Assembly: GCA_038893995.1 (NCBI GenBank)
Contig: JAWAQK010000001.1
Span: 43,776-107,775 of the forward strand
DNA length: 64,000 nucleotides
Reading direction: 5' to 3'
Origin: Candidatus Thorarchaeota archaeon
Lineage (GTDB): Archaea > Asgardarchaeota > Thorarchaeia > Thorarchaeales > Thorarchaeaceae
The translations under genes and the position numbers were made by a program. How positions within the stretch are numbered: position 1 is the stretch's first letter; the number at the start of each line of letters is the position of its first letter. Below, piece after piece: positions 1-64,000 of this stretch. The notes beneath the pieces are model-generated. The model had not been told where the DNA came from. It worked only from the letters and a program-made list of their open reading frames with translations, and made no database searches.

Positions 1-244
1 TGAGTTCCTTCCAGAACTCATAGTGTGCCAACTCCTCATCGGACAGACGCTGGAGGACTTCCCTGTTCGCCGCATCCTTGGTCGAAGATGCCAGTCTACG
101 GTAGACGATGTGTTCAGTGAGTTCATTCTTCTGGTATTCAGCGATCAACGGTAGCAAGTCTCGGATCAGGGGCTCTGGCATCATGACACCGTTGACAAGA
201 ATTCGATTTATCTGTGACGATACCCCCTTCGCCACAGCATCCAT
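1..244 (-). CDS. Partial CDS running off the left edge of the window. It encodes a ferritin-like, rubrerythrin/VIT1-type helical segment.
   Basis: Minus-strand reading frame is open to position 1. It translates to ...MDAVAKGVSSQINRILVNGVMMPEPLIRDLLPLIAEYQKNELTEHIVYRRLASSTKDAANREVLQRLSDEELAHYEFWKEL. The E..HYxFW and YRRLA motifs resemble the ferritin-like domain of VIT1/CCC1 or rubrerythrin-like proteins. The six-frame track only lists the + strand ORF 108..368, which looks spurious. Confidence 0.3.
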   Translation of the reverse strand, partial: MDAVAKGVSSQINRILVNGVMMPEPLIRDLLPLIAEYQKNELTEHIVYRRLASSTKDAANREVLQRLSDEELAHYEFWKEL

Positions 245-458
245 CTCCCTGCCAAACACGACCTGGGAACATCTCTGCAGGATGCTGCTCTTCTTCAGTC
301 TAGGAGGTCAAGATCGCCGTCGCAAGGCCCTGCTCATTTACTGCCTGATGGTGAGATCAAAGCATTGACTTGAGGTACAGAGTAGTTGAGGGACCTAGAT
401 AGTGTCGGCAAGATGGTGACTGGAACGCCAGTGGCGACAGATTTAGGAGGGCTACACC

Positions 459-1514
459 TTGTTTGCCTCGACTGTGACAGGACTGACAACGTTGCTAGAC
501 AAGATGATCGCTCAGTCTAGGATGAGAGTCGCTCAAGACCGACAAGACGAGCTCGCGAAAGAACTCATGCGGAATGCCGCTCAGGGACAGTCGCCGCAAT
601 GGCTACTGATCTCGTCTATAGGACGGGCGGCTCAAGACCTGGACATGTGGAACGTGAAGAGAGGAGAGATGTTCTGTGCAACGCGTATCCCAGGAACGCC
701 AGTCCTCACTCCATCAGACGCTCTGGTCCTGTACGGCGGTCCAGTCGAGTACTTCCATCACTTCCCAGACCGAGTTGGAGCCGTGATGACGTTCGAGATG
801 GACGAGAGCAAGGCGATAGTGGACGAATCGGTCAGGAATATCACCAATGGCGGTCTGCATGACTGCAGCGTGGTGGCTCTTGAGGTCGACTATGAGTCCG
901 CGACAGTAGAACCAATTGCGTTCAATCTTCACGAGCCACGAGAGTTCCCGGGCAGGTTCGTCAGCTATGTCAAGACACCTTCACCTGTGGACGCGAGAGT
1001 CCTCGTAGTCATGTGCTCAGACTCACGCATCTGTCCTCCCGAGACCCCCGACGGGGTTCCCATGGTCATTCGCACTCTCGGAGGCTATCTCCCGCCATAT
1101 GCAGATGGAAGCAACGAGACAACCCTCCTCAATAGATACTTGAGAGTGTGGCTAACGGGCGGACCTGCAGACAAACACATCGTGATAGTTGCTCATGGCG
1201 ACTTTGGAGGGGGAGGTCAGCCATGTGGAGCGGCAAGGGCCGCACTCGATCCGTGCGGGGTGCATGGAGAGTGCCTCAGAGCAGTCATCCAGACCATTAG
1301 GAATGATACAATGAGATACGAGAGGACCGCCATCGTCGATCCGGAGTCCTCTGCAAGATCAATTGCTGAGACCACGAGAAGAAACATCATGTCCTACCCT
1401 GCCGTGGCCGAGTCTATCAGAGCAGGGACCGAGTCTGATGAACTTGTAGGAGTCCTTCTCATGGACACCGTGACAAACGAGCTGTTCCATGCGGATTTGT
1501 CAGACTTTGACTGA
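459..1514 (+). CDS. Protein with a degenerate beta-carbonic-anhydrase-like C-terminal domain.
   Basis: 351-aa ORF. Contains CSDSRI (matching the beta-CA signature C-[SA]-D-S-R-[LIVM]) and a downstream HGDFGGGGQPCG that aligns loosely with the second beta-CA motif (G-H-x2-C-G). The N-terminal 150 aa is unrelated to beta-CA. Confidence 0.4.
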   Translation: MFASTVTGLTTLLDKMIAQSRMRVAQDRQDELAKELMRNAAQGQSPQWLLISSIGRAAQDLDMWNVKRGEMFCATRIPGTPVLTPSDALVLYGGPVEYFHHFPDRVGAVMTFEMDESKAIVDESVRNITNGGLHDCSVVALEVDYESATVEPIAFNLHEPREFPGRFVSYVKTPSPVDARVLVVMCSDSRICPPETPDGVPMVIRTLGGYLPPYADGSNETTLLNRYLRVWLTGGPADKHIVIVAHGDFGGGGQPCGAARAALDPCGVHGECLRAVIQTIRNDTMRYERTAIVDPESSARSIAETTRRNIMSYPAVAESIRAGTESDELVGVLLMDTVTNELFHADLSDFD

Positions 1515-1634
1515 GTCAGTCCAGTCCGGAGAGATCTCATACCGTGGGGCCCAGAGAGACAGGGTCGATCAGCGGTGCCAAGACGCGCAATGTATTTCTG
1601 GTCACGCTGCTCTCTCAAGAGAGACTTACAATCG

Positions 1635-2054
1635 ATGGCCACACGGGTGGGGGCGCCAGTAGACATGAGCGTGAAGGAGCCGGAACATCGTTGCGACTGG
1701 TGTGGGGCAGAGGTTTCACAGTTTCGCTATAAGAACGGCAGGAAGGTCTACTGCTCAGGGAAATGCTGGTCAGCAGGAATGTACCCGCTTTTCTTGCCCC
1801 TCTTCGTCTTCCTTGTTTCGTTTGATGTGCTGATCATGTTGTTCCCAAGTCAGGTAGTGTACATGTTTCTACGATATCAAGGATACAACGGTCCGTTGCC
1901 AAGTGAGCTCAATCTGGCACTCTTCACTGTGATTGCGCAGATCTCATTACTCGTACTGATGACGCTGTGGACTGGGAACGAGGTATGGATAGGTCGGAAG
2001 GTCCGTCGTGAAGTTAGGCAACATACAGACAACTTGACGTCACATCAAATATAG
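1635..2054 (+). CDS. Small membrane protein with an N-terminal zinc-ribbon (CxxC...CxxxC).
   Basis: Within ORF 1575..2054. The motif HRCDWCGAEVSQFRYKNGRKVYCSGKCW is followed by three hydrophobic helices (LFLPLFVFLVSF, LALFTVIAQISLLVLMTLW). Start chosen at an internal Met after the upstream stop at 1514. The start is uncertain (1575, 1635 or 1665). Confidence 0.35.
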   Translation: MATRVGAPVDMSVKEPEHRCDWCGAEVSQFRYKNGRKVYCSGKCWSAGMYPLFLPLFVFLVSFDVLIMLFPSQVVYMFLRYQGYNGPLPSELNLALFTVIAQISLLVLMTLWTGNEVWIGRKVRREVRQHTDNLTSHQI

Positions 2055-2130
2055 CATCATTCAGAACTCCGCGATGCGAGGGACAGACATTCCAGCAGAT
2101 TGTATGATACGCCCGACCTCGCAGACCTTG

Positions 2131-3189
2131 TCAGGACCTGGGAAGCAAGCGCCGTTTAAGTTCAGACTTCACGAACTCCTCACGGACAGTGTTATCTGCA
2201 CCCATCACAAACCGACGCAGCTCTTCGACCATCGATGATAGACCGTCTGCTGCGCTGATATAGGTGCTCAGGACGGATGATCCATCACGGAGATGTGCTG
2301 CGATTGCGAGCGCTGCCATCTCGCCACTCTCTATGGCAGGACGGATGCCCTCACCCGAGAGGGGATTGCATAGCCCTGCAGCGTCTCCGACCAGTAGCAC
2401 ATTCTCGGTACCGTAGATTGTGGGACCGATGGGAATGGACCATCTCTCATTGTTGAGCCTCTCCCGGCAGATCAGCAGACCCTCTCTCTCCAGCCACTCT
2501 CTTAGCATACGGAGGGAGGCTGTGATGTTCATTCTGGATCCTGAGAGAACGCCGGTCCCAACGATGACCTTTCCATCTTTAGGAATGAGATACGAACAGG
2601 CAGGCGAGATGTGTCTGTCAAATAGGACATAGAAGTCGCTCTCATAGTTCCCATCGCCATGCCATGTTTCCTGACCGACAATCATCAGGTTGAACTGACA
2701 TTGTGGGAACAGAACACGTCTGACAGAGGACCGTGCCCCATCTGCCCCGACGACGAAACGTGTGCGAAACAAGCAGGGATGACCCTCCACTTCACAGGCG
2801 ACCAAGATGTCATCGGTCTGCTCAAGTGAGATGAATCTGGTCGAGAACATCACACTCACACCCTCGTCACGGGCCAGGTCGATCAACCACTTGTCGAATG
2901 CGTCACGGTCGATATTATGGACCTCGTACCCATGCATCCTTCCGCCATTTGTCAGACCACTGGGCGGAACATAGGTCAGACCAAGCTGTGGGGGGTACGC
3001 ACTTACCTCGGGAGGAATGTCTCGGCCCAAGATCTGTTCGATTATGTCAGGGGCTACCAGAGGAAGTACACCGCCGCAGGGCTTGTGTCTTCCCCGCTCC
3101 CCTTTCTCCATCAGGAGTACGTTGAAACCCTGCCGGGCGCAACACACAGCTGCTGATACACCGCCGGGCCCCCCACCCACTACTATCAC
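2131..3189 (-). CDS. FAD-dependent geranylgeranyl reductase (digeranylgeranylglycerophospholipid reductase family).
   Basis: N-terminal Rossmann motif MIVVGGGPGGVSAAVCCARQGFNVLLMEKG. Length 352 aa. C-terminal GDAAGLCNPLSGEGI is typical of the GGR family. Confidence 0.8.
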   Translation of the reverse strand: MIVVGGGPGGVSAAVCCARQGFNVLLMEKGERGRHKPCGGVLPLVAPDIIEQILGRDIPPEVSAYPPQLGLTYVPPSGLTNGGRMHGYEVHNIDRDAFDKWLIDLARDEGVSVMFSTRFISLEQTDDILVACEVEGHPCLFRTRFVVGADGARSSVRRVLFPQCQFNLMIVGQETWHGDGNYESDFYVLFDRHISPACSYLIPKDGKVIVGTGVLSGSRMNITASLRMLREWLEREGLLICRERLNNERWSIPIGPTIYGTENVLLVGDAAGLCNPLSGEGIRPAIESGEMAALAIAAHLRDGSSVLSTYISAADGLSSMVEELRRFVMGADNTVREEFVKSELKRRLLPRS

Positions 3190-3208
3190 ATCGTAGGTAG
3201 TCGACAGC

Positions 3209-4801
3209 TCAGCGTCCCCCCATTAGACCCATCGCAGCAAGCCTCAACAGTACTTGCTCAAGCAGCTCAGTCTTAAGGGTAGTCTGGCTCTCGAAGACAC
3301 CTATGTAGGCCTCTCGTTCCTTGCCAAGGTCATAACAGGTAGAATCATCAATGTCGATCAGTATGGCCGGGACTCCTGTGGCGACAAAGTCATCATGGTG
3401 TTTGCAGAAGAATCCCTCACAACAGGACCCCACAAACCCCCTTGCGCCCCTTGCCTTGAACTCGTCAATGGTCGCGATCAGATGCTCGAAGTTCTGAATG
3501 GTACGATAGGGCACCCCGATCTTCTCTATGGTTTCTATCACAGTGCCTACAGTGCAGCCTCCACAGACTGAGCAGCCCTCTTTGCGTCGGTACTCGCACT
3601 CGACCAGCTTGGCACAGTAGGGTAGCAGTACGTAGTCAAACCTCTGCCGACCCAGATGCTCGGGGGAGAAGTTGACGTACATGAGATGGTTGGTCTCATC
3701 GAGCGACAGCCCTAGTTGAGTGAATGCCTGCTTTCGAATGGCCTCAACTATGACGTCTGCCAACTCTTGTGGCTGAATGCCGACCATCACCGCGCCCGAC
3801 TCTGCAAAGAATGACTCGACCTCGTGGCGTATTGTAGACTCGTCAGTGGAGATGTTCTTTAGTCTCGCCTCGAGGTCCATCATGGCCCTCTGAGGAAACA
3901 CCTGAAAATCACCAGTCAGCAGGCTACTCACGATGAAACGACCTGCACTGTCTATAGAGAGAGAGGCTCTCACGAGCCCGCCGGGAGTCTTCCTGACCGC
4001 ATTTACGTGTCCAGTGGACTCTGGTCTTCGACGCTCTAAGAAGATCCACTCATCAGACTGGAAGAAGGGCAGGCTCCTCTCATATGTCCGGATCTCTTCT
4101 TCAAGCAGGCCACCAGGAACCAGTCTGATTCCAAGGACGCTCTCGAAGCCCTCTGCGACTGTACTCTTGATCTCAGCCAATGACGGAGTGTATCCAAGTT
4201 CTCGTGACAACCAAGTGACACGGTCTCTCACACTCTCGATCTCCTTGTCCTTCAACTTCTCCATGGGAATCCTCAGTGACTTGAGCATCAGCTCAAGGTC
4301 GAAATCTATTAGTAGAGTTCCCTGATACATGAAGGACCCGCCTCTCTCGGTCCCTCCGGTCCCCGATATCTTCCGCCCACCTACCTCGATGTCGTTCCTG
4401 GGCCTGAATTCTGCACTGACACCGAGTTTCTTGAGCGCAATTACGACTGCGGAGCAGAGGGTCCGCGCAAGCCAATCGAGGTCCCGGCCCATCTCTGCAA
4501 TGCCTGGTGTCCTCTTGTCAGCATAGATCTCCCAGCCAAGACACTTTGGAGTGAACAGTATTGCACCGCCACCAGTTATGCGTCGATTGATGTCGACGCC
4601 GGTCCTGCGGCAATAGTCGATCCGGATCTCTTGTTCGACAGACTGGTGATAGCCTACAAGGGCAACAGGGGGATTGAACTGTAGGAAGCGTAGTGTATTT
4701 GGAGATATGCCGAGACTATGACACTCCAAAAGAGTGTCGTCCATAGCCATGTTCTGTGCGCCGGTAAGCACACCTGTGTCAAGAAGCCTCCACTCCTTCA
4801 T
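3209..4801 (-). CDS. lplA: Lipoate-protein ligase A (catalytic plus C-terminal accessory domain) fused to a roughly 170-aa Cys-rich C-terminal domain.
   Basis: Sequence MKEWRLLDTG...AQNMAMDDTLL...TLRFLQFNPPVALVGYHQSVEQEIRIDYCRRTGVDINRRITGGGAILF matches LplA/LipB-fold ligases. The extra C-terminal region carries a CAKLVECEY...CSVCGGC...GSCCEGFFCKHHDD cysteine cluster. The start is placed at the internal Met (MKEW), giving an ATGA-type overlap with the stop of the upstream gene at 4803. The ORF track gives 4918 as the longest start. Confidence 0.75.
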   Translation of the reverse strand: MKEWRLLDTGVLTGAQNMAMDDTLLECHSLGISPNTLRFLQFNPPVALVGYHQSVEQEIRIDYCRRTGVDINRRITGGGAILFTPKCLGWEIYADKRTPGIAEMGRDLDWLARTLCSAVVIALKKLGVSAEFRPRNDIEVGGRKISGTGGTERGGSFMYQGTLLIDFDLELMLKSLRIPMEKLKDKEIESVRDRVTWLSRELGYTPSLAEIKSTVAEGFESVLGIRLVPGGLLEEEIRTYERSLPFFQSDEWIFLERRRPESTGHVNAVRKTPGGLVRASLSIDSAGRFIVSSLLTGDFQVFPQRAMMDLEARLKNISTDESTIRHEVESFFAESGAVMVGIQPQELADVIVEAIRKQAFTQLGLSLDETNHLMYVNFSPEHLGRQRFDYVLLPYCAKLVECEYRRKEGCSVCGGCTVGTVIETIEKIGVPYRTIQNFEHLIATIDEFKARGARGFVGSCCEGFFCKHHDDFVATGVPAILIDIDDSTCYDLGKEREAYIGVFESQTTLKTELLEQVLLRLAAMGLMGGR

Positions 4802-4802
4802 C

Positions 4803-5825
4803 TCACTGAGCCTCAACAACTGCTGTGAACAGCGAACAACACTCATCAGACAAGACCACGCGGAGACCTCTCTTTCTCGCATAGTCAAATGCCTCTGGTG
4901 TGGGATATGCGATGGCACTCACCCCCGCATCTATCGCCAGACGATCAGTGAGGACACGGTGTTCTCCCAGTGGTCTTGCACAGCCGAGGATGATAGCCCG
5001 TTCGGGCATCGCGAACCTAGATGCTAGCAAGACCCGTGCTATGTCAATGGGCTCCGGCGGACGCACACCGGTCATCGGAGTCTCATCGAGGGGCATGAAT
5101 GCTACCACGACTACGGACTTGGTCTTGTGCCTCGAGATCAGTCTGATTGCGTTGCCCTCGCCCCTGAGACGGCCAAAATAAAGACCGACAACAACGTGCG
5201 GTACGATCTCAACACCATTCTCCTCCAGTAGATCCATTGATCGGTCAAGGGACTCTGGGCCCATATCAAGGTGATATATGTCATGAAGGGTCTCACGGTC
5301 GCCGATTATGTCAATCATGGCACCATCAACCCCTGCATCAGCCAGTCCCCTGGCGACGTCGGGATACACAATTCCGGTGTGTACCACCAGGTGGAGACCG
5401 AGTTCCCTCTTCACTCTCTTCATGACCTGCGTGTATCGTGATATGGGAGTGTTGCCAAGCCGCGTAGATCCCCCGCTGACCAGTATTCCCTTGCCACCTC
5501 TCCTGACGACTTCCAAGCATATCTCCCACAGCTGCTCCGGCGTCCTGGCAGGGAGCATACTCTCAAGGAGCTTGCCCCTGCAGTGCTCACAGTTGAGAGA
5601 GCACTCCGTACCTGTGACCGAAACGCTCGGGAATCTGAAGATGTTCGTGCCCGAGTAGAAGTCAGTCTCATAGTGTCGCATGCCTGGCATGTGAAATGAT
5701 ATCACGTCGGAGAACCTCTCCCGTGTCAGGCTGTAGGCCCGACTGAACAGGTTCTCAAGGACCTCGACCGGAAGGTCCAGGCACTCCTCAACGGACGGAA
5801 ATGTCTCAGTCAAACTCCGGCTCAT
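4803..5825 (-). CDS. Radical SAM protein. It is a candidate LipS-type lipoyl synthase component.
   Basis: CSLNCEHC (Cx3Cx2C) near the N-terminus and a TIM-barrel-like G-rich region. 340 aa. Sits in the same operon as lplA and a second radical-SAM gene. The archaeal two-component lipoyl synthase LipS1/LipS2 is the known precedent. Confidence 0.55.
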   Translation of the reverse strand: MSRSLTETFPSVEECLDLPVEVLENLFSRAYSLTRERFSDVISFHMPGMRHYETDFYSGTNIFRFPSVSVTGTECSLNCEHCRGKLLESMLPARTPEQLWEICLEVVRRGGKGILVSGGSTRLGNTPISRYTQVMKRVKRELGLHLVVHTGIVYPDVARGLADAGVDGAMIDIIGDRETLHDIYHLDMGPESLDRSMDLLEENGVEIVPHVVVGLYFGRLRGEGNAIRLISRHKTKSVVVVAFMPLDETPMTGVRPPEPIDIARVLLASRFAMPERAIILGCARPLGEHRVLTDRLAIDAGVSAIAYPTPEAFDYARKRGLRVVLSDECCSLFTAVVEAQ

Positions 5826-7080
5826 CCATCCTATACTCTAGCGAATAGTCCCAGATCTGGGTCCGGATCGTATTCAGGTCGTCGTCTGTTGGCGGAAAGG
5901 GCAGGTTTCTCCAATGACCTATGGAGGCCTGGTAGGGTGTGCAGTTACCCATGGGCCGGTTGCATGCATACTTATGGTTCGGACTCGAGCAGCCAGACGT
6001 CATGAAGGCCTCGCCTCTCGAGATCGTCTGGTCCAGCACCTGTGACGGTACCCCGAAATCAATCAGTTGCCCCATTCTGTTGAACTTCATCTGATCGGCC
6101 CTCGCAATGCCCTCGTTGATCATGTAGCGGGCCAGCTGGACTCTCCGATACGCGCCGAGGGGTGGCTGATGGTGTGTTTCCATGATTGACCCCTCCTCAG
6201 GAAAGAAAGAGAATAGATGAGTGTCTGCACCCCTGTCATATGCGCTCTGTATTGTCTCTATCATCTGCTGCTCGGTCTCGCCTAGCCCAACTATGAGATG
6301 GACACCCACGTTGTGTCGTCCGAATATCTCTACGGCCTCGTCCAGTGTCTTCCAATATCGCTCCCACTTGTGTGGGCCGCGAACACCGCTTCCACGTAGC
6401 CTGTCAAACAGATCAGGCGTAGCGGCATCAATGGCCACCCCAATCTTGTCCGCACCGATTTCTCTGACCCTTGCCAGCCACGCACGATCGACTATCGTAG
6501 GCGTCACCAACACTGAGATGTGGTCCATCACTTCCCGCAGGCTAGACACGACCGTGAGTGCGTCCTGACGCGCCCTGCCGGTTGTGATCATTGAAACGCA
6601 GATTCTCTCCACGTGAGGACATTTCCTGTCGGCAATTGCAGCCTTCACATCGTCAACGGAGACAATCGGCCAATCGACTCGAATGAAGGTGTTATTGACC
6701 CAGTCCGTATTCGTGACTCGAGAACCTGAGAGGCCGCAATAGGCACAACGCGCATGACACCCCTCGTCATACGTGAGCAGCAGATTGATGCAGTAGAGCT
6801 TTGCATCCCTGTAGAATCGGCCGTTCGCCTTACCCATTGTCATATAGGCGGCTAGACTCGTGCGGACAAACTCCGGTGACTCGAGGATCCGATCTTCCTG
6901 ATTGACAACATCACGTACGGACATCTTGGGGGTCACCGACAACGTAGAGAGCCACCTTTGCGCTCTTATTACAGTTTCCATAGGAATATTGCAGGGGGCA
7001 TGAATGACTGCGCCTCTGCGATTGCACCAGGGTCCAGGCTGAGTGAGCACTACTCTTAAGTCTGCAGAGACAGACCGCAT
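5806..7080 (-). CDS. Radical SAM protein. It is a candidate LipS-type lipoyl synthase component.
   Basis: CHARCAYC (Cx3Cx2C). 424 aa. Overlaps the downstream radical-SAM gene by 20 nt and sits in the lplA operon. The start is uncertain (internal Mets at METVIRAQ and MSVRDVV). Confidence 0.55.
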   Translation of the reverse strand: MRSVSADLRVVLTQPGPWCNRRGAVIHAPCNIPMETVIRAQRWLSTLSVTPKMSVRDVVNQEDRILESPEFVRTSLAAYMTMGKANGRFYRDAKLYCINLLLTYDEGCHARCAYCGLSGSRVTNTDWVNNTFIRVDWPIVSVDDVKAAIADRKCPHVERICVSMITTGRARQDALTVVSSLREVMDHISVLVTPTIVDRAWLARVREIGADKIGVAIDAATPDLFDRLRGSGVRGPHKWERYWKTLDEAVEIFGRHNVGVHLIVGLGETEQQMIETIQSAYDRGADTHLFSFFPEEGSIMETHHQPPLGAYRRVQLARYMINEGIARADQMKFNRMGQLIDFGVPSQVLDQTISRGEAFMTSGCSSPNHKYACNRPMGNCTPYQASIGHWRNLPFPPTDDDLNTIRTQIWDYSLEYRMDEPEFD

Positions 7081-7149
7081 CTTGATCGAGACATCCGACC
7101 GCAGACAATTGCCAACCCGTATCGAGATGTCTTTCCCATCACTGGGCAG

Positions 7150-8073
7150 GTGATGAAGACTAGCATGGAGAGGATAGCGTTTAGGCGGAGTCAGTTGCTC
7201 ACCATTGTACTCATCTGCATTGCAGCTGTAGTGGGCACTTGGGCATACCTGACAGGGGCCGCTCTTCCCGATGATACGCCACCACTGACTCCATGGAGTG
7301 TGTTGATCCTGATAGCAGTTGGTACGATGGCAGGTATCCTCGGCGGACTGATTGGCACTGGGGGATGTAGTATAATGCTACCAATACTACACTTCTGGTT
7401 GGGCTACCCAGCACCGGTGGCCATTGGGACCACGCTATTTGCAGTCATCTTCACTGCAACTTCCGGCGGTCACGGCCATCTAATACGTGGAAACATTGAC
7501 AGGAGCGCTGCAATGTGGTTGGGTGGCTTTGGTCTGATTGGTATCCTGATAGGGTCGTGGCTGTTTACAATTCTTGCTTCACAAGTAGCATTACTGGGAC
7601 TCATCCTCGGCATGGCGTTCATCCTGCCAGCTCTGCGGATGATATGGGAGGGGTCAAGACCTGCGGAACAGCCCCAAAAGGTAGGAGAGATGATCCAAGG
7701 CTCAAGATACCGAATGGGAGTCTTTGGAATCATCATCGGTGTCCTGACGGGCATTGTAGGCCTTGGTGGCGGCTATGCACTTGTCCCCGGCCTGATCTAC
7801 CTCTTCGGTGCCCCTGTGTATCTCACAATGGGCACATCTCTGTTGACCATGATACCCCTTGCACTGGTCGGAGGGACCATCAAGCTTGCACAGGGGTTCG
7901 TGGCTCTTGTAGCCGCTGTGACAATGGGGGCCGGCTCCACTGTGGGTGCCAGGTTCGCTGCGTCTATAATCAGACGCTTCAAGCCAACTCAACTGAAACT
8001 GCTCTTTGGCATCTACTTTCTCTACGTGTCGCTGAAGTTCATCCTCGGCTACTTTGGAATCATGATATGGTAG
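7150..8073 (+). CDS. TauE/SafE (DUF81) family membrane exporter.
   Basis: 307 aa and polytopic. Gly-rich helices GGLIGTGGCSIMLPIL and GIIIGVLTGIVGLGGGYALVPGLIYLFG are typical of the sulfite-exporter TauE/SafE family. Confidence 0.6.
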   Translation: MMKTSMERIAFRRSQLLTIVLICIAAVVGTWAYLTGAALPDDTPPLTPWSVLILIAVGTMAGILGGLIGTGGCSIMLPILHFWLGYPAPVAIGTTLFAVIFTATSGGHGHLIRGNIDRSAAMWLGGFGLIGILIGSWLFTILASQVALLGLILGMAFILPALRMIWEGSRPAEQPQKVGEMIQGSRYRMGVFGIIIGVLTGIVGLGGGYALVPGLIYLFGAPVYLTMGTSLLTMIPLALVGGTIKLAQGFVALVAAVTMGAGSTVGARFAASIIRRFKPTQLKLLFGIYFLYVSLKFILGYFGIMIW

Positions 8074-8728
8074 AACACTTCACAGACAGAATGTACTGAC
8101 TTGATCTGACCAGAGAAGGAGAATGATGAATAGTGTATGGGCCCGGTGCGGACGCTCGCACCGGGTACTGAACTACTAGGTCGGTGACCCTAGTCTAGTA
8201 TCCCACTAGCAGGCAGACCAGCCTAGGCCGTGATGATCGTCGTACGAGATCACATCTCTTGCTCTGATGTCTCTCGGACGCCTGTGATTGACGCGGCGCT
8301 TGCGAGGGGTTGAATGATTGTGTCTACTCACTCTCTCACCTCCTGACTCCCTGCAAGGTCGGTCTGCCTAGATGGTAAGAAACAAGTATGCAGTCGACCA
8401 CTGGCAATCAGCCCACACTCGTCGGAAAAGTACGAGAGAAGCAGATAGTCCAACACTGACGACGACCTGACTGCCGTGACTCCGTTGGTATGATCCGGGT
8501 GAACCATCTTGGAGCAGTTACACCTGCACATAAGAACAACTGGTGAATGCGAATAAATCTTTGCACGACGTCCCTGGTCCTTCGTGGCGGCAAATAGGGG
8601 CATTCTATGAGCGTAATGTGTTTCGAAGGGCGGCCTGGCCGAAACTCAGAGAAGGGCCGGACGAAGAAGTTCCGTGAGACCCGCTATGACACAATGCATA
8701 AGTGCGAACATCATGAAGGAGGTCGCTG

Positions 8729-9676
8729 ATGGTGCCTCTATCACGGATATACAGAAAGGCAATGATCACTCTACTTGAACTGGGGGTCATACTCACACCC
8801 ACTGCGTTATGGTGGATCGTCATGGATGGACTTGGACTCCCAGTCATGTCGGTCTTCCTGGAACTTGCGCTTCCTATAGCCGGACTCGGACTTGTGTTCC
8901 TCATGCTCGGAGGCATCGAGGTCGTGATGAACATCCATCAACACAGTGTCGCTGTCCGGGGCATCAAGTCCGTCCTCAGCTCCGCCAATATCTCCGGCCA
9001 GTTTACCCCGGCAATGCAACCGGCATATCTCCTTGCGGACTCAATGGACAGAGAGGTGCTCGCAGCCATCAGGGAGATTGGCTCAGACATCCTCGACATA
9101 GAGGATCATCTGGCAAGTAGCGCAGTGCTCCCTGCCGGACAGGACACCTACCGTGTCCTCGCCAAGCTGCGAATGTTGGGGCTGATCATGATATCAGAGA
9201 AATGGGGGAAGGTGTTTCTGACTTCGGCAGGGATTGATGCACTGAATACGCCTGCAATCATGTACACGACGCGGATCCCCGATCAAGTCTGGAACTATGT
9301 GTTTAGCGAGAAGGTCCATCTGTGGAATCAAGAGTGGGGCGAAGTCGTGATCTCTGCTACGAGAGCACTTGAGGCTGCAATGAAGGAGAGGGTCAGGGTC
9401 AGTGTGAGCGCACGGCCTGAGCTGGAACAGGAGATAATGGAGATGGCTGCCGGCAAGCCGGTTGAGACCTGGAGCGCAGGCAATCTGCTTGGAGCCCTGC
9501 GTAAGATAGGCGTGGTGAGATCCAGTAGCCTTGAGGACGTGTTGGCTGGCGAGATCATAAAGACGAGGAATCTGGTTCACGACAAGGGAAGAGAGTACAC
9601 GTTCGGACCGGGAGATGCGGACCGCTGCGACACATGCCTGAGTATCCTGCTGAGGTCATGGTATGGTCCCCGGTGA
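8729..9676 (+). CDS. Hypothetical protein (two N-terminal TM helices plus a soluble helical domain).
   Basis: 315-aa ORF after a 650-bp non-coding gap. The hydrophobic N-terminus is LLELGVILTPTALWWIVMDG / LALPIAGLGLVFLMLGG. No recognisable catalytic motif. Confidence 0.4.
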   Translation: MVPLSRIYRKAMITLLELGVILTPTALWWIVMDGLGLPVMSVFLELALPIAGLGLVFLMLGGIEVVMNIHQHSVAVRGIKSVLSSANISGQFTPAMQPAYLLADSMDREVLAAIREIGSDILDIEDHLASSAVLPAGQDTYRVLAKLRMLGLIMISEKWGKVFLTSAGIDALNTPAIMYTTRIPDQVWNYVFSEKVHLWNQEWGEVVISATRALEAAMKERVRVSVSARPELEQEIMEMAAGKPVETWSAGNLLGALRKIGVVRSSSLEDVLAGEIIKTRNLVHDKGREYTFGPGDADRCDTCLSILLRSWYGPR

Positions 9677-9701
9677 TTAGTCCACCTGCCAGGACTTCCA
9701 C

Positions 9702-10556
9702 CTATGACTGCTCGTCCTCAACTACCGAAGCTATTCGAAGGGACCTTACAATCTCCTTGCACCGGGTTCTCAGTGTCACCTCGGTCACTCCGGCACTGAG
9801 CGCAATGGTCGCCTGGGGAATCCAGCAGTTGAGGTGTCTTCCTGCCAAGTAGATGGCCGCAGCCGCCATACCCCACGGATCCCTTCCAGCGACAAGTCCT
9901 CGCTTCTTTGACTCCTCGACTATGTCACACGCGTGCTTCACAACTTCGGTTCTAAGGTGCAGCTCTGCAGCCACACTCCTCACAGCCGCAGTCGGGTCAG
10001 GAGGAGGCGGTCTCAGGTGTAGCGAGCGGGCAACGATCCTGAATACCCTTTTGAGACGCTCTTCTGACACTCCAGCCATGCTTGCAACTCTGCCTAATTG
10101 TACAGGCTCTCCGGACATCCTACAGGCCGCATACACGGCAGCAGATACCAGTACGTCTCTGGATCGACCTCGAAGACAAACATGGCCAAACGCATCTCTC
10201 AGTATTCCCGATGCGATGACCCTGGTCTCATCGGGGATACCAAGCTTGAATGCGAGCGAGTGAAGACTGAACAGTGAATCACTCAGAAGACGTCTGCCCC
10301 TACGCTGGGATCTCACAGACAGTCTCCTCGTGATGTCAGTCCTGGGGCTTGTCACGCGACCAGGTCCGGAGTGTGTTGCAAGTGCAGTGTCTGCATTCGT
10401 CGACGTACCTGACGTCGTAGCACGAAGGGCATCCCGACCGGAGCCAGAAACGGACTTGACACTCGGGTCGTGACGATCTGAGGGAGAGTAATAGTCGTCA
10501 AGACGCGACTGCCAGTTGTGGTCTAGGTGGTCAGACTCACCGTCTCGCACTCTCAC
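9702..10556 (-). CDS. TFB/TFIIB-like protein with two cyclin repeats but no N-terminal zinc ribbon or B-reader.
   Basis: Two TFIIB-type cyclin repeats, RDVLVSAAVYAACRMSGEPVQLGRVASMAGVSEERLKRVFRIVARSL and RDPWGMAAAAIYLAGRHLNCWIPQATIALSAGVTEVTLRTRCKEIVRSL. The N-terminal 110 aa is low-complexity (S/T/R-rich) and has no CxxC pairs. Confidence 0.6.
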   Translation of the reverse strand: MRVRDGESDHLDHNWQSRLDDYYSPSDRHDPSVKSVSGSGRDALRATTSGTSTNADTALATHSGPGRVTSPRTDITRRLSVRSQRRGRRLLSDSLFSLHSLAFKLGIPDETRVIASGILRDAFGHVCLRGRSRDVLVSAAVYAACRMSGEPVQLGRVASMAGVSEERLKRVFRIVARSLHLRPPPPDPTAAVRSVAAELHLRTEVVKHACDIVEESKKRGLVAGRDPWGMAAAAIYLAGRHLNCWIPQATIALSAGVTEVTLRTRCKEIVRSLRIASVVEDEQS

Positions 10557-10825
10557 CCATAGCCCCTTTGCTAGTCAGTCCTACCGTGGCATCGACGTCT
10601 GATATAGGTAAGGCTCACCATGAATAGTGTTTGTCGTTTTTATGAGTTGTTGCGATATCCACAAGAGATCCTACCCGGATAAGACTGTCCAGACGGATAC
10701 TTCGGTCGACTTCGTCTCGCGCACCGTTTCTAATGCTCACTGGAGAGCTGCGGCAAATCATCCTTAGCTGCACAGGACAGCGTGGTATGAACAGCAGTCG
10801 GAGCCGGATTCGGACGCCATTGCCC

Positions 10826-12970
10826 TCATCCCAGCGAGTATCTGTATCTGTCAATGAACTCTCGTTTCTTGGAGGATCCCCACGAACTCAGTGATTGGCT
10901 GTAGCCAGTGATGCGCGATATGACCTCGACGCCCACATAACCACATCTCGGGCAGGGTATCCTACTGAGTTCATCAACCGAGTTGAACTTCGTGACTCGC
11001 CAATCGATACCGCCCTGGTAGGAGCACTTTGGACAGACTAGAATGTCTTTGGTGAAAGCCCAATATGCTGCCAGAGTTTCCCGAGCGATCTTGAGGTTGA
11101 GCCTCCACAGAGCATCAGGATCAGGATCTGCCTCACCCAGGAACACGTGTGTCAGTGCGCCTCCATCCATATAGGGATGGAACATGGCCTCTTTCTTGAC
11201 GCGTTCAGTCAGAGGCAGACCCGCACCGACGTAGAGGCAAGTGCTATTCGTGTAGTAGACATCGGGGGCCTCTCCCTTCAGGTATTTCCTGATTCCTGGG
11301 TATAGCCTGTAGTCCTTCATCGCTAGTCGTCCGGCCGCGGTCTCAGCCGGCGTTCGGGTCACACCGAAATGCAGACCAGTTTCCTCCTTGAACTCGTCAG
11401 CCCTGGCCTTCAGGTGTTTCAGCACCTTTATTCCAAAGCGTGTGCCTTCCCTCTCGTGAAGAGGATATCCAGTCACTATCTCAGCCATCTCGTTAAAGCC
11501 CACCGTACCAAGCAGATACTCTCTCCTCGTGACATCAATGAGTGGCTTTCCGTTGGGCTTGGGCTGTGTGTAGAATGGCACACTGCCGCTCTCAATCAGC
11601 TTCTGCATCAGTCGCTTCTTCTCAAGAATGACGCCCTTGCAGAGCTCAATGTACTCGTCAAGCTTGGCAAAGAATCTGGCCTCGTCAGCCCGGCCGAGCC
11701 ACGCCGCACGACCGAAGTTTGGAGTGACCATCTGCGATGCTCCGAATACCATATTTCCTGTGAGGAACTCTTCCATCTCTTCCTCGCTACTTGCGGTCCA
11801 AAGATGGGAACAACAGCTACTACAACCGGCCTCAATGCTCGATCTCCAGTTGAGGTAGTTCTCAAAATAGGGTGAACCAAACTTGGCAGCCAACTCTGAT
11901 ACAAGTCGCCAAGAACCTTCGTGTTCAGGAGTCATGAACTCCTCGCGCAGGACTATGTTCGGCTTGGGGAAATTGAAGCCCTTGCCTCTGGCATCTCCTG
12001 CAATCATGACCTCCATGAATGCATCGAAGAACTCACGTGCCTCCAGGTCAAAATCGCCATAGGTGAGATCAGTGACCTTGCCTCCCGGCAGGACAGCAGG
12101 TACATCGCGCATTATCTTTGGGATTCCCGGGGTCAGATCGATTGATGAGAAGATCACCTGGCCACCACGGGCAACATATTGCTGGGTGAGTGTGAATATC
12201 AGTTGCTGAGCGGCCTGTTTGATCTCCCTAAAGGTGTGGCCTCTCATGAAGGGCGCAAGGAAAGTGTTGTAGAAGAAGAATCCCTGTCCCCCTGCGAATG
12301 AGCTCTGGGCAGCAGCTAGCCATATGGCAGAGTGATTGACGGCGACGTTCAGATGCTGAGCCGGCCCAGCAGCACTCGAATGCATGCCTCCCAGTCCATC
12401 AGGTGCGATTCCCAGAAGGAGTACCTGGCGCAGGTCCCATGTCGCACAGTAATCACGTGTGGAGAAATACTCTCTGTCCTTGATGTAGATGTCACCCCTC
12501 AGGTGTGCATCGGCCAGCTTGGGGGGAATAGTCAGATAGCAGTGTTGCTCCATGACCTGGTCGTGGACAAGTTTTGCAATCGTCTCGGGGTTGCGCATGA
12601 GATTGGCATTCGACGTGAATAGCCCAGGACTGCTTATGAGTTGGTTCAGGTCATAGATGGGTATACCGACCCGTGTATACCTGATACGCTCTGCCTCCAG
12701 CCCCATTTCCGCCAAGACACTGTTGCACATCTCACGTATCAGGGGACCAGAGAGAAACTTGATTCCGGAGGCGGCAATCCGATCCATCACCTTCAGTGCA
12801 ACTGTTCGTGCAATGGTTTCACTCATGCCGGTCTCGCGCACTAGGCTGCCCACTATACGGCTGGAGTCGAATGGTTCCATTGTGCTGCTTGTAGTACGCA
12901 CCTGGGGGAGCTTCTTCTCCCTGGACTTGACGCTCTCCAAGTCAGCACCGGTTTCTGTGATCTCGGTCAT
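10826..12970 (-). CDS. nrdD: Anaerobic (class III) ribonucleoside-triphosphate reductase with an N-terminal ATP-cone.
   Basis: 714 aa. ATP-cone region (SRIVGSLVRETGMSETIARTVALKV). C-terminal Zn site (CPKCSY...CPRCGY) and glycyl-radical motif (SRITGYSQ). Confidence 0.85.
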   Translation of the reverse strand: MTEITETGADLESVKSREKKLPQVRTTSSTMEPFDSSRIVGSLVRETGMSETIARTVALKVMDRIAASGIKFLSGPLIREMCNSVLAEMGLEAERIRYTRVGIPIYDLNQLISSPGLFTSNANLMRNPETIAKLVHDQVMEQHCYLTIPPKLADAHLRGDIYIKDREYFSTRDYCATWDLRQVLLLGIAPDGLGGMHSSAAGPAQHLNVAVNHSAIWLAAAQSSFAGGQGFFFYNTFLAPFMRGHTFREIKQAAQQLIFTLTQQYVARGGQVIFSSIDLTPGIPKIMRDVPAVLPGGKVTDLTYGDFDLEAREFFDAFMEVMIAGDARGKGFNFPKPNIVLREEFMTPEHEGSWRLVSELAAKFGSPYFENYLNWRSSIEAGCSSCCSHLWTASSEEEMEEFLTGNMVFGASQMVTPNFGRAAWLGRADEARFFAKLDEYIELCKGVILEKKRLMQKLIESGSVPFYTQPKPNGKPLIDVTRREYLLGTVGFNEMAEIVTGYPLHEREGTRFGIKVLKHLKARADEFKEETGLHFGVTRTPAETAAGRLAMKDYRLYPGIRKYLKGEAPDVYYTNSTCLYVGAGLPLTERVKKEAMFHPYMDGGALTHVFLGEADPDPDALWRLNLKIARETLAAYWAFTKDILVCPKCSYQGGIDWRVTKFNSVDELSRIPCPRCGYVGVEVISRITGYSQSLSSWGSSKKREFIDRYRYSLG

Positions 12971-13320
12971 TTTCCGTTCACCCCGACAGCCTCTCGGACT
13001 TGTTCGACTGTTGGAACCCTACCGCTCCACAAGACTGTCAGTCCCTTGCCATTCTCAACAAGAATGGTGGGCGTTGATGCAATAAAGACTTGTGCCTCTA
13101 ACAGTCTGTACTCGAAGTCAGGGTCCATCTCATCAAGATCAACTTCCTTAACAGACACACACGTTCCCTCGAGGGCCTCAGACAGTACCAGCTTTGCAGC
13201 TGGACAATTGACGCACCCCTTCTGTGTGATCAGATAGACCGTAGTCAAGTCAGCTTGTCCTCCCGACGACATCTGCAAGCACCCGGCGCCTGTATTGATC
13301 ACAGGTACTGGAGATGACAC
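12967..13320 (-). CDS. Glutaredoxin/NrdH-like redoxin.
   Basis: CVNC active site preceded by a beta-strand (TVYLITQKGCVNCP). Overlaps the nrdD start by 4 nt. An alternative start at the internal Met (13272) gives a 101-aa protein. Confidence 0.6.
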   Translation of the reverse strand: MSSPVPVINTGAGCLQMSSGGQADLTTVYLITQKGCVNCPAAKLVLSEALEGTCVSVKEVDLDEMDPDFEYRLLEAQVFIASTPTILVENGKGLTVLWSGRVPTVEQVREAVGVNGK

Positions 13321-13610
13321 CTACGGTTGAATAAAAGTCTTGGCACACCGGAATCTTCCAGCATGGAGCGCTCTGTAGGCTCTTGGAGCCCTTGCTCGAA
13401 CGGGTGTGATACATTGTCAGAGTCATGTGCCCGGTGACCCTTAAGAGCTCCTACGAGGAACACTTCCAGAATCAGGTCGGGCGAATTGCAGTCGCACCGG
13501 ATGACTCGTGACGCGAGAGGGGGACAGGACTCGCTGCACTGCTCACCCCTCCTTGCAGGATTGCGCCACAGACACCTGGACGGAATTGCTAAGACGACCG
13601 TGTTCTGACC

Positions 13611-14318
13611 ATGTCACGAAGGCAAGGAGAATCTCCAGAGAGGACAACAAATCATAATAGGTTCATGCAGAACGACGCCAACAGGTACGAGGCAATGCCC
13701 ATCTATCTGAGAGCAAGGACGCCCGCGGCTGGATGGCGAATGGTTGTAAGAAGAATCATGGAATCGGGAAACACTAGACTTGACGAGCGAGGACTGGAGA
13801 CCCTTTGGCTCGACAACGTGATGATCCACGTCCAGGATCCCTACACCGACAGACTGGCATCCGAGTACCCATTCAGCGAGGATGTGATCAAGAACAAGTA
13901 CGCAACTCAATTACTCACGCCTGACAGGTTGGACTTCGAGTATACGTACGGTGAACGACTCAATGCTTGGGGTGACGAGAGGATCAACCAGGTACAGTAT
14001 GTAATAAGGAAACTTCGAGAGAACAAGAATACCCGTCGCGCCGTGGCGACCACCTGGGACCCGAGGAGGGACCACAAGACTGACGAGGTCCCCTGCCTGA
14101 ACCATTTCGTGTTCATGACCAGAGAGGAGGAACTGGATGTCTCGGTAATGATCAGGTCCAACGACATGTTTGGTGCATGGCCGGCGAACGTCTATGGAGT
14201 GTCGGAGCTACTCAGAAAGATCTCAGCAGACACTGGACTCCGACCGGGAAGAGTCACGACCCTGTCAGTCAATGCTCACATATACAGACACGACTGGGAG
14301 AGAGCATCTACAATCTGA
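13611..14318 (+). CDS. thyA: Thymidylate synthase (ThyA family, short archaeal type).
   Basis: RRAVATTWDPRRD, the catalytic PC in EVPCLNHFVFM, and RSNDMFGAWPANVYGVSELL together match ThyA core motifs (Cys nucleophile, RSxD, GxPxN). Confidence 0.6.
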   Translation: MSRRQGESPERTTNHNRFMQNDANRYEAMPIYLRARTPAAGWRMVVRRIMESGNTRLDERGLETLWLDNVMIHVQDPYTDRLASEYPFSEDVIKNKYATQLLTPDRLDFEYTYGERLNAWGDERINQVQYVIRKLRENKNTRRAVATTWDPRRDHKTDEVPCLNHFVFMTREEELDVSVMIRSNDMFGAWPANVYGVSELLRKISADTGLRPGRVTTLSVNAHIYRHDWERASTI

Positions 14319-14346
14319 TTGGCAGAGCGGTTGTCTTCAATACAGG

Positions 14347-15009
14347 ATGGGCCAGATAGTGACGGAGCGTGCTGCAATGAGACATTCGAGTCGAGGACTA
14401 TCCGATCTGGATGACACTGATCGAAGCATAGTTGCAATACTTCGGTCCAATGGACGTACTAGTCTGTCTCAGATAGGTAGGCGGCTTGGCCTGTCGCACG
14501 TTGCAATCAAGAACAGGATCGACAGGCTGGTCAGGAGGGGACTCCTTCGAGTATCAGCCAACCTAGGTCTGACGAAATTGGGAATGCGTGTGATGTTTAT
14601 CCTATTGACTCTTGACGACCCCAAGTGTGCGGACCACCTGGCAGCAAAGTACTCTGGGTGTCCTCGTGCACTGATAGTAACTCAGCTGACAGGGAAGTAT
14701 CATCTCGCAATGACTATTGTTGCAGAGGACGACAAGTGCCTCGAGTCAATCAGCATGAATCACTCCGTACTGAGAGAGCCGTGTGTGAGCAATGCCGAGC
14801 TCCATAGGGGAACAGTGGTTGCGGAGTCCCGGCATCTCCCCACGGATGTCATACAGGAAACCAACAGCAACTGCAGTACAGCATGCGAGAGATCATGTGC
14901 TGAGTGCAGCCACTATCGCTCAAGGGACTGCCCCGCGTGTCCCGGCACTGTGTGGTACAGATGCAGTGGTGCCGGTCCCTGTGTCAATGGCAGCATGAGG
15001 AAGAGTTAA
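14347..15009 (+). CDS. Lrp/AsnC-family transcriptional regulator with a Cys-rich C-terminal tail.
   Basis: HTH region DDTDRSIVAILRSNGRTSLSQIGRRLGLSHVAIKNRIDRLVRRGLL followed by a RAM-like domain. The tail is CSTACERSCAECSHYRSRDCPACPG. Start chosen at the internal ATG 14347, just after the thyA stop. The ORF track starts at 14170, overlapping thyA. Confidence 0.6.
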   Translation: MGQIVTERAAMRHSSRGLSDLDDTDRSIVAILRSNGRTSLSQIGRRLGLSHVAIKNRIDRLVRRGLLRVSANLGLTKLGMRVMFILLTLDDPKCADHLAAKYSGCPRALIVTQLTGKYHLAMTIVAEDDKCLESISMNHSVLREPCVSNAELHRGTVVAESRHLPTDVIQETNSNCSTACERSCAECSHYRSRDCPACPGTVWYRCSGAGPCVNGSMRKS

Positions 15010-15043
15010 CTCGCCATCGTGAAGGGTTCAGCACGGTGTCTGC

Positions 15044-15634
15044 ATGACAGGCAAGTTCATACATCCTCTTGCGGTCGTCGAGGAAGGAGCTACAATAGGC
15101 GATGGGACCCGGATCTGGCACTTTGCCCATGTCAGGTCTGGAGCCCGGATTGGTGAGAACTGCAACATTGGAAAGGACGTATACATTGACGCGGGTGTGA
15201 CGATAGGAAACCGTGTCAAGATACAGAACGGGGTATCAGTATACCACGGTGTGAGCATCGAGGATGATGTGTTCTGTGGGCCACACATGACCTTTACAAA
15301 TGACATGTACCCCCGTGCGTTCTCGTCCAGCTGGGAAGTCGTGAAGACCCTCGTTAAGAGGGGTGCATCAATAGGGGCACATGCAACAATCGTATGCGAT
15401 ACAGTCCTTGGGGAGTATTGCATGGTCGGCAGCGGCGCGGTCGTGACCAGAGATGTTCCTCCCCACGCACTGGTGGTGGGCAATCCAGCCCGCATAATAG
15501 GATTTGTCTGCTTCTGCGGACAACCTCTGAGAGAGGAGGTACATCGGACTGGCGAGGAAGTAGTATTTAGATGCGGGAAGTGTCGCGAGCAGGTCACGAT
15601 ACCAGTGTCCGTCTACAATCAGAGAGTTGAGTAG
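15044..15634 (+). CDS. Hexapeptide-repeat (left-handed beta-helix) acyl/acetyltransferase.
   Basis: Repeated [LIV]-G-x-x-x-x hexads (IGDGTRIWHFAHVRSGARIGENCNIGKDVYIDAGVTIGNRVKIQNGVSV). 196 aa, with a C-terminal CxxC...CxxC tail. Confidence 0.7.
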   Translation: MTGKFIHPLAVVEEGATIGDGTRIWHFAHVRSGARIGENCNIGKDVYIDAGVTIGNRVKIQNGVSVYHGVSIEDDVFCGPHMTFTNDMYPRAFSSSWEVVKTLVKRGASIGAHATIVCDTVLGEYCMVGSGAVVTRDVPPHALVVGNPARIIGFVCFCGQPLREEVHRTGEEVVFRCGKCREQVTIPVSVYNQRVE

Positions 15635-15639
15635 AGTCC

Positions 15640-17724
15640 TTGGCTCATCTGTACAAGAGATTCGTTGGAGAGAAGGTCGTAGGTCTCCTTGAGAACATCA
15701 AGAACATCAGGAACTGTACAGTGATTGCCCACATCGATCATGGAAAGACGACCCTGACAGACTCCCTCATTGCAGCGTCGGGCCTCCTATCGGACGACCT
15801 GGCTGCGTCTGTGAAGCTCCTAGACTACGATGCCATTGAGCAACAGAGAGGCATTACTATCAAGGCATCCAGCATATCGCTGGTCCATAGGAGGAACGGA
15901 CAGGACTTCCTAATACACCTGATCGACACACCGGGCCACATAGACTTCTCATTCCACGTCACCAAGGGACTCAGGATGGCAGACGGAGCCATCGTCGTGG
16001 TTGACATAGTCGAGGGTATAATGGTACAGACTGAGACTGTGACACGTCAGGCGGCCACTGAACTCGTCAGACCAGTGTTGTTTGTCAACAAGATAGACAG
16101 ACTGATATCTGAGAAGCAATACGGAGCCCAGAGGATCGCGTCAGAGGCGGGTCGAATCGTAACAGAGTTCAACGCAATGCTAGGCAAGTATCTACCCGAT
16201 GAGATCCTCAGTGAATGGGAGGTGTCATTTCGACGAGGGTCCCTGGTCATCGGTTCGGCTCTGGACAAATGGGGAATTGACATCGTTGCACTCATGCATC
16301 GGGCCGGAAACGATCGGCAGCCCAGGAAACTCGAGAGAGCACTCATGGAGATCCTTGAGGATATCGTGTCCCTATACAGAGAGGGTCAGGAGCAGGTCCT
16401 CTCGAGAAGATATCCACTGGCCAGGTGCGTCCTAGACGCAGTCGCTGATAGCGTGCCCAGTCCGGATGTTGCCCAGTCATATAGAGTCAGACACTTCTGG
16501 CGTGGCGATACTGAGTCTGACGTTGGTAGGGCCCTGCTGAGATGCGAGAGAGATACGGGCTGCATAGTGTCCGTGGGCGATGTTCAGTCAGACAGACATG
16601 CTGGGACTGTCGCAGCCGTACGCGTGATGACTGGCAGGCTCACAAGAGGTCATGAACTACGGAATCTGAGGACGGGGAAGGTGTCAAGAACCCTGCAGGT
16701 AGGGCTATTCATGTCCAAGACCAGGGTTCCTGTCGATACAGTCCCTGCGGGAAATCTCGCATTCATCACTGGCATTTCCGAAGTGGCAATTGGCGACACG
16801 CTCGTGGAGGGGGACATGCCCAAGATCCAGCCGCTTGATGAACCTCAGTATCCAACTGAACCCGTCGTCACCTACAGTGTGGAGCCCAGGAACCTCGCGG
16901 ACCTGAAGAACATACAGGAACCAATCATGAGGATGGTCCAGTCGGACCCTTCACTCGAGTTCTATGTGAGTCCGGACTCTGGCGAAAACCTGCTCTCGGG
17001 AGCTGGCGAACTTCACATCGAGATAGTGGTGGAGAAGTTGGCCAGAGAGGGAGTGGAGATAGTCGTTGGGAAGCCGATGGTAGTACTCAAGGAGCAGATG
17101 GCCCACGATGGGGAGACCCAAGAAGCGGGAGGAGGAGATGTCAGCTGGTTCAGGGTCCGTGCCCTGCTCACACCAGAAGGACTTGAGTCACCGCCTCCCG
17201 GTACCGTATTCTCAGATGCAAGACAGGGATGCTACCTAGTGGACCAGACAGGCACCATCAACGCACAAAGTCCGGCGTTCGAGTGGGTGGTCGACGGATT
17301 CAAGACCCTGATACGTAATGGGCCTGTGTCCGGGGAGAGGATGAGACGGTTGACAATCAGGATCGAGGATGCCACGATAGTTGCAAGCACACCTGAAACA
17401 TCGTGGAGGGATGTCACACAGCCACTGATTGATGCGTCTAGGGCCAGCATCCTGAGTGGTAAGCCCATGCTGATGGAGCCATGGACAAGGCTTGAGATCA
17501 ACACCCCTGGCCAATACGTCGGTGACGTGAGTGCAATAGTAGCCCGTAGGGGAGGCAGGATAATCGATCTGACTTCGACCAGGTTCATGTTCAAGATAGA
17601 GGCCGAGATACCAGTGAGACAGTCATTCGGATTCTCGACGGAGCTGAGGACTGCGACATCAGGATGGGCGACCTGGGGCGCGCGCTCGGGCGGATATCGA
17701 CCAGTCAGCAATGATAGATCATGA
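15640..17724 (+). CDS. Divergent EF-2/EF-G-family GTPase paralog.
   Basis: G1 AHIDHGKTT, G3 DTPGH, G4 NKID and five-domain length (694 aa). Domain IV reads EDATIVASTPETSWRDV with no His at the diphthamide position. It lies 5 bp downstream of the acyltransferase gene. Confidence 0.8.
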   Translation: MAHLYKRFVGEKVVGLLENIKNIRNCTVIAHIDHGKTTLTDSLIAASGLLSDDLAASVKLLDYDAIEQQRGITIKASSISLVHRRNGQDFLIHLIDTPGHIDFSFHVTKGLRMADGAIVVVDIVEGIMVQTETVTRQAATELVRPVLFVNKIDRLISEKQYGAQRIASEAGRIVTEFNAMLGKYLPDEILSEWEVSFRRGSLVIGSALDKWGIDIVALMHRAGNDRQPRKLERALMEILEDIVSLYREGQEQVLSRRYPLARCVLDAVADSVPSPDVAQSYRVRHFWRGDTESDVGRALLRCERDTGCIVSVGDVQSDRHAGTVAAVRVMTGRLTRGHELRNLRTGKVSRTLQVGLFMSKTRVPVDTVPAGNLAFITGISEVAIGDTLVEGDMPKIQPLDEPQYPTEPVVTYSVEPRNLADLKNIQEPIMRMVQSDPSLEFYVSPDSGENLLSGAGELHIEIVVEKLAREGVEIVVGKPMVVLKEQMAHDGETQEAGGGDVSWFRVRALLTPEGLESPPPGTVFSDARQGCYLVDQTGTINAQSPAFEWVVDGFKTLIRNGPVSGERMRRLTIRIEDATIVASTPETSWRDVTQPLIDASRASILSGKPMLMEPWTRLEINTPGQYVGDVSAIVARRGGRIIDLTSTRFMFKIEAEIPVRQSFGFSTELRTATSGWATWGARSGGYRPVSNDRS

Positions 17725-17728
17725 GAGC

Positions 17729-20032
17729 TCAGGAACGTATGTAGGACCTACGGTTGAGGACCGAACCGAGATGGACCATCACTCTACGCTCCACCATCGC
17801 AACACCATCCATCATCCGGACTGCACGAGAGATATTCGAGAGCACTGCATTCATGTACGGTTGTACCCTTGTCGGCTCTCCTTGAGCCATCATCCCTATG
17901 TAGGCATTGGTTATCTTTACTAGTCCTAGCCAGTCCTCGGGAAGTAGGAATGAAGACTCAAGGAACATATCATCTGATGGAATGGTTTCGGTGTGATCCA
18001 CAGACACCTCGTACTGAACCTCAAGGGCACTTAGAAGTCGCGAGAGCATATTTGTGAACGACGTTGCAACTGAGAGAATGAACTCACGAGACTCTGAGAT
18101 CGATGAGTCTTCTGAATGACATCTTCCGAATGACACGGCAGCTTGATGCAGCAGAGGAGCCAGTTCCTGGTGATTCCTGTTCTCGAAGAAGAGTCGGATT
18201 CCACTAGCCAGCAGGGCCTGGCCCTCCCAGTATCTTGTCAGGACGGGGTCAATATCATGTACCGAGAACTGCTCAGGACTGACGATGCCACTGACTGTTT
18301 CCGTACCAAGAGGTTGGATGTTTATCTTTGCTGTAGCAAAGGCCGCCATCAGCCTACCTACATCTCTGAGTTCAGAGTTGCGCTCCACGAGACTGAGGGC
18401 CCTTCTCTTGAGTTGGAACCAGTCACCGAACATCAGAGGCACAGCGAGTGATATTCCTTCAACGATCGAGGGACTGTCAGGAGGGCACAAGTCAAGGATC
18501 ATCCTATCCAGATCAAGAATGACCCTGCGCAGTCGCTCAGGAATGAATAGTCTATGCCTCAGAGAGAGCCAGGCAATATCGTACAATGCGATTGCGGCCT
18601 CGACAAGAGCACGCGAGTCAGAGGGAAAGAGTCGCATGTAGCGCAGTAGAGATTCACTCAGGAGATCGTTCGCACGGTCATCAATCGTTTCGGACTCACA
18701 GATTGCCGCGAGGCCCAATCCAACCATGGAGCTCAGTAATGCAATCTCCAGGCATTGACCCTTGTTGAGTAGAGATGTCCTCATCTCTACAGAACGCTGA
18801 AACGACTCAACTGCGGCAGACCGAAACTCTGCAGACTCCGAGAGTAGACAGGCCCAGCCAATAGCATGCAGACAACTGGCGATCTCAGACATCATGTCGT
18901 TCTCTGGAGACTTCAGGTCGTCTGCGACTTTCTGAGCCCGGCGGAGGTAGTCGATTGCAAGTGCTGTGCCGTCATCACTTCCGGTCAGGCTGTGGGCATG
19001 GCCGAGACCTACTAGGCAGCGCAGCAATGCCATCCGCTGCTCTCTTGTCGGGTCCTCGATCGATTCATAGACTGCGAGAGCCGCGTTCAGGCGTTCTACG
19101 GCCTGGGGTATCGCCTCCCGCCACCCACCAATGAGTATCGTCGAACCTACTAGAAGATATGCTGCCGCGAGATCGCCCCTGGTCATAAGACCTGCATCCA
19201 CGCTTCTCTCGTACTCCTGCAGTGCACGGTCAGCAAGGTCACGGGCAGTCTGATAGCTCACACCTTCGTCTCGCGTCTCATTTATCGCAAGCTGGAGAGC
19301 CAGTTGAATCCGTGATGCGGGCGGGAGTTCGGAGCCCATCTCTGATTCAAGCTGTTTCAGTAGACTCCTGGAGCGATCGAAGAGTTCCAGGTCAGTAAGG
19401 ACGGAGGCGAGGTCCAGGGTGAGGTCCAGCAAGAGGTCTCTGAATCCCAGCTGTCGTGATACTGAGAGTAGCCGGTCCAGGAGTGGTTCGGCACACTCTG
19501 CAAGGCCTTCATCCATCAGGGACCTGGCCAGGTAGTGCACCTCGGCCACTGCCAACTTGGTGAAGGATATCTGGTCACGGGCGATGATCGAGTCTAGCGT
19601 ATGGAGTGTTTCGTCAGCCAGGAATGCCAAGAGGGGACGTAGACCATGCCCTAAGGAGACTGACATGGACTGGCCCAGCTCACCAAGCAGGTCAATCAGA
19701 ATTGGCAGAGCCTCAAGATCGGGAAGGTCCTCCGCCGCCGTACGTCTGTACTCATTGGTGAACCTGGTGTCCAGTAGAGATATCAGCTCTGACAGCTCCG
19801 ATGTCTTATCAAATGAGTGACGCACGATGAGTTCAAGGAACTTGTAGTTTGCAAGTGCCGGCCTTCTGAGAAGCACTTCCTCGAGGGCTCGTGCCAACTC
19901 ATGACCCAGTTCATGAGAGTCGGGGGAGAAACGTGAGATTCCTTGAAGTGCAGCGAGACCATCGTCGAGGGAGACAGATGCACACAGTAGGTCCCTCAAG
20001 ATTGTCCGAATCCTTGGATCCAAACAGTTCAC
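17729..20032 (-). CDS. Large helical-repeat (TPR/HEAT-like) hypothetical protein.
   Basis: 767 aa, Leu/Ala/Glu/Arg-rich, predicted all-alpha, no catalytic motifs. Sits 47 bp downstream of the KaiC-like pair on the same strand. Confidence 0.5.
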   Translation of the reverse strand: MNCLDPRIRTILRDLLCASVSLDDGLAALQGISRFSPDSHELGHELARALEEVLLRRPALANYKFLELIVRHSFDKTSELSELISLLDTRFTNEYRRTAAEDLPDLEALPILIDLLGELGQSMSVSLGHGLRPLLAFLADETLHTLDSIIARDQISFTKLAVAEVHYLARSLMDEGLAECAEPLLDRLLSVSRQLGFRDLLLDLTLDLASVLTDLELFDRSRSLLKQLESEMGSELPPASRIQLALQLAINETRDEGVSYQTARDLADRALQEYERSVDAGLMTRGDLAAAYLLVGSTILIGGWREAIPQAVERLNAALAVYESIEDPTREQRMALLRCLVGLGHAHSLTGSDDGTALAIDYLRRAQKVADDLKSPENDMMSEIASCLHAIGWACLLSESAEFRSAAVESFQRSVEMRTSLLNKGQCLEIALLSSMVGLGLAAICESETIDDRANDLLSESLLRYMRLFPSDSRALVEAAIALYDIAWLSLRHRLFIPERLRRVILDLDRMILDLCPPDSPSIVEGISLAVPLMFGDWFQLKRRALSLVERNSELRDVGRLMAAFATAKINIQPLGTETVSGIVSPEQFSVHDIDPVLTRYWEGQALLASGIRLFFENRNHQELAPLLHQAAVSFGRCHSEDSSISESREFILSVATSFTNMLSRLLSALEVQYEVSVDHTETIPSDDMFLESSFLLPEDWLGLVKITNAYIGMMAQGEPTRVQPYMNAVLSNISRAVRMMDGVAMVERRVMVHLGSVLNRRSYIRS

Positions 20033-20079
20033 CCGCGATGCGGGTTGACTATTTCATTGGACTGTTAAAGACTTCCGTA

Positions 20080-20787
20080 TCAGCTGAGTCTGAACTCGAC
20101 CCACGCGCGCTTGGTCTCAGTCCCTCTCATTCTCTCCATCCGCACGAAGAACTTGGGAGTATCGCTAGTATCATCCACCCTGAATCTCAGGACCGCATCT
20201 GCGGAGTACGCGAAGCTGGCATACGTCTTGTCGTCATGTACCCCCTCCTCGAGAATGTACATGATACTGTGAGAACCCTGAGTCAGTCGACCGCTGAGTC
20301 TTTGCACGGCCTGAGGTAGAGCTGCAGCACTGGAACTCATGATGAGTGTCGTCAGGCTGTCAACCACGACTCTTGCAACTACAAGTTTCTCCAGCGCCTC
20401 CGTGAGGACGATTCCAAGCTCTGTTATGTCGTCGACCTTTGAGAGTGAGTAGGGACTTGTGCTCTTGACGCCCATCCGGTCCGAATACCCATCTACAAAG
20501 GTGAACATACCATTTCGCTCGTGCTTCTCGATCGGCCAACCATGTCGGCTCATGTCGTTTCGTATCACTCTGGGAGATACATCTGTCGTCACAAAGACCG
20601 CAGGGAAACCCAGCACTAGCCCCTCGGCGAGATATGCCTCGGCATACGTGGTCTTTCCAGAGCCTATCGGCCCCAGTAGCAATATCGACTGTTGAGTCAG
20701 TTGGCCAAACTCGACCAGGTCTCCTAATGTGGGGCTCACCTTGACAGGGTTGCGTTCGTCGATTCGACTATCATCTCGAGCCGTCAA
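20080..20787 (-). CDS. KaiC/RadA-like single-domain RecA-superfamily ATPase.
   Basis: Walker A LLLGPIGSGKTT. Walker B region VVVDSLTTL. 235 aa. Confidence 0.7.
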   Translation of the reverse strand: MTARDDSRIDERNPVKVSPTLGDLVEFGQLTQQSILLLGPIGSGKTTYAEAYLAEGLVLGFPAVFVTTDVSPRVIRNDMSRHGWPIEKHERNGMFTFVDGYSDRMGVKSTSPYSLSKVDDITELGIVLTEALEKLVVARVVVDSLTTLIMSSSAAALPQAVQRLSGRLTQGSHSIMYILEEGVHDDKTYASFAYSADAVLRFRVDDTSDTPKFFVRMERMRGTETKRAWVEFRLS

Positions 20788-20814
20788 TCAATTCACCTCT
20801 CGGATCTAGCTGAT

Positions 20815-21558
20815 TCAGCTGCCGGGGCTTATCTCAGTAGGCCAGACCCGAATACCCTCGTCAGTGATTCTCATGGAGTGTATCCTGGAGCTGTGCTTGG
20901 ATCCTCGGAGCTTCAATACCTCGATCGAACGGGAACGCGACGTGTCGCTTATCTTCTCGTTGTAGAGCACAATGACGCCTGATGCAAGGAAGGCTTCGAT
21001 GTCAAATACGCCCAGTCCGGTGTCCTGTGCAGGTATCTCTGATGTCAGCAGCAGGGTGGCACCTGTGCCTGTTATCTTGGAGCACATCTTGAAGAACTCT
21101 TCTCTGAGAATGTCTCTGCTCCTGAACTTGTATGCAAGGATTGATAGGGTGTCTATGACTACTCTCTTGGCATTCACCTTCTTCATGTTGCTCAGGATGA
21201 TTGACACTAGTGCCGACAGGTCGAAGCTCGGATACTCCTCCACCATGACGGGAGAGGGACGTGACGGTGACAGGTCTACGATCGCCAGCATACCCTGGTT
21301 CTCTAGTTTCTCGAGGTCCATGCCAAATCTCAACATGTTGCGCTTTATGAGGTGAGGGGGCTCCTCGAGAGTGACAAGCACGCCAGGTTCTCCGTATTCG
21401 GTGGCTCCCTTATACAGGAACTGGTTTGCGAGAATGCTCTTCCCAGTACCTGCCTTTCCTGCAATGAGTATGGTGTCACCTCTGGGAAAACCTCCCTCTA
21501 TCAGTTCGTCGAGTCCCGGGATTCCGGTCTTGACTCTATCAATTTGGTAGCCGGTCAT
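20815..21558 (-). CDS. KaiC/RadA-like single-domain RecA-superfamily ATPase.
   Basis: TGIPGLDELIEGGFPRGDTILIAGKAGTGKS (Walker A) and VVIDTLSIL (Walker B). The start is either the internal Met (MTGYQIDRV, 21558) or 21588. Confidence 0.7.
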   Translation of the reverse strand: MTGYQIDRVKTGIPGLDELIEGGFPRGDTILIAGKAGTGKSILANQFLYKGATEYGEPGVLVTLEEPPHLIKRNMLRFGMDLEKLENQGMLAIVDLSPSRPSPVMVEEYPSFDLSALVSIILSNMKKVNAKRVVIDTLSILAYKFRSRDILREEFFKMCSKITGTGATLLLTSEIPAQDTGLGVFDIEAFLASGVIVLYNEKISDTSRSRSIEVLKLRGSKHSSRIHSMRITDEGIRVWPTEISPGS

Positions 21559-21910
21559 CTGGAACACCTCTACGTTTTCTGTATCCAAGGATCATCCTGA
21601 GGATTGACTCTGGTTCGGGTATGCCGGTTATGGAGGCACCTCCGATCATTATCGTCGGAGCAGCGAGTACCCCATAGTACTGTGCGACTTCTGGCTCTTG
21701 GACCACATCAATCTCTCGCAGAGTGAACATGTCAGTATCAAACTCGCCAAGTATGTCTAGCAGTACCTGTTTAGCTCGCGGACAGAAGGGGCATTCATCG
21801 TGGCTAAAGAAGAGGACCTCAACCTTCGAGGATTCCTTCCCATCTTTGGAGCACCCTTCTTCATCAGACGGAGCCAACGAGACGCACTCCCTGTCCTGTG
21901 TGACCTCCAA
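21539..21910 (-). CDS. Thioredoxin/glutaredoxin-like protein (CPFC active site).
   Basis: VLFFSHDECPFCPRAKQVL ... PTIMIGG is a thioredoxin-fold pattern. 123 aa with an acidic N-terminal extension. Same operon as Roadblock and the KaiC-like genes. Confidence 0.55.
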   Translation of the reverse strand: MEVTQDRECVSLAPSDEEGCSKDGKESSKVEVLFFSHDECPFCPRAKQVLLDILGEFDTDMFTLREIDVVQEPEVAQYYGVLAAPTIMIGGASITGIPEPESILRMILGYRKRRGVPDDRLPN

Positions 21911-21948
21911 CTGTGGAGCTGTGCTCTATTGAATGTTATTGCGTCGGC

Positions 21949-22335
21949 CTAACGACGATATGCCATCATCTTTCGTATCTTGGTCGCCACTTTCCCGAGC
22001 GACCGAGAGTGATATCTGAGATGCCGAGGCATCACTGCGGCCAAGAGGAAGGACTGCCCACTGTCGACCAATATCTTGCGGACGACAAACTTTCCCTCCG
22101 AACAACGAATGGAGATCTCGGAGAGCTCCCCAAGCAGCAGTTCGTTCCGGAGACGCTCAACGGAGGAGGCCACATAGCCAGACATTGCAGCAACGATGTC
22201 ACGGTTTGTGGTGGGGGATGCTGAGGATGCCATGAGTAGGCCGTCATCTCGCGCAAGGATTGATGCGACATAGCCTCCGTTTCTGACCATGTCATCAAGC
22301 ATCTCGGTCAATGCCCTGTAGTCAGGTCTTTCCAT
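21949..22335 (-). CDS. Roadblock/LC7 (MglB-like) domain protein.
   Basis: 128 aa. GGYVASILARDDGLLMAS...AAMSGYVASSVERL...SEISIRCSEGKFVVRKILVDSGQSFLLAAVM matches the Roadblock/LC7 alpha-beta-alpha pattern. Confidence 0.7.
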   Translation of the reverse strand: MERPDYRALTEMLDDMVRNGGYVASILARDDGLLMASSASPTTNRDIVAAMSGYVASSVERLRNELLLGELSEISIRCSEGKFVVRKILVDSGQSFLLAAVMPRHLRYHSRSLGKVATKIRKMMAYRR

Positions 22336-22482
22336 GTGAATCGCTCCGTCATCCCTAATCGATTGCGCATTTTTCTTTTAAAGGATGAGGTCACATCCCC
22401 TGCTCCAGTATCTTGCAGTTGCACTCACAACATAGTTTTAAGTTAGGCTCCAAATGTGAGTCAGACGAGGATGTGATGTCGT

Positions 22483-23031
22483 TTGACTGCCGAATATAGA
22501 TTCAAGGTGGTCATGCTCGGTGATGGCGCGGTAGGGAAGACTGCGCTCACCAACATGTTCACGCAGGGCCACTTCATCTCCGAATACAAACGGACGATTG
22601 GGTCAGACTTTGCAGTCAAACGTGTCTCAGTACCCCAGAGGAATGCACAGGTCACTCTCCAGGTATGGGACTTGGCAGGACAACCACGATTCGAGATAGT
22701 CAGGCAATCTTTCTATCGTGGAGCAAGAGGAGGATTGCTTGTCTACGATGTCACACGACGCAGGACATTCCTGAACCTCGATCACTGGAGACAGGAAACT
22801 AAGAACAGTCTGAGTCGCGAAATACCCCTGGTCGTGGTCGCCAACAAGGTGGATCTGACAGGCGCACGCGTCGTGACGAGGGAGGAGGGAGAACAGTATG
22901 CTGCCAAGAGCGGACTCATATATGTGGAGGCAAGTGCACTCACAGGCCAGAACGTAGAGGATGCATTCGTGGAACTATGTGTCGAGATGATCGACGAGTC
23001 AAAGTCGGAAGCGAGATCTCAGACAGGTTGA
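22483..23031 (+). CDS. Rab/Ras-like small GTPase (Asgard type, no C-terminal prenylation motif).
   Basis: G1 GDGAVGKT. Switch I YKRTIGSDF (Rab-like TIGxDF). G3 WDLAGQ. G4 NKVDL. G5 EASA. 182 aa. Confidence 0.8.
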   Translation: MTAEYRFKVVMLGDGAVGKTALTNMFTQGHFISEYKRTIGSDFAVKRVSVPQRNAQVTLQVWDLAGQPRFEIVRQSFYRGARGGLLVYDVTRRRTFLNLDHWRQETKNSLSREIPLVVVANKVDLTGARVVTREEGEQYAAKSGLIYVEASALTGQNVEDAFVELCVEMIDESKSEARSQTG

Positions 23032-24179
23032 CCCTTCAAGAGGCCTAGATGCTTCTTGCACTGCCAGACGATATAGAAGATGGTCTTGTCCTGCAACACC
23101 TCACTGCCATATTGTGACATCAGGGACTCGAACCTGCGTACCAGATCAACCCTTCTCTCGCCTGCAGTATCGCTCTCGATCTCTCGCAGCAGTGCCTGGA
23201 GGGGCTCAATCATTGCAGTCCTGTCGACGATTTCCCACCGCCTTATTGCTCCGGTGGACTCACAGGTCAGGAACTCGTTCGAATCTGCCACCCATTCTAG
23301 AGAGTCCGGTTCGCCCCGTGTCATTGTCTCGGCCTGCCTAGTGAAATCACTTGTCCGCCACAGGAAGATGTTCTTGTCAGCAGACCCAGACGCAATAAGG
23401 GACCCATCGTGGTTGAATCCCACACAGCGGACCTCTTGTGTATGTCCTGTGAGTGTCTTCTCATGTCTGAGCTGCCCGTCTGAGGCGTCCCAGACCATGA
23501 CCGTCTGATCAGAAGATGCCGAGGCCACCCTGGTACCGTCCCTGGAAAAGCGCACCTGATGCAGTGCAGATCTGTGTTCTTGGAGCCACTCTATCCTCTC
23601 ACCAGTCGTCGGATCCCAGAGACCAATCATCGCATCGACACCACCGGACACTATCCGATCTCCACGAGGATCCCAGTCGCAGGACACTACGTATAGAGAA
23701 TGGCCCTTGAGCTGTCTCAGTGGCTTGGAACTGCCGATGTCCCACACCATGAGGGTCGTATCGCCACTCGATGACACTAACCTATCGCAGTCGGGAGAGA
23801 AGGCGAGCGACAATATGGGATACCGATGACCCTCGAGACGACATATCAACTCTGCACTCCTGACGTCCCAGACCTTGATAACCCTGTCAACACCACCAGA
23901 CGCTATCACATCACTCCGGGGGCTGAATGCAAGGGCTGTGCACAGGAAGTCGTCTGTGATTCGCTGGACCTCTTGGCAGTCTCTCGCATCGTACAGACGT
24001 ATTGTTCGGTCCTGATGAGCAGCAGCGAACATGCGTCCCACTCTGTTGATGGTGAAACGACGAATGATGTCGTCAGCAGTTTCCGCCTCGGGTCTTAGCA
24101 GCCTAGGACGAAGAAACAATGATGGTACGGACTCCGTCATCTTGCTCACCAGAGTGATTGTCATCGTCTCAAGCAGCAT
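23019..24179 (-). CDS. WD40 repeat (7-bladed beta-propeller) protein with a C-terminal helical tail.
   Basis: Seven GH...WD-type repeats (VWDVRS, MVWDIGS, IGLWDPTT, VMVWDASD, IFLWRTSD, IRRWEIVD). The C-terminal roughly 70 aa are non-WD. Starts 82 bp downstream of the second Rab-like gene on the same strand. Confidence 0.8.
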   Translation of the reverse strand: MLLETMTITLVSKMTESVPSLFLRPRLLRPEAETADDIIRRFTINRVGRMFAAAHQDRTIRLYDARDCQEVQRITDDFLCTALAFSPRSDVIASGGVDRVIKVWDVRSAELICRLEGHRYPILSLAFSPDCDRLVSSSGDTTLMVWDIGSSKPLRQLKGHSLYVVSCDWDPRGDRIVSGGVDAMIGLWDPTTGERIEWLQEHRSALHQVRFSRDGTRVASASSDQTVMVWDASDGQLRHEKTLTGHTQEVRCVGFNHDGSLIASGSADKNIFLWRTSDFTRQAETMTRGEPDSLEWVADSNEFLTCESTGAIRRWEIVDRTAMIEPLQALLREIESDTAGERRVDLVRRFESLMSQYGSEVLQDKTIFYIVWQCKKHLGLLKGQPV

Positions 24180-24261
24180 ATCTAAAAAGAGTTGTGAGGA
24201 TGCGATGGGCCCCTCAAGTCAGTATGGTATGGGTGGCTGGTGGTCCGAAGATGAGCATGGC

Positions 24262-24834
24262 TCAGAGAGTACTCTGGCCAATCGACTCGACCATCATGAT
24301 GATGAGCTCAATGAATGCCTTCTCCACGTTGTGTCCGGTCTTGGCAGATGTTTCAAGGAAGACCGTGCTGACCCCACTTTCTCTGAGCGCCTGTGTGAAC
24401 TTCTCACCCTCCTGCGTCGTGACTATCGATCCCTTCATGGCAGGATTGTCCTTGAACTGGTCCCGGAGATCAGTCTTGTTGCCGATGACTACAATAGGAA
24501 TGGTCTTGCCTGTGTTCGCCCAGCACTCCTCAAGCCAGTTGGGAAGATTATCAAATGACGAACGTTCCACAGTCGAGTATACAGCCAATGCTCCCTGGGC
24601 ACCCTTGTAGAAGGTTGATCGTACGTTCTTGAAGTGAGCCTGTCCAGCAAGATCCCATATCTGGATGTGCACCTCTGTGCCACTCTCAAGTGCCAGTTTT
24701 TTCACTGCGAAATCGGCGCCGATGGTGACCATGTATGAGGCCTTGAAACCTTCGCCCATGTAGGTCCGACGGAGCGAAGTCTTACCTACTGAGCCGTCGC
24801 CCATGAGAACTATCTTGAACAATGCTCTCGGCAT
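24262..24834 (-). CDS. Rab/Ras-like small GTPase.
   Basis: G1 GDGSVGKT. TIGADF. WDLAGQ. GNKTDL. ETSAKTGHNVEKAF. 190 aa. Confidence 0.8.
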   Translation of the reverse strand: MPRALFKIVLMGDGSVGKTSLRRTYMGEGFKASYMVTIGADFAVKKLALESGTEVHIQIWDLAGQAHFKNVRSTFYKGAQGALAVYSTVERSSFDNLPNWLEECWANTGKTIPIVVIGNKTDLRDQFKDNPAMKGSIVTTQEGEKFTQALRESGVSTVFLETSAKTGHNVEKAFIELIIMMVESIGQSTL

Positions 24835-25079
24835 CTGGTGTCACCTTGTAAGTCGGGTGAGTGTTCGCTCCGTAATCCGGAGTTCCACTATATGAGTCTA
24901 TGTGGACTGTGTTCTTGTGCCTCTCAGATACTCTCCTGGTGGAGCCATTGACCATCTTGACTTGACCTGATGCGGAGAGAGACCTTGTTGAGCAGGCGCT
25001 GTTGGGATTCGGTTATGCCCATCCCTCATGAGATCAATGGCCATGGCGACGAATAAGGGGACCATAGATATGTCTTCTG

Positions 25080-25649
25080 ATGCCACATCATCGATGGAAT
25101 CTCCTCAAGGCACTTCCCGAGAGACCACCGATGGCGTTGTTCGCTCGGGACACAGTCCCAGCGGCTCTGTATACGGTGGCCCCGCTGACTAATGCTATCA
25201 ACATTCACTTTCGGTCATCCGTCCCCGACGAACACGTCTGTGAGAATGAACATGAGTCAGAAACAAACCCCAACTATGACGTCATCTTGAGGAAACTACA
25301 ACCTGTAAGGAAACATCGTATCAGAACCCCCTCCTGGAGTTGGATTGAGATGGGTAGGACAGCCCATACCTTTCACGATCTCCTCGCAATGGAGGAGAAA
25401 CGCTGGAGTCAGTTCAGACGCGTACTCAGACAGTCGAAGCGGGAGTTGGTGGACAGGGTGTTCGACTACGCCAGAAAGAATTCTGATGCTGGCTCAATGG
25501 TATTGACACTCCGACCAATGGAAGTCGTACTCATGACTGCAGTCATTGAGATCCTCGACGAGCTGACCAGACTTGATGAGCGAGTCGGTATGCTGGAGAG
25601 GAGGGTCATGGGAGGTGCCAGCAGCGAAGAAGCGAGGCTGGCTACTTGA
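25080..25649 (+). CDS. Hypothetical protein.
   Basis: 189-aa ORF upstream of polB, overlapping it by 76 nt. No motifs recognised. The true start may be an internal Met (MGRTAHTFHDLL). Confidence 0.3.
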   Translation: MPHHRWNLLKALPERPPMALFARDTVPAALYTVAPLTNAINIHFRSSVPDEHVCENEHESETNPNYDVILRKLQPVRKHRIRTPSWSWIEMGRTAHTFHDLLAMEEKRWSQFRRVLRQSKRELVDRVFDYARKNSDAGSMVLTLRPMEVVLMTAVIEILDELTRLDERVGMLERRVMGGASSEEARLAT

Positions 25650-27888
25650 CGTCAGCCTGGATGACGAAAAAGGGGACCTGATCCTGTGGATAAGGGATGA
25701 GACAGGGACCAAGGGACTCAGATATCGTCGATTCAGACCGTCCCTGTTTGTGAAGACAGACCTGATCGACAGACCGGAGTTTCCGGTCAGAGAACTGATC
25801 AGGAGAGTCAGCGAGCATCCCAGAGTTCTCGGCGTTCGGCTTGTCAAGAGATACCTCTCCGTATATGACGAACATAGGAGCAAAGTACTACAGGTATTCG
25901 TCAGAGGAAACTCATTGCAGAGAGTTGCAGAAGACCTGGAAACATTGCCAGGGGCAATCGTGTTTCATGCAGACCTAGATGCCGTACAGCAGTTCTTCAT
26001 CGACAGAGAGATCTTTCCCTTCAGTCTCATCGAGTATGAGACGGATGGCATCGAGTTGTTCGACATCAGGTGCCTCAGCAGGAGGGAGGAGGTAGAATAC
26101 GAAGTGCCCCCGCTCAGAGAGATACAGATTGAGCCATACATGGAAACGAGAGGCCCCTTTCCCAGAATCGAGGATCCAATTCACCACATTCGAGTTAGAT
26201 TCGACAATCGGACTCTCTACGTGAGAGGACACAGCGAGAGAGAGACACTGTGTCTGTTTCAGGAGGTAATTGACCGCATAGACCCCGATATCATCATCAC
26301 ACGTGGCGGAGACGATGGAGTGCTAAGATATCTCAGCATGAGATACAGGGTCAACAACATGGCCCTGAGACTCTCAAGAGACGGAAGGCCGCTCATCATC
26401 AATGAGAGAGAACCGTCTTCATTCTGGCAGTACAATAGGATCGTCTTCAGACCGGGCAATCAGGTCATGCTCAGAGGCAGGATACATATAGATATGGCAG
26501 ATAGTCTCTACTACGCGCCCTCCAGGGTGGAGGGGGTGATTGAGGGCTGTAGACTTGCGATGGCACCTCCCCAGAGAGTTGCACGTATGTCCATCGGAAG
26601 CGTCAACGCGGCAATGCAGTACTACACCGCAATGAAGAGGGAGATCCTCATTCCCCCAGTCAAGCGCAATCCCGAGTATCTCAAGACAGTGGAGAGGCTC
26701 CTCAATCTTGACAGGGGAGGGCTCATACTTCAGCCACGTCCAGACATCTATGAAAATGTGGGGGAGTTTGATTTCTCATCGATGTATCCGACAATAATGA
26801 TCACCAAGAACATCAGCCCTGAAACTGTCTGCACACGAACCACCTGTCCCTACGATAAGAAATACTGCATCGATGTTCCAGAACTCGACTACAAGATATG
26901 TGGCCGAAAGAGGGGACTTGTGCCCGAGTCATTAGAGCTAGTGGTCAAGAAGAGAAATCAGCTCAAGAGGCTCATGCTTGACGGAAAGGACGTCAGACGG
27001 CATGGAGTCATCCAGAACACCCTCAAGGGAATACTGGTCTCCTGTTTTGGATACCTCGGATTTAGAAACGCCCGATTTGGCCGTGTTGAGGCGCATGCTG
27101 CAGTGACGGCCTTTGCGCGAGACATTCTGCTCAGGACGCAGGAGATTGCGGAGGAGAGAGGCCTTGAGTTGGTGCATGGGATCGTCGATTCTCTCTGGGT
27201 ACACTCGAGAACAGAGTTGGGTCACCAAGACCTGTTGGAGTTCGCCAGACAAGTCACCGAGTGCGTCGGCATTGAGATGACGCTGAAGGGAGTCTACAGA
27301 TGGATGGTCGTGCCATCATCAAGACTGCATCCAGTGGTAGCACCCATGAATCGTTACTACGGAGTATATCGGAATGGTTCAATAAAGGTCAGGGGTATTG
27401 AGGCCAGACGCAGAGACACTTGTCTCTACGTGAGGGACTGTCAAAAGGAGATGATCCGGACGCTTGCACATGCACCAGACAGAGATGCTCTTATCCGGGC
27501 AATACCCGATGCGAGGGCGGTCTGTGAGGAATTCATCCGGAAACTGAGGGAGGGAGATGTTGACATTAGAGACCTGGTCCTGCAGTCAAGACTGACACAT
27601 CATCCGGATGAGTATCATGGTACTACAAGAGTGGCGGTGGCAGCCCGCCAGTTAGCAGGCATGGGACGGAGACTCTACCCTGGACAAAGCGTGCGATACA
27701 TAATGGTGGAGTCCAAGTCAAGGAACCCGGCTCGACGGGTGAGGGCCATCGAGCTGGTAGATGAATCCACAAGATATGACCCGGACGCATATTCGGAACT
27801 CTGTATCCGTGCCTTCGAGAATCTGATACCGGCCCAGTATCTCGACTCATCATCAGAACTGGCTCACTCGGAGACCAGATTGACCTGA
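25573..27888 (+). CDS. polB: Family B DNA polymerase with degenerate exonuclease motifs and a degenerate polymerase motif C (PolB2-like paralog).
   Basis: Motif A DFSSMYPTIM. KxY/motif B region LKGILVSCFGYLGF. Motif C reads HGIVDSLWV instead of YxDTDS. Exo I reads LFDIRCL instead of FDIET, and Exo II reads TRGGDDGVLRYL. 771 aa, no inteins. Confidence 0.8.
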   Translation: MMSESVCWRGGSWEVPAAKKRGWLLDVSLDDEKGDLILWIRDETGTKGLRYRRFRPSLFVKTDLIDRPEFPVRELIRRVSEHPRVLGVRLVKRYLSVYDEHRSKVLQVFVRGNSLQRVAEDLETLPGAIVFHADLDAVQQFFIDREIFPFSLIEYETDGIELFDIRCLSRREEVEYEVPPLREIQIEPYMETRGPFPRIEDPIHHIRVRFDNRTLYVRGHSERETLCLFQEVIDRIDPDIIITRGGDDGVLRYLSMRYRVNNMALRLSRDGRPLIINEREPSSFWQYNRIVFRPGNQVMLRGRIHIDMADSLYYAPSRVEGVIEGCRLAMAPPQRVARMSIGSVNAAMQYYTAMKREILIPPVKRNPEYLKTVERLLNLDRGGLILQPRPDIYENVGEFDFSSMYPTIMITKNISPETVCTRTTCPYDKKYCIDVPELDYKICGRKRGLVPESLELVVKKRNQLKRLMLDGKDVRRHGVIQNTLKGILVSCFGYLGFRNARFGRVEAHAAVTAFARDILLRTQEIAEERGLELVHGIVDSLWVHSRTELGHQDLLEFARQVTECVGIEMTLKGVYRWMVVPSSRLHPVVAPMNRYYGVYRNGSIKVRGIEARRRDTCLYVRDCQKEMIRTLAHAPDRDALIRAIPDARAVCEEFIRKLREGDVDIRDLVLQSRLTHHPDEYHGTTRVAVAARQLAGMGRRLYPGQSVRYIMVESKSRNPARRVRAIELVDESTRYDPDAYSELCIRAFENLIPAQYLDSSSELAHSETRLT

Positions 27889-29219
27889 GATAGGATCAAT
27901 GGCCTGAGCTCACGGAGAGGTATTCCCGTCTCAAGGGAGATCTTACCCACATCATCTGCCTCAGGTTTGATGTTGACAACGCTACCATCTGGGGAACGTG
28001 AGACCTTGACACGGACCATGTACTCCCTCTCGTCAATCCTGACCCTGCATACCATGGACTCTCTGAACGTCTTCAGACGTTGCCAGCTGGTGTAACGGAT
28101 GCCCAAGGTCCCAAGGTGGTGTATCATCAACCTTGCAATTGTCTTCAGTCCGGTCCTAGGAGCCACGACCTGAACTATTGTACACGGACGATTCTTCTTG
28201 CCGTAGGCCGGGATCATCACTACATCGTAGGCCAGCCCCTCGGATAGGAGAAAGTCGAACAGCTGGCCCATTACTTCGCCGTCCACATCGTCCACTGTGG
28301 ACTCAATGACTACGACCTCGTCGGTGTCCCACGCGTCGAGGGGCTCAGTCGTTTCAGGGACCGCCTCCTTAGCGGTCACGGCGGCCGAGACAGGGGCTCC
28401 AGTTGCCTTGGCACGGAGACGTGGTTCGACCTCTGTAGATTCTACGCTCGGCACCTCGATGTCGCCGATGAGTATTCTCATCGTGTTAGGAAGGGTACCA
28501 AGGTCCCTTGCGCCAAAACCAACGCCCTGTCGCTTGATCATGAAACCCTCCAGACTATCGACATAAGACTGTACCAGTGCAGCAATGAGGGCGGCGCCAG
28601 TTGGTGTTAGCACCTCGGTCTTTGCATCACCAGGGTGATGGGGTATATTGTGCTTTGTCAGGATCTCAACGACCGCTGGCACTGGGACCTGCATCGTGCC
28701 ATGTTCAGTCACAATCTGGCCACTGCCAACCGCAACATGCGTAGCCATGAACTTCGCTCGGTCAATCAGACGGGCCCTCTCCAAGAGATACACAGTCCCC
28801 AGGATGTCAAGCATCGTGTCAATCGAGCCAGTCTCATGCAGCTTCAGATTCTCAATCGTGGTACGGTGTGCCTTCATCTCAGCCTCGAGCAATATCTCAA
28901 GCGCGGTGCGTGCGATCTTCTTGGCTGCGGGGGACAACTCGAGTTCCTCGCTGACTGTTGAGAGCATTCCATGCAATGAGCCCGGAGAAAAGCGGACTCC
29001 CCTGTCACACGACACGTCAATTCTCTTGCCCGACCCTGATTCCGAGACCCGTGAGTTGACCCTGACTCGAAGTTGTGGGTCATATATCAGGAGACTTGCA
29101 GCCACGGGAACCAACGCCTGGTCCTCCCCGAGGAGGTCTACCAATGCAGACAGGAACATGTCTCCAGATGCTCCAGCCCTGGAAACATCAAAGAGGACTA
29201 TACTCTCCGGCAAGCACAC
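27864..29219 (-). CDS. larC: LarC-family (DUF111) protein, a putative nickel-insertion / CTP-dependent enzyme.
   Basis: N-terminus LFDVSRAGASGDMFLSALVDLLGE matches the DUF111/LarC start (FDCFSGISGDMLLGALVDLG). 451 aa. Confidence 0.6.
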   Translation of the reverse strand: MCLPESIVLFDVSRAGASGDMFLSALVDLLGEDQALVPVAASLLIYDPQLRVRVNSRVSESGSGKRIDVSCDRGVRFSPGSLHGMLSTVSEELELSPAAKKIARTALEILLEAEMKAHRTTIENLKLHETGSIDTMLDILGTVYLLERARLIDRAKFMATHVAVGSGQIVTEHGTMQVPVPAVVEILTKHNIPHHPGDAKTEVLTPTGAALIAALVQSYVDSLEGFMIKRQGVGFGARDLGTLPNTMRILIGDIEVPSVESTEVEPRLRAKATGAPVSAAVTAKEAVPETTEPLDAWDTDEVVVIESTVDDVDGEVMGQLFDFLLSEGLAYDVVMIPAYGKKNRPCTIVQVVAPRTGLKTIARLMIHHLGTLGIRYTSWQRLKTFRESMVCRVRIDEREYMVRVKVSRSPDGSVVNIKPEADDVGKISLETGIPLRELRPLILSQVNLVSE

Positions 29220-29378
29220 ATTGCTCCTTGGGGTGTGCGGCGGGCGCGCAGTTTCGATGCTAATCGGTCCTAAATAACATTATGACCGGGCCTCGACACT
29301 AGGATTGACAGACGCCAAACGATATCAGGCATGATGAGATGGTGCCCCTCAGGGAGCCATCACCTGTCTGGCAGTTCC

Positions 29379-30173
29379 TCAGTCATGATGTAATGTCTGC
29401 CGATTTCCCCGGCGCCACTGCTCAAATATGGCCATGTACATACACTCATCTGGGGGAATCCACATCTCAGAGGAATCGAATGAGCGGTCCACAAACTCAA
29501 CGGGAGCGTCTCTCACAAGCACTGCAGGAACGGACTCATCGGACTCTCCCATCACTGCTGTACAGGCAGAGGCGATATTGTCAGCAACGGCCCTCCGAGT
29601 GATCCTGAGACGATTCCCGAAGAGGTCCTGTCGACCCCGATCGTCAGCTACCGGGCGAAATCCGGAGACTCCCAACGCCATGCCTATGTTACCGAGCCGC
29701 AGGGGCTGAGTCCGACTGTCAATCACCATCACGCCTATGGATTTGCCGAACCGTCTCCGGACCTCCTGCCTGATTCTCTCTGCGCTTCCAGCGGGGTCTC
29801 TGGGTAACAGACATGCAAACCCTGGAGGCACATTCGACTTGTCGATACCAGCATTGGCCATCAGCGTGTTGTCCTTGATCGTGAGGACCACGTGAGGAAT
29901 CCCGCCCAGGATCTCGTCAGACTCGCGCAGGATCAGCTCGGCGACGGCCGGCAGGAGATCGTACTTCTTCGCGAGCTCCTCGGCGCGGGGAGATACTGTC
30001 ACCGTGGATAGTCGAATGACGCATCCCTCAGTCGTCCCAAGCGGAGTCTCAGCGACAACTAGAATGTCACGATCCTGAAACTCGTACCCCGCCCGGTGCA
30101 TTCCTTCGGTTATCACGTCAAGAATGTTGTCAGTAGGAGTTATGATGCGTGTCCTTATTGGCAAGACCAGCAA
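29379..30173 (-). CDS. cofE: CofE-family protein (F420-0:gamma-glutamyl ligase-like).
   Basis: The conserved CofE blocks are all present: NAGIDKSNV, LLPRDPAGSAERIR, GKSIGVMVIDS, RAVADNIASACTAVMGESDESVPAVLVRD. 264 aa. Confidence 0.65.
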   Translation of the reverse strand: MLVLPIRTRIITPTDNILDVITEGMHRAGYEFQDRDILVVAETPLGTTEGCVIRLSTVTVSPRAEELAKKYDLLPAVAELILRESDEILGGIPHVVLTIKDNTLMANAGIDKSNVPPGFACLLPRDPAGSAERIRQEVRRRFGKSIGVMVIDSRTQPLRLGNIGMALGVSGFRPVADDRGRQDLFGNRLRITRRAVADNIASACTAVMGESDESVPAVLVRDAPVEFVDRSFDSSEMWIPPDECMYMAIFEQWRRGNRQTLHHD

Positions 30174-30333
30174 TCTTGGACCCTCGACTCCGTACGACAG
30201 GAATCTCTAGAAAAAGGCACCGTCATGCAGGTACTATTGCCGCGCAACTCGTATGCCGACGTGGCTACGCGATCAGGCGGGTTGTGTCAGGGAGGTATGT
30301 CTATATCGATGATGCTGCTGGGGGAGCAACAAC

Positions 30334-31251
30334 ATGTTCGTGTTCAAGAGAGAGCAGACAGTCTTTGACGCAGGAGGTGTCAGGATAGGCGGTCAGCCAG
30401 GTGAGAATCCCACAGTCCTCGTTGGAGGTCTGTTCTTCAAGGGTCAGCCGATAGTTGAGGATGTCAGCAGTGGGAGGTTTGATCAGGCACTGGCTGCTGA
30501 ATGGATATCGACTGCGATGGGCATGTCCCAGAGGACTGGGCATCCGCTCATCCTGCAGGTCTATGGCGCCACGCCAGAGGCAATGGAGAGGCATCTACAG
30601 TGGGTCACAGAGAAGTTCGATGGCCCCTTCATGTTTGAGTCTACCAACAGTGATGCAAGGAAGCGAGGTATCACCTACTGCAGTGAAGTCGGACTCGAGA
30701 ACAGGACCATTTACAACTCGGTCAACATGTCCATGAGGGATGACGAGAGAGAAACTCTGAGGAACAGTCCGATACACATGGCGGTCATCCTTGGATGGTC
30801 ACCCCGGATTGTCTCAATGCTGGACAGGATGGAACTGATCAGGTCCACATTGAGTGAGGCGGAGGGCCTGGGAATCGATGTCTTCCTCGTGGATCCAGCC
30901 GTGATGCCAGTCGGAGCGGGCTATGGGAGTGAGTACAGGACCCTGATCTCCATCAAGGCAGAACTTGGACTCCCGACCTGTCTTGGGCCTCACAATGCGG
31001 TGTCGTCCTGGAGCTACCTCAGACAACACAGTTCCGACAATAGAGACATGTATCTTGCATCAATCGCTGCGTCTGTCGCTGCGGCTCAGGTCTGTGCCGC
31101 GGACTGCATAATGTTCGGTTCTCTGCAGTGGGCGAGGGAGATATTCGCATCAGTGGCACTCGTTCAGAACGCCATAGTGACAGCTGTGGGAGAGGCTGAC
31201 GAGACACTCGGGCTGAAGCGAGATCTGTTCGAACCACCAACATGCAGATAG
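30334..31251 (+). CDS. mtrH: MtrH-like corrinoid:tetrahydromethanopterin/tetrahydrofolate methyltransferase.
   Basis: MFVFKREQTVFDAGGVRIGGQPGENPTVLVGGLFF...GHPLILQVYGATPEAMERHLQWVTEKFDGPFMFEST matches MtrH/pterin-binding (DHPS-like) methyltransferases. Confidence 0.75.
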   Translation: MFVFKREQTVFDAGGVRIGGQPGENPTVLVGGLFFKGQPIVEDVSSGRFDQALAAEWISTAMGMSQRTGHPLILQVYGATPEAMERHLQWVTEKFDGPFMFESTNSDARKRGITYCSEVGLENRTIYNSVNMSMRDDERETLRNSPIHMAVILGWSPRIVSMLDRMELIRSTLSEAEGLGIDVFLVDPAVMPVGAGYGSEYRTLISIKAELGLPTCLGPHNAVSSWSYLRQHSSDNRDMYLASIAASVAAAQVCAADCIMFGSLQWAREIFASVALVQNAIVTAVGEADETLGLKRDLFEPPTCR

Positions 31252-31264
31252 GGGGTGCTGAGAC

Positions 31265-31957
31265 ATGACCAATTCTGACAAGCGAAAGTGGCCGCCGGTA
31301 CCAGGTGACTACCGTGTCGGGAATGCCAGCAGCCCTGTCGCCATCTGCACACTGGGAAAATGGATTGATGTCGATGTCGACTACGCGATTCTTGGCACCT
31401 GCAAGACAGAGAACATAGGAATTGAACGGATCATCGTAAATACCATATCAAATCCTCACATCCGATTCTTCATTCTTGCAGGCCCCGAGGTCCCAGGACA
31501 CAGGACCGGTGCCTCGATAAGAGCCCTGTTTCAGAACGGGGTCGATCCCAGAGACCGCAGAATAGTAGGAGCCGAGGGCGCAATACCCTACATCGAGAAC
31601 ATTCCACTCGAGGCAATCGAACGTTTCCGGAGGCAGCTTACGCTCTGCGACATGTTAGATGTGGTAGAACCCGAGAGAATCAGGGCGGCGGCAGTGGCCC
31701 TTATCTCAAGACCAGTGGAACCTCTCGCAGAGGAACCGATGTGGGTTGACTTTGGGTCAGGCAAGCGAAGTACGCAGCATGCGATGCAGGCAGGGAGTGT
31801 CTCTTTAGTCCCCGAGTTAGGACTGGTCCTGGATCCGCGCATATCCATGGTATCCAGACAGAGCCGAAGTGCAACGGTGACCCAGCATCCGTCACCAGCG
31901 GGCGTGGAGATTCAGACTAGGGATGGGGGAACACTACTGATGGCAAGGGGGTATTGA
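31265..31957 (+). CDS. mtrA: MtrA-like corrinoid-binding protein (soluble, no C-terminal TM anchor).
   Basis: YRVGNASSPVAICTLG...TCKTENIGIERIIVNTISNPHIRFFILAGPEVPGHRTGASIRALFQNGVDPRDRRIVGAEGAIPYIENIPLEAIERFRRQ aligns closely with the MtrA N-terminal cobamide-binding domain, including the His in GHxTG. Confidence 0.75.
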   Translation: MTNSDKRKWPPVPGDYRVGNASSPVAICTLGKWIDVDVDYAILGTCKTENIGIERIIVNTISNPHIRFFILAGPEVPGHRTGASIRALFQNGVDPRDRRIVGAEGAIPYIENIPLEAIERFRRQLTLCDMLDVVEPERIRAAAVALISRPVEPLAEEPMWVDFGSGKRSTQHAMQAGSVSLVPELGLVLDPRISMVSRQSRSATVTQHPSPAGVEIQTRDGGTLLMARGY

Positions 31958-31960
31958 GAG

Positions 31961-32896
31961 TTGTTTGTGTTCGAGAGAGAACAATACATCTACAACATCG
32001 GAGGCGTCAGGATAGGGGGCAACCCGGGCGAGAGAGCGACTGTACTGGCTGGCACCATATTCTATTCGGGAGACAAGACTGTCAGCGACCCCAGTGCGGG
32101 TGTGTTCGACAGGACCGCGGCCGAGACACAGATCCGGAACCAGGATGCGATCTCAGAGACTACGGGAAATCCTGCACTGGTACAGGTATTCGCAGAGTCG
32201 GAGAGCGCCATGACGAGGTATATCGACTTCGTGACCGAGATGACAGACGCTCCGTTCCTCATTGACTCCACGGATCCGAAGGTCCGGATAGCCGGTCTCA
32301 GACACGCAGAAGAGGTGGGAGTCATAGGTCGGGCCATCTACAACTCGCTCAATGTCAGCATCAACACAGAAGAGTTGCAGACTCTCTCCGAACTGAGACC
32401 AGAGGCCGCGATCATATTGGCTTTCAATCCTGCCGACACGTCAATTGCTGGAAGACGTGCAGTGCTAGAGGAACCGTATGCTGAGTATGGCGAGGGTCTG
32501 CTATCACTTGCCAAGAGGGTCGGAATAACAAAGCCCCTCGTCGATACCGCAACTACTGCTATGGGCGCAGGAGCAGGTCCATCTGTGTCTTTCGTGTTCG
32601 TGGCCAAGAGCGTCTATGGTCACCCAACAGGATCTGGAATCCACAACGCTCCATCATCGTGGCCATGGCTGAGAGCGCACAAGAAGGTCAACCGTGCGGC
32701 CTTTGAGGCATGTGATGTCGCATCGGCACTGCTCGTACATTCTATGGGGGCGGACTTCATCTTGTACGGGCCCATCGTGAATGCAGACAGGGTCTTTCCT
32801 GTGGTGGCCATGGCTGATGTCCTGGCCGCAGAGTCTCTGTCTACGGAGTTTGGTCTGGGGCCACCTGAGAATCACCCATTCCGAAGGCTCCTATGA
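31961..32896 (+). CDS. mtrH: MtrH-like methyltransferase (second paralog).
   Basis: MFVFEREQYIYNIGGVRIGGNPGERATVLAGTIFYSGDKTVSDPSAGVFDRTAAE...DAPFLIDSTDPKVR. Starts 3 bp after mtrA. Confidence 0.75.
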   Translation: MFVFEREQYIYNIGGVRIGGNPGERATVLAGTIFYSGDKTVSDPSAGVFDRTAAETQIRNQDAISETTGNPALVQVFAESESAMTRYIDFVTEMTDAPFLIDSTDPKVRIAGLRHAEEVGVIGRAIYNSLNVSINTEELQTLSELRPEAAIILAFNPADTSIAGRRAVLEEPYAEYGEGLLSLAKRVGITKPLVDTATTAMGAGAGPSVSFVFVAKSVYGHPTGSGIHNAPSSWPWLRAHKKVNRAAFEACDVASALLVHSMGADFILYGPIVNADRVFPVVAMADVLAAESLSTEFGLGPPENHPFRRLL

Positions 32897-32918
32897 CAGA
32901 TGTCGAGGAATCCGGTCA

Positions 32919-34355
32919 ATGAGGTACAGGATCATTCACCCGCGCGGCATAAGCATGCTCTCGGTCAGGCTGGGCTCCTTCTTCACTGTTGCGTCGGTTG
33001 AACTCGGCAATACCACGACCAAGTGTATCGTGGTCACCACTAATCTGAAGACGGCCGAGGTATTTGAGATTGGGAAGGAGGTGCGGATGACGCGTGACAT
33101 CAGATTACCATGGGACGGGGAGACACCATTTGGGCATACAATCACCCGCAGGCCTCTCACGAGAGAGGCTGTATCGGAGATGGTGAGTGACATCCTGACA
33201 ACAACGGTGAAGCGCAATGGTATGGATATGAAGACTGATCTTGACTTCGTCGTACGCTCTACAGGCGTTACGGCGGGATTCGCACATCCTGATGAAGTAG
33301 ATGGGATGATCAGAGCGCTTGCAGACGGTTGTCTGAATGCGGGCGTGCCACCTGGAAAGATGATGGCCGCAATGTCAGTAATCAACCTCAACCCACGATT
33401 GCGCTCCCACAGCTGGTTGAACAAGGTGCACTTCGATGGTGCAGTTGCGAGCTGTCTTCCACCGGCAGGCAGACAGGTGGTGGCAAATGAGATGGAGGGC
33501 GAGCTTGTCACTGCCGGAATAAAGGGGGCCGCCAAGGGTACGGGTATTGACTTCCGCAATCCAGTCGCCACGATGGACTTTGGAACGACCCTCGCAGGGA
33601 GAATCACAGACGACTCCTATCCGTACGCAAACACAGTGGCCTCCTTTGTTGGCCTTGCAGGAGCCATTCCTGACGCCGTTGTGAGAGGGACCGGTTTCGT
33701 AGACAGGAACGAGGGATGCACCATCGACCTCACCTTACCGCACAAGAGAGAGGAGATAGAGGAATCGTCTTCGTGGTTGGAGGAGGCCAGCAGGATCATT
33801 ACGGTCGATAGGGTGCCCAGGGGAGTGGAGAGGTTCGGGACTGTACCCGTAGACATGAGGGCTGCAGAGGAGGCAGACCTGACCTTGCTCGGAGTCGATG
33901 TGGGGTGCAATGGATCTAGACTAGCTGATCTTGGTGAGATAGGACTCAGCATTGTTCAGGAGAAGGGCCCAGAAATCTTGCACTCATTTCTTGATCATCT
34001 TCAGGCACGCATAGTCCACAGACTGATAGAACTCGCTGAGTCAGAGGGACTGGTCAACGGACGCACATCGATAGGCCTCACAGGACGGGCGATAACAACT
34101 GGAATGAAACCTGAGCTGATCAGCAGCTGGCTGGAACGGTCTGGCGTATTGCCCCAGAGAGAGCAGGACATCGTAGTCTTTGTAGAAGATGGCCTCGCAT
34201 TTGGCGCAGCTGTGGCCGCCAGGTGCATGAACTCACTGGGAACGCCTCATGAGCCAATGGGAGGACGTAGGGGAGACAGATGCATAATGGGGGCGCGCAT
34301 GGCAATCCAGTCAGGCAGGGCTGGGGAGGTCAGGAGGAACTCGGCAGACAACTGA
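32919..34355 (+). CDS. ASKHA-fold (acetate/sugar kinase / BadF-BcrA-HgdC-like) ATPase-like protein. It is a possible corrinoid activase or chaperone.
   Basis: N-terminal phosphate-1-like motif VASVELGNTTTKCIVV. Further Gly-rich D/G motifs (MDFGTTLAG, LGVDVGCNGS, IGLTGRAITTG). 479 aa from the internal ATG 32919, 22 bp after mtrH. No ferredoxin Cys cluster. Confidence 0.4.
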   Translation: MRYRIIHPRGISMLSVRLGSFFTVASVELGNTTTKCIVVTTNLKTAEVFEIGKEVRMTRDIRLPWDGETPFGHTITRRPLTREAVSEMVSDILTTTVKRNGMDMKTDLDFVVRSTGVTAGFAHPDEVDGMIRALADGCLNAGVPPGKMMAAMSVINLNPRLRSHSWLNKVHFDGAVASCLPPAGRQVVANEMEGELVTAGIKGAAKGTGIDFRNPVATMDFGTTLAGRITDDSYPYANTVASFVGLAGAIPDAVVRGTGFVDRNEGCTIDLTLPHKREEIEESSSWLEEASRIITVDRVPRGVERFGTVPVDMRAAEEADLTLLGVDVGCNGSRLADLGEIGLSIVQEKGPEILHSFLDHLQARIVHRLIELAESEGLVNGRTSIGLTGRAITTGMKPELISSWLERSGVLPQREQDIVVFVEDGLAFGAAVAARCMNSLGTPHEPMGGRRGDRCIMGARMAIQSGRAGEVRRNSADN

Positions 34356-34394
34356 ACAAGTGCCGAAAAGTGCAGGCCCCTCTCCGGGATCATT

Positions 34395-35756
34395 TCAGGT
34401 CAGATAGGACTTCTCAGGAGGAGAATCGATGCACTTCAGACTACCTTCGGGCAGCCCCCTGGCTAGGTGCTCAGCAACATCCTTGCTGAGGATGACCTCA
34501 ACAAGAATCTGATCCTCGCCGAACTCCTCTCGCTCAATCCGAGCGACCTCATGAATCCACGACAACAACCTCATGCCCTCAGAGCCATATGGGAGGGTCA
34601 CCACAAATCTCTGTTCGGAGGGAAGCATCGATATGATCTGATCGATCAGAAGATCGATGTTGTGACCAGTCTTCGCTGACACCGGTACCACTTCTCTCGA
34701 GAAATGGCTGAGCAGTTGTAATCGGTCGGGCACTAGGGCGGGGTCTATCATATCGATCTTGTTGAGTACGATTGCCAGGTTCGGTGTGAGGACTCCGATC
34801 GACTCGAGTGTTGAGAAACATGCCTCCGTCTTTCGGACCATCTCGTTCGAGGGCTCCGAACCATCAACAACGAGCAGGACCACATCTGCAGTTCCGATCT
34901 CCCTCAGGGTCGTGTTGAATGCCTGAAGTAGGGAACGAGGGAGATCGCTCACAAAACCGACGGAGTCTGTGACCACAATGTTCCTTCCTGTGACACTCAT
35001 CCTCGACGTCTTTGTCGACAGCGTGGTGAACATCTGGTCACTCACTTCAGCATCAGACTGTGTCAGAGCCCTATGCAATGTACTCTTGCCCGCGTTGGTA
35101 TAGCCTGCGAGTGCTACCTCGTAGTATCCCTCACGGATCCGCTTCTTTCTCTTCAGATCCTCTGCATCCGAGATCGTTCTGAGCTTGTCTCTTATGATGG
35201 CGATACGCCTTCTGACCTCCATCATCCTGAGGTTGAGAATGTCTTCACCGGCACCTACCTGCTGCCCAACCGGACGAGCACCTGTATGCTCCCTCTGCAG
35301 ACGTTTCCGCAGCTGGTGACGGATGAAGGGCAGTTCATATCTCAGCCGGGCCTCCTCGATCTGAAGCTTCGCCTGGGGTGTCCTCGCGTGGAGATCAAAG
35401 ATCTCGAGGATGACCTGACCCCTGTTCCGGACATCAGTCTTCCACGCTCTCATAAGACGATACATCTGGCTTGATGTGAGATCCGGAGACACTAACACTA
35501 CGTCCACCTCGTTGTTCCTGATGTACTCTCCAATCTCATCCACCTTACCAGCACCAATTCCGTACCTCGTCTGATGTCGGCCCACTATGTCAAACCGACC
35601 TACCACGTCGTACCCTGCTGTCGATGCAAGTGCCTCAAACTCAGCAAGTAGATTCTCCGAGGCAGGGTTCCTGCGCTGTATGATGATGGCTCTCTGTCGT
35701 TCCACACGGAACGGACCCATGGATACTGTCTTAAGTAGTTCGGGCCGGGACACCAC
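34395..35756 (-). CDS. hflX: GTPase HflX.
   Basis: HflX N-terminal domain. G-domain VALAGYTNAGKSTL...DSVGF...LNKID. 453 aa. Confidence 0.8.
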   Translation of the reverse strand: MVSRPELLKTVSMGPFRVERQRAIIIQRRNPASENLLAEFEALASTAGYDVVGRFDIVGRHQTRYGIGAGKVDEIGEYIRNNEVDVVLVSPDLTSSQMYRLMRAWKTDVRNRGQVILEIFDLHARTPQAKLQIEEARLRYELPFIRHQLRKRLQREHTGARPVGQQVGAGEDILNLRMMEVRRRIAIIRDKLRTISDAEDLKRKKRIREGYYEVALAGYTNAGKSTLHRALTQSDAEVSDQMFTTLSTKTSRMSVTGRNIVVTDSVGFVSDLPRSLLQAFNTTLREIGTADVVLLVVDGSEPSNEMVRKTEACFSTLESIGVLTPNLAIVLNKIDMIDPALVPDRLQLLSHFSREVVPVSAKTGHNIDLLIDQIISMLPSEQRFVVTLPYGSEGMRLLSWIHEVARIEREEFGEDQILVEVILSKDVAEHLARGLPEGSLKCIDSPPEKSYLT

Positions 35757-35821
35757 AGTTCACCGTGAGAGAATACTACTGAGATTCATGAGACCCCCAA
35801 GACCTGCAAGGGGATAGGAAG

Positions 35822-37879
35822 ATGGATGTCTTCGAGTTGAGGGACCGAGATGGTCTTGCCAGACTTGGCCGACTGATCACAAGACACGGGACTGTGACAA
35901 CACCTCTCCTGATGCCGGTGGTACATCCCGGGAAGTCGACCGTCACTGCACAGGAACTGCGAAGCGAGTTTGGATTCGAGATGGTGATAGCCAACTCGTT
36001 CATAATCCGGTCTCGGCCGGAATATAGGGACGTCGCGCTCGAGAGAGGAATACATGCCCTGCTAGACTTCAACGGGCCGGTGATGACTGACTCAGGAACG
36101 TTCCAGATGTACTATCATTCGCTGCCTCGTGAGACTATCGACCCCATCGAGATCGTCAGATTTCAACGGAGCATCGGGACGGACATTGGTACGATACTTG
36201 ACGTGTTCTCAAGACCCGACGCAGGAAGAGAGAAGATCGAGGAGGACGTCAGGACATCAGTTGAGAGGGCGAGGAGGTCGGTTGGGGAAAAGGGAGACAT
36301 GCTCCTGGCAGGAACAGTGCAGGGAGGGGCCTACACTGACCTGAGAGAGGCATGCGCACGAGAGCTCGCCTCAATGGACTTTGATCTACACCCAATCGGC
36401 GGGGCAGTACCACTCATGGAGAGTTACCGGTATTCAGACATTGTCAGGGTCGTCCTTGCCGCAAAGAGGAATCTCCCAGCTAACCGGCCCGTACATCTGT
36501 TTGGGTGTGGACACCCGATGTTCCTGGCTCTCGCAGTGGCCCTGGGATGCGATCTGTTTGACTCGGCGTCATATGCTAAGTTTGCAGAGGACGGAAGACT
36601 ACTCCTACCAAGTGGTACTGTGCATCTGGACGACCTGAATGAGATGCCCTGCGAATGCAAGATATGCTCAAGCACGACACCTGAGGAGATCAGACGACTG
36701 GAGAGGGACCAGCGCGAAGACATGATCACTCGACACAACCTCTACGTCATGGCCGCCGAGATGAGGAGAGTACGGCAGGCGGTCCGAGAAGAGAAGATAC
36801 TCGAGCTTGCAGCGCTCAGGGCGAGGTCGCATCCTCGGCTAATCGAGGCGCTGATGCAGCTGCTCAACCACGCAGACCAGATCGAGGCTGAGGACCCCGT
36901 GGGGAAGACTGCATCGGTGTTCTACACAGGACCTGAGACCGCCCTTCATCCCTCACTGTACCGCTTTCACAAGAGGGTACTCGAGAGGTATCCGTATCTC
37001 GAAACGGACACCTTGCTCCTAGTCCCAGACATGGGGTACGTTCCATTCTCAGAGTCCAATCCGACAATCGAAAGTCTGGCCGGCACTCACACCCCCGAGG
37101 AGCTCATCGTGGTGTATGTGACTCCCATTGGTGTTGTCCCGTGGGAGTACGGACAGGTCTATCCGGCCCAGCAGTGCGTCTTCGGGAGGATGCTAGATAC
37201 AGATACCCTTGATACGGTGGCCAGGAGAACAAGTCAGTTTGTTGATACTGTGACCTGCCGCCGTGTCGTGTGGGTTCAGAGAGAGCATGTAGTTGACTCG
37301 GTGCGTCAGAGGATGAAATGGTCTGTCGAGCCAGATACGATCAGTCCATCGGACCTGTCGAAAGATCTGGTACCGGAGGCAGAGGGTCGTGAGAAACTTG
37401 CCGTGGAGCGAACTCTGAAGGCCCTGTTTCGATACCAATGGGGGGTCGATATCACGCGGGCAATTCCCATAGAGCAGATGAGGTGCGAATTCTCGAGGCG
37501 CACAGGCAAGATGAGACATCTGTTCCACGGGGAAGAATTGCTCTTCACGATTGTCCCCACCACAGGTCTCATGACGCCAACTGTTCGAGGTGCGCAGGTG
37601 CTCCTCGATGCAGGCATCGGCGACGATTACCGAGTTGTAGTATCTGACGAGGCAGCACCCTTCATCCGACAGGGAAAGTCAGTGATTGCCAAGTTCGTCA
37701 TGAGGGCCGGTACTGACCTGAGGCCTGGCGAGGAGGTGCTGATCCTCGATCAGGACGGAAATCTGCTTGGAACCGGACCTGCACTGTTGAGTGGCCGAGA
37801 GATGTTGACGTTCAAGAGGGGAGTGGCTGTAAATACTAGGCACCAGCAGAGGCAGCAGCCTGCGATGAGTGACGCGTAA
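35822..37879 (+). CDS. tgtA: Archaeosine tRNA-guanine transglycosylase (ArcTGT) with C-terminal PUA-type domains.
   Basis: TIM-barrel TGT core (VMTDSGTFQMY, GGAVPLM, CxCxxC Zn site CECKICS). 685 aa, the long C-terminal extension is typical of archaeal TgtA. Confidence 0.85.
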   Translation: MDVFELRDRDGLARLGRLITRHGTVTTPLLMPVVHPGKSTVTAQELRSEFGFEMVIANSFIIRSRPEYRDVALERGIHALLDFNGPVMTDSGTFQMYYHSLPRETIDPIEIVRFQRSIGTDIGTILDVFSRPDAGREKIEEDVRTSVERARRSVGEKGDMLLAGTVQGGAYTDLREACARELASMDFDLHPIGGAVPLMESYRYSDIVRVVLAAKRNLPANRPVHLFGCGHPMFLALAVALGCDLFDSASYAKFAEDGRLLLPSGTVHLDDLNEMPCECKICSSTTPEEIRRLERDQREDMITRHNLYVMAAEMRRVRQAVREEKILELAALRARSHPRLIEALMQLLNHADQIEAEDPVGKTASVFYTGPETALHPSLYRFHKRVLERYPYLETDTLLLVPDMGYVPFSESNPTIESLAGTHTPEELIVVYVTPIGVVPWEYGQVYPAQQCVFGRMLDTDTLDTVARRTSQFVDTVTCRRVVWVQREHVVDSVRQRMKWSVEPDTISPSDLSKDLVPEAEGREKLAVERTLKALFRYQWGVDITRAIPIEQMRCEFSRRTGKMRHLFHGEELLFTIVPTTGLMTPTVRGAQVLLDAGIGDDYRVVVSDEAAPFIRQGKSVIAKFVMRAGTDLRPGEEVLILDQDGNLLGTGPALLSGREMLTFKRGVAVNTRHQQRQQPAMSDA

Positions 37880-38996
37880 GTGGGTGGCCCCGAACTCTCT
37901 TCAGGGCCTCAACACCGCCCGTAGGAAGCACCATCACGTTCGAGGGTGAAACAAACAAGTGAAGGGTGTCTCCGGCATTGACTGTACTATGAGGAGGCAA
38001 CAGGGCCTGAGCACTCACATCACCGACATTGAAGTAGACCTCAAGTGAGTTGCCAACAAAGATCGTTCGACTGACTGTGCCGATAATCTCGTTGTCCTCA
38101 GGACTCTGACGAGACATCGACATGGCCTCGGGTCGGATTGCACAGATCGCCGACTCGCCTATCTCGAATGGATAACCGGTGACTGTCGATCTCCCCCGGA
38201 CCTCCTGTCTGGCTGAGAGTTGAACAACAGTCCAGTCACCGATCGAAGATATGGAGCCTCTCAGTAGCGTGCATTTTCCTATGAAGTCGGCCACAAACAC
38301 AGTCTGCGGATTCAGGTATATCTGCCGAGGCGTGTCAAACTGCTGCACATATCCACGGTCCATCACAGCAACTCGGTCAGAGATGCTGAGCGCCTCGTGC
38401 TGATCGTGAGTCACGTAGACGGTGGTGATAGACAGTTCCTTCTGGATACGCACTATCTCCTCTCGCATGTCACTACGCAGCTTGGCATCGAGATTTGAGA
38501 GCGGTTCGTCGAGTAGAAGGACTGCGGGCTCTATCACAAGTGCGCGGGCCAGTGCGACCCTCTGTTGTTGACCACCAGATAGTTGGTGAATATGTCGATT
38601 CTCAAGACCCTCGAGCCGGACTAGGGCGAGCGTCTGGGAAACACGTCTGTGGATGGCACTGGCGGTATACTTCATTCCATTGATGCGCTTCAACTTGAGA
38701 CCATATGCTACGTTTTCGAACACAGACATGTGTGGCCAGAGGGCATAGTTCTGGAAGCACATGCCCGTGTTTCGTTTGTGAGGGGGTAGCTCAGTCACAT
38801 CACGGTCGTCAAAGTAGATCTTACCGGAATCAGGGCGATAGAATCCTGCGATAAGCCGAAGTAGCGTGGTCTTGCCACATCCAGATGGACCAAGCAAGGT
38901 CGATAGTTCGCCCTCCCTGAGGACGAGATTGACCTCATCAGTGGCGACCACGTTGCCGAATGTCTTTCGGAGATTCTCCAGACGTATCTCAACCAT
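37836..38996 (-). CDS. ABC transporter ATP-binding protein with a C-terminal TOBE domain (Fe3+/spermidine/thiamine importer type).
   Basis: Walker A GPSGCGKTT. Signature LSGGQQQRVALARA. Walker B LLLDEPLSNLD. 386 aa. Confidence 0.85.
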   Translation of the reverse strand: MVEIRLENLRKTFGNVVATDEVNLVLREGELSTLLGPSGCGKTTLLRLIAGFYRPDSGKIYFDDRDVTELPPHKRNTGMCFQNYALWPHMSVFENVAYGLKLKRINGMKYTASAIHRRVSQTLALVRLEGLENRHIHQLSGGQQQRVALARALVIEPAVLLLDEPLSNLDAKLRSDMREEIVRIQKELSITTVYVTHDQHEALSISDRVAVMDRGYVQQFDTPRQIYLNPQTVFVADFIGKCTLLRGSISSIGDWTVVQLSARQEVRGRSTVTGYPFEIGESAICAIRPEAMSMSRQSPEDNEIIGTVSRTIFVGNSLEVYFNVGDVSAQALLPPHSTVNAGDTLHLFVSPSNVMVLPTGGVEALKRVRGHPLTRHSSQAAASAGA

Positions 38997-39005
38997 AGTG
39001 ACACC

Positions 39006-40919
39006 TCATATACCCGTCATTGCAGATGTCCTAGTACCCAGTATCTTGGTGGTCACTGCGATTACTGCCATCTGCATGGACATCATGAGCGTTCCTAGGC
39101 ACGCCGCATTAAACGGACCACCATAACGTCCTGTGGCATACAGGATCTCTCTGGTCCAGAACGTCATTGGGGCAAACTCGTGTCCGAGACTGCCCAGAAT
39201 CAGGCTAGTACTTACTTCACTGACTGAGTACACGAACGACAGCAACGCACCTGCCAAGACATTGACCCCTATCAGGGGGAGTGTTATCCGAAGGAATGTC
39301 TGACTCTTGCTTACTCCGACACTCTGTGACGCTTCCTCGAGTGAGACAGGCGTAGAACGTAGACCCGCATATGCAGCCCGGACCGTGAATGGAAACTTCC
39401 TCACTGTGTAGGACCACACGAGCAGAAAGGCAGGACCGGGCCAGCCCTGTGCGGGAAAGAACGGGGTATTATAGAAGAGTGTGAAGTAGCCAGTTGCAAT
39501 GACGATCCCGGGCAGTGCGACTGGGGATGTGACAAGCAGATCAAGAATGGTCCGACCAGGAATGTCTTTTCGGACTATGATGTAGGCGGCCCCGGTGCCC
39601 AGTAATGATATCATTGCTGTTGCAATGAGACCATACAACAGAGTTAGCAGTATAGAGTTCCTGACGTCCGGATAGGCCCAAAGCACAGAATAGTTGTCTA
39701 GGGTCCAAGCATCGGGGAGCACGGCATTAGTGGACCAATAGCTCGTCAGAGACAGGACTATGACGCTCATCTGAGGGATCAACGCGAGAAACAGCAACGG
39801 GATGAGCACTGCGTAGAGAATGATGGTCGATCTACGAGAGAGCCTTCGGACTCGAGGATTCCACTGACCCCCCTTGGTGCCAGACTCGTAGGACCTCAAC
39901 GAGGCGTATCGTCGGATGGCTATAAAACCTGCAAGTGCAAAGGTGAGCAGGATGACACCGATGGCGGGTCCCACGGGGTTGATCGTGCCCGCCTGGGTCG
40001 CGATGCTGCTGAACACCTGAAACGACAGAGTCTTTTGCGCCTGTAGGTTCTCGTAGTACACTATCGGTCCGCCGAGGTCTTCCAGGCTGATGATAAAGGT
40101 GAGAATTGCACCAGCCTGAATGCCAGGCATGGCCAGCGGGAGGGTGACCGAACGAAATAGCTTGAAGCCAGTTGCCCCGAGATTCTCTGCCTGTTCCTCT
40201 AGTGAGGGGTCGATGCTCATGAAGGATGAATATGCATTGAGATAGACTAGAGCAAAGAGCGACAGCGACTGAACGAAGATTATGGCGGCGAGACCCTGCA
40301 GCTGTATCCTGGGGGGAGTCTCGATTGCGAGCCAGGGAAGGGTCGTCTGTAGCCAGGAAACAATGGCTCTTGCCGCGTTATTGAAGAAGCCATGTGTACC
40401 CATGAAGTACTTTACACCTATAGCACCTACGAAGGGAGTGGCCAGGATTGGGAATATCAAAACAGTGCGGAGTACTCTCTTGCCGGGGAAATCGTAACGA
40501 GCCATGACGAACGCGAGGAAAACACCAATGATGACAGCGAAGAATGTCACGAATGTGGCGACATATAGTGAGTTGAGTATGGCACCAAGGTCCCAGCCTC
40601 GAATGACAATCGTTTCCGGTCCTACCACGATCGTTTCCAGATTAATATAGAACACCCAGCCTGAGTTGGGATCATACTGAAAGGGCCAGATATTGGAGTT
40701 CTGGAAAAGAGACTGAAAATGTATCAACGATGGCAGTCCTGTACTCTGGTCAGTGAAAGAGAATCGGATGACATCAGCAAGCGGCAGCACGAGGAACAGA
40801 CCAAATGCAATGAGTACAGCTGCAAGCTGAACAGTAGACAACATGTCTAGTTCTGCCCGGAGCTTGACAAACATTCCACGAATTGCTGCAGCAGGGTTTC
40901 TTGAGCGCCACGCCACCAT
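39006..40919 (-). CDS. ABC transporter permease with fused double TMD (FbpB/ThiP-like).
   Basis: Two repeats of the permease EAA-like region (LEEQAENLGATGFKLFRSVTLPL and LEEASQSVGVSKSQTFLRITLPL) and about 12 TM helices. The start is uncertain: the longest ORF start is 41174, and internal Mets at 40970, 40919 and 40874 lie after the SBP stop at 41108. Confidence 0.7.
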   Translation of the reverse strand: MVAWRSRNPAAAIRGMFVKLRAELDMLSTVQLAAVLIAFGLFLVLPLADVIRFSFTDQSTGLPSLIHFQSLFQNSNIWPFQYDPNSGWVFYINLETIVVGPETIVIRGWDLGAILNSLYVATFVTFFAVIIGVFLAFVMARYDFPGKRVLRTVLIFPILATPFVGAIGVKYFMGTHGFFNNAARAIVSWLQTTLPWLAIETPPRIQLQGLAAIIFVQSLSLFALVYLNAYSSFMSIDPSLEEQAENLGATGFKLFRSVTLPLAMPGIQAGAILTFIISLEDLGGPIVYYENLQAQKTLSFQVFSSIATQAGTINPVGPAIGVILLTFALAGFIAIRRYASLRSYESGTKGGQWNPRVRRLSRRSTIILYAVLIPLLFLALIPQMSVIVLSLTSYWSTNAVLPDAWTLDNYSVLWAYPDVRNSILLTLLYGLIATAMISLLGTGAAYIIVRKDIPGRTILDLLVTSPVALPGIVIATGYFTLFYNTPFFPAQGWPGPAFLLVWSYTVRKFPFTVRAAYAGLRSTPVSLEEASQSVGVSKSQTFLRITLPLIGVNVLAGALLSFVYSVSEVSTSLILGSLGHEFAPMTFWTREILYATGRYGGPFNAACLGTLMMSMQMAVIAVTTKILGTRTSAMTGI

Positions 40920-41107
40920 CTTTGCCCAGTCCCGTGGCCTTGAAACCAGCGATGAGTATGCACGCAGCATCCTCCGCTTGACAAGGGAGGGGAGTGCGCC
41001 CACGGCCTCTCTGACCCTGCCAGGGATGCTGTCTGGGACCAGTTCCGTTTCCTCAGGCTGGTGTCCCGTCCTTTGGTCTGTCGTTCCCGACACACTCCTG
41101 ATAGAGG

Positions 41108-42616
41108 TCACTGAAACAAGGCTTGAACGAGACTCATCACATACTGATACTGGTTCTTTGCGGCAGTCGTCCACCGGCTTGCAACTATTGAGGCATAGGA
41201 TGCATCGTATATCATGTCATGGTTTATTGACCGGGCATACTCCACGGTGAACTTCTCGTCCTTCAAGGTCTTCGGGTCTTGAATCGTGACCGGGGATCCC
41301 ATCAGGCCAGCGTAGTAGTCGACATCGATCAGCGAGATACGACCTTCGAAGTAGGCACTCAATATTGCGGTCCAGCAATTCACGAGCTCAGTGTGAGCAT
41401 GAGTGAACACAGACTGGAAGTACCTAATGAACGCGGAATTGGTCTCGACTGACAGGGTGTCATTGAATTCGATCCCATGTGTCGCTACAGTCCTGTTATA
41501 GGCTGCATAGAGGTCCTGCGCTTCGCTGGCCTCGGGCTCGAGGAATGCCTCCCTGAGAATGGGCATTCTCCGGATGCTCTCGTCAAGCCACAGGACTTGG
41601 CCACGAGGCGACAGTACAAAGTCGATGAAGCCTTCTGCCAGTTCCATCTTTGAGGTCGTAGCGGCTATTGCTATGGGGTCTGCATTGACAATGGTCTGAC
41701 CCTCAGGGACTATGTACTCACAATCGGGATTCCTGTACTGCGTCTGGTAACCATAGAAGTCTATTGACATCGCTATGCCTACCTGTCCAGTCTCGGCAGC
41801 ACTCTGAGTTTCGACCGAGCCTCCGTAGATGTTTGCGCTACCCGCCATCCTCGCCAATGTGATCCATCCAGCATCCCAACCAAGGGCCTGAGTGATGATC
41901 TCGTAGATGCGTGTGTTCGAGGTCGTGTCTGGAGCATTACCCATTGCTATGGTTGCCTGTGAAGGTAGGAGCTTCCCGTAAGTCACATTGGCGAGATCTG
42001 TCCATGTATGGGGAGTGGGAAGACCATACTCGTCGAGAAACGCATGATTCACAGTAAAGCCGAAAGAAGATATTGCAGCGCCAATCCACACGGTCTCGCC
42101 TGCCGTATTGTTTCGCTTCATTACTGAACCGGCGATTGTATTGTTTACGCGGGCTGCGACTTCAAGCATGAGAGGGCTTGTCAGGGGGGCAAGCCTTCCA
42201 TCACGTGCCAATTGATCGAAGAGAGTCGGACCGCCGCCCCAGCATACATCAACCTGTCCGGTGTCGATCAGATCATCCCAGAATTCCTGAGAGGGGGTCC
42301 TCCAGATAATATCTACAAGCCCGTGAGATCGTGCAAACTCTGTCTGCAAGAACGCTGGTTCAAACACATTCTGAATTGAAGTGTCATGCCGCGTCAGGAT
42401 AGTCAGAGTCGTGGTTTGAGTAGTGTCTTCAGCCAGAGGTCCACTGAGTATCACGAGGCCGACTGCAGAAGACACGACAACCAGTGCCGCAATGGCTGCA
42501 ACAAGCTTCGTCTTTGAGGCTGTTTCAAACTCAGACACCTGTACACACACCTCTCTAGGCCATGGGATGATGGAGTCATGTACCTCTGCTCGTAGTCGGA
42601 ATAATAAACCTTTCAC
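41108..42616 (-). CDS. ABC transporter substrate-binding protein (family-1 SBP, iron(III)/thiamine type), membrane-anchored.
   Basis: N-terminal signal/anchor helix LVAAIAALVVVSSAVGLVILSG, then a periplasmic-binding-protein-like sequence. 502 aa. Heads the operon with the permease and ATPase. Confidence 0.7.
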   Translation of the reverse strand: MKGLLFRLRAEVHDSIIPWPREVCVQVSEFETASKTKLVAAIAALVVVSSAVGLVILSGPLAEDTTQTTTLTILTRHDTSIQNVFEPAFLQTEFARSHGLVDIIWRTPSQEFWDDLIDTGQVDVCWGGGPTLFDQLARDGRLAPLTSPLMLEVAARVNNTIAGSVMKRNNTAGETVWIGAAISSFGFTVNHAFLDEYGLPTPHTWTDLANVTYGKLLPSQATIAMGNAPDTTSNTRIYEIITQALGWDAGWITLARMAGSANIYGGSVETQSAAETGQVGIAMSIDFYGYQTQYRNPDCEYIVPEGQTIVNADPIAIAATTSKMELAEGFIDFVLSPRGQVLWLDESIRRMPILREAFLEPEASEAQDLYAAYNRTVATHGIEFNDTLSVETNSAFIRYFQSVFTHAHTELVNCWTAILSAYFEGRISLIDVDYYAGLMGSPVTIQDPKTLKDEKFTVEYARSINHDMIYDASYASIVASRWTTAAKNQYQYVMSLVQALFQ

Positions 42617-42674
42617 AATCGAGCTATAAAGGTTAAATCCAAGCGTTTGATTCGGAAACTACCCAACGAGCCCG

Positions 42675-43751
42675 GTGCTCGAGGAGAGAGACTCCATGAA
42701 TCAGACGAGAGTGAAGAGCATCCTCGCAATGACCATGATATTGATCATGGTCGCTTCCATATTCTATAGCTACTCGATACCGGCCACAGCAAGTGACGTC
42801 ACACCCGGCTACCGTGGGAAGATACTCATCGACTATTCACACGGACAGTTCAAGGAAACGGCTCAGTACCTTGACAATCTTCTTGCGGCTAACCTTACTG
42901 AGATGGGCTTTGAGGTGGTCTTCCTGCGGGGAGGAATTAACAGCACAGTGTTGTCAGACGCAACAGGGCTGATAGTCAGTGGTATATACGAACCGACAAA
43001 CGCCATCTTGCCCGCTGAGGTCGAGGCGATAGCAGCATGGTTCAACGCGGGACACAAGTTCCTGTGGGTCGGTTATGACTCAGACTATCCCACCACAACA
43101 ACAGGCCAGTGGATCCTGGACAACATGACTGCGATACTTGAGGCAGTGGGCTCTCACGTCTACGGAGAACCAACTGCGGTACAGGACCCAGTACTGAACG
43201 CCGGAGCAGCATACAGACCAATCGCCAATGGCACAAGTAACGATCCGGTCGTCGCATCATGTGTGGCAAACGTGGGTCGAGTCCTAGTTCACAGCCCGAC
43301 CATCCTCTATGGCAGCAACAGTCCGACTCCAGGTGAGAACGTCAGTCCAGTGGCGCTTGAGGAGGTACAGATTGAGAATGTATACCCAATCCTGTATCAC
43401 AGCAAGAACGCCACTATAGTCGACAGCGATACCCTGTATCCCTATGCCCACCAGGATGGCCAGAGAGGCGCATTTGTGTCAATGACCCTGGAGCTGAAGG
43501 CAGGTGCAGCCAAGAACGGCGCCATCGTTGTCTCCGGTGCCAACCCCATCGGCTACTACTGGCCAATGACCGCTGACTTCTATTATGGACAACTGAGGCT
43601 GACAGGTTTCAACTTGGTACTCCAGACAATTGACTTTGGCATTACCGAGGCGCTGAAGGTTCAGTTTGACTGGACAACAATCATCGTAATTGGCGGGGTA
43701 GTCGCACTCGTTGTGATCGTTGCAGCTGTAGCGATCAAGCTCAAGAAGTAG
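42675..43751 (+). CDS. Secreted, C-terminally membrane-anchored surface protein with many N-glycosylation sequons (ThuA/DUF4350-like fold suspected).
   Basis: N-terminal signal helix ILAMTMILIMVASIF. C-terminal anchor TIIVIGGVVALVVIVAAVAIKLKK. At least 9 N-x-S/T sequons (NQT, NLT, NST, NMT, NGT, NAT and others). The ILIDYSHGQ region is paralogous to the N-terminus of the next gene. Confidence 0.5.
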   Translation: MLEERDSMNQTRVKSILAMTMILIMVASIFYSYSIPATASDVTPGYRGKILIDYSHGQFKETAQYLDNLLAANLTEMGFEVVFLRGGINSTVLSDATGLIVSGIYEPTNAILPAEVEAIAAWFNAGHKFLWVGYDSDYPTTTTGQWILDNMTAILEAVGSHVYGEPTAVQDPVLNAGAAYRPIANGTSNDPVVASCVANVGRVLVHSPTILYGSNSPTPGENVSPVALEEVQIENVYPILYHSKNATIVDSDTLYPYAHQDGQRGAFVSMTLELKAGAAKNGAIVVSGANPIGYYWPMTADFYYGQLRLTGFNLVLQTIDFGITEALKVQFDWTTIIVIGGVVALVVIVAAVAIKLKK

Positions 43752-43820
43752 AAGAGAATCGCCCGGCAACGGCCGGGCCTCATTTTTCTTTCTTGGTCCC
43801 ATAGGAGAACGAGAATACTT

Positions 43821-46241
43821 ATGAGAGGCGGCGACAGTGTCAGGGCGACTATGAAGACAGGACGACTGGGCACGACCATCCCTGTGTTGTTGATCATTCT
43901 GTTCATTATGTTTCCATGGATTGTAGTTACGGATTCTGTGCACACGACCGAACCCGATCGTGAGCCAACATCAGACGCTATCTCAGCGAGAGTACTGATC
44001 GACGAGTCTCACTGTGCGAACGGAAGTAGTCTGTGGACTCCCGGCAACCTATCTCTCTTTGGATGGATACTTCAGCAGAACGGCCATGTAGTGACTACAA
44101 ATCTTGCCACGAGCCTGGATTCTGGGATCCTGCAGGACTACGATGTTGTCGTCCTCTTCTATCCTGCAGTCAACCTGACCGCAGGCGAATTTGATGCTAT
44201 CCGAGCGTTCGTTGAGTCGGGTAGGGGACTAGTCCTGGTTGGTACCGACAATGAGAATTGGTGGAAGCTCAGGCCAGATTATCTCAACACAATCTCCCGA
44301 GGATATGGTATAGAGTTCAACCAGGACCGTGTGACTGCCGATGTGACAGATCTTGCTGTGCACCCCATCAACCATCAGGTCTCGGTGCTTCACACGAGAG
44401 GGATCCAACTTGATGGGTGTACTCTCACTCTAAGCGGAGCGGCAGCGTATATTGCAGCAGTCCCTACGGGTCCAGTTGCTGCAGTAACAGAGGCCGGTGC
44501 GGGTAAGATCGTTGCAGTGGGTACGCCCGCACCATTCTACATGTACCGCATGCTCGACCCATCAGCCAGCAGAGCACATTTCCAGTTCGCTCTAAACATA
44601 ATTGATTGGCTGGCGAGCAATTCACCCAGGACCGTCAACGAGCCCGAATATGCCATCATTAGAGTCAAGTCAGGACCGACTCTGAGTGCTGAGGACCTGG
44701 AAAGATACAAGCTGTACGTAGGACTGTATCACGACCACACCACTCATAGTGACGGCGCAAACTCGGCTGCACGCATGCTTGAAGCAGGGCTCGAAAAGGG
44801 ACTCGACTTCATGATACTGACGGACCATTCGCACTTGCAGCCAAACACCATATCCGGGGTGTATGGAGCCATGGAGGCGAGGAGCATCGCCGAGAAGTAC
44901 GGACTCGACTGTCTTCAAGTCATTGGAGCTGAACTGTCGTCCGTAAAACACACAGCGGGATTCCCACTGAATGAGAATATCTGGACAAACAACCAGTCGG
45001 AGGCAGTCATTCGGATTCACGAACAGGGCGGAATCGCTATACTCTGCCATCCGACAATGGAATACTCCTACGGCGAGGTCTTCTCGCGAATGAACGAACT
45101 CAACTATGACGCATTTGAGGTCGACAACAGCGGATACATTTTCGGCTCGGGCGAGGATGCTCTGATCTGGCCATTCATGGGTGCCTGTGACAGTCACTCT
45201 GCGTCCCATGTAGGTGACGTGCTGAACGCCCTTTTCGTCGAGAACCCCAGCGGACAGGAGGGACAACTGGCAGATGAGGACATCAAGAACGCAGTCCTCA
45301 CCAGACAACTGGTCGTGCTGGATCAGCTCAACAAGATCATACTCGGCGACAAGACATGGGTCGACAGACTCGTGGAGATGTGGGACAATGCCAAGAATGA
45401 CATCACACAGACGGAGAATCTTCTGACCCAGATCGAGTCAACAGGACAGAAAGTTACCATGTCCAGATACTACCTCGACTCAGCAAGGACCTCGCTCGAA
45501 CACATGAGCATCGGACGTGCAGGACGTCTACTTGGAAATGCGACATCTGAACTTGTGTTGGGATTGGACATTGGAATTGAAACGATCGAGATTGGCGAGC
45601 CTTGGTCCAGCATACCAATAGTGATCAGGTTGGCCAACAACCATTCAGCTCCAGTCGTTCTAAATACAACCGTCTATCCGCTGGGTGAGGTGGTGATTGA
45701 CCCTATCAACCAGATCATCAATGCCTCTGCCAAGTCTGTGACAACTGAGACAAGGACCATGCAAACCGGAAACTATGGCTATCTGAATTTCTGGCTCAAT
45801 GTCATGAGCCTGTCTGATGAATATACTCTCATTCCTATCTTCATCTCAAGTCGGGGTCTTATCGATCATGTGACACACACAATAACACCTGTAGGTGACA
45901 GCTTTCAGGTCGAGTTTCAATTCTGGATAGGGAGGCAGAACACCAAGACAGTCATCGATGCGTCTCTATTCTACGACACGGGATCGGGCTGGACGATGGC
46001 CAAAATGGAAGAGTCCTGGAACTACTTCTTTGCCCGAGTTGGTCAACTGCAGGCAGGCATGAAGATTCGTTATCGTGTCGTCGTGGTCACTGAGAGTGGT
46101 GTATTCACCCTCCGTGAGAGGTTGGCAGAGATACCTGGCACAAGTCCAGACCTGGGCATCATAGGGCTAGTCGTTGCCGTGGGAGCGCTTGGGCTGGTCA
46201 CTGTGCTTGGCGTCTGGCGCATGAGGATCCGTCGAAACTGA
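43821..46241 (+). CDS. Surface-anchored protein with an N-terminal domain paralogous to the previous gene, plus a PHP-family phosphoesterase domain.
   Basis: Signal helix LGTTIPVLLIILFIMF. VLIDESHCANGS...VVLVGTDNEN resembles the upstream paralog. PHP motifs are LYHDHTTHSDG and IAILCHP. C-terminal TM anchor GIIGLVVAVGALGLVTVLGVW followed by a basic tail. 806 aa. Confidence 0.6.
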   Translation: MRGGDSVRATMKTGRLGTTIPVLLIILFIMFPWIVVTDSVHTTEPDREPTSDAISARVLIDESHCANGSSLWTPGNLSLFGWILQQNGHVVTTNLATSLDSGILQDYDVVVLFYPAVNLTAGEFDAIRAFVESGRGLVLVGTDNENWWKLRPDYLNTISRGYGIEFNQDRVTADVTDLAVHPINHQVSVLHTRGIQLDGCTLTLSGAAAYIAAVPTGPVAAVTEAGAGKIVAVGTPAPFYMYRMLDPSASRAHFQFALNIIDWLASNSPRTVNEPEYAIIRVKSGPTLSAEDLERYKLYVGLYHDHTTHSDGANSAARMLEAGLEKGLDFMILTDHSHLQPNTISGVYGAMEARSIAEKYGLDCLQVIGAELSSVKHTAGFPLNENIWTNNQSEAVIRIHEQGGIAILCHPTMEYSYGEVFSRMNELNYDAFEVDNSGYIFGSGEDALIWPFMGACDSHSASHVGDVLNALFVENPSGQEGQLADEDIKNAVLTRQLVVLDQLNKIILGDKTWVDRLVEMWDNAKNDITQTENLLTQIESTGQKVTMSRYYLDSARTSLEHMSIGRAGRLLGNATSELVLGLDIGIETIEIGEPWSSIPIVIRLANNHSAPVVLNTTVYPLGEVVIDPINQIINASAKSVTTETRTMQTGNYGYLNFWLNVMSLSDEYTLIPIFISSRGLIDHVTHTITPVGDSFQVEFQFWIGRQNTKTVIDASLFYDTGSGWTMAKMEESWNYFFARVGQLQAGMKIRYRVVVVTESGVFTLRERLAEIPGTSPDLGIIGLVVAVGALGLVTVLGVWRMRIRRN

Positions 46242-46486
46242 TTGACCCAGTGATGTGGCCGCGTACATTACTGCGAGCAGTACAATAGTTTCCCGGGTGG
46301 ACCGACTGTCACGTGTCGGTCTGGGATCAAAGCCAATTGACTGCTTATGCATCCTTGAAACCGGTGACGGACATAGACACTAGGACTGCGAACATTTGAC
46401 CGGGTCTGTGTCTAGTAGTCATCGGCTAGAACTCGAGAAGTTCTATCTGCCCAAAGTAGCTCGCAAGCTCCATCTCTGGTCCTTCA

Positions 46487-46500
46487 CATAATTTAATATT
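46487..46500 (+). promoter_or_regulatory. Putative archaeal TATA box / BRE for the 46567 gene.
   Basis: ATAATTTAATATT lies in an otherwise GC-rich intergenic region about 70 nt upstream of the ATG. GGAACTGGAG precedes the start codon. Confidence 0.3.
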
Positions 46501-46566
46501 CATTGATGAGTATTGTACATAAGATAGGGATAGAACTTACATCGGACTGAGTGAGAGGAACTGGAG

Positions 46567-47139
46567 ATGCACGACCTCGAACGGGACGTAATAACAGCCT
46601 TCGGTCATGCAGTTGTTGAGTTCGAGGCCGCCCTGTATCAGAAGTTCATCATGATGTCTAGCGGTCATTCGTTGATAACCGTGGAGGAGTTCAGGAAGAT
46701 CCTGCAGGAGATGTACGCCAAGGGCTACATCAGTCCGTTAGATCTTCTGGGGAAGAAGGCATGGAAGAAGCTCGTGATCGAGGACAGGATCGATGACGCA
46801 CTGGTGCCACGAAGAATGATGATGAGTGGCGAGACACCCCCAGAGAGGATGGTCAAGACAAAGGGTCGTGTCGTCACTGAGTCCAGATGGGTTGCAGATC
46901 AGATAATGGAGGCCCTATCACGTAGCAGGTTCACAAGTAAGTCGCCTGAGAAGCGCATGGTCGAACTGCAGAAACATCTCTTAGAGATGAGGAAGGCACT
47001 CACGGTATCACAGAATGAGTTCATGAGCTATGTCGACAGGCACTTCCCCGATGTCAAGGAAGATCTGGCCAACCTGTTGAGGTCAAGAGGGGACCAGATG
47101 CTACTCCTTGGCATTAGGGTCCTGGAGGCTGTCGCATGA
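46567..47139 (+). CDS. Hypothetical protein.
   Basis: 190 aa, helical, charged, no recognised motif. Preceded by an AT-rich TATA-like element and a GGAG-type RBS. Confidence 0.4.
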   Translation: MHDLERDVITAFGHAVVEFEAALYQKFIMMSSGHSLITVEEFRKILQEMYAKGYISPLDLLGKKAWKKLVIEDRIDDALVPRRMMMSGETPPERMVKTKGRVVTESRWVADQIMEALSRSRFTSKSPEKRMVELQKHLLEMRKALTVSQNEFMSYVDRHFPDVKEDLANLLRSRGDQMLLLGIRVLEAVA

Positions 47140-47148
47140 GAGGCTGAA

Positions 47149-48270
47149 CTAGTAATCTCTCTTGACCAGGAATTCAGAGAAGTCCAACAGGAACTTACTG
47201 TATTTCTCGACGAGAGGTGGTAGTGCTTTTCCAAGACTCCTCTGACCCTCGTTGAGGAGCTCGAGCATAAGGCGCCTGGAGGCCTCAAGCGCACCGGAGT
47301 CTACGAAGACCTTCCGCACCTGATCAACCTCTTCGGGGGTCATGTCTCTCTTCCCCAGTAGCTCACGGAGAATACGTCTGTGTTCCGAACTGCCCATCTC
47401 GTTTGTCTTGACCACCAGGATCGTCTTCTTACCCTCTCGTATGTCCCCATCAGCGGACTTGCCTGTCACCTTCTCATCGCCGAAAGATCCAAGTATGTCA
47501 TCCTGAATCTGGAAGGCCTGACCCACCCGTGTTGCATAGACACTCAGCGATGACTTCTGGGACTCACTGGCACCAGCAATCGTGGCGCCCATCAAAAGTG
47601 ACTTCTCGATAAGCGCAGCAGTCTTCATTCGAATCATATCGAGGTAGGACGCAGTACTTGTCTCGGTATCGTGGACCATCACCATCTCAAGGAGTACTCC
47701 ATCGACAAGCTCGTGGTATGCGGCCTGGTAATGACGCATGCACTCGACGCATGTCGTGGGATCTAGTCCAGAGCTCGCAATCAACTCGGCACCCATGTTC
47801 AGTACTGAGTCGCCACTGAGTATGGCCATAGCGGCTCCAAATTCTGCAGCCCGGTCGGGGGCTGCACCTCGTGTCTTGGCCGCCCAGTCACGGTAGAGAG
47901 CGTGGACAGTGGGACCACCCCTACGCGTTTCATCACGGTCGATCAGATCATCGTGAAGAAGCGAACCGTTGTGGAGGAACTCCACTGCGCATGACACCCT
48001 ATAGAGATTGGCGGGCGCGGGCTGGTCTGAAATGGCCTTGTAACCTATCACGGTCAAGAGTGGTCGCAGACGCTTTCCCCCACGCATCATATAGTCGCGG
48101 ATGTTCGTGTAGAACTGGTGGAACAGAGGTCCCATCTTCTCGCTGCCGACGAGTATTGATGCAAAGTGCTCGGACAATGCTGCGCTAACACGCTGGAGTT
48201 CGGTGGTCATTATCTGTTCGTATTCTGACAGGTGTCTCAGCCCCTTGACGACGGGAGCGAAAGACCTCAC
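47149..48270 (-). CDS. idsA: Polyprenyl (geranylgeranyl) diphosphate synthase with a C-terminal extension.
   Basis: FARM LLHDDLIDRDETRRG and SARM FQIQDDILG. 373 aa. Confidence 0.8.
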   Translation of the reverse strand: MRSFAPVVKGLRHLSEYEQIMTTELQRVSAALSEHFASILVGSEKMGPLFHQFYTNIRDYMMRGGKRLRPLLTVIGYKAISDQPAPANLYRVSCAVEFLHNGSLLHDDLIDRDETRRGGPTVHALYRDWAAKTRGAAPDRAAEFGAAMAILSGDSVLNMGAELIASSGLDPTTCVECMRHYQAAYHELVDGVLLEMVMVHDTETSTASYLDMIRMKTAALIEKSLLMGATIAGASESQKSSLSVYATRVGQAFQIQDDILGSFGDEKVTGKSADGDIREGKKTILVVKTNEMGSSEHRRILRELLGKRDMTPEEVDQVRKVFVDSGALEASRRLMLELLNEGQRSLGKALPPLVEKYSKFLLDFSEFLVKRDY

Positions 48271-48777
48271 CTATTTTAGCGTTACTGATTGTGTCGAGTC
48301 TCAGTTCTTCAATCAACGATAGGGCAAGAAGAGTTGGACACTGACACGGGTCTATTGTGGCTCGACTAGATGATGTAGGACACTGCAATTGTTCCGTGTG
48401 GCTACAGAGTTGCTACGATCACTCGGTACGGACAATCTATGGATGTCCCACCCGACATGCCCGACGCTCGGACACTGGGACCTCGACGCATTGAATCCAT
48501 TGTCGTAAGGCGCATAGTAGATCTAGGAATCCCACACATTCGACGTGTAGTTTAAGCCTGGTTTAACCCAGACCGTGAGGTCAGGATCGTATCCTCTGGG
48601 GTATCGCCCAATGGGATGGCCGGCACTACCAGACCCGGGTTGTAGACATGCTTTTGACGAATATGCAATCCACCTGAACCCCAGGCCTGGTCCCTCATTG
48701 CTGACGGGCCTCAACGGGCGCGTGCTATCACGATCAAGTCTGTCATGGGCATCGAGCGTATAGTTCTGTGAGCACAC

Positions 48778-49698
48778 TCAGATCAGGAGGGTGCCTCTCA
48801 TGACAGTCACTCCCTTTCCACTCACCTTGACGTGTCTGATCTCGTTCTGGTCACCGTCAACCTCAACGAAGATCTTACCGGGTCTGCCAAGTATATGCCC
48901 CTGCTCAATGACAATACTCGTGACAGGCTGCGAAGGAGCAATGATGCCATACTTGATCAGGTAGCCGGCCATGCTTCCTGCAGCCGAGCCTGTCACAGGG
49001 TCCTCTTCAATTCCAAGCAGTGGGGCAAAGTGCCTGACATGAACATCTGATGTGGGATCCAACGTTTCTCTTGTGAAGACCTGTATAGACAGCCAATCGG
49101 AGTCACTCTGAAGTTGGTTGAGCAGTTCAGGATTGGGCTGGATGCGTCGGAGAGCACGGAGACTGGACACCGGTACCATCAGCTGAGGAACACCGGTACT
49201 TACGGTCTGGATAGGAAAGGGGGACATGATATCGGCCAGTGACAGTCCCAGAGCCATGGCATACTCGTGTGGGTCATATGTCTTCATGAAGGTGGGACGT
49301 TCGTGAGTTATCTGGACCTCGTGAAGTCCAGTCACCCGATCGTGTACGACCTCGATCTGGAGCACACCGGCTCTAGTTTCCAGGCTATGGACTGAAACGT
49401 CTCTCGATGTGTCGATCAGTCCCTGATCAATGAGGGCTACGAAGCCCGCCACGGTTAGATGTCCTGAGAATGGCATCTCTCCTCCCCGGGTCATGTAACG
49501 AAACAGCCAGTTTGCCGATGCAGACTTTCCAATGAACACGGTCTGGCCAGGACCGATCTCATCCACGATCTTCATCATCTGGTCGTCATTCAGATCGGTA
49601 CTGAACACCACAAGTGCGGGATTGCCGCCAAACGGGATATCGGTAAAGGCATCTACCTGGAAGACACCGATTTCGCTTCTACGATGCGCCATGCTCAA
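48778..49698 (-). CDS. PhzF-family (phenazine biosynthesis-like) isomerase/epimerase-fold protein.
   Basis: FQVDAFTDIPFGGNPALVVF at the N-terminus, and a second half with GSAAGSMAGYL, typical of PhzF/DAP-epimerase-like duplicated domains. 306 aa. Confidence 0.7.
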   Translation of the reverse strand: MSMAHRRSEIGVFQVDAFTDIPFGGNPALVVFSTDLNDDQMMKIVDEIGPGQTVFIGKSASANWLFRYMTRGGEMPFSGHLTVAGFVALIDQGLIDTSRDVSVHSLETRAGVLQIEVVHDRVTGLHEVQITHERPTFMKTYDPHEYAMALGLSLADIMSPFPIQTVSTGVPQLMVPVSSLRALRRIQPNPELLNQLQSDSDWLSIQVFTRETLDPTSDVHVRHFAPLLGIEEDPVTGSAAGSMAGYLIKYGIIAPSQPVTSIVIEQGHILGRPGKIFVEVDGDQNEIRHVKVSGKGVTVMRGTLLI

Positions 49699-50140
49699 CT
49701 ACACAAATCACACACCTGCTAATTAACCCTGTTCAGGTGTTCGACTTGTGAGACCAGGTGGTTGAGAATGAGGTGGCAGGCACATGGGACATCGTGGTAG
49801 GAGGGGGAGTTTCATAGTTGAGGGCATACAACTAAAAACAACCCATGTACCTGCCATTGCTAAGTGATTGCACCAGGGTTGTGTCTCGCGCTACCACTGT
49901 ACCATAGACAGAAGTCCTCGCCCTATTTAATATTTCTATTATGCGATGACTAAACGAGTGTTTAGTCCGTGTGACAGTTCCGGTACTTCGTAGTTTAAGA
50001 TGCATGAATCAATATCGCAGAAACGTATTGCAGGTAGAAGACGAACAGTGGCAAGGCCAGCCAGGGAATGTGCACCCGGCCAGCCCGACACACCGCTAGC
50101 ATGCTCCTCGGAACTAGGGCGGACTTGCCACCTCAGCGGA

Positions 50141-51844
50141 CTAGACATGGAACGGCCGAGATATGCTCTCTTCCTCAACGGCGTCAGGTCTATGGCCCTC
50201 TCTCCACTGATCCAGAGTCACGGAGTACTTTCTCTCTAGCCTGGACCGGTGAATGGTATTCATGGTGCAGAAGGGTACGATTCGGCCGTCGGGAGTAGCA
50301 TAGTTCACGTCACAGTGTTGCACACGTTCGAGGTCGAGGTTGAAAGGATCCTGAAAGTGCATTATGCCGATCATGATGACACGACGCATGAACTTCGCCA
50401 ACGATTCGTAGTCACCCCGGTTGAGGAAGGCGACCAGCAAGTCCTTTAGGACGCCCTTCTTCTTGATGAAACGGACACTGCCCAGCATCTTCGCCTTCGC
50501 ACGGGCACTTGCACCCCGTTTCTCGTTGGCATAGAGATCAGAGATCTCCGAAAGCACCTCAAGGAACTTATCCACGTCGATCATGTCCGTGATGGGACGA
50601 TAGCTGCCGTCCTCGTCAATGTATATGAACGTGGACATCCCACATGCAAAGTGTGAGCTGAGTTCTAGCTGAGGACTGCCCTTCATGAAACCCAGGGCCC
50701 TCCCAACGGGCAACATGGCTGGCACTGGATACCACACCGTTGCAGGGATGAGACCATTGGTCTGCTCTTCGATGAGGTGTATGACATCGGGAACAGTGAT
50801 CCTCATCTTCATCCGTGCGCTATAGTCAATCCTACCAGTGATGCTGACTGGCTGGAAGTTCACACAACGCACCACATCCCTGTTCTGTACTGCGAACTCA
50901 ACTATCTTGCCAAGTTGGTCATCATTCACGCCCCTAACAACAGTGGGAACTAGCACGAGAGACTCCATACCTATCTCTCGAGCATTCTGGATTGCCTGTT
51001 TCTTCACATCGAGCAGGTTCATCCCTCGGGCGGCAATGTAGGGTTCGGGCGTGACTCCATCAAACTGCATGTAGACTGTCGACAGTCCGGCGTCTCTGAG
51101 CTCCTGGAGATACTCCTTGCTCTTCCCAATCCGAATCCCGTTACTGGCGATCTCCACGTGCCTGAAACCAAGCTGCTTTGCCCATCGTATGTACTGAGGC
51201 AGATGCTTACTGACTGTGGGCTCACCACCTGCGAACTGGATGGCTGGGGCGGGCACCGGAAGGTTTCTCCTCAGATTTCGCATCATTTCCAGGACCTCTT
51301 CGGGTTTGGGCTCGTAGACTGTGCCGCCCTCTGCTGCAACCGCGAAACAGATTGGACATCTCAGGTTGCAGCGGTTCGTGACGTCCAGGAGTGCAAGCGC
51401 AGTGTGGGACTTGTGCTGTGGGCACTGTCCGCAGTCCTCGGGGCAACCTGCTACAGTTTGGGTCCTGGGATTGTCCAACCCTACTGATCTGTACCACCGG
51501 CTCATGGCTCTCCTGAACATATCTGCGTCGCCCCAGTATATATCGACGAACTCGCCGTGCTTCTCGCATGTCTTCTTGTACATGACCTTCCCGTCTTCTT
51601 CATACAGCGTGGCATCGATGACATGCACCTTGTCCTCTCCCAAGAAGCACTCTGGACAGATTGACTTCGTGGTGTATGGGAGGGACCTCATAGGATACTT
51701 CTCGATCCGATACCTTGACAGACTGCCTCCATCGGCATGGGTCACCGGTTTCTCTGGAATAGGAGTCACATCTCCAGATGTCATATCATTCACCCAGACA
51801 ACTATTTTACCACTAGACAGGGTGGTATTGTAGCAACACGGCAA
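50141..51844 (-). CDS. Radical SAM protein with N-terminal and mid-protein Cys clusters (Tes/GDGT-MAS-like architecture).
   Basis: CNLRCPICF (Cx3Cx2C). Upstream CPECF...C...H and CPEDCGQCPQH clusters. 567 aa with a long C-terminal domain. Confidence 0.55.
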   Translation of the reverse strand: MPCCYNTTLSSGKIVVWVNDMTSGDVTPIPEKPVTHADGGSLSRYRIEKYPMRSLPYTTKSICPECFLGEDKVHVIDATLYEEDGKVMYKKTCEKHGEFVDIYWGDADMFRRAMSRWYRSVGLDNPRTQTVAGCPEDCGQCPQHKSHTALALLDVTNRCNLRCPICFAVAAEGGTVYEPKPEEVLEMMRNLRRNLPVPAPAIQFAGGEPTVSKHLPQYIRWAKQLGFRHVEIASNGIRIGKSKEYLQELRDAGLSTVYMQFDGVTPEPYIAARGMNLLDVKKQAIQNAREIGMESLVLVPTVVRGVNDDQLGKIVEFAVQNRDVVRCVNFQPVSITGRIDYSARMKMRITVPDVIHLIEEQTNGLIPATVWYPVPAMLPVGRALGFMKGSPQLELSSHFACGMSTFIYIDEDGSYRPITDMIDVDKFLEVLSEISDLYANEKRGASARAKAKMLGSVRFIKKKGVLKDLLVAFLNRGDYESLAKFMRRVIMIGIMHFQDPFNLDLERVQHCDVNYATPDGRIVPFCTMNTIHRSRLERKYSVTLDQWREGHRPDAVEEESISRPFHV

Positions 51845-51901
51845 TAGGGCCGGATATAATCTTTGTCCGACGAATCAGAGTATGAATAGATAGTCCGGTA
51901 G

Positions 51902-52225
51902 TCAGATGGACATGACGAGACCCTGGTCAAAACCACCACGAGACTTACGTTTCTGTTCACGGATCTGGTCAATCTCTGCAGGAGAGACACCCCGAATGTC
52001 AAGAAGACGTGAAACAGCCTCTAGTAGGTCAGCGATCTCCTCAATGTCGCCTGACTGCTCGAGTTCATATGCCTCCTCCACTATCTTCCGTCGGAGCATG
52101 AGGTCGAGCTCGACACCCGTCACGATACGTACTCTCACGGAACAGCCCCTGCTCCGCATGATATCAGGGACTCTATCACGGACCAGTTTTTCAGCGGGCT
52201 GCAAGATACCGGGCCCATTGCCCAT
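51902..52225 (-). CDS. MazG/PRA-PH-like all-alpha NTP pyrophosphohydrolase.
   Basis: KLVRDRVPDIM...EEAYELEQSGDIEEIADLLEAVSRLL...KRKSRGGF matches the PRA-PH/MazG-like family pattern. 107 aa. Confidence 0.5.
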   Translation of the reverse strand: MGNGPGILQPAEKLVRDRVPDIMRSRGCSVRVRIVTGVELDLMLRRKIVEEAYELEQSGDIEEIADLLEAVSRLLDIRGVSPAEIDQIREQKRKSRGGFDQGLVMSI

Positions 52226-52242
52226 CGGCCGTCACTCCCCCG

Positions 52243-52944
52243 TCACAGGATCATTGCCACGTCAATGTGGTCCCTGGCTGTGGTCATGAAAGAGTCGACG
52301 GCGGTAGCAACGTCGTCAGGCAGACTTCCGCTCCAGATTGCTGGGTCACTACGTTTCAGGCCGGCCCTCATCCGCTCCAGTGGTAGGAATCGGGGAGTCC
52401 GGTGAGTCAGGCTGAGAGATCCGAGCCACCGGCCCTGCCTCACGAGCTCATAGAGCGGCCGCAGTCCCAGCATCTCTTCAGGCACTAGAGCATCCCAGAA
52501 GAACGATACGCCACCGAACTGCTCAGGCTCGCCAATTCCGATCGCGTAGGTGTCAAGCGTAGCAACGGCTGAGCGGATGTCATAGAGCAGTCCGACCCGG
52601 CAATTGAGACACTGGTTGAACTCAAGACCATCACCGTTCGGTGCAACAAAGGCTATGCCGTTCTTCTCGACGTTGCTGTCGTTGCAGTGCATGCAGAGGT
52701 TCATTCCCCACCGTACCTGAAGATGATCCTTCATGGGTCCGTTCAGCAGTCGTCGCATCGACCCGTCGAAGGCATCTCTTACAACATCATGACCCTCAGT
52801 ATCGAGGCGTTGTCGAATAGCGCTCCAGAGATGTAGCCGGTCCTGCCAGAGGACATTCACAACCATGTCAGCCAATCGGTCAATACTCTTGGAGTCCAGT
52901 CCACTCACAGTCTCGCACCTAGGACTAGACAGGAGTCGCACCAA
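52243..52944 (-). CDS. Hypothetical protein.
   Basis: 233-aa ORF in the same operon as the MazG-like gene. No recognised motifs. A CxxC pair is present (CLNC). Confidence 0.35.
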   Translation of the reverse strand: MVRLLSSPRCETVSGLDSKSIDRLADMVVNVLWQDRLHLWSAIRQRLDTEGHDVVRDAFDGSMRRLLNGPMKDHLQVRWGMNLCMHCNDSNVEKNGIAFVAPNGDGLEFNQCLNCRVGLLYDIRSAVATLDTYAIGIGEPEQFGGVSFFWDALVPEEMLGLRPLYELVRQGRWLGSLSLTHRTPRFLPLERMRAGLKRSDPAIWSGSLPDDVATAVDSFMTTARDHIDVAMIL

Positions 52945-53185
52945 TTAAGTCTTGGCTGCGTCAATGGTCGACTCTGCTGCACATGGCCCGCCTCGGGATT
53001 GCCGAATGTTTTTAAGGGGATAGAGACTCGGAGCTTCCGGCAGCGGTCAGGTGAGATAAAGGATGGATTGCCAAATCGTCACTGCATCTCTATGACGTAC
53101 ATGAGATAGATGTCGTCACTTCACCTGAAGTCTTGCTGGATAACACTTTCTGCCCTTGTCTATTACTCTCAAAGAGGATACTGAG

Positions 53186-56100
53186 ATGAGTCCACTATCT
53201 AAGAGGTACGAACCACAAGCAGTAGAGGAAGAAGTGCTCGAGTTCTGGAGCAAGAACCGCATATTTGAGAAGACCGTGAAGATGCGCGAGACAGGTCCCA
53301 GATGGAATTTCCTTGAGGGGCCTCCAACCACGAATGGGTTCATGCATGTGGGCCACGCGCGCGGACGCGCAATGAAGGACGCAAAGATAAGGTACATGAC
53401 AATGAGGGGCTACAACGTCTGGAGACGCGGTGGCTGGGACATGCAGGGACTTCCAGTGGAGCTGGAGGTCGAGAGAAAGGAGGGGATCGAGGAGAAGGGA
53501 GATGTAGAGAAGACCATTGGGCTGGATCTCTTCGTGCGCAAGTGCAAGGAACTTGTGGACTACTACCTCGAGGGATGGGTCAGAGACTCAGTCCGACTTG
53601 GTCTCTGGCTCGACTTTGATACGGCCTACCAGACGAGGAGAGACGACTACATAGAGCATGTCTGGCACTTCGTAAAACTTGCCAGTGAGAAGGGTCTACT
53701 GAGCAGGGGGTATCGTATCAACCCAGTCTGTCCACGATGTGTGACTGCGCTCTCTGGTCACGAAGTCTCACAGGGATACATGACCAAGACAGACCCATCC
53801 ATATACGTGAAGTTCCGACTCGTCAGGAATCCCAGGGAGTATCTCGTCATCTGGACAACCACACCATTCACACTGCTATCGAACGAGATGGTCTCAGTCC
53901 ATCCTGACTATTCATACGCAAAGGTCCATGTCGGAGACGAAGAGTGGTGGATCGCGGAGAGTCTCGTGGAAACGGTCATGTCAAAGGCAGGCGTATCAGA
54001 GTGGAAGGTGGTCACCACTCTTAGGGGAAGTGACATGCTAGGCTGGAAGTACGAACACCCCTTCAAGGACGAGGTCGCGTGGCATTCGGAACATACAGAG
54101 CAGTACATGCATGCCGTCGTGACCGGAGAGCATGTCACCATAGAGGATGGCACAGGACTGGTACACACGGCGCCAGGGTTCGGTCCAGACGACTTCGAGA
54201 TGGGAAAAGAGTATGGAGTACCTGTGTTCTGTCCGGTGACAATGTCGGGGCGCTTCACCAGCGATGTCCCCATGTTCAATGGGATGTCAGTATTTGAAGT
54301 CAACCCGTTAGTACCACCGATGCTCAGGAACAAGGGTCTCCTTGTCAAGGAGGAAACGATCGACCACGAGTATCCTCACTGTTGGAGATGCGACACGCCT
54401 CTCGTCTACCTGGCGGATGCATCACAGTGGTTCTTGAAGATGGAGGGAGTAAGAGACAGGCTCGTGGAGCTTAACAGGCAGATAGACTGGACACCCGAGT
54501 GGGCGGGCACCGGGAGATTCGGTGACTGGTTGGAGAATGCAGATGACTGGTGTATCTCCAGATCTCGTATATGGGGATCGCCTCTACCGGTATGGATCTG
54601 TGAGAGATGCGGGAACGAGATCGTGGTCGGATCGAGAGACGAACTCTCAATGCTGGCGGGGGGACTCCCGGCTGACTTTGAGCTCCACAGACCATGGGTG
54701 GACAGAGTGGACGTCAAGTGCCCCAGGTGCGGCGGGCACGCCAAAAGAGAACCATTCGTGGTGGACTGCTGGCTTGACTCGGGTATGGCGCACACTGCGA
54801 GCGTGGACTATCTGAAGGATCCAAGCCTCTTCAGAGAACTGTTTCCATTTGACTTCATCACAGAAGCGGTCGACCAGTCGAGGGGCTGGTTCTATAGTCT
54901 CCTGTACACATCGGCGGTCATGCACGACGAAACTCCCTTCAAGTCATGCCTGAGTCAGGGGCACGTACTCGACGAGCAGGGAGGGAAGATGAGCAAGTCC
55001 AAGGGCAACGTGGTCTGGGCGGAGAACGCGTTCAGGGATGTGGGTGCGGATCCATTCAGGCTCTTCGTACTGAGTCGATCAGCCCCCTGGTCAGCCATGA
55101 ATTACTCCAGGTCCGAACTGGAATCGGCGACCAAGAACCTGAATATTCTCTGGAATGTGGTCCTGTTCGCAGACACCTACATGACTCTTGACCATTTTCG
55201 GTTTGACAGGGACAGAATGCTGAGAATGTTGCCTAAGGCGGATCTCGAAGACAGATGGCTCGTGTCAAGGACCCAGTCCGCCCTCAAGACGTATCACGAA
55301 TACATGTCACGTCATCTGTTCCACCAGGCGAGCAGGGTCATGCTGGACCTGATAACGGAGGACATAAGCAGGGTCTACCTTCCCCTCGTCAAGAAACGCG
55401 TCTGGCTGGAGAGCAATGATCCGCGAAAGATGATGGCCTACGACGTGATGTACTATGCCCTCCAGGTGGTAACTAGAGCATTCAATGTATTCACACCCTT
55501 CCTGTGCGAAAAACTGCATCAGGACTTCCTCCGTAAGTTCGGCGATAGCGATGTTGAGTCAATCAACATGACGGAAATACCCGATGCTGACATGGACCTG
55601 AACGATCCAGAAGTGGAGAGGGCGTTCGATCTGTTGCAGGAGTTGCGGACGGCCGCCAGCCACGCCCGAAACAAGAGAGGCGTAAAGCTCAGACACCCTG
55701 TCGCATCTGTGATGTTTCTGCCCTCTACTCCCGAGGCCAGAACTGATGCACAGAGACTGTCAGGCATACTGCCAGAGGACCTGAACACCAAGGAGTTCCT
55801 GATACTCGATGAGAGCTCAGTACCATCGTTTGTCAAGGTGGTAGCCAAGCCAAACTTCAAGGTCCTTGGTCCAAGGGTGAGAGACAAGATGAGGCAACTT
55901 GTGGCCTCCCTCGAGAGCACAGATGTGACTTCCCTGCGCAGGGACTTGGAGAAGGGGTCGGCGAGGTTGAGAGTTGGTGACGAGTACATCGAACTTGTGC
56001 CTGGTGACCTGGAGTTCGAGGAGACCATGCCTGATAACATAGGCGTCGCCCAGTGTAGAATGGGCACTGTCTATGTCGATGTCTCGAGGACCAGAGAGCT

Positions 56101-56383
56101 GCTTGCTGAGGGACTCATCAGAGATGTGACCCGAAGAGTCCAGGTGATGAGAAAGGAACTCGACCTCAGCGTGGAACAGTTTGTGAAGATAGCCATCAGG
56201 TTCTCAGACGAGGAATCAAGAGAACTTGCACAGTCATTCACCGACTATCTCTCCAGTGAGACTCGTGCAAGGAGTCTCAAGATCCTTGGACCCAAGGGTC
56301 GGACAAGGTGGAGTGACTTCAAGCACGTCAAGGACTGGGAGATAGAAGATCTGAAGATCAGGATTGGTATGTCACCTGCGTGA
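53186..56383 (+). CDS. ileS: Isoleucyl-tRNA synthetase.
   Basis: HIGH motif PPTTNGFMHVGHARG. KMSKS motif GGKMSKSKGN. CP1 editing domain. C-terminal Zn-binding CxxC pairs. Start taken at the internal ATG (MSPLSKRY). The ORF track starts at 53156. Confidence 0.9.
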   Translation: MSPLSKRYEPQAVEEEVLEFWSKNRIFEKTVKMRETGPRWNFLEGPPTTNGFMHVGHARGRAMKDAKIRYMTMRGYNVWRRGGWDMQGLPVELEVERKEGIEEKGDVEKTIGLDLFVRKCKELVDYYLEGWVRDSVRLGLWLDFDTAYQTRRDDYIEHVWHFVKLASEKGLLSRGYRINPVCPRCVTALSGHEVSQGYMTKTDPSIYVKFRLVRNPREYLVIWTTTPFTLLSNEMVSVHPDYSYAKVHVGDEEWWIAESLVETVMSKAGVSEWKVVTTLRGSDMLGWKYEHPFKDEVAWHSEHTEQYMHAVVTGEHVTIEDGTGLVHTAPGFGPDDFEMGKEYGVPVFCPVTMSGRFTSDVPMFNGMSVFEVNPLVPPMLRNKGLLVKEETIDHEYPHCWRCDTPLVYLADASQWFLKMEGVRDRLVELNRQIDWTPEWAGTGRFGDWLENADDWCISRSRIWGSPLPVWICERCGNEIVVGSRDELSMLAGGLPADFELHRPWVDRVDVKCPRCGGHAKREPFVVDCWLDSGMAHTASVDYLKDPSLFRELFPFDFITEAVDQSRGWFYSLLYTSAVMHDETPFKSCLSQGHVLDEQGGKMSKSKGNVVWAENAFRDVGADPFRLFVLSRSAPWSAMNYSRSELESATKNLNILWNVVLFADTYMTLDHFRFDRDRMLRMLPKADLEDRWLVSRTQSALKTYHEYMSRHLFHQASRVMLDLITEDISRVYLPLVKKRVWLESNDPRKMMAYDVMYYALQVVTRAFNVFTPFLCEKLHQDFLRKFGDSDVESINMTEIPDADMDLNDPEVERAFDLLQELRTAASHARNKRGVKLRHPVASVMFLPSTPEARTDAQRLSGILPEDLNTKEFLILDESSVPSFVKVVAKPNFKVLGPRVRDKMRQLVASLESTDVTSLRRDLEKGSARLRVGDEYIELVPGDLEFEETMPDNIGVAQCRMGTVYVDVSRTRELLAEGLIRDVTRRVQVMRKELDLSVEQFVKIAIRFSDEESRELAQSFTDYLSSETRARSLKILGPKGRTRWSDFKHVKDWEIEDLKIRIGMSPA

Positions 56384-56392
56384 GGGCCCCTG

Positions 56393-57706
56393 TTAGTGGA
56401 GCAGACCCTCTATCAGCCGTTGGAACATCCGACCATTCTCCTCCACTGACCTGAGGGAGACCCACTCATTTGGACCGTGGATGTTTCCGCCAACTGGACC
56501 AAAGTCAAAGACCTGGGCATGGCGGTGGAAGTACCTGGAGTCAGAGGCACCGTAGCCCTCGACAAGGGAGTACCGAATTCCCTCAGCCTCGGCTGCTTGC
56601 CGAGCTGCTCTGATCAGTGGTGAGTTCGGGTCAGAGCACACACAGCCAGCACCAGCACTGACAGTCAGACTCTCAGGAACCACATACAGCTCAAGTGCTC
56701 TGGCAACAGCCTCTCGAAGCGGTTCCCCGTCATCAGTCATGGCTCGGACATCGAAGTACAGGTCCCATAGGCCATTTTCATAACGCATGACGTTTGGAGA
56801 GATTGTCGTTCCCCTGTCAGAGTGCTGGGTCGGGAAGTTGACATGCGAGACCGGAAGAAGTGACCTCATCAGGCCCGTGAGTCCCGCGTCGTACTGACAC
56901 TCAGTCCCACCGGAGTCCTCATGCACCACGTCTAGTTCCACCCAGTCGGGTACCACATTCGACTTCACAAACGACCCACGGATGTCTCTTACCACCGTAT
57001 GGGGATTTAGGTCAAGATATTTCGATGCTGCAAGCATCGAGTGTCTGTCTACACCTCTCTGCATGTAGGCAGAATGTCTTGACTCGTTTCCGAAAGTCTC
57101 AGTATGGATCCTGATAGTCTCATTCACGCCGGTGATGGTCCGAATGGAGCTCTTCACGCTGATTCGAACAGACATTGCGTTTCGTCTTCTGAAGATTATC
57201 TGTTGACCGATGCCATCTGCGACAACGACATAGTCCGGACTTGACCCGGTTTCTTTCAAGTGAGCCGCGAGATACCCGGCACCCGAAGAGCCACCAACCT
57301 CCTCATCGCCAGTGACTGCAAACAGGATCCTACATCCCGGTGTCTTGCGACATACGCTCTCAGCAGTGATCAGTAGTGAAACAATATTCCCCTTGTCATC
57401 ACAAGTTCCACGACCATATGCTCGGTCGCCCTCGACAACAAGATCAAAGGGATTCGTATTCCAGCCTTCGCCGATTGGGACTGTGTCGAAGTGTGCCAGA
57501 AAGAGGATTGTAGGGCAACCCGCGCCCACGCGACCCAGCACTGAATACACGCCTCCGTGCTCGAGCATCTCCGCCTCGAGACCGAGTTCCCTGAACCGCG
57601 AGAGTATGTGGAGGGGACACTCACGTCCGGGCCTGATACCATTGGCCGGGTCACTGACGGTATTGAAAGCCACGAGATCCCTCAGTTCCATCTTGACGTC
57701 CGTCAT
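56393..57706 (-). CDS. M20-family metallopeptidase/deacylase (ArgE/DapE/CPG2-like).
   Basis: HFDTVPIGEGWNTNPF and GRGTCDDKGNIV match the M20 metal-binding/catalytic blocks. 437 aa. Confidence 0.7.
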   Translation of the reverse strand: MTDVKMELRDLVAFNTVSDPANGIRPGRECPLHILSRFRELGLEAEMLEHGGVYSVLGRVGAGCPTILFLAHFDTVPIGEGWNTNPFDLVVEGDRAYGRGTCDDKGNIVSLLITAESVCRKTPGCRILFAVTGDEEVGGSSGAGYLAAHLKETGSSPDYVVVADGIGQQIIFRRRNAMSVRISVKSSIRTITGVNETIRIHTETFGNESRHSAYMQRGVDRHSMLAASKYLDLNPHTVVRDIRGSFVKSNVVPDWVELDVVHEDSGGTECQYDAGLTGLMRSLLPVSHVNFPTQHSDRGTTISPNVMRYENGLWDLYFDVRAMTDDGEPLREAVARALELYVVPESLTVSAGAGCVCSDPNSPLIRAARQAAEAEGIRYSLVEGYGASDSRYFHRHAQVFDFGPVGGNIHGPNEWVSLRSVEENGRMFQRLIEGLLH

Positions 57707-57887
57707 TCTGACGTGGACAGGGGTGGCACCCGTATATCAACCGCTCGATGACAGTAGAGGAAGTCGCATCTATATCTGAAATGCACATGCATTAGGACTG
57801 TGTCTGAGCAGATGCTCTACAGAGTCCTCTGGTCACTTGGAACGAGGGAAGAGACACCGGGGAGCCCGACTTCAGGCTCCACTCGGC

Positions 57888-60113
57888 CTAACCAGTACGC
57901 TTGTAGACGAATCGAGACCAGTTGCTAATGGTCGGAACTTCAGCTGGCAGATTCTTCCTCTTTCGGATGTCGGCTATCTTCGACTCACTCAGATGGGACG
58001 GTAGCGGTTCGAACCCGCGGAACTCGTATCCAAAGAAGCTTCTGCCTGACGTCGCGCCACGAAACTCATCCGCGATACCGATGGTCTCTGCGGTAGGCAA
58101 GGTCCCTCTGACTGTTACTGTATCCTCCTCTGCATCGATGGTGAGAATCTGTCCCCTGTGGCCGGTCAAGACCTTGATCACCTGCCCCTGAGTGTCTGTA
58201 GGGGTCTTGATGTCCACGTTCAGGACGGGTTCGAACAGCACAGGGGCTCCGGTCAGAAACGACATGTTGAGTGCCGCTCCAGTCATCGTTGCAACTTCGC
58301 TGTAACCCGTGTGGGCAGGATCAGTGTGTATTGTGGCATCTGTAATGACTGCTTTTACGCCCATGACGGGCTCGCGTGCCAGTGGACCCCCATCAATGAA
58401 TTCCCTGAACGTCGCCTGGACATACGGAAAGATCCGATCAAATCGCTGCACTCCAGTCATTGCGTCAATGAGCATCGACGTCTCGTATATGTCAATGATC
58501 TTTCGGGCCTCCTTCGGGTCCCATCCTGCCTCTGCACGAAGTATCTCTGCCCTGTCCTTTGCGTTCTGTTCCGCAGTGATCTTCTTCTTGCGAATTAGCT
58601 CGAGAGTCTTCTCGTCCAGTGGCTCGAGGTACATCTTGATGCGGTTGTGACCGTTTGGTGACTTGGTGTGGAACTCCTCGCCGCGCTGAGTCATGCGTTC
58701 CCTGTAAACTATGATGGGCTCTGAGACCTTGATCTTGACCTGCTCGTCGATTCGCTTGGTCAATATCTCGATCTGAAGCGGGTCAATACCATCAAGGCGA
58801 TACTCTCCTGACTCCTTGTCGTGAACGAACCGAGCAGTAGGATCAGCCATGATCCACTTGGAAACGACCTCGCCAAGTCTGGCTATGTCCTGTGGGTCCA
58901 CGGGCTTTATGCTCCTGCTAACTACCGGCTCACAGACGTACTCTATGGCCTCGAAGCCGGGGATATCAGAGTCTGGGTCAACAAAAGACTCACCCGAGGG
59001 ACACATGAATCCAAAGATCGAGAACAGGTTGCCTGCAGGTACTTCGTCAATGTCAAGGATATCAGTTATCTCCTGGACACCAAGCCTGCGCACTCGGGCG
59101 TTCTGTTTCATATTGACTAGTCTGATCTCCTGACCTGACCTCAGGGTGCCCGAGAAGAGACGACCAATGAGGGTGGGCCTCTTGCTCTTGGGATCTACGA
59201 ATATCTTCGTTATCATACCGACAAGGGGTCCCTTCGGATCGCAGTTCAATAGTGCCTGACCCGCAGGACTATTCAGGTCACCTCTCCATATTCGCGGAAT
59301 CTTGTACTTCTGGGCCTCCCTGGGGTTTGGCAGGTGCTTGACTATCATCTCGAGTAGGGCATCGTCAAGCGGTAAGTTCTCCCTGAGCCATCTGTCGTCG
59401 CCAGACTGATACTTCTCAAAGACGACCATAGGATTGACGTTCTTCCTCCTGAGGACGTTGGACGTGAAGGCCCATCCAGTCTTGGCGCTACCTATGGCAA
59501 CACTGCCTGCCTGGAAGCTCACCTGCCAGTCCTTTGCATGCTCGGGCGGTGCCACCTTTCTGATCAGCTCGTTGACCTTGGCAATGATCGCATCAATACG
59601 TTCTGATACTTTCTTGGGTGGTAGCTTCAGCTCATTGATTAGTCTGTCGACCTTGTTGACGAAAAGGACTGGTTTGCAACCCTCACCACCCACTGAGAGA
59701 CGGATGTTTGTTTCAGTCTGGGTCATGACACCCTCGAGTGCGTCCACCAGCAGAACAACACCATCACTGGCACGCAACGCGCGTGACACCTCGCCAGTGA
59801 AGGACAGGTGACCTGGCGTGTCCGAGAGCTGAACTAGGTACTCCTCTCCGTCGATCTCAAAGTTCAGCAGCACTACGGATGTGAATATCGTGATACCTCG
59901 GGCCTTCTCTTCCTCATCACTGTCAGTGAGTAGGGCCTGACCAGCCTGTGCATCGCTCATGAGACCTGCTGCACGCAGAAGATAGTCTGACGTAGTCGTC
60001 TTGCCATGATCAATATGTGCACTGATCGATATTATCCGCTTGTGCTCAAAGTCGTCAGACTTGATGAGATTCTTGATGGCCTCAGGATCCTTGATCTTGA
60101 CCAATGTGTTCAC
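57888..60113 (-). CDS. fusA: Translation elongation factor 2 (aEF-2), the canonical-type paralog.
   Basis: AHIDHGKTT, DTPGH, NKVDR. Five-domain layout. Domain IV reads DATIHTDPAHTGYSEV. No in-frame ATG upstream of the G-domain. A GTG start at 60113 gives a typical roughly 30-aa lead before G1. The ORF track runs to 60182, also from GTG. Confidence 0.8.
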   Translation of the reverse strand: MNTLVKIKDPEAIKNLIKSDDFEHKRIISISAHIDHGKTTTSDYLLRAAGLMSDAQAGQALLTDSDEEEKARGITIFTSVVLLNFEIDGEEYLVQLSDTPGHLSFTGEVSRALRASDGVVLLVDALEGVMTQTETNIRLSVGGEGCKPVLFVNKVDRLINELKLPPKKVSERIDAIIAKVNELIRKVAPPEHAKDWQVSFQAGSVAIGSAKTGWAFTSNVLRRKNVNPMVVFEKYQSGDDRWLRENLPLDDALLEMIVKHLPNPREAQKYKIPRIWRGDLNSPAGQALLNCDPKGPLVGMITKIFVDPKSKRPTLIGRLFSGTLRSGQEIRLVNMKQNARVRRLGVQEITDILDIDEVPAGNLFSIFGFMCPSGESFVDPDSDIPGFEAIEYVCEPVVSRSIKPVDPQDIARLGEVVSKWIMADPTARFVHDKESGEYRLDGIDPLQIEILTKRIDEQVKIKVSEPIIVYRERMTQRGEEFHTKSPNGHNRIKMYLEPLDEKTLELIRKKKITAEQNAKDRAEILRAEAGWDPKEARKIIDIYETSMLIDAMTGVQRFDRIFPYVQATFREFIDGGPLAREPVMGVKAVITDATIHTDPAHTGYSEVATMTGAALNMSFLTGAPVLFEPVLNVDIKTPTDTQGQVIKVLTGHRGQILTIDAEEDTVTVRGTLPTAETIGIADEFRGATSGRSFFGYEFRGFEPLPSHLSESKIADIRKRKNLPAEVPTISNWSRFVYKRTG

Positions 60114-60686
60114 CTTGGAATTACTTCGACAACCCCCATCACACAACAGGCCAGCTGCGAAGAAGTCTGGCGGGGGAACCACGTGGGCGTGGCACTTGGA
60201 GCGACGTCCAGACTATCCAATAAAAGATTATCGTCATGACTCGAGGAATTCAGGACGGCTCCAGTCGCGAGAGGCCATATGTCGTTTCTACGACCATGAG
60301 ACATGACTGCAGAGCACTCACTGAATAGGAACACATAATCTAGAGTGGTCCGACATATGGCCGCAGGTTTAGATGTATGCGGGACAGTGACCACCAGAGT
60401 GGAGCGACCCGCACCTGTCGTTCTCGCCGGGAGGGAAGCAGACTTGACCAACAGGAAGTATACGTCCAGTAAGGACTACGGGTCGTATCTCCGTCGGAGG
60501 AGACTTATAACTTACCTATAAAGATATTCTTCTGAGCATTGGGGGAACGATCTGTCGCAAAATCGAGGAGCCACTCAAGACAGTTTGGAAGTATCGGCAC
60601 GAGTCAGGGACCCCAACTCGAGAACGATTCTGGAGGCCTAGCTGAGCTGAGGCTGCGAGAAGGACATCACAAAACGAACAGTTGAA

Positions 60687-60762
60687 TGGTAGCCCCGCCA
60701 GGATTCGAACCTGGGTCAATGGATCCAGAGTCCATTGTGCTTGACCACTACACTACGGGGCT
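60687..60762 (-). tRNA. tRNA-Gln (anticodon CUG) with genomically encoded CCA.
   Basis: The reverse complement folds as a canonical cloverleaf: acceptor AGCCCCG/CGGGGCT, anticodon stem ATGGA/TCCAT with loop CTCTGGA (U33, anticodon CTG, G37), T-arm CCAGG-TTCGAAT-CCTGG, discriminator A, then CCA. 76 nt. Confidence 0.85.
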
Positions 60763-60805
60763 ATCATCAGGAGATCCAGGATGGACCTGGCCTAGCGTAC
60801 CTGCC

Positions 60806-60820
60806 AGTGATTTAATAACT
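60806..60820 (-). promoter_or_regulatory. Putative TATA-like element upstream of tRNA-Gln.
   Basis: The minus-strand reading GAGTTATTAAATCA (TTATTAAAT) lies about 45-55 nt upstream of the tRNA 5' end. The spacing is somewhat long, hence the low confidence. Confidence 0.2.
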
Positions 60821-60875
60821 CTTGCGCAGCGAGTATGCGCATCGACAATCAGCTGCGGGGACGAGAACCGGAACT

Positions 60876-61610
60876 ATGCCAAGATGGACAGAGCTGACGC
60901 ACCTGAGTTTTGTCAAGGCGATATCAGGCACCAGGGTCGCCATTCTTCCCACTGGATCCCTGGAGGCCCACGGAAATCACCTGCCTCTTGGTACCGACAC
61001 AATACTGCCGGAGTACCTTGCTGACAGGGTGAGCCGAAGGACGCATGCGCTGGTACTGCCGCCCATCCCATTCGGCGACAGCTGGGCCCTTGAGGGGTTT
61101 GCCGGTACCGTGACTGTAAGGCACCAGACGCTGGTCGAGTTCTACTGCGAGGTCATGGAGAGCATCTTCAGGAACGGCCTGAGCAGAATCGTCGTCCTGA
61201 ACGGTCACGGGGGTAACACGTCTGCGATAGAGTCTGCTGCGAAGACTGCCACCCAGGACAACGACAGGATCGTGGTGATAGTCAACTGGTGGGTGGACCT
61301 CGCCAAGGAAACCAGACGCGAGGTCCTAGAGACCCCGGAGGGACACGCTGCTGAGGACGAAACTTCCGAACTCATGTATGTCAGGCCGGACCTCGTCGAC
61401 ATGACTGACCTGAAGTCAAGTACAGTACTGATGAGATACCGGGTGATATCAGCAGAGCATAGGAATGACCTCTATCGGTACGCTGCAAGTGGTGATCCAG
61501 GGAAGGCCAACCCGGAAAAAGGAAAAAGGATTCTCGAGTCTGCCGAGGACGAACTGGTGCATCTCGTGGAGGATCTTGAACGCGACCTCCTGCCCGTTGA
61601 GAGAGGCTAG
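60876..61610 (+). CDS. Creatininase-family amidohydrolase.
   Basis: VAILPTGSLEAHGNHLPLGTD and VLNGHGGN match creatininase-family metal-binding motifs. Start at the internal ATG 60876, so the ORF no longer overlaps the tRNA. Confidence 0.65.
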   Translation: MPRWTELTHLSFVKAISGTRVAILPTGSLEAHGNHLPLGTDTILPEYLADRVSRRTHALVLPPIPFGDSWALEGFAGTVTVRHQTLVEFYCEVMESIFRNGLSRIVVLNGHGGNTSAIESAAKTATQDNDRIVVIVNWWVDLAKETRREVLETPEGHAAEDETSELMYVRPDLVDMTDLKSSTVLMRYRVISAEHRNDLYRYAASGDPGKANPEKGKRILESAEDELVHLVEDLERDLLPVERG

Positions 61611-62440
61611 AGACCCACCTTGAAGATCAGGGCATCACGGAGTATTCTTTGAAACATCCTCACGAGGTTCTTTCCCTCTGTGGCTACGGTCGGAAAGACC
61701 GGATGGGCCTCCAGGCCGAGCAGACTCATCATGTAGTCGATTGGAAGCGCGTTTGGCAGGTCCCTCTTGTTGAGTGCCACGACGAGGGGTATGGTCGCCA
61801 TCCTGTCGGTCCCCAGAGCCATTCTCAGCTCCTCTATGGATGCTATGTTCTCATTCATGGACTCAGGACGGGAATCAGCCATGAATATTATGCCATCTGC
61901 GTCCTTCAGAACGAAGATACGATTCTGAGCGTGTCGTCTCTGACCAGGGACCGTGAACACATCAAAGACCACTCTCTCGTTGGCGGACACGGGTACGAAA
62001 TCGAAGAAGGTCGTACGTCCGAGCTCATCCATCACTTCGACCAGTCGACTCTTGGAGAGTGTCCTCAGATTTGCAAAGAGCCACCTCAACGCGGTTGTCT
62101 TTCCCGACAGTGAGGGCCCGTAGAAGACGATCTTGATATGGAGCCGGCCAGCGCTGTCGCGCTTCAACAACCTTCCTGGGACCAGCTCAGCTGTGCTCAT
62201 TGGCTCAATACCAGCAGTCTGAGCCCTTGCCATCGTGGCAGATACGTCCATGATATCTTCATGTGTTGCGACCAGTGTACCAGCAGGGGTCAGGGGAGTT
62301 CTTGCCTCGGGAGAGACTGACGGAGAAGACTCTACAACATGGGTCTCTCCAGGGGGAGAACTGGTCTCTACACTAGTTTCTTCGGGCTTGGCCTCGGGGG
62401 CACGTCTCCTGCCCAACCGGGCCGCCAACCAACGAATCAC
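61607..62440 (-). CDS. mglA: MglA-family small GTPase with a Pro/Ser/Glu-rich N-terminal extension.
   Basis: KIVFYGPSLSGKTT (compare MglA KIVYYGPGLCGKTT), TTFFDFVPVS, TVPGQ, NKRDLPNA, all MglA hallmarks. An N-terminal extension of about 110 aa of low-complexity sequence follows if the start is 62440. Alternative starts are at 62251 and 62200. Confidence 0.7.
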   Translation of the reverse strand: MIRWLAARLGRRRAPEAKPEETSVETSSPPGETHVVESSPSVSPEARTPLTPAGTLVATHEDIMDVSATMARAQTAGIEPMSTAELVPGRLLKRDSAGRLHIKIVFYGPSLSGKTTALRWLFANLRTLSKSRLVEVMDELGRTTFFDFVPVSANERVVFDVFTVPGQRRHAQNRIFVLKDADGIIFMADSRPESMNENIASIEELRMALGTDRMATIPLVVALNKRDLPNALPIDYMMSLLGLEAHPVFPTVATEGKNLVRMFQRILRDALIFKVGL

Positions 62441-62542
62441 GGCGCTCCTCTCCGTAACCTAAAACGGATGGCCATGTTTTAAAACTTCGTCAGATAGTGT
62501 CCGAGTGATGTTTATCAGTACGGAGGCCTAGCGGGTAGCACC

Positions 62543-63670
62543 GTGGACGAGAAGAGCGTTCGAGATCTTGTGGCCAGGTCCTTTCCCAGCCTGGCAGAGA
62601 TGACGTACCTCAACAATGCATCGACAGGGATACCTCCTGTCGAGATGATCAATGCCGTGAACGCCTACCTGAGCGAGCGCATGATGGCGAAAGACCTGAT
62701 GGAGTATACCATTGAGAAGATGACAAGCGTCCGAGAGAGGCTTGCACGTCTCCTAGGGGGGCGTCCCGAGAACTACGCACTCATGACCAGCACATCGGAT
62801 GGCCTCAACGCTGCAGCTCACAGCATATCGTATCGGCCCGGTAGCAACATTGTCATCAGTGATCTAGAGTTCCCATCCAACTACATCCCCTGGCAACACG
62901 CATGTCGGTTGTATGGTACGGAACTGCGTGTGGTGAGGTCCAAGAACGGAGCAGCGCCCGAAGAAGACTACATCCGGCTCATAGACGACAAAACCACAAT
63001 TGTAGCAGTCAGTCACGTTCAGTTCGCATCTGGCTACAGATCAGACCTGTCCCTGCTGAGTGAGTCTGTTCATCAGGTCGGCGGCTATCTCGTGGCAGAC
63101 ATCATTCAGTCTGCGGGGTGTGTCTGCATCGATCTTGAGCGACTCGGGGTGGACTTCGCGGCTGCACAGGCTGCAAAGTGGCTGATCGGGCCCATTGGAG
63201 CAGGGTTTCTCTACGTCAGCGATCGAGCCATCGAGACCGTGACACCGCGTTATGCGAGCTGGTGGGGAATGGAAGACCTAGAGGACTTCTCATTTCGGGA
63301 ACGCAGGATGTTGCCTGACGCACGGAGATTCCAGACCGGATCATTGCCAATGATGCCCCTTGTAGGATTCGATGCATGTCTTCACGTGCTGTCCACCATC
63401 TCAATCGATACCGTTTCGAATCTGGCAAATGATAGAGCGGACTATCTGAGGAGCAGGTTACATGAGGAGGGTGTGAGCCACTATGACTTCGGCAGAGAAC
63501 ACAACTCGACGATCGTCTCTCTTCAGGTTTCAGATGCCGAAGAGGTCGTCAAGAGATTGGCTGAGGAACGCATCTACTGTTCTGCAAGACAGGGTCGACT
63601 GAGGGTCTCGCCTCATTTCTATAACACACGTGGTGATATAGACCGGCTCATTGAACATCTGGTGATGTGA
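62543..63670 (+). CDS. Class V aminotransferase-fold PLP-dependent enzyme (cysteine desulfurase / epimerase-like).
   Basis: 375 aa. AVSHVQFASGYRSDLSLL...GGYLVADIIQSAG...AAQAAKWLIGPIGAGFLYV is an AAT-V pattern with a candidate PLP-Lys. Confidence 0.65.
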   Translation: MDEKSVRDLVARSFPSLAEMTYLNNASTGIPPVEMINAVNAYLSERMMAKDLMEYTIEKMTSVRERLARLLGGRPENYALMTSTSDGLNAAAHSISYRPGSNIVISDLEFPSNYIPWQHACRLYGTELRVVRSKNGAAPEEDYIRLIDDKTTIVAVSHVQFASGYRSDLSLLSESVHQVGGYLVADIIQSAGCVCIDLERLGVDFAAAQAAKWLIGPIGAGFLYVSDRAIETVTPRYASWWGMEDLEDFSFRERRMLPDARRFQTGSLPMMPLVGFDACLHVLSTISIDTVSNLANDRADYLRSRLHEEGVSHYDFGREHNSTIVSLQVSDAEEVVKRLAEERIYCSARQGRLRVSPHFYNTRGDIDRLIEHLVM

Positions 63671-63671
63671 G

Positions 63672-64000
63672 TTGTTTGAGACAATAGACGAGTGCATTCA
63701 CTTCCGTGCTAGCACCTCATTTGATAGCAATATCACTTTCCTGGACTGCGGGGCCAGCCGCGTACTGATAGACACGGGAACGGGTCTATTCCACGACAGG
63801 CTTGAACAGGACCTGGCAAAGATTGGAAGGAAGCCCAGCGAGATCACGGACATTGTTCTGACACACAGTCACATCGATCACATCGGAGGAGTTGCTAACT
63901 TCCTCGACAACGAGGACTTGACTGTTCATCTACACCGGATTGAGGCGGAGAGAATAAACAAGGGGGACCTTGAACTTACCCTGGTTGACACGTTTGGTGG
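63672..64000 (+). CDS. Metallo-beta-lactamase-fold hydrolase, 5' part (runs off the right edge of the window).
   Basis: Frame translates ...FLDCGASRVLIDTGTGLF...IVLTHSHIDHIGGVANFLD (HxHxDH motif). No in-frame ATG, so a TTG at 63672 overlapping the upstream stop is the likely start. Confidence 0.45.
   Translation, partial: MFETIDECIHFRASTSFDSNITFLDCGASRVLIDTGTGLFHDRLEQDLAKIGRKPSEITDIVLTHSHIDHIGGVANFLDNEDLTVHLHRIEAERINKGDLELTLVDTFG

Follow-up and report, generated by a model that had tools for sequence, protein, structure and literature searches.

A gene on the minus strand of the 64-kb window (the whole stretch of Thorarchaeota DNA analysed here, 64,000 nucleotides) encodes the Thorarchaeota orthologue of the Group-1 (MglA1-type) MglA GTPases, preceded by a conserved N-terminal extension in three parts. 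This three-part architecture is kept in the 72 Thorarchaeota species loci in which we identified orthologues of the gene and is found throughout the phylum; our literature search returned no earlier description of it. An identical 277-aa product is present in the NCBI annotation of GCA_038825165.1. The extended MglA is a new architecture within a known family and not a new kind of system. The features of the gene, listed in the direction of transcription, are the following:

62445..62453, minus strand: Shine-Dalgarno-like sequence GGAGAGGAG, 4 nt upstream of the GTG start (from the sequence)
61607..62440, minus strand: complete MglA-type GTPase gene with its N-terminal extension, 277 aa (from the ORF list and translation)
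62438-62440, minus strand: GTG start codon (from the sequence)
62402..62440, minus strand: polybasic/hydrophobic N-terminal motif (M)IRWLAARLGRRR (from alignments, consensus M-S-V-F-R-R-L-x-x-R-x-K-K)
62288..62401, minus strand: variable, acidic Pro/Ser/Thr/Glu-rich linker, residues 14-51, predicted to be disordered (from orthologue composition and AF2)
62150..62287, minus strand: conserved segment preceding the G domain (pre-G segment), residues 52-97, consensus P.P.GTLVAS.E..ID.E.T...A..A.I.PQ..AEIVPG..LKRD.
61610..62149, minus strand: Group-1 MglA-type G domain, residues 98-277 (from PDB phmmer and Foldseek)
62096..62119, minus strand: G1/P-loop GPSLSGKT, residues 108-115, invariant in alignments A1 and A2
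62012..62017, minus strand: G2 Arg142-Thr143, the putative intrinsic arginine finger adjoining the switch I threonine, aligned with DRT/ERT of MglA
61940..61954, minus strand: G3 TVPGQ with Thr in place of the usual Asp, including the predicted catalytic Gln167 (family consensus TVAGQ)
61760..61771, minus strand: G4 NKRD, residues 224-227, predicted to confer guanine specificity, invariant in A1 and A2
61607-61609, minus strand: TAG stop codon (from the sequence)

The preliminary description of this DNA had recognised an MglA-like core, and both sequence and structure searches bore this out. The motifs it had quoted, KIVFYGPSLSGKTT (G1, at 62096-62119), TVPGQ and NKRDLPNA, are all found in the ORF. 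A phmmer search of the PDB retrieved the MglA proteins of T. thermophilus (E-value 4.4e-34) and M. xanthus (1e-31), and the next family, Arf, reached 2.5e-8 at best. When the AF2 model was submitted to Foldseek, the top 14 matches were all MglA (TM(target) 0.75-0.90, rmsd 1.7-3.1 Å), with the best superpositions obtained on 3t12 (1.7 Å) and 6izw (2.2 Å). The stretch from the P-loop to G2 aligns without gaps with 3T12 (T. thermophilus) and 6HJH MglA, showing that the insertion typical of bacterial MglA is present. An intrinsic Arg beside the G2 Thr defines Group 1, for which a G3 signature is also listed (PMC4316618). The R142-T143 pair never varies in A1, shows at least 90% conservation in A2 and is matched by R-T in the MglA proteins of both T. 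thermophilus and M. xanthus. In G3, conservation of T163, V164 and Q167 reaches at least 90% in A1 and A2, where G166 never varies. Hence, the features by which we tested for membership of Group 1 (G1 and G4, a TVPGQ G3, the intrinsic Arg, the G1-G2 insertion and MglA as closest match) are all present. A coupled mglB within four genes was not found in the part of the locus that the window covers (39 kb downstream and 1.5 kb upstream of the gene); such coupling is typical of MglA but not obligatory, and orphans are recognised (Wuichet & Sogaard-Andersen 2014, PMC4316618). Compared with Group-1 MglA from M. xanthus and T. thermophilus (3T12, 6IZW), the Thorarchaeota protein shares the G fold, P-loop, intrinsic Arg, TVPGQ, NKxD and G1-G2 spacing, with 35-38% identity in the G domain. 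It differs in being archaeal, in carrying the conserved extension of approximately 97 residues, in the absence of an adjacent mglB, in a switch II that reads QRRH and not QVFY, and in a β2-β3 loop that is 4 residues shorter.

Automated annotation gives a different picture, in which the protein would be an Arf- or SR-beta-type GTPase. Arf (PF00025) is the only Pfam family scoring above its gathering threshold (36.6 bits, a weak match), databases name such proteins 'signal recognition particle receptor subunit beta' or 'ADP-ribosylation factor-like', and a helix-like N-terminal motif is indeed present. However, the Arf label apparently arises because Pfam seems to hold no dedicated MglA model. 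The E-value for MglA is better by about 26 orders of magnitude and the structural TM(target) is 0.86-0.90 for MglA versus at most 0.8. The SRPRB family (PF09439, a label that many of the orthologues carry at JGI) scores 18.5 bits, below its cut-off of 25, G3 is TVPGQ and not DxxGQ, and the intrinsic Arg is present. We therefore rejected this identity, which is hardly credible on these scores. Arf proteins and Asgard ArfR do resemble the Thorarchaeota protein: all are small GTPases and carry at the N terminus a basic/hydrophobic element that may bind membranes. Membrane binding by ArfR depends on its N-terminal amphipathic helix (bioRxiv 10.1101/2024.02.28.582541). Nonetheless, the Arf helix sits directly against the G domain and switches together with the interswitch, whereas here the basic motif lies approximately 85 residues before the G domain, set apart from it by a disordered linker.

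Close relatives outside the orthologue set are the Asgard 'MglA1' group (Klinger et al. 2016, as relayed in bioRxiv 10.1101/2024.02.28.582541) and Heimdall-type proteins of 187 aa, with 50-55% identity in the G domain and the same start of that domain, KRD..GR.H.KIVFYGPSLSGKTT. The Heimdall-type proteins differ in having no extension, and their gene follows one for a Zn-ribbon/coiled-coil protein of approximately 495 aa. In one sister lineage (L075, P0121), the basic N-terminal motif occurs together with a Pro-rich linker, but the helical block that is specific to Thorarchaeota is missing.

Because the extension has a biased composition and is for the most part predicted to be disordered, because its start codon is not ATG, and because a gene caller picked a shorter product (P0001, 269 aa), we considered whether the upstream frame is fortuitous and translation begins at an internal Met (M64, M70 or M81), as the preliminary description had allowed. 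The comparative data contradict this. Of 67 distinct orthologous loci, 65 have a GGAG/GAGG/GGTG-type motif, typically GGAGAG(N)GG, at a distance of 3-16 nt before the start. The start codon is TTG in 58 of the 67 and GTG in the gene studied here, and the internal Mets of the extension are not conserved in A1. In addition, the frame is kept open in all full-length orthologues in spite of a linker that varies between 22 and 57 residues, the N-terminal motif and the pre-G block show protein-level conservation, and the other two frames of the same strand hold 4-6 stops. An internal start was therefore rejected as very improbable. Judged from these sequences, the conserved Shine-Dalgarno sequence and near-cognate start codon fix the start of the gene, and the extension is translated.

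The long, largely disordered extension of the preliminary description is thus real, and it is indeed rich in Pro, Ser, Glu and Thr (41% of residues, versus 21% in the G domain), but since the G domain begins at about residue 98 it comprises approximately 97 residues and not the 110 or so first proposed. We modelled the protein with AF2 using an alignment of 119 sequences, an earlier family alignment of 30 sequences having given a poor model (pLDDT 62.8). Across orthologues, the N-terminal motif has a median net charge of +5 over 14 residues, and its residues 2-8 are predicted by AF2 to form a short helix (pLDDT about 59). Its hydrophobic moment (0.57) is not above that of shuffled controls, 30% of which reach the same value. 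For this reason we make no claim of an amphipathic helix, and membrane binding by such a helix is at best weakly suggested. The linker has a median net charge of -4 and a P/S/T/E content of 54% among orthologues, and pLDDT falls below 50 for residues 10-58. In the pre-G segment, short helices are predicted at residues 60-63, 66-75 and 83-86, and T69, A73, A76, I78, E85, P88, G89, R94 and D95 are invariant in A1. The pLDDT of residues 60-97 (68-80) and the pTM of the model (0.71) suggest that this conserved helical segment probably packs on the G domain. Searched alone, the extension had no matches in Pfam or the PDB, and a search with an HMM built on the pre-G block gave no relatives in approximately 4,400 neighbouring ORFs, including the Zn-ribbon protein of the Heimdall-type loci. 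A secreted or transmembrane extension was rejected because it contains no hydrophobic stretch.

We then analyzed the gene context. The creatininase-family gene at 60822-61610 is convergent with the GTPase gene, and the Aminotran_5 gene at 62543-63670 is divergent from it, an orientation that Aminotran_5 has in 67 of 67 loci. As the preliminary description had stated, there is no adjacent MglB: the only Roadblock/LC7 gene in the window (21949-22335) lies 40 kb away, beside a Rab-like GTPase gene (22483-23031), and within the window no Roadblock gene occurs up to 39 kb downstream or 1.5 kb upstream of the GTPase gene. The window covers just 1,560 bp on the 5' side of the gene. Searches to extend past this end returned no record with the exact Aminotran_5 product and no match to the exact terminal 44-mer in metagenome_contigs, and the sole contig with the exact GTPase stops 1.2 kb upstream of its gene. 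Related loci cover this region. Only 2 of these 72 loci have a Roadblock gene at 3 kb or less, and being without a neighbouring Roadblock/MglB gene is therefore the normal state of the Thorarchaeota extended-MglA family. Among the 47 loci with enough flanking sequence to show the region approximately 7 kb upstream, 45 have a Roadblock gene on the same strand at 6.5-8.5 kb that is orthologous to the crystallised Thor-RB (7F8M). This nearest conserved Roadblock gene stands 7 genes (approximately 7 kb) from the GTPase gene, past the edge of the 64-kb window, with CoA-biosynthesis genes in between, and its position may be simple phylum-wide synteny. The Rab-like gene at 22483-23031 is the orthologue of Thor-Rab, and its cluster with a Roadblock gene is conserved in three genomes. 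The preliminary description had read the missing MglB as a sign of partner swapping between GTPase and Roadblock families, or of a different regulator. Neither inference finds support here, because orphan MglAs are known, because a Thor-RB orthologue occurs at approximately 7 kb and because the distant Roadblock gene belongs to its own Thor-Rab cluster.

Orphan MglAs of Group 1 are documented: SofG of M. xanthus, the MglA of Bdellovibrio and the 59 orphans of PMC4316618. SofG and Bdellovibrio MglA share the Group-1 catalytic type without a coupled mglB (PMC4316618), and SofG, like the extended GTPase (277 aa), is longer than the 195-aa MglA. They differ in having a partner, BacP or RomR, and none is known for the Asgard GTPase; the likeness to SofG consists in the Group-1 catalytic type, the orphan gene context and the sequence in excess of the G domain. 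SofG, an orphan Group-1 paralogue of MglA with 239 aa, binds the bactofilin BacP (PMC4316618, PMC4085708). Since the Thorarchaeota GTPase is also an orphan Group-1 member with extra sequence, its extension could by analogy bind a cytoskeletal or scaffold polymer and not a membrane, the switch then positioning other machinery at this landmark. We regard this as quite improbable, as the extension resembles nothing that we found in Pfam, the PDB or the neighbouring ORFs and the conserved neighbourhood of the GTPase loci contains no cytoskeletal genes. As for regulation, SofG was found not to be stimulated by MglB (PMC4316618), in conflict with a later statement that MglB acts on it as a GAP in trans (PMC13408092).

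Altogether, the comparisons establish the family identity, the catalytic motifs, the conserved extension with its start site and the orphan gene context, and we favour the following explanation with moderate confidence. The protein is a Group-1 MglA, predicted to switch between GTP and GDP by means of an arginine finger (R142) and a catalytic glutamine (Q167) in its own chain. Translation from the near-cognate start codon behind a strong Shine-Dalgarno sequence yields the protein with its three-part extension. A Roadblock/MglB-type dimer encoded elsewhere would stimulate GTP hydrolysis in trans, the nearest candidate GAP gene being the conserved Thor-RB-type gene located approximately 7 kb upstream in relatives. 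The basic N-terminal motif could, through the linker, tether the switch to an anionic membrane or an acidic partner, and the pre-G segment could modulate it.

Alternatively, regulation may occur in cis or through a non-Roadblock protein, the extension replacing the functions that MglB provides in trans and making an MglB-like partner unnecessary. For example, an acidic stretch or conserved helix of the extension could fill the α5/β2-β3 pocket to which the D/E-rich C-terminal helix of MglB binds. Neither the Heimdall-type loci nor 70 of the 72 Thorarchaeota loci have an adjacent Roadblock gene, the basic α5 residues R261, R265, R268 and K274 are nearly invariant, with R268 aligning with K185 of M. 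xanthus (PMC6785124), and most orthologues have a Glu-rich patch after the basic motif. [quoted passage not shown] This change and the shorter β2-β3 loop also speak against the favoured explanation, since the MglB-type interface may not be retained. The shortened loop, however, forms part of the very pocket that the extension would fill, which counts against regulation in cis. The Heimdall-type relatives have no extension and are orphans nevertheless, indicating that orphan status is independent of the extension. In addition, the many Roadblock paralogues of Asgard genomes could act in trans. We therefore consider this alternative unlikely. In a bolder version, improbable in our view, some of the regulation would have moved into the GTPase polypeptide itself: the basic motif would anchor the switch at the membrane, an element of the extension, either acidic or helical, would fill the α5/interswitch allosteric pocket in cis in place of the MglB C-terminal helix, and Thor-RB, a minimal Roadblock whose gene lies in the same conserved block, would serve only as a GAP platform. 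The GTPase, and not Thor-Rab, would then be the natural partner of Thor-RB and the equivalent in archaea of the bacterial polarity module.

These observations bear on Asgard small GTPases and Roadblock/longin platforms, which attract study as forerunners of the switches that govern polarity and membrane traffic in eukaryotes. The literature has treated Thor-Rab (7EZB) and Thor-RB (7F8M) as the MglA and MglB equivalents of Thorarchaeota (PMC10933270, PMC13408092 and preprint). Both come from the same group of organisms as the extended GTPase, and the orthologue of Thor-RB is the Roadblock found approximately 7 kb upstream in the extended-MglA loci. Having the Thor-RB gene in one conserved block with the extended MglA, and Thor-Rab beside a Roadblock of its own, provides concrete candidate pairs. 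Thor-Rab differs from the extended GTPase in being Rab-like and in having its own conserved Roadblock neighbour, and the extended GTPase is a much closer homologue of MglA.

The longest ORF at this position lies on the minus strand, between 62440 (GTG start) and 61607 (TAG stop), and has 277 codons; the G+C content of the window is 53.8%. Its Asgard host is of Thorarchaeota type: the best protein matches to the ORF product were all labelled Candidatus Thorarchaeota, and the annotation of GCA_038825165.1 includes the identical protein of 277 aa (contig JAWBPJ010000009.1). Pfam gave a single weak match (Arf, 36.6 bits) and NCBIfam only the generic small_GTP domain, under its cut-off. In a search of all PDB sequences, Thermus thermophilus MglA was the top match (E 4.4e-34), followed by Myxococcus xanthus MglA (approximately 1e-31), and the best Arf reached E 2.5e-8 only. 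We then used in Foldseek an AlphaFold2 model built from a 119-sequence alignment (mean pLDDT 78.7, pTM 0.71; G domain mostly >85): 14 MglA chains ranked ahead of all else, the best four being MglB-bound GTP-state structures (target TM-score 0.86–0.90, rmsd 1.7–2.2 Å). The features that define Group 1 MglA proteins according to Wuichet and Sogaard-Andersen (PMC4316618) are all present:

G1: GPSLSGKT
G2: arginine R142, adjoining the G2 threonine
G3: TVPGQ, with Thr replacing Asp
G4: NKRD

These signature residues are invariant or nearly so across the family alignments. Aligned with bacterial MglA, the protein shows no gap from G1 to G2, so the "bacterial" G1–G2 insertion is present. The all-PDB search, Foldseek and the Group 1 motifs agree on the MglA-family core seen in the preliminary description, and on sequence and predicted fold this core is that of an MglA. 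MglA1-type GTPases have already been recognised in Asgard archaea (bioRxiv 10.1101/2024.02.28.582541; PMC10933270). The Thorarchaeota family differs from bacterial MglA in a β2-β3 loop that is four residues shorter, in switch II (QRRH instead of QVFY) and in a KRD..GR.H segment ahead of β1. Both switch II and the β2-β3 loop touch MglB in bacterial complexes. The switch II stretch Q-R-R-H-A (residues 168–172, window 61925–61939) is invariant across the family (alignment A1), and Heimdall-type relatives carry Q-A/T/S-R-H-K.

Ahead of the G domain lies the long N-terminal extension, which a start at an internal methionine would abolish. M64, M70 and M81 are not conserved. Among 67 distinct loci, TTG-TCN-GTN-TTC is the start in 58; TTG is thus the start codon in 58/67, with GTG used in two further loci as well as in the window, and ATG in one. 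In 65/67, the 16 nt ahead of the start contain a motif of GGAG/GAGG/GGTG type, in most cases GGAGAG(N)GG. In the window the corresponding feature is:

62438–62453, minus strand: Shine-Dalgarno and start, GGAGAGGAG, 4-nt spacer, then GTG aligned with the consensus Val codon

We regard the start site as fixed by this sequence comparison. Because the near-cognate start is conserved, gene callers disagree (for example P0001, a 269-aa database match) and N-termini are inconsistent in databases; such a start behind a strong Shine-Dalgarno may reflect tuned or low translation. With each GTDB species represented by one genome, a scan found the full-length protein in 72 Thorarchaeota-type loci, and over 100 protein clusters (90% identity) are 266–313 aa long, with query coverage of 77–100%. 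All full-length orthologues keep the frame open although the linker length varies, and the other two same-strand frames in the window contain 4–6 stops. These comparisons show that the extension is real. It has 3 parts:

N-terminal motif: consensus M-S-V-F-R-R-L-x-x-R-x-K-K, here (M)IRWLAARLGRRR; median net charge +5
Linker: 22–57 residues, unalignable, net acidic (median −4), 54% Pro/Ser/Thr/Glu
Conserved block of approximately 45 residues: P.P.GTLVAS.E..ID.E.T...A..A.I.PQ..AEIVPG..LKRD

In the conserved block, T69, A73, A76, I78, E85, P88, G89, R94 and D95 are invariant (n = 30 sequences). AlphaFold2 predicts a short helix at residues 2–8 (pLDDT about 59), disorder at 10–58 (pLDDT <50) and helices at 60–63, 66–75 and 83–86 (pLDDT 68–80). 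With a pTM of 0.71 although one fifth of the chain is disordered, the model suggests that residues 60–97 pack onto the G domain. Because the hydrophobic moment of the N-terminal motif was not above that of shuffled controls, the label of amphipathic helix was dropped and the motif is named polybasic/hydrophobic.

Neither Pfam nor the PDB gave a match to the extension. When 1.84 billion representatives were searched with HMMER, the entire Thorarchaeota family formed a single 50% cluster (P0036), and residues 1–88 were covered by no match outside it. In a sister lineage (L075; P0121, 248 aa) the helical block is absent, although a basic motif at the N-terminus and a Pro-rich linker are present, and Heimdall-type relatives (187 aa) are without the extension. 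The GTPase belongs to a known family, of which it is a conserved architectural variant specific to its lineage; public databases already contain it under generic names. The next-best homologues in the same library (P0128–P0269) mostly have an N-terminal MglA-type G domain with long C-terminal extensions (total length 300–760 aa), a large class of multidomain MglA-like proteins that is apparently little described.

In the window, an Aminotran_5 gene lies divergently 102 bp upstream of the GTPase gene, and a creatininase-family gene converges on it with a 4-bp stop-codon overlap at 61607–61610. The order is conserved, with a divergent Aminotran_5 gene in 67/67 informative loci and a convergent creatininase gene in 39/67. 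The stop-codon overlap is the palindrome CTAG, which gives the TAG stops of both genes, and it recurs (offset −3) in many orthologous loci. Downstream are a tRNA-Gln and an aEF-2 paralogue. The window has 2 EF-2 family genes (57888–60182 and 15640–17724); the one near the GTPase gene, syntenic with it in most related loci, is probably an Asgard EF-2 paralogue because it scores 669.7 bits, under the aEF-2 equivalog cut-off of 738.

Only 2/72 loci have a Roadblock gene within 3 kb of the GTPase gene, which makes the latter a conserved orphan, in line with the reported absence of an adjacent MglB. Where the upstream sequence extends for 8 kb or more (47 loci), a same-strand 120-aa Robl_LC7 gene occurs in 45, at 6.5–8.5 kb upstream and beyond an MBL hydrolase, four CoA-biosynthesis genes and an unknown gene. 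In strain SMTZ1-45 this gene encodes Thor-RB, whose crystal structure has been solved (PDB 7F8M, E 6.6e-70). Thor-RB-type genes approximately 7 kb upstream are, for example:

L001, 2590–2952
L003, 2490–2852
L020, 2524–2913

In the window, the upstream sequence is 1,560 bp only and ends within the MBL hydrolase, the second gene of the conserved block; the Roadblock is expected approximately 5.5 kb beyond the window end, near 69.5 kb. The Thor-RB gene directly follows that of a large membrane-anchored protein of roughly 1,270 aa, which has a C-terminal transmembrane helix and a cytoplasmic tail that is short, conserved and ends in ...FDPKEFFGV; no Pfam match to it is on record. This arrangement suggests that Thor-RB may work with the adjoining protein.

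The Roadblock 40 kb away lies in another cluster:

24262–24834, Ras-like GTPase
23019–24179, WD40 propeller
22483–23031, Thor-Rab orthologue
21949–22335, LAMTOR2-like Roadblock
21539–21910, glutaredoxin/thioredoxin-like protein
20815–21588 and 20080–20787, two KaiC-like ATPases
17729–20032, 767-aa helical-repeat protein

The Roadblock of this cluster, a Robl_LC7 protein, only weakly resembles LAMTOR2 and Thor-RB, and the gene divergent from it encodes the orthologue of Thor-Rab, which has been crystallised (7EZB, E 7.6e-79). Since the cluster order is kept in three Thorarchaeota genomes, this Roadblock has a conserved GTPase neighbour of its own. CP070761.1, a complete genome, has the cluster approximately 40–45 kb from the MglA-type gene, as in the window. 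With the orphan state itself conserved, nothing in these sequences suggests the partner swap that had been proposed; the preliminary observation is confirmed, and its interpretation is borne out for the family identity and the extension but not for partner swapping. The main use of these results is as a pointer: Thorarchaeota carry a closer MglA homologue than Thor-Rab, and the same conserved block also encodes Thor-RB.

In Group 1 MglAs, GTP hydrolysis uses an Arg and a Gln of the GTPase itself, which a Roadblock (MglB) dimer repositions (PMC4316618). For the orphan SofG, MglB has been reported as its GAP (PMC13408092), against an earlier report to the contrary (PMC4316618). The GTPase would act as a GTP switch, with stimulation in trans from a Roadblock dimer of the same organism (nearest candidate: Thor-RB), and its basic N-terminal motif could anchor it, via the flexible spacer, to an anionic membrane or an acidic partner. 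Alternatively, the extension could act in cis on the allosteric pocket formed by α5 (with K181 and K185) and the β2-β3 loop, which in this family receives the D/E-rich C-terminal helix of MglB (PMC6785124). The α5 basic residues are nearly invariant, with R268 aligned with K185, and most orthologues have a Glu-rich patch after the basic motif; however, the β2-β3 part of this pocket is shortened here, and the Heimdall relatives are also orphans although they lack the extension.

In the Heimdall-type loci (L077–L083, about 8110–10564), the relative always follows a protein of approximately 495 aa with N-terminal Zn-ribbon/B-box-like cysteine motifs and weak coiled-coil-like matches, and a divergent Rab-like GTPase with a C-terminal extension of approximately 370 residues lies upstream. 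With these neighbours, the same G domain may have another set of partners. In L075, 2 GTPases (7323–8528 and 12912–13784) flank the MglA-type gene, both within 3 kb; the approximately 120–130 residues ahead of their G domains have no Pfam match and may be longin/Roadblock-like. In this locus a SNAP/TPR-like gene lies immediately at the 3' end.
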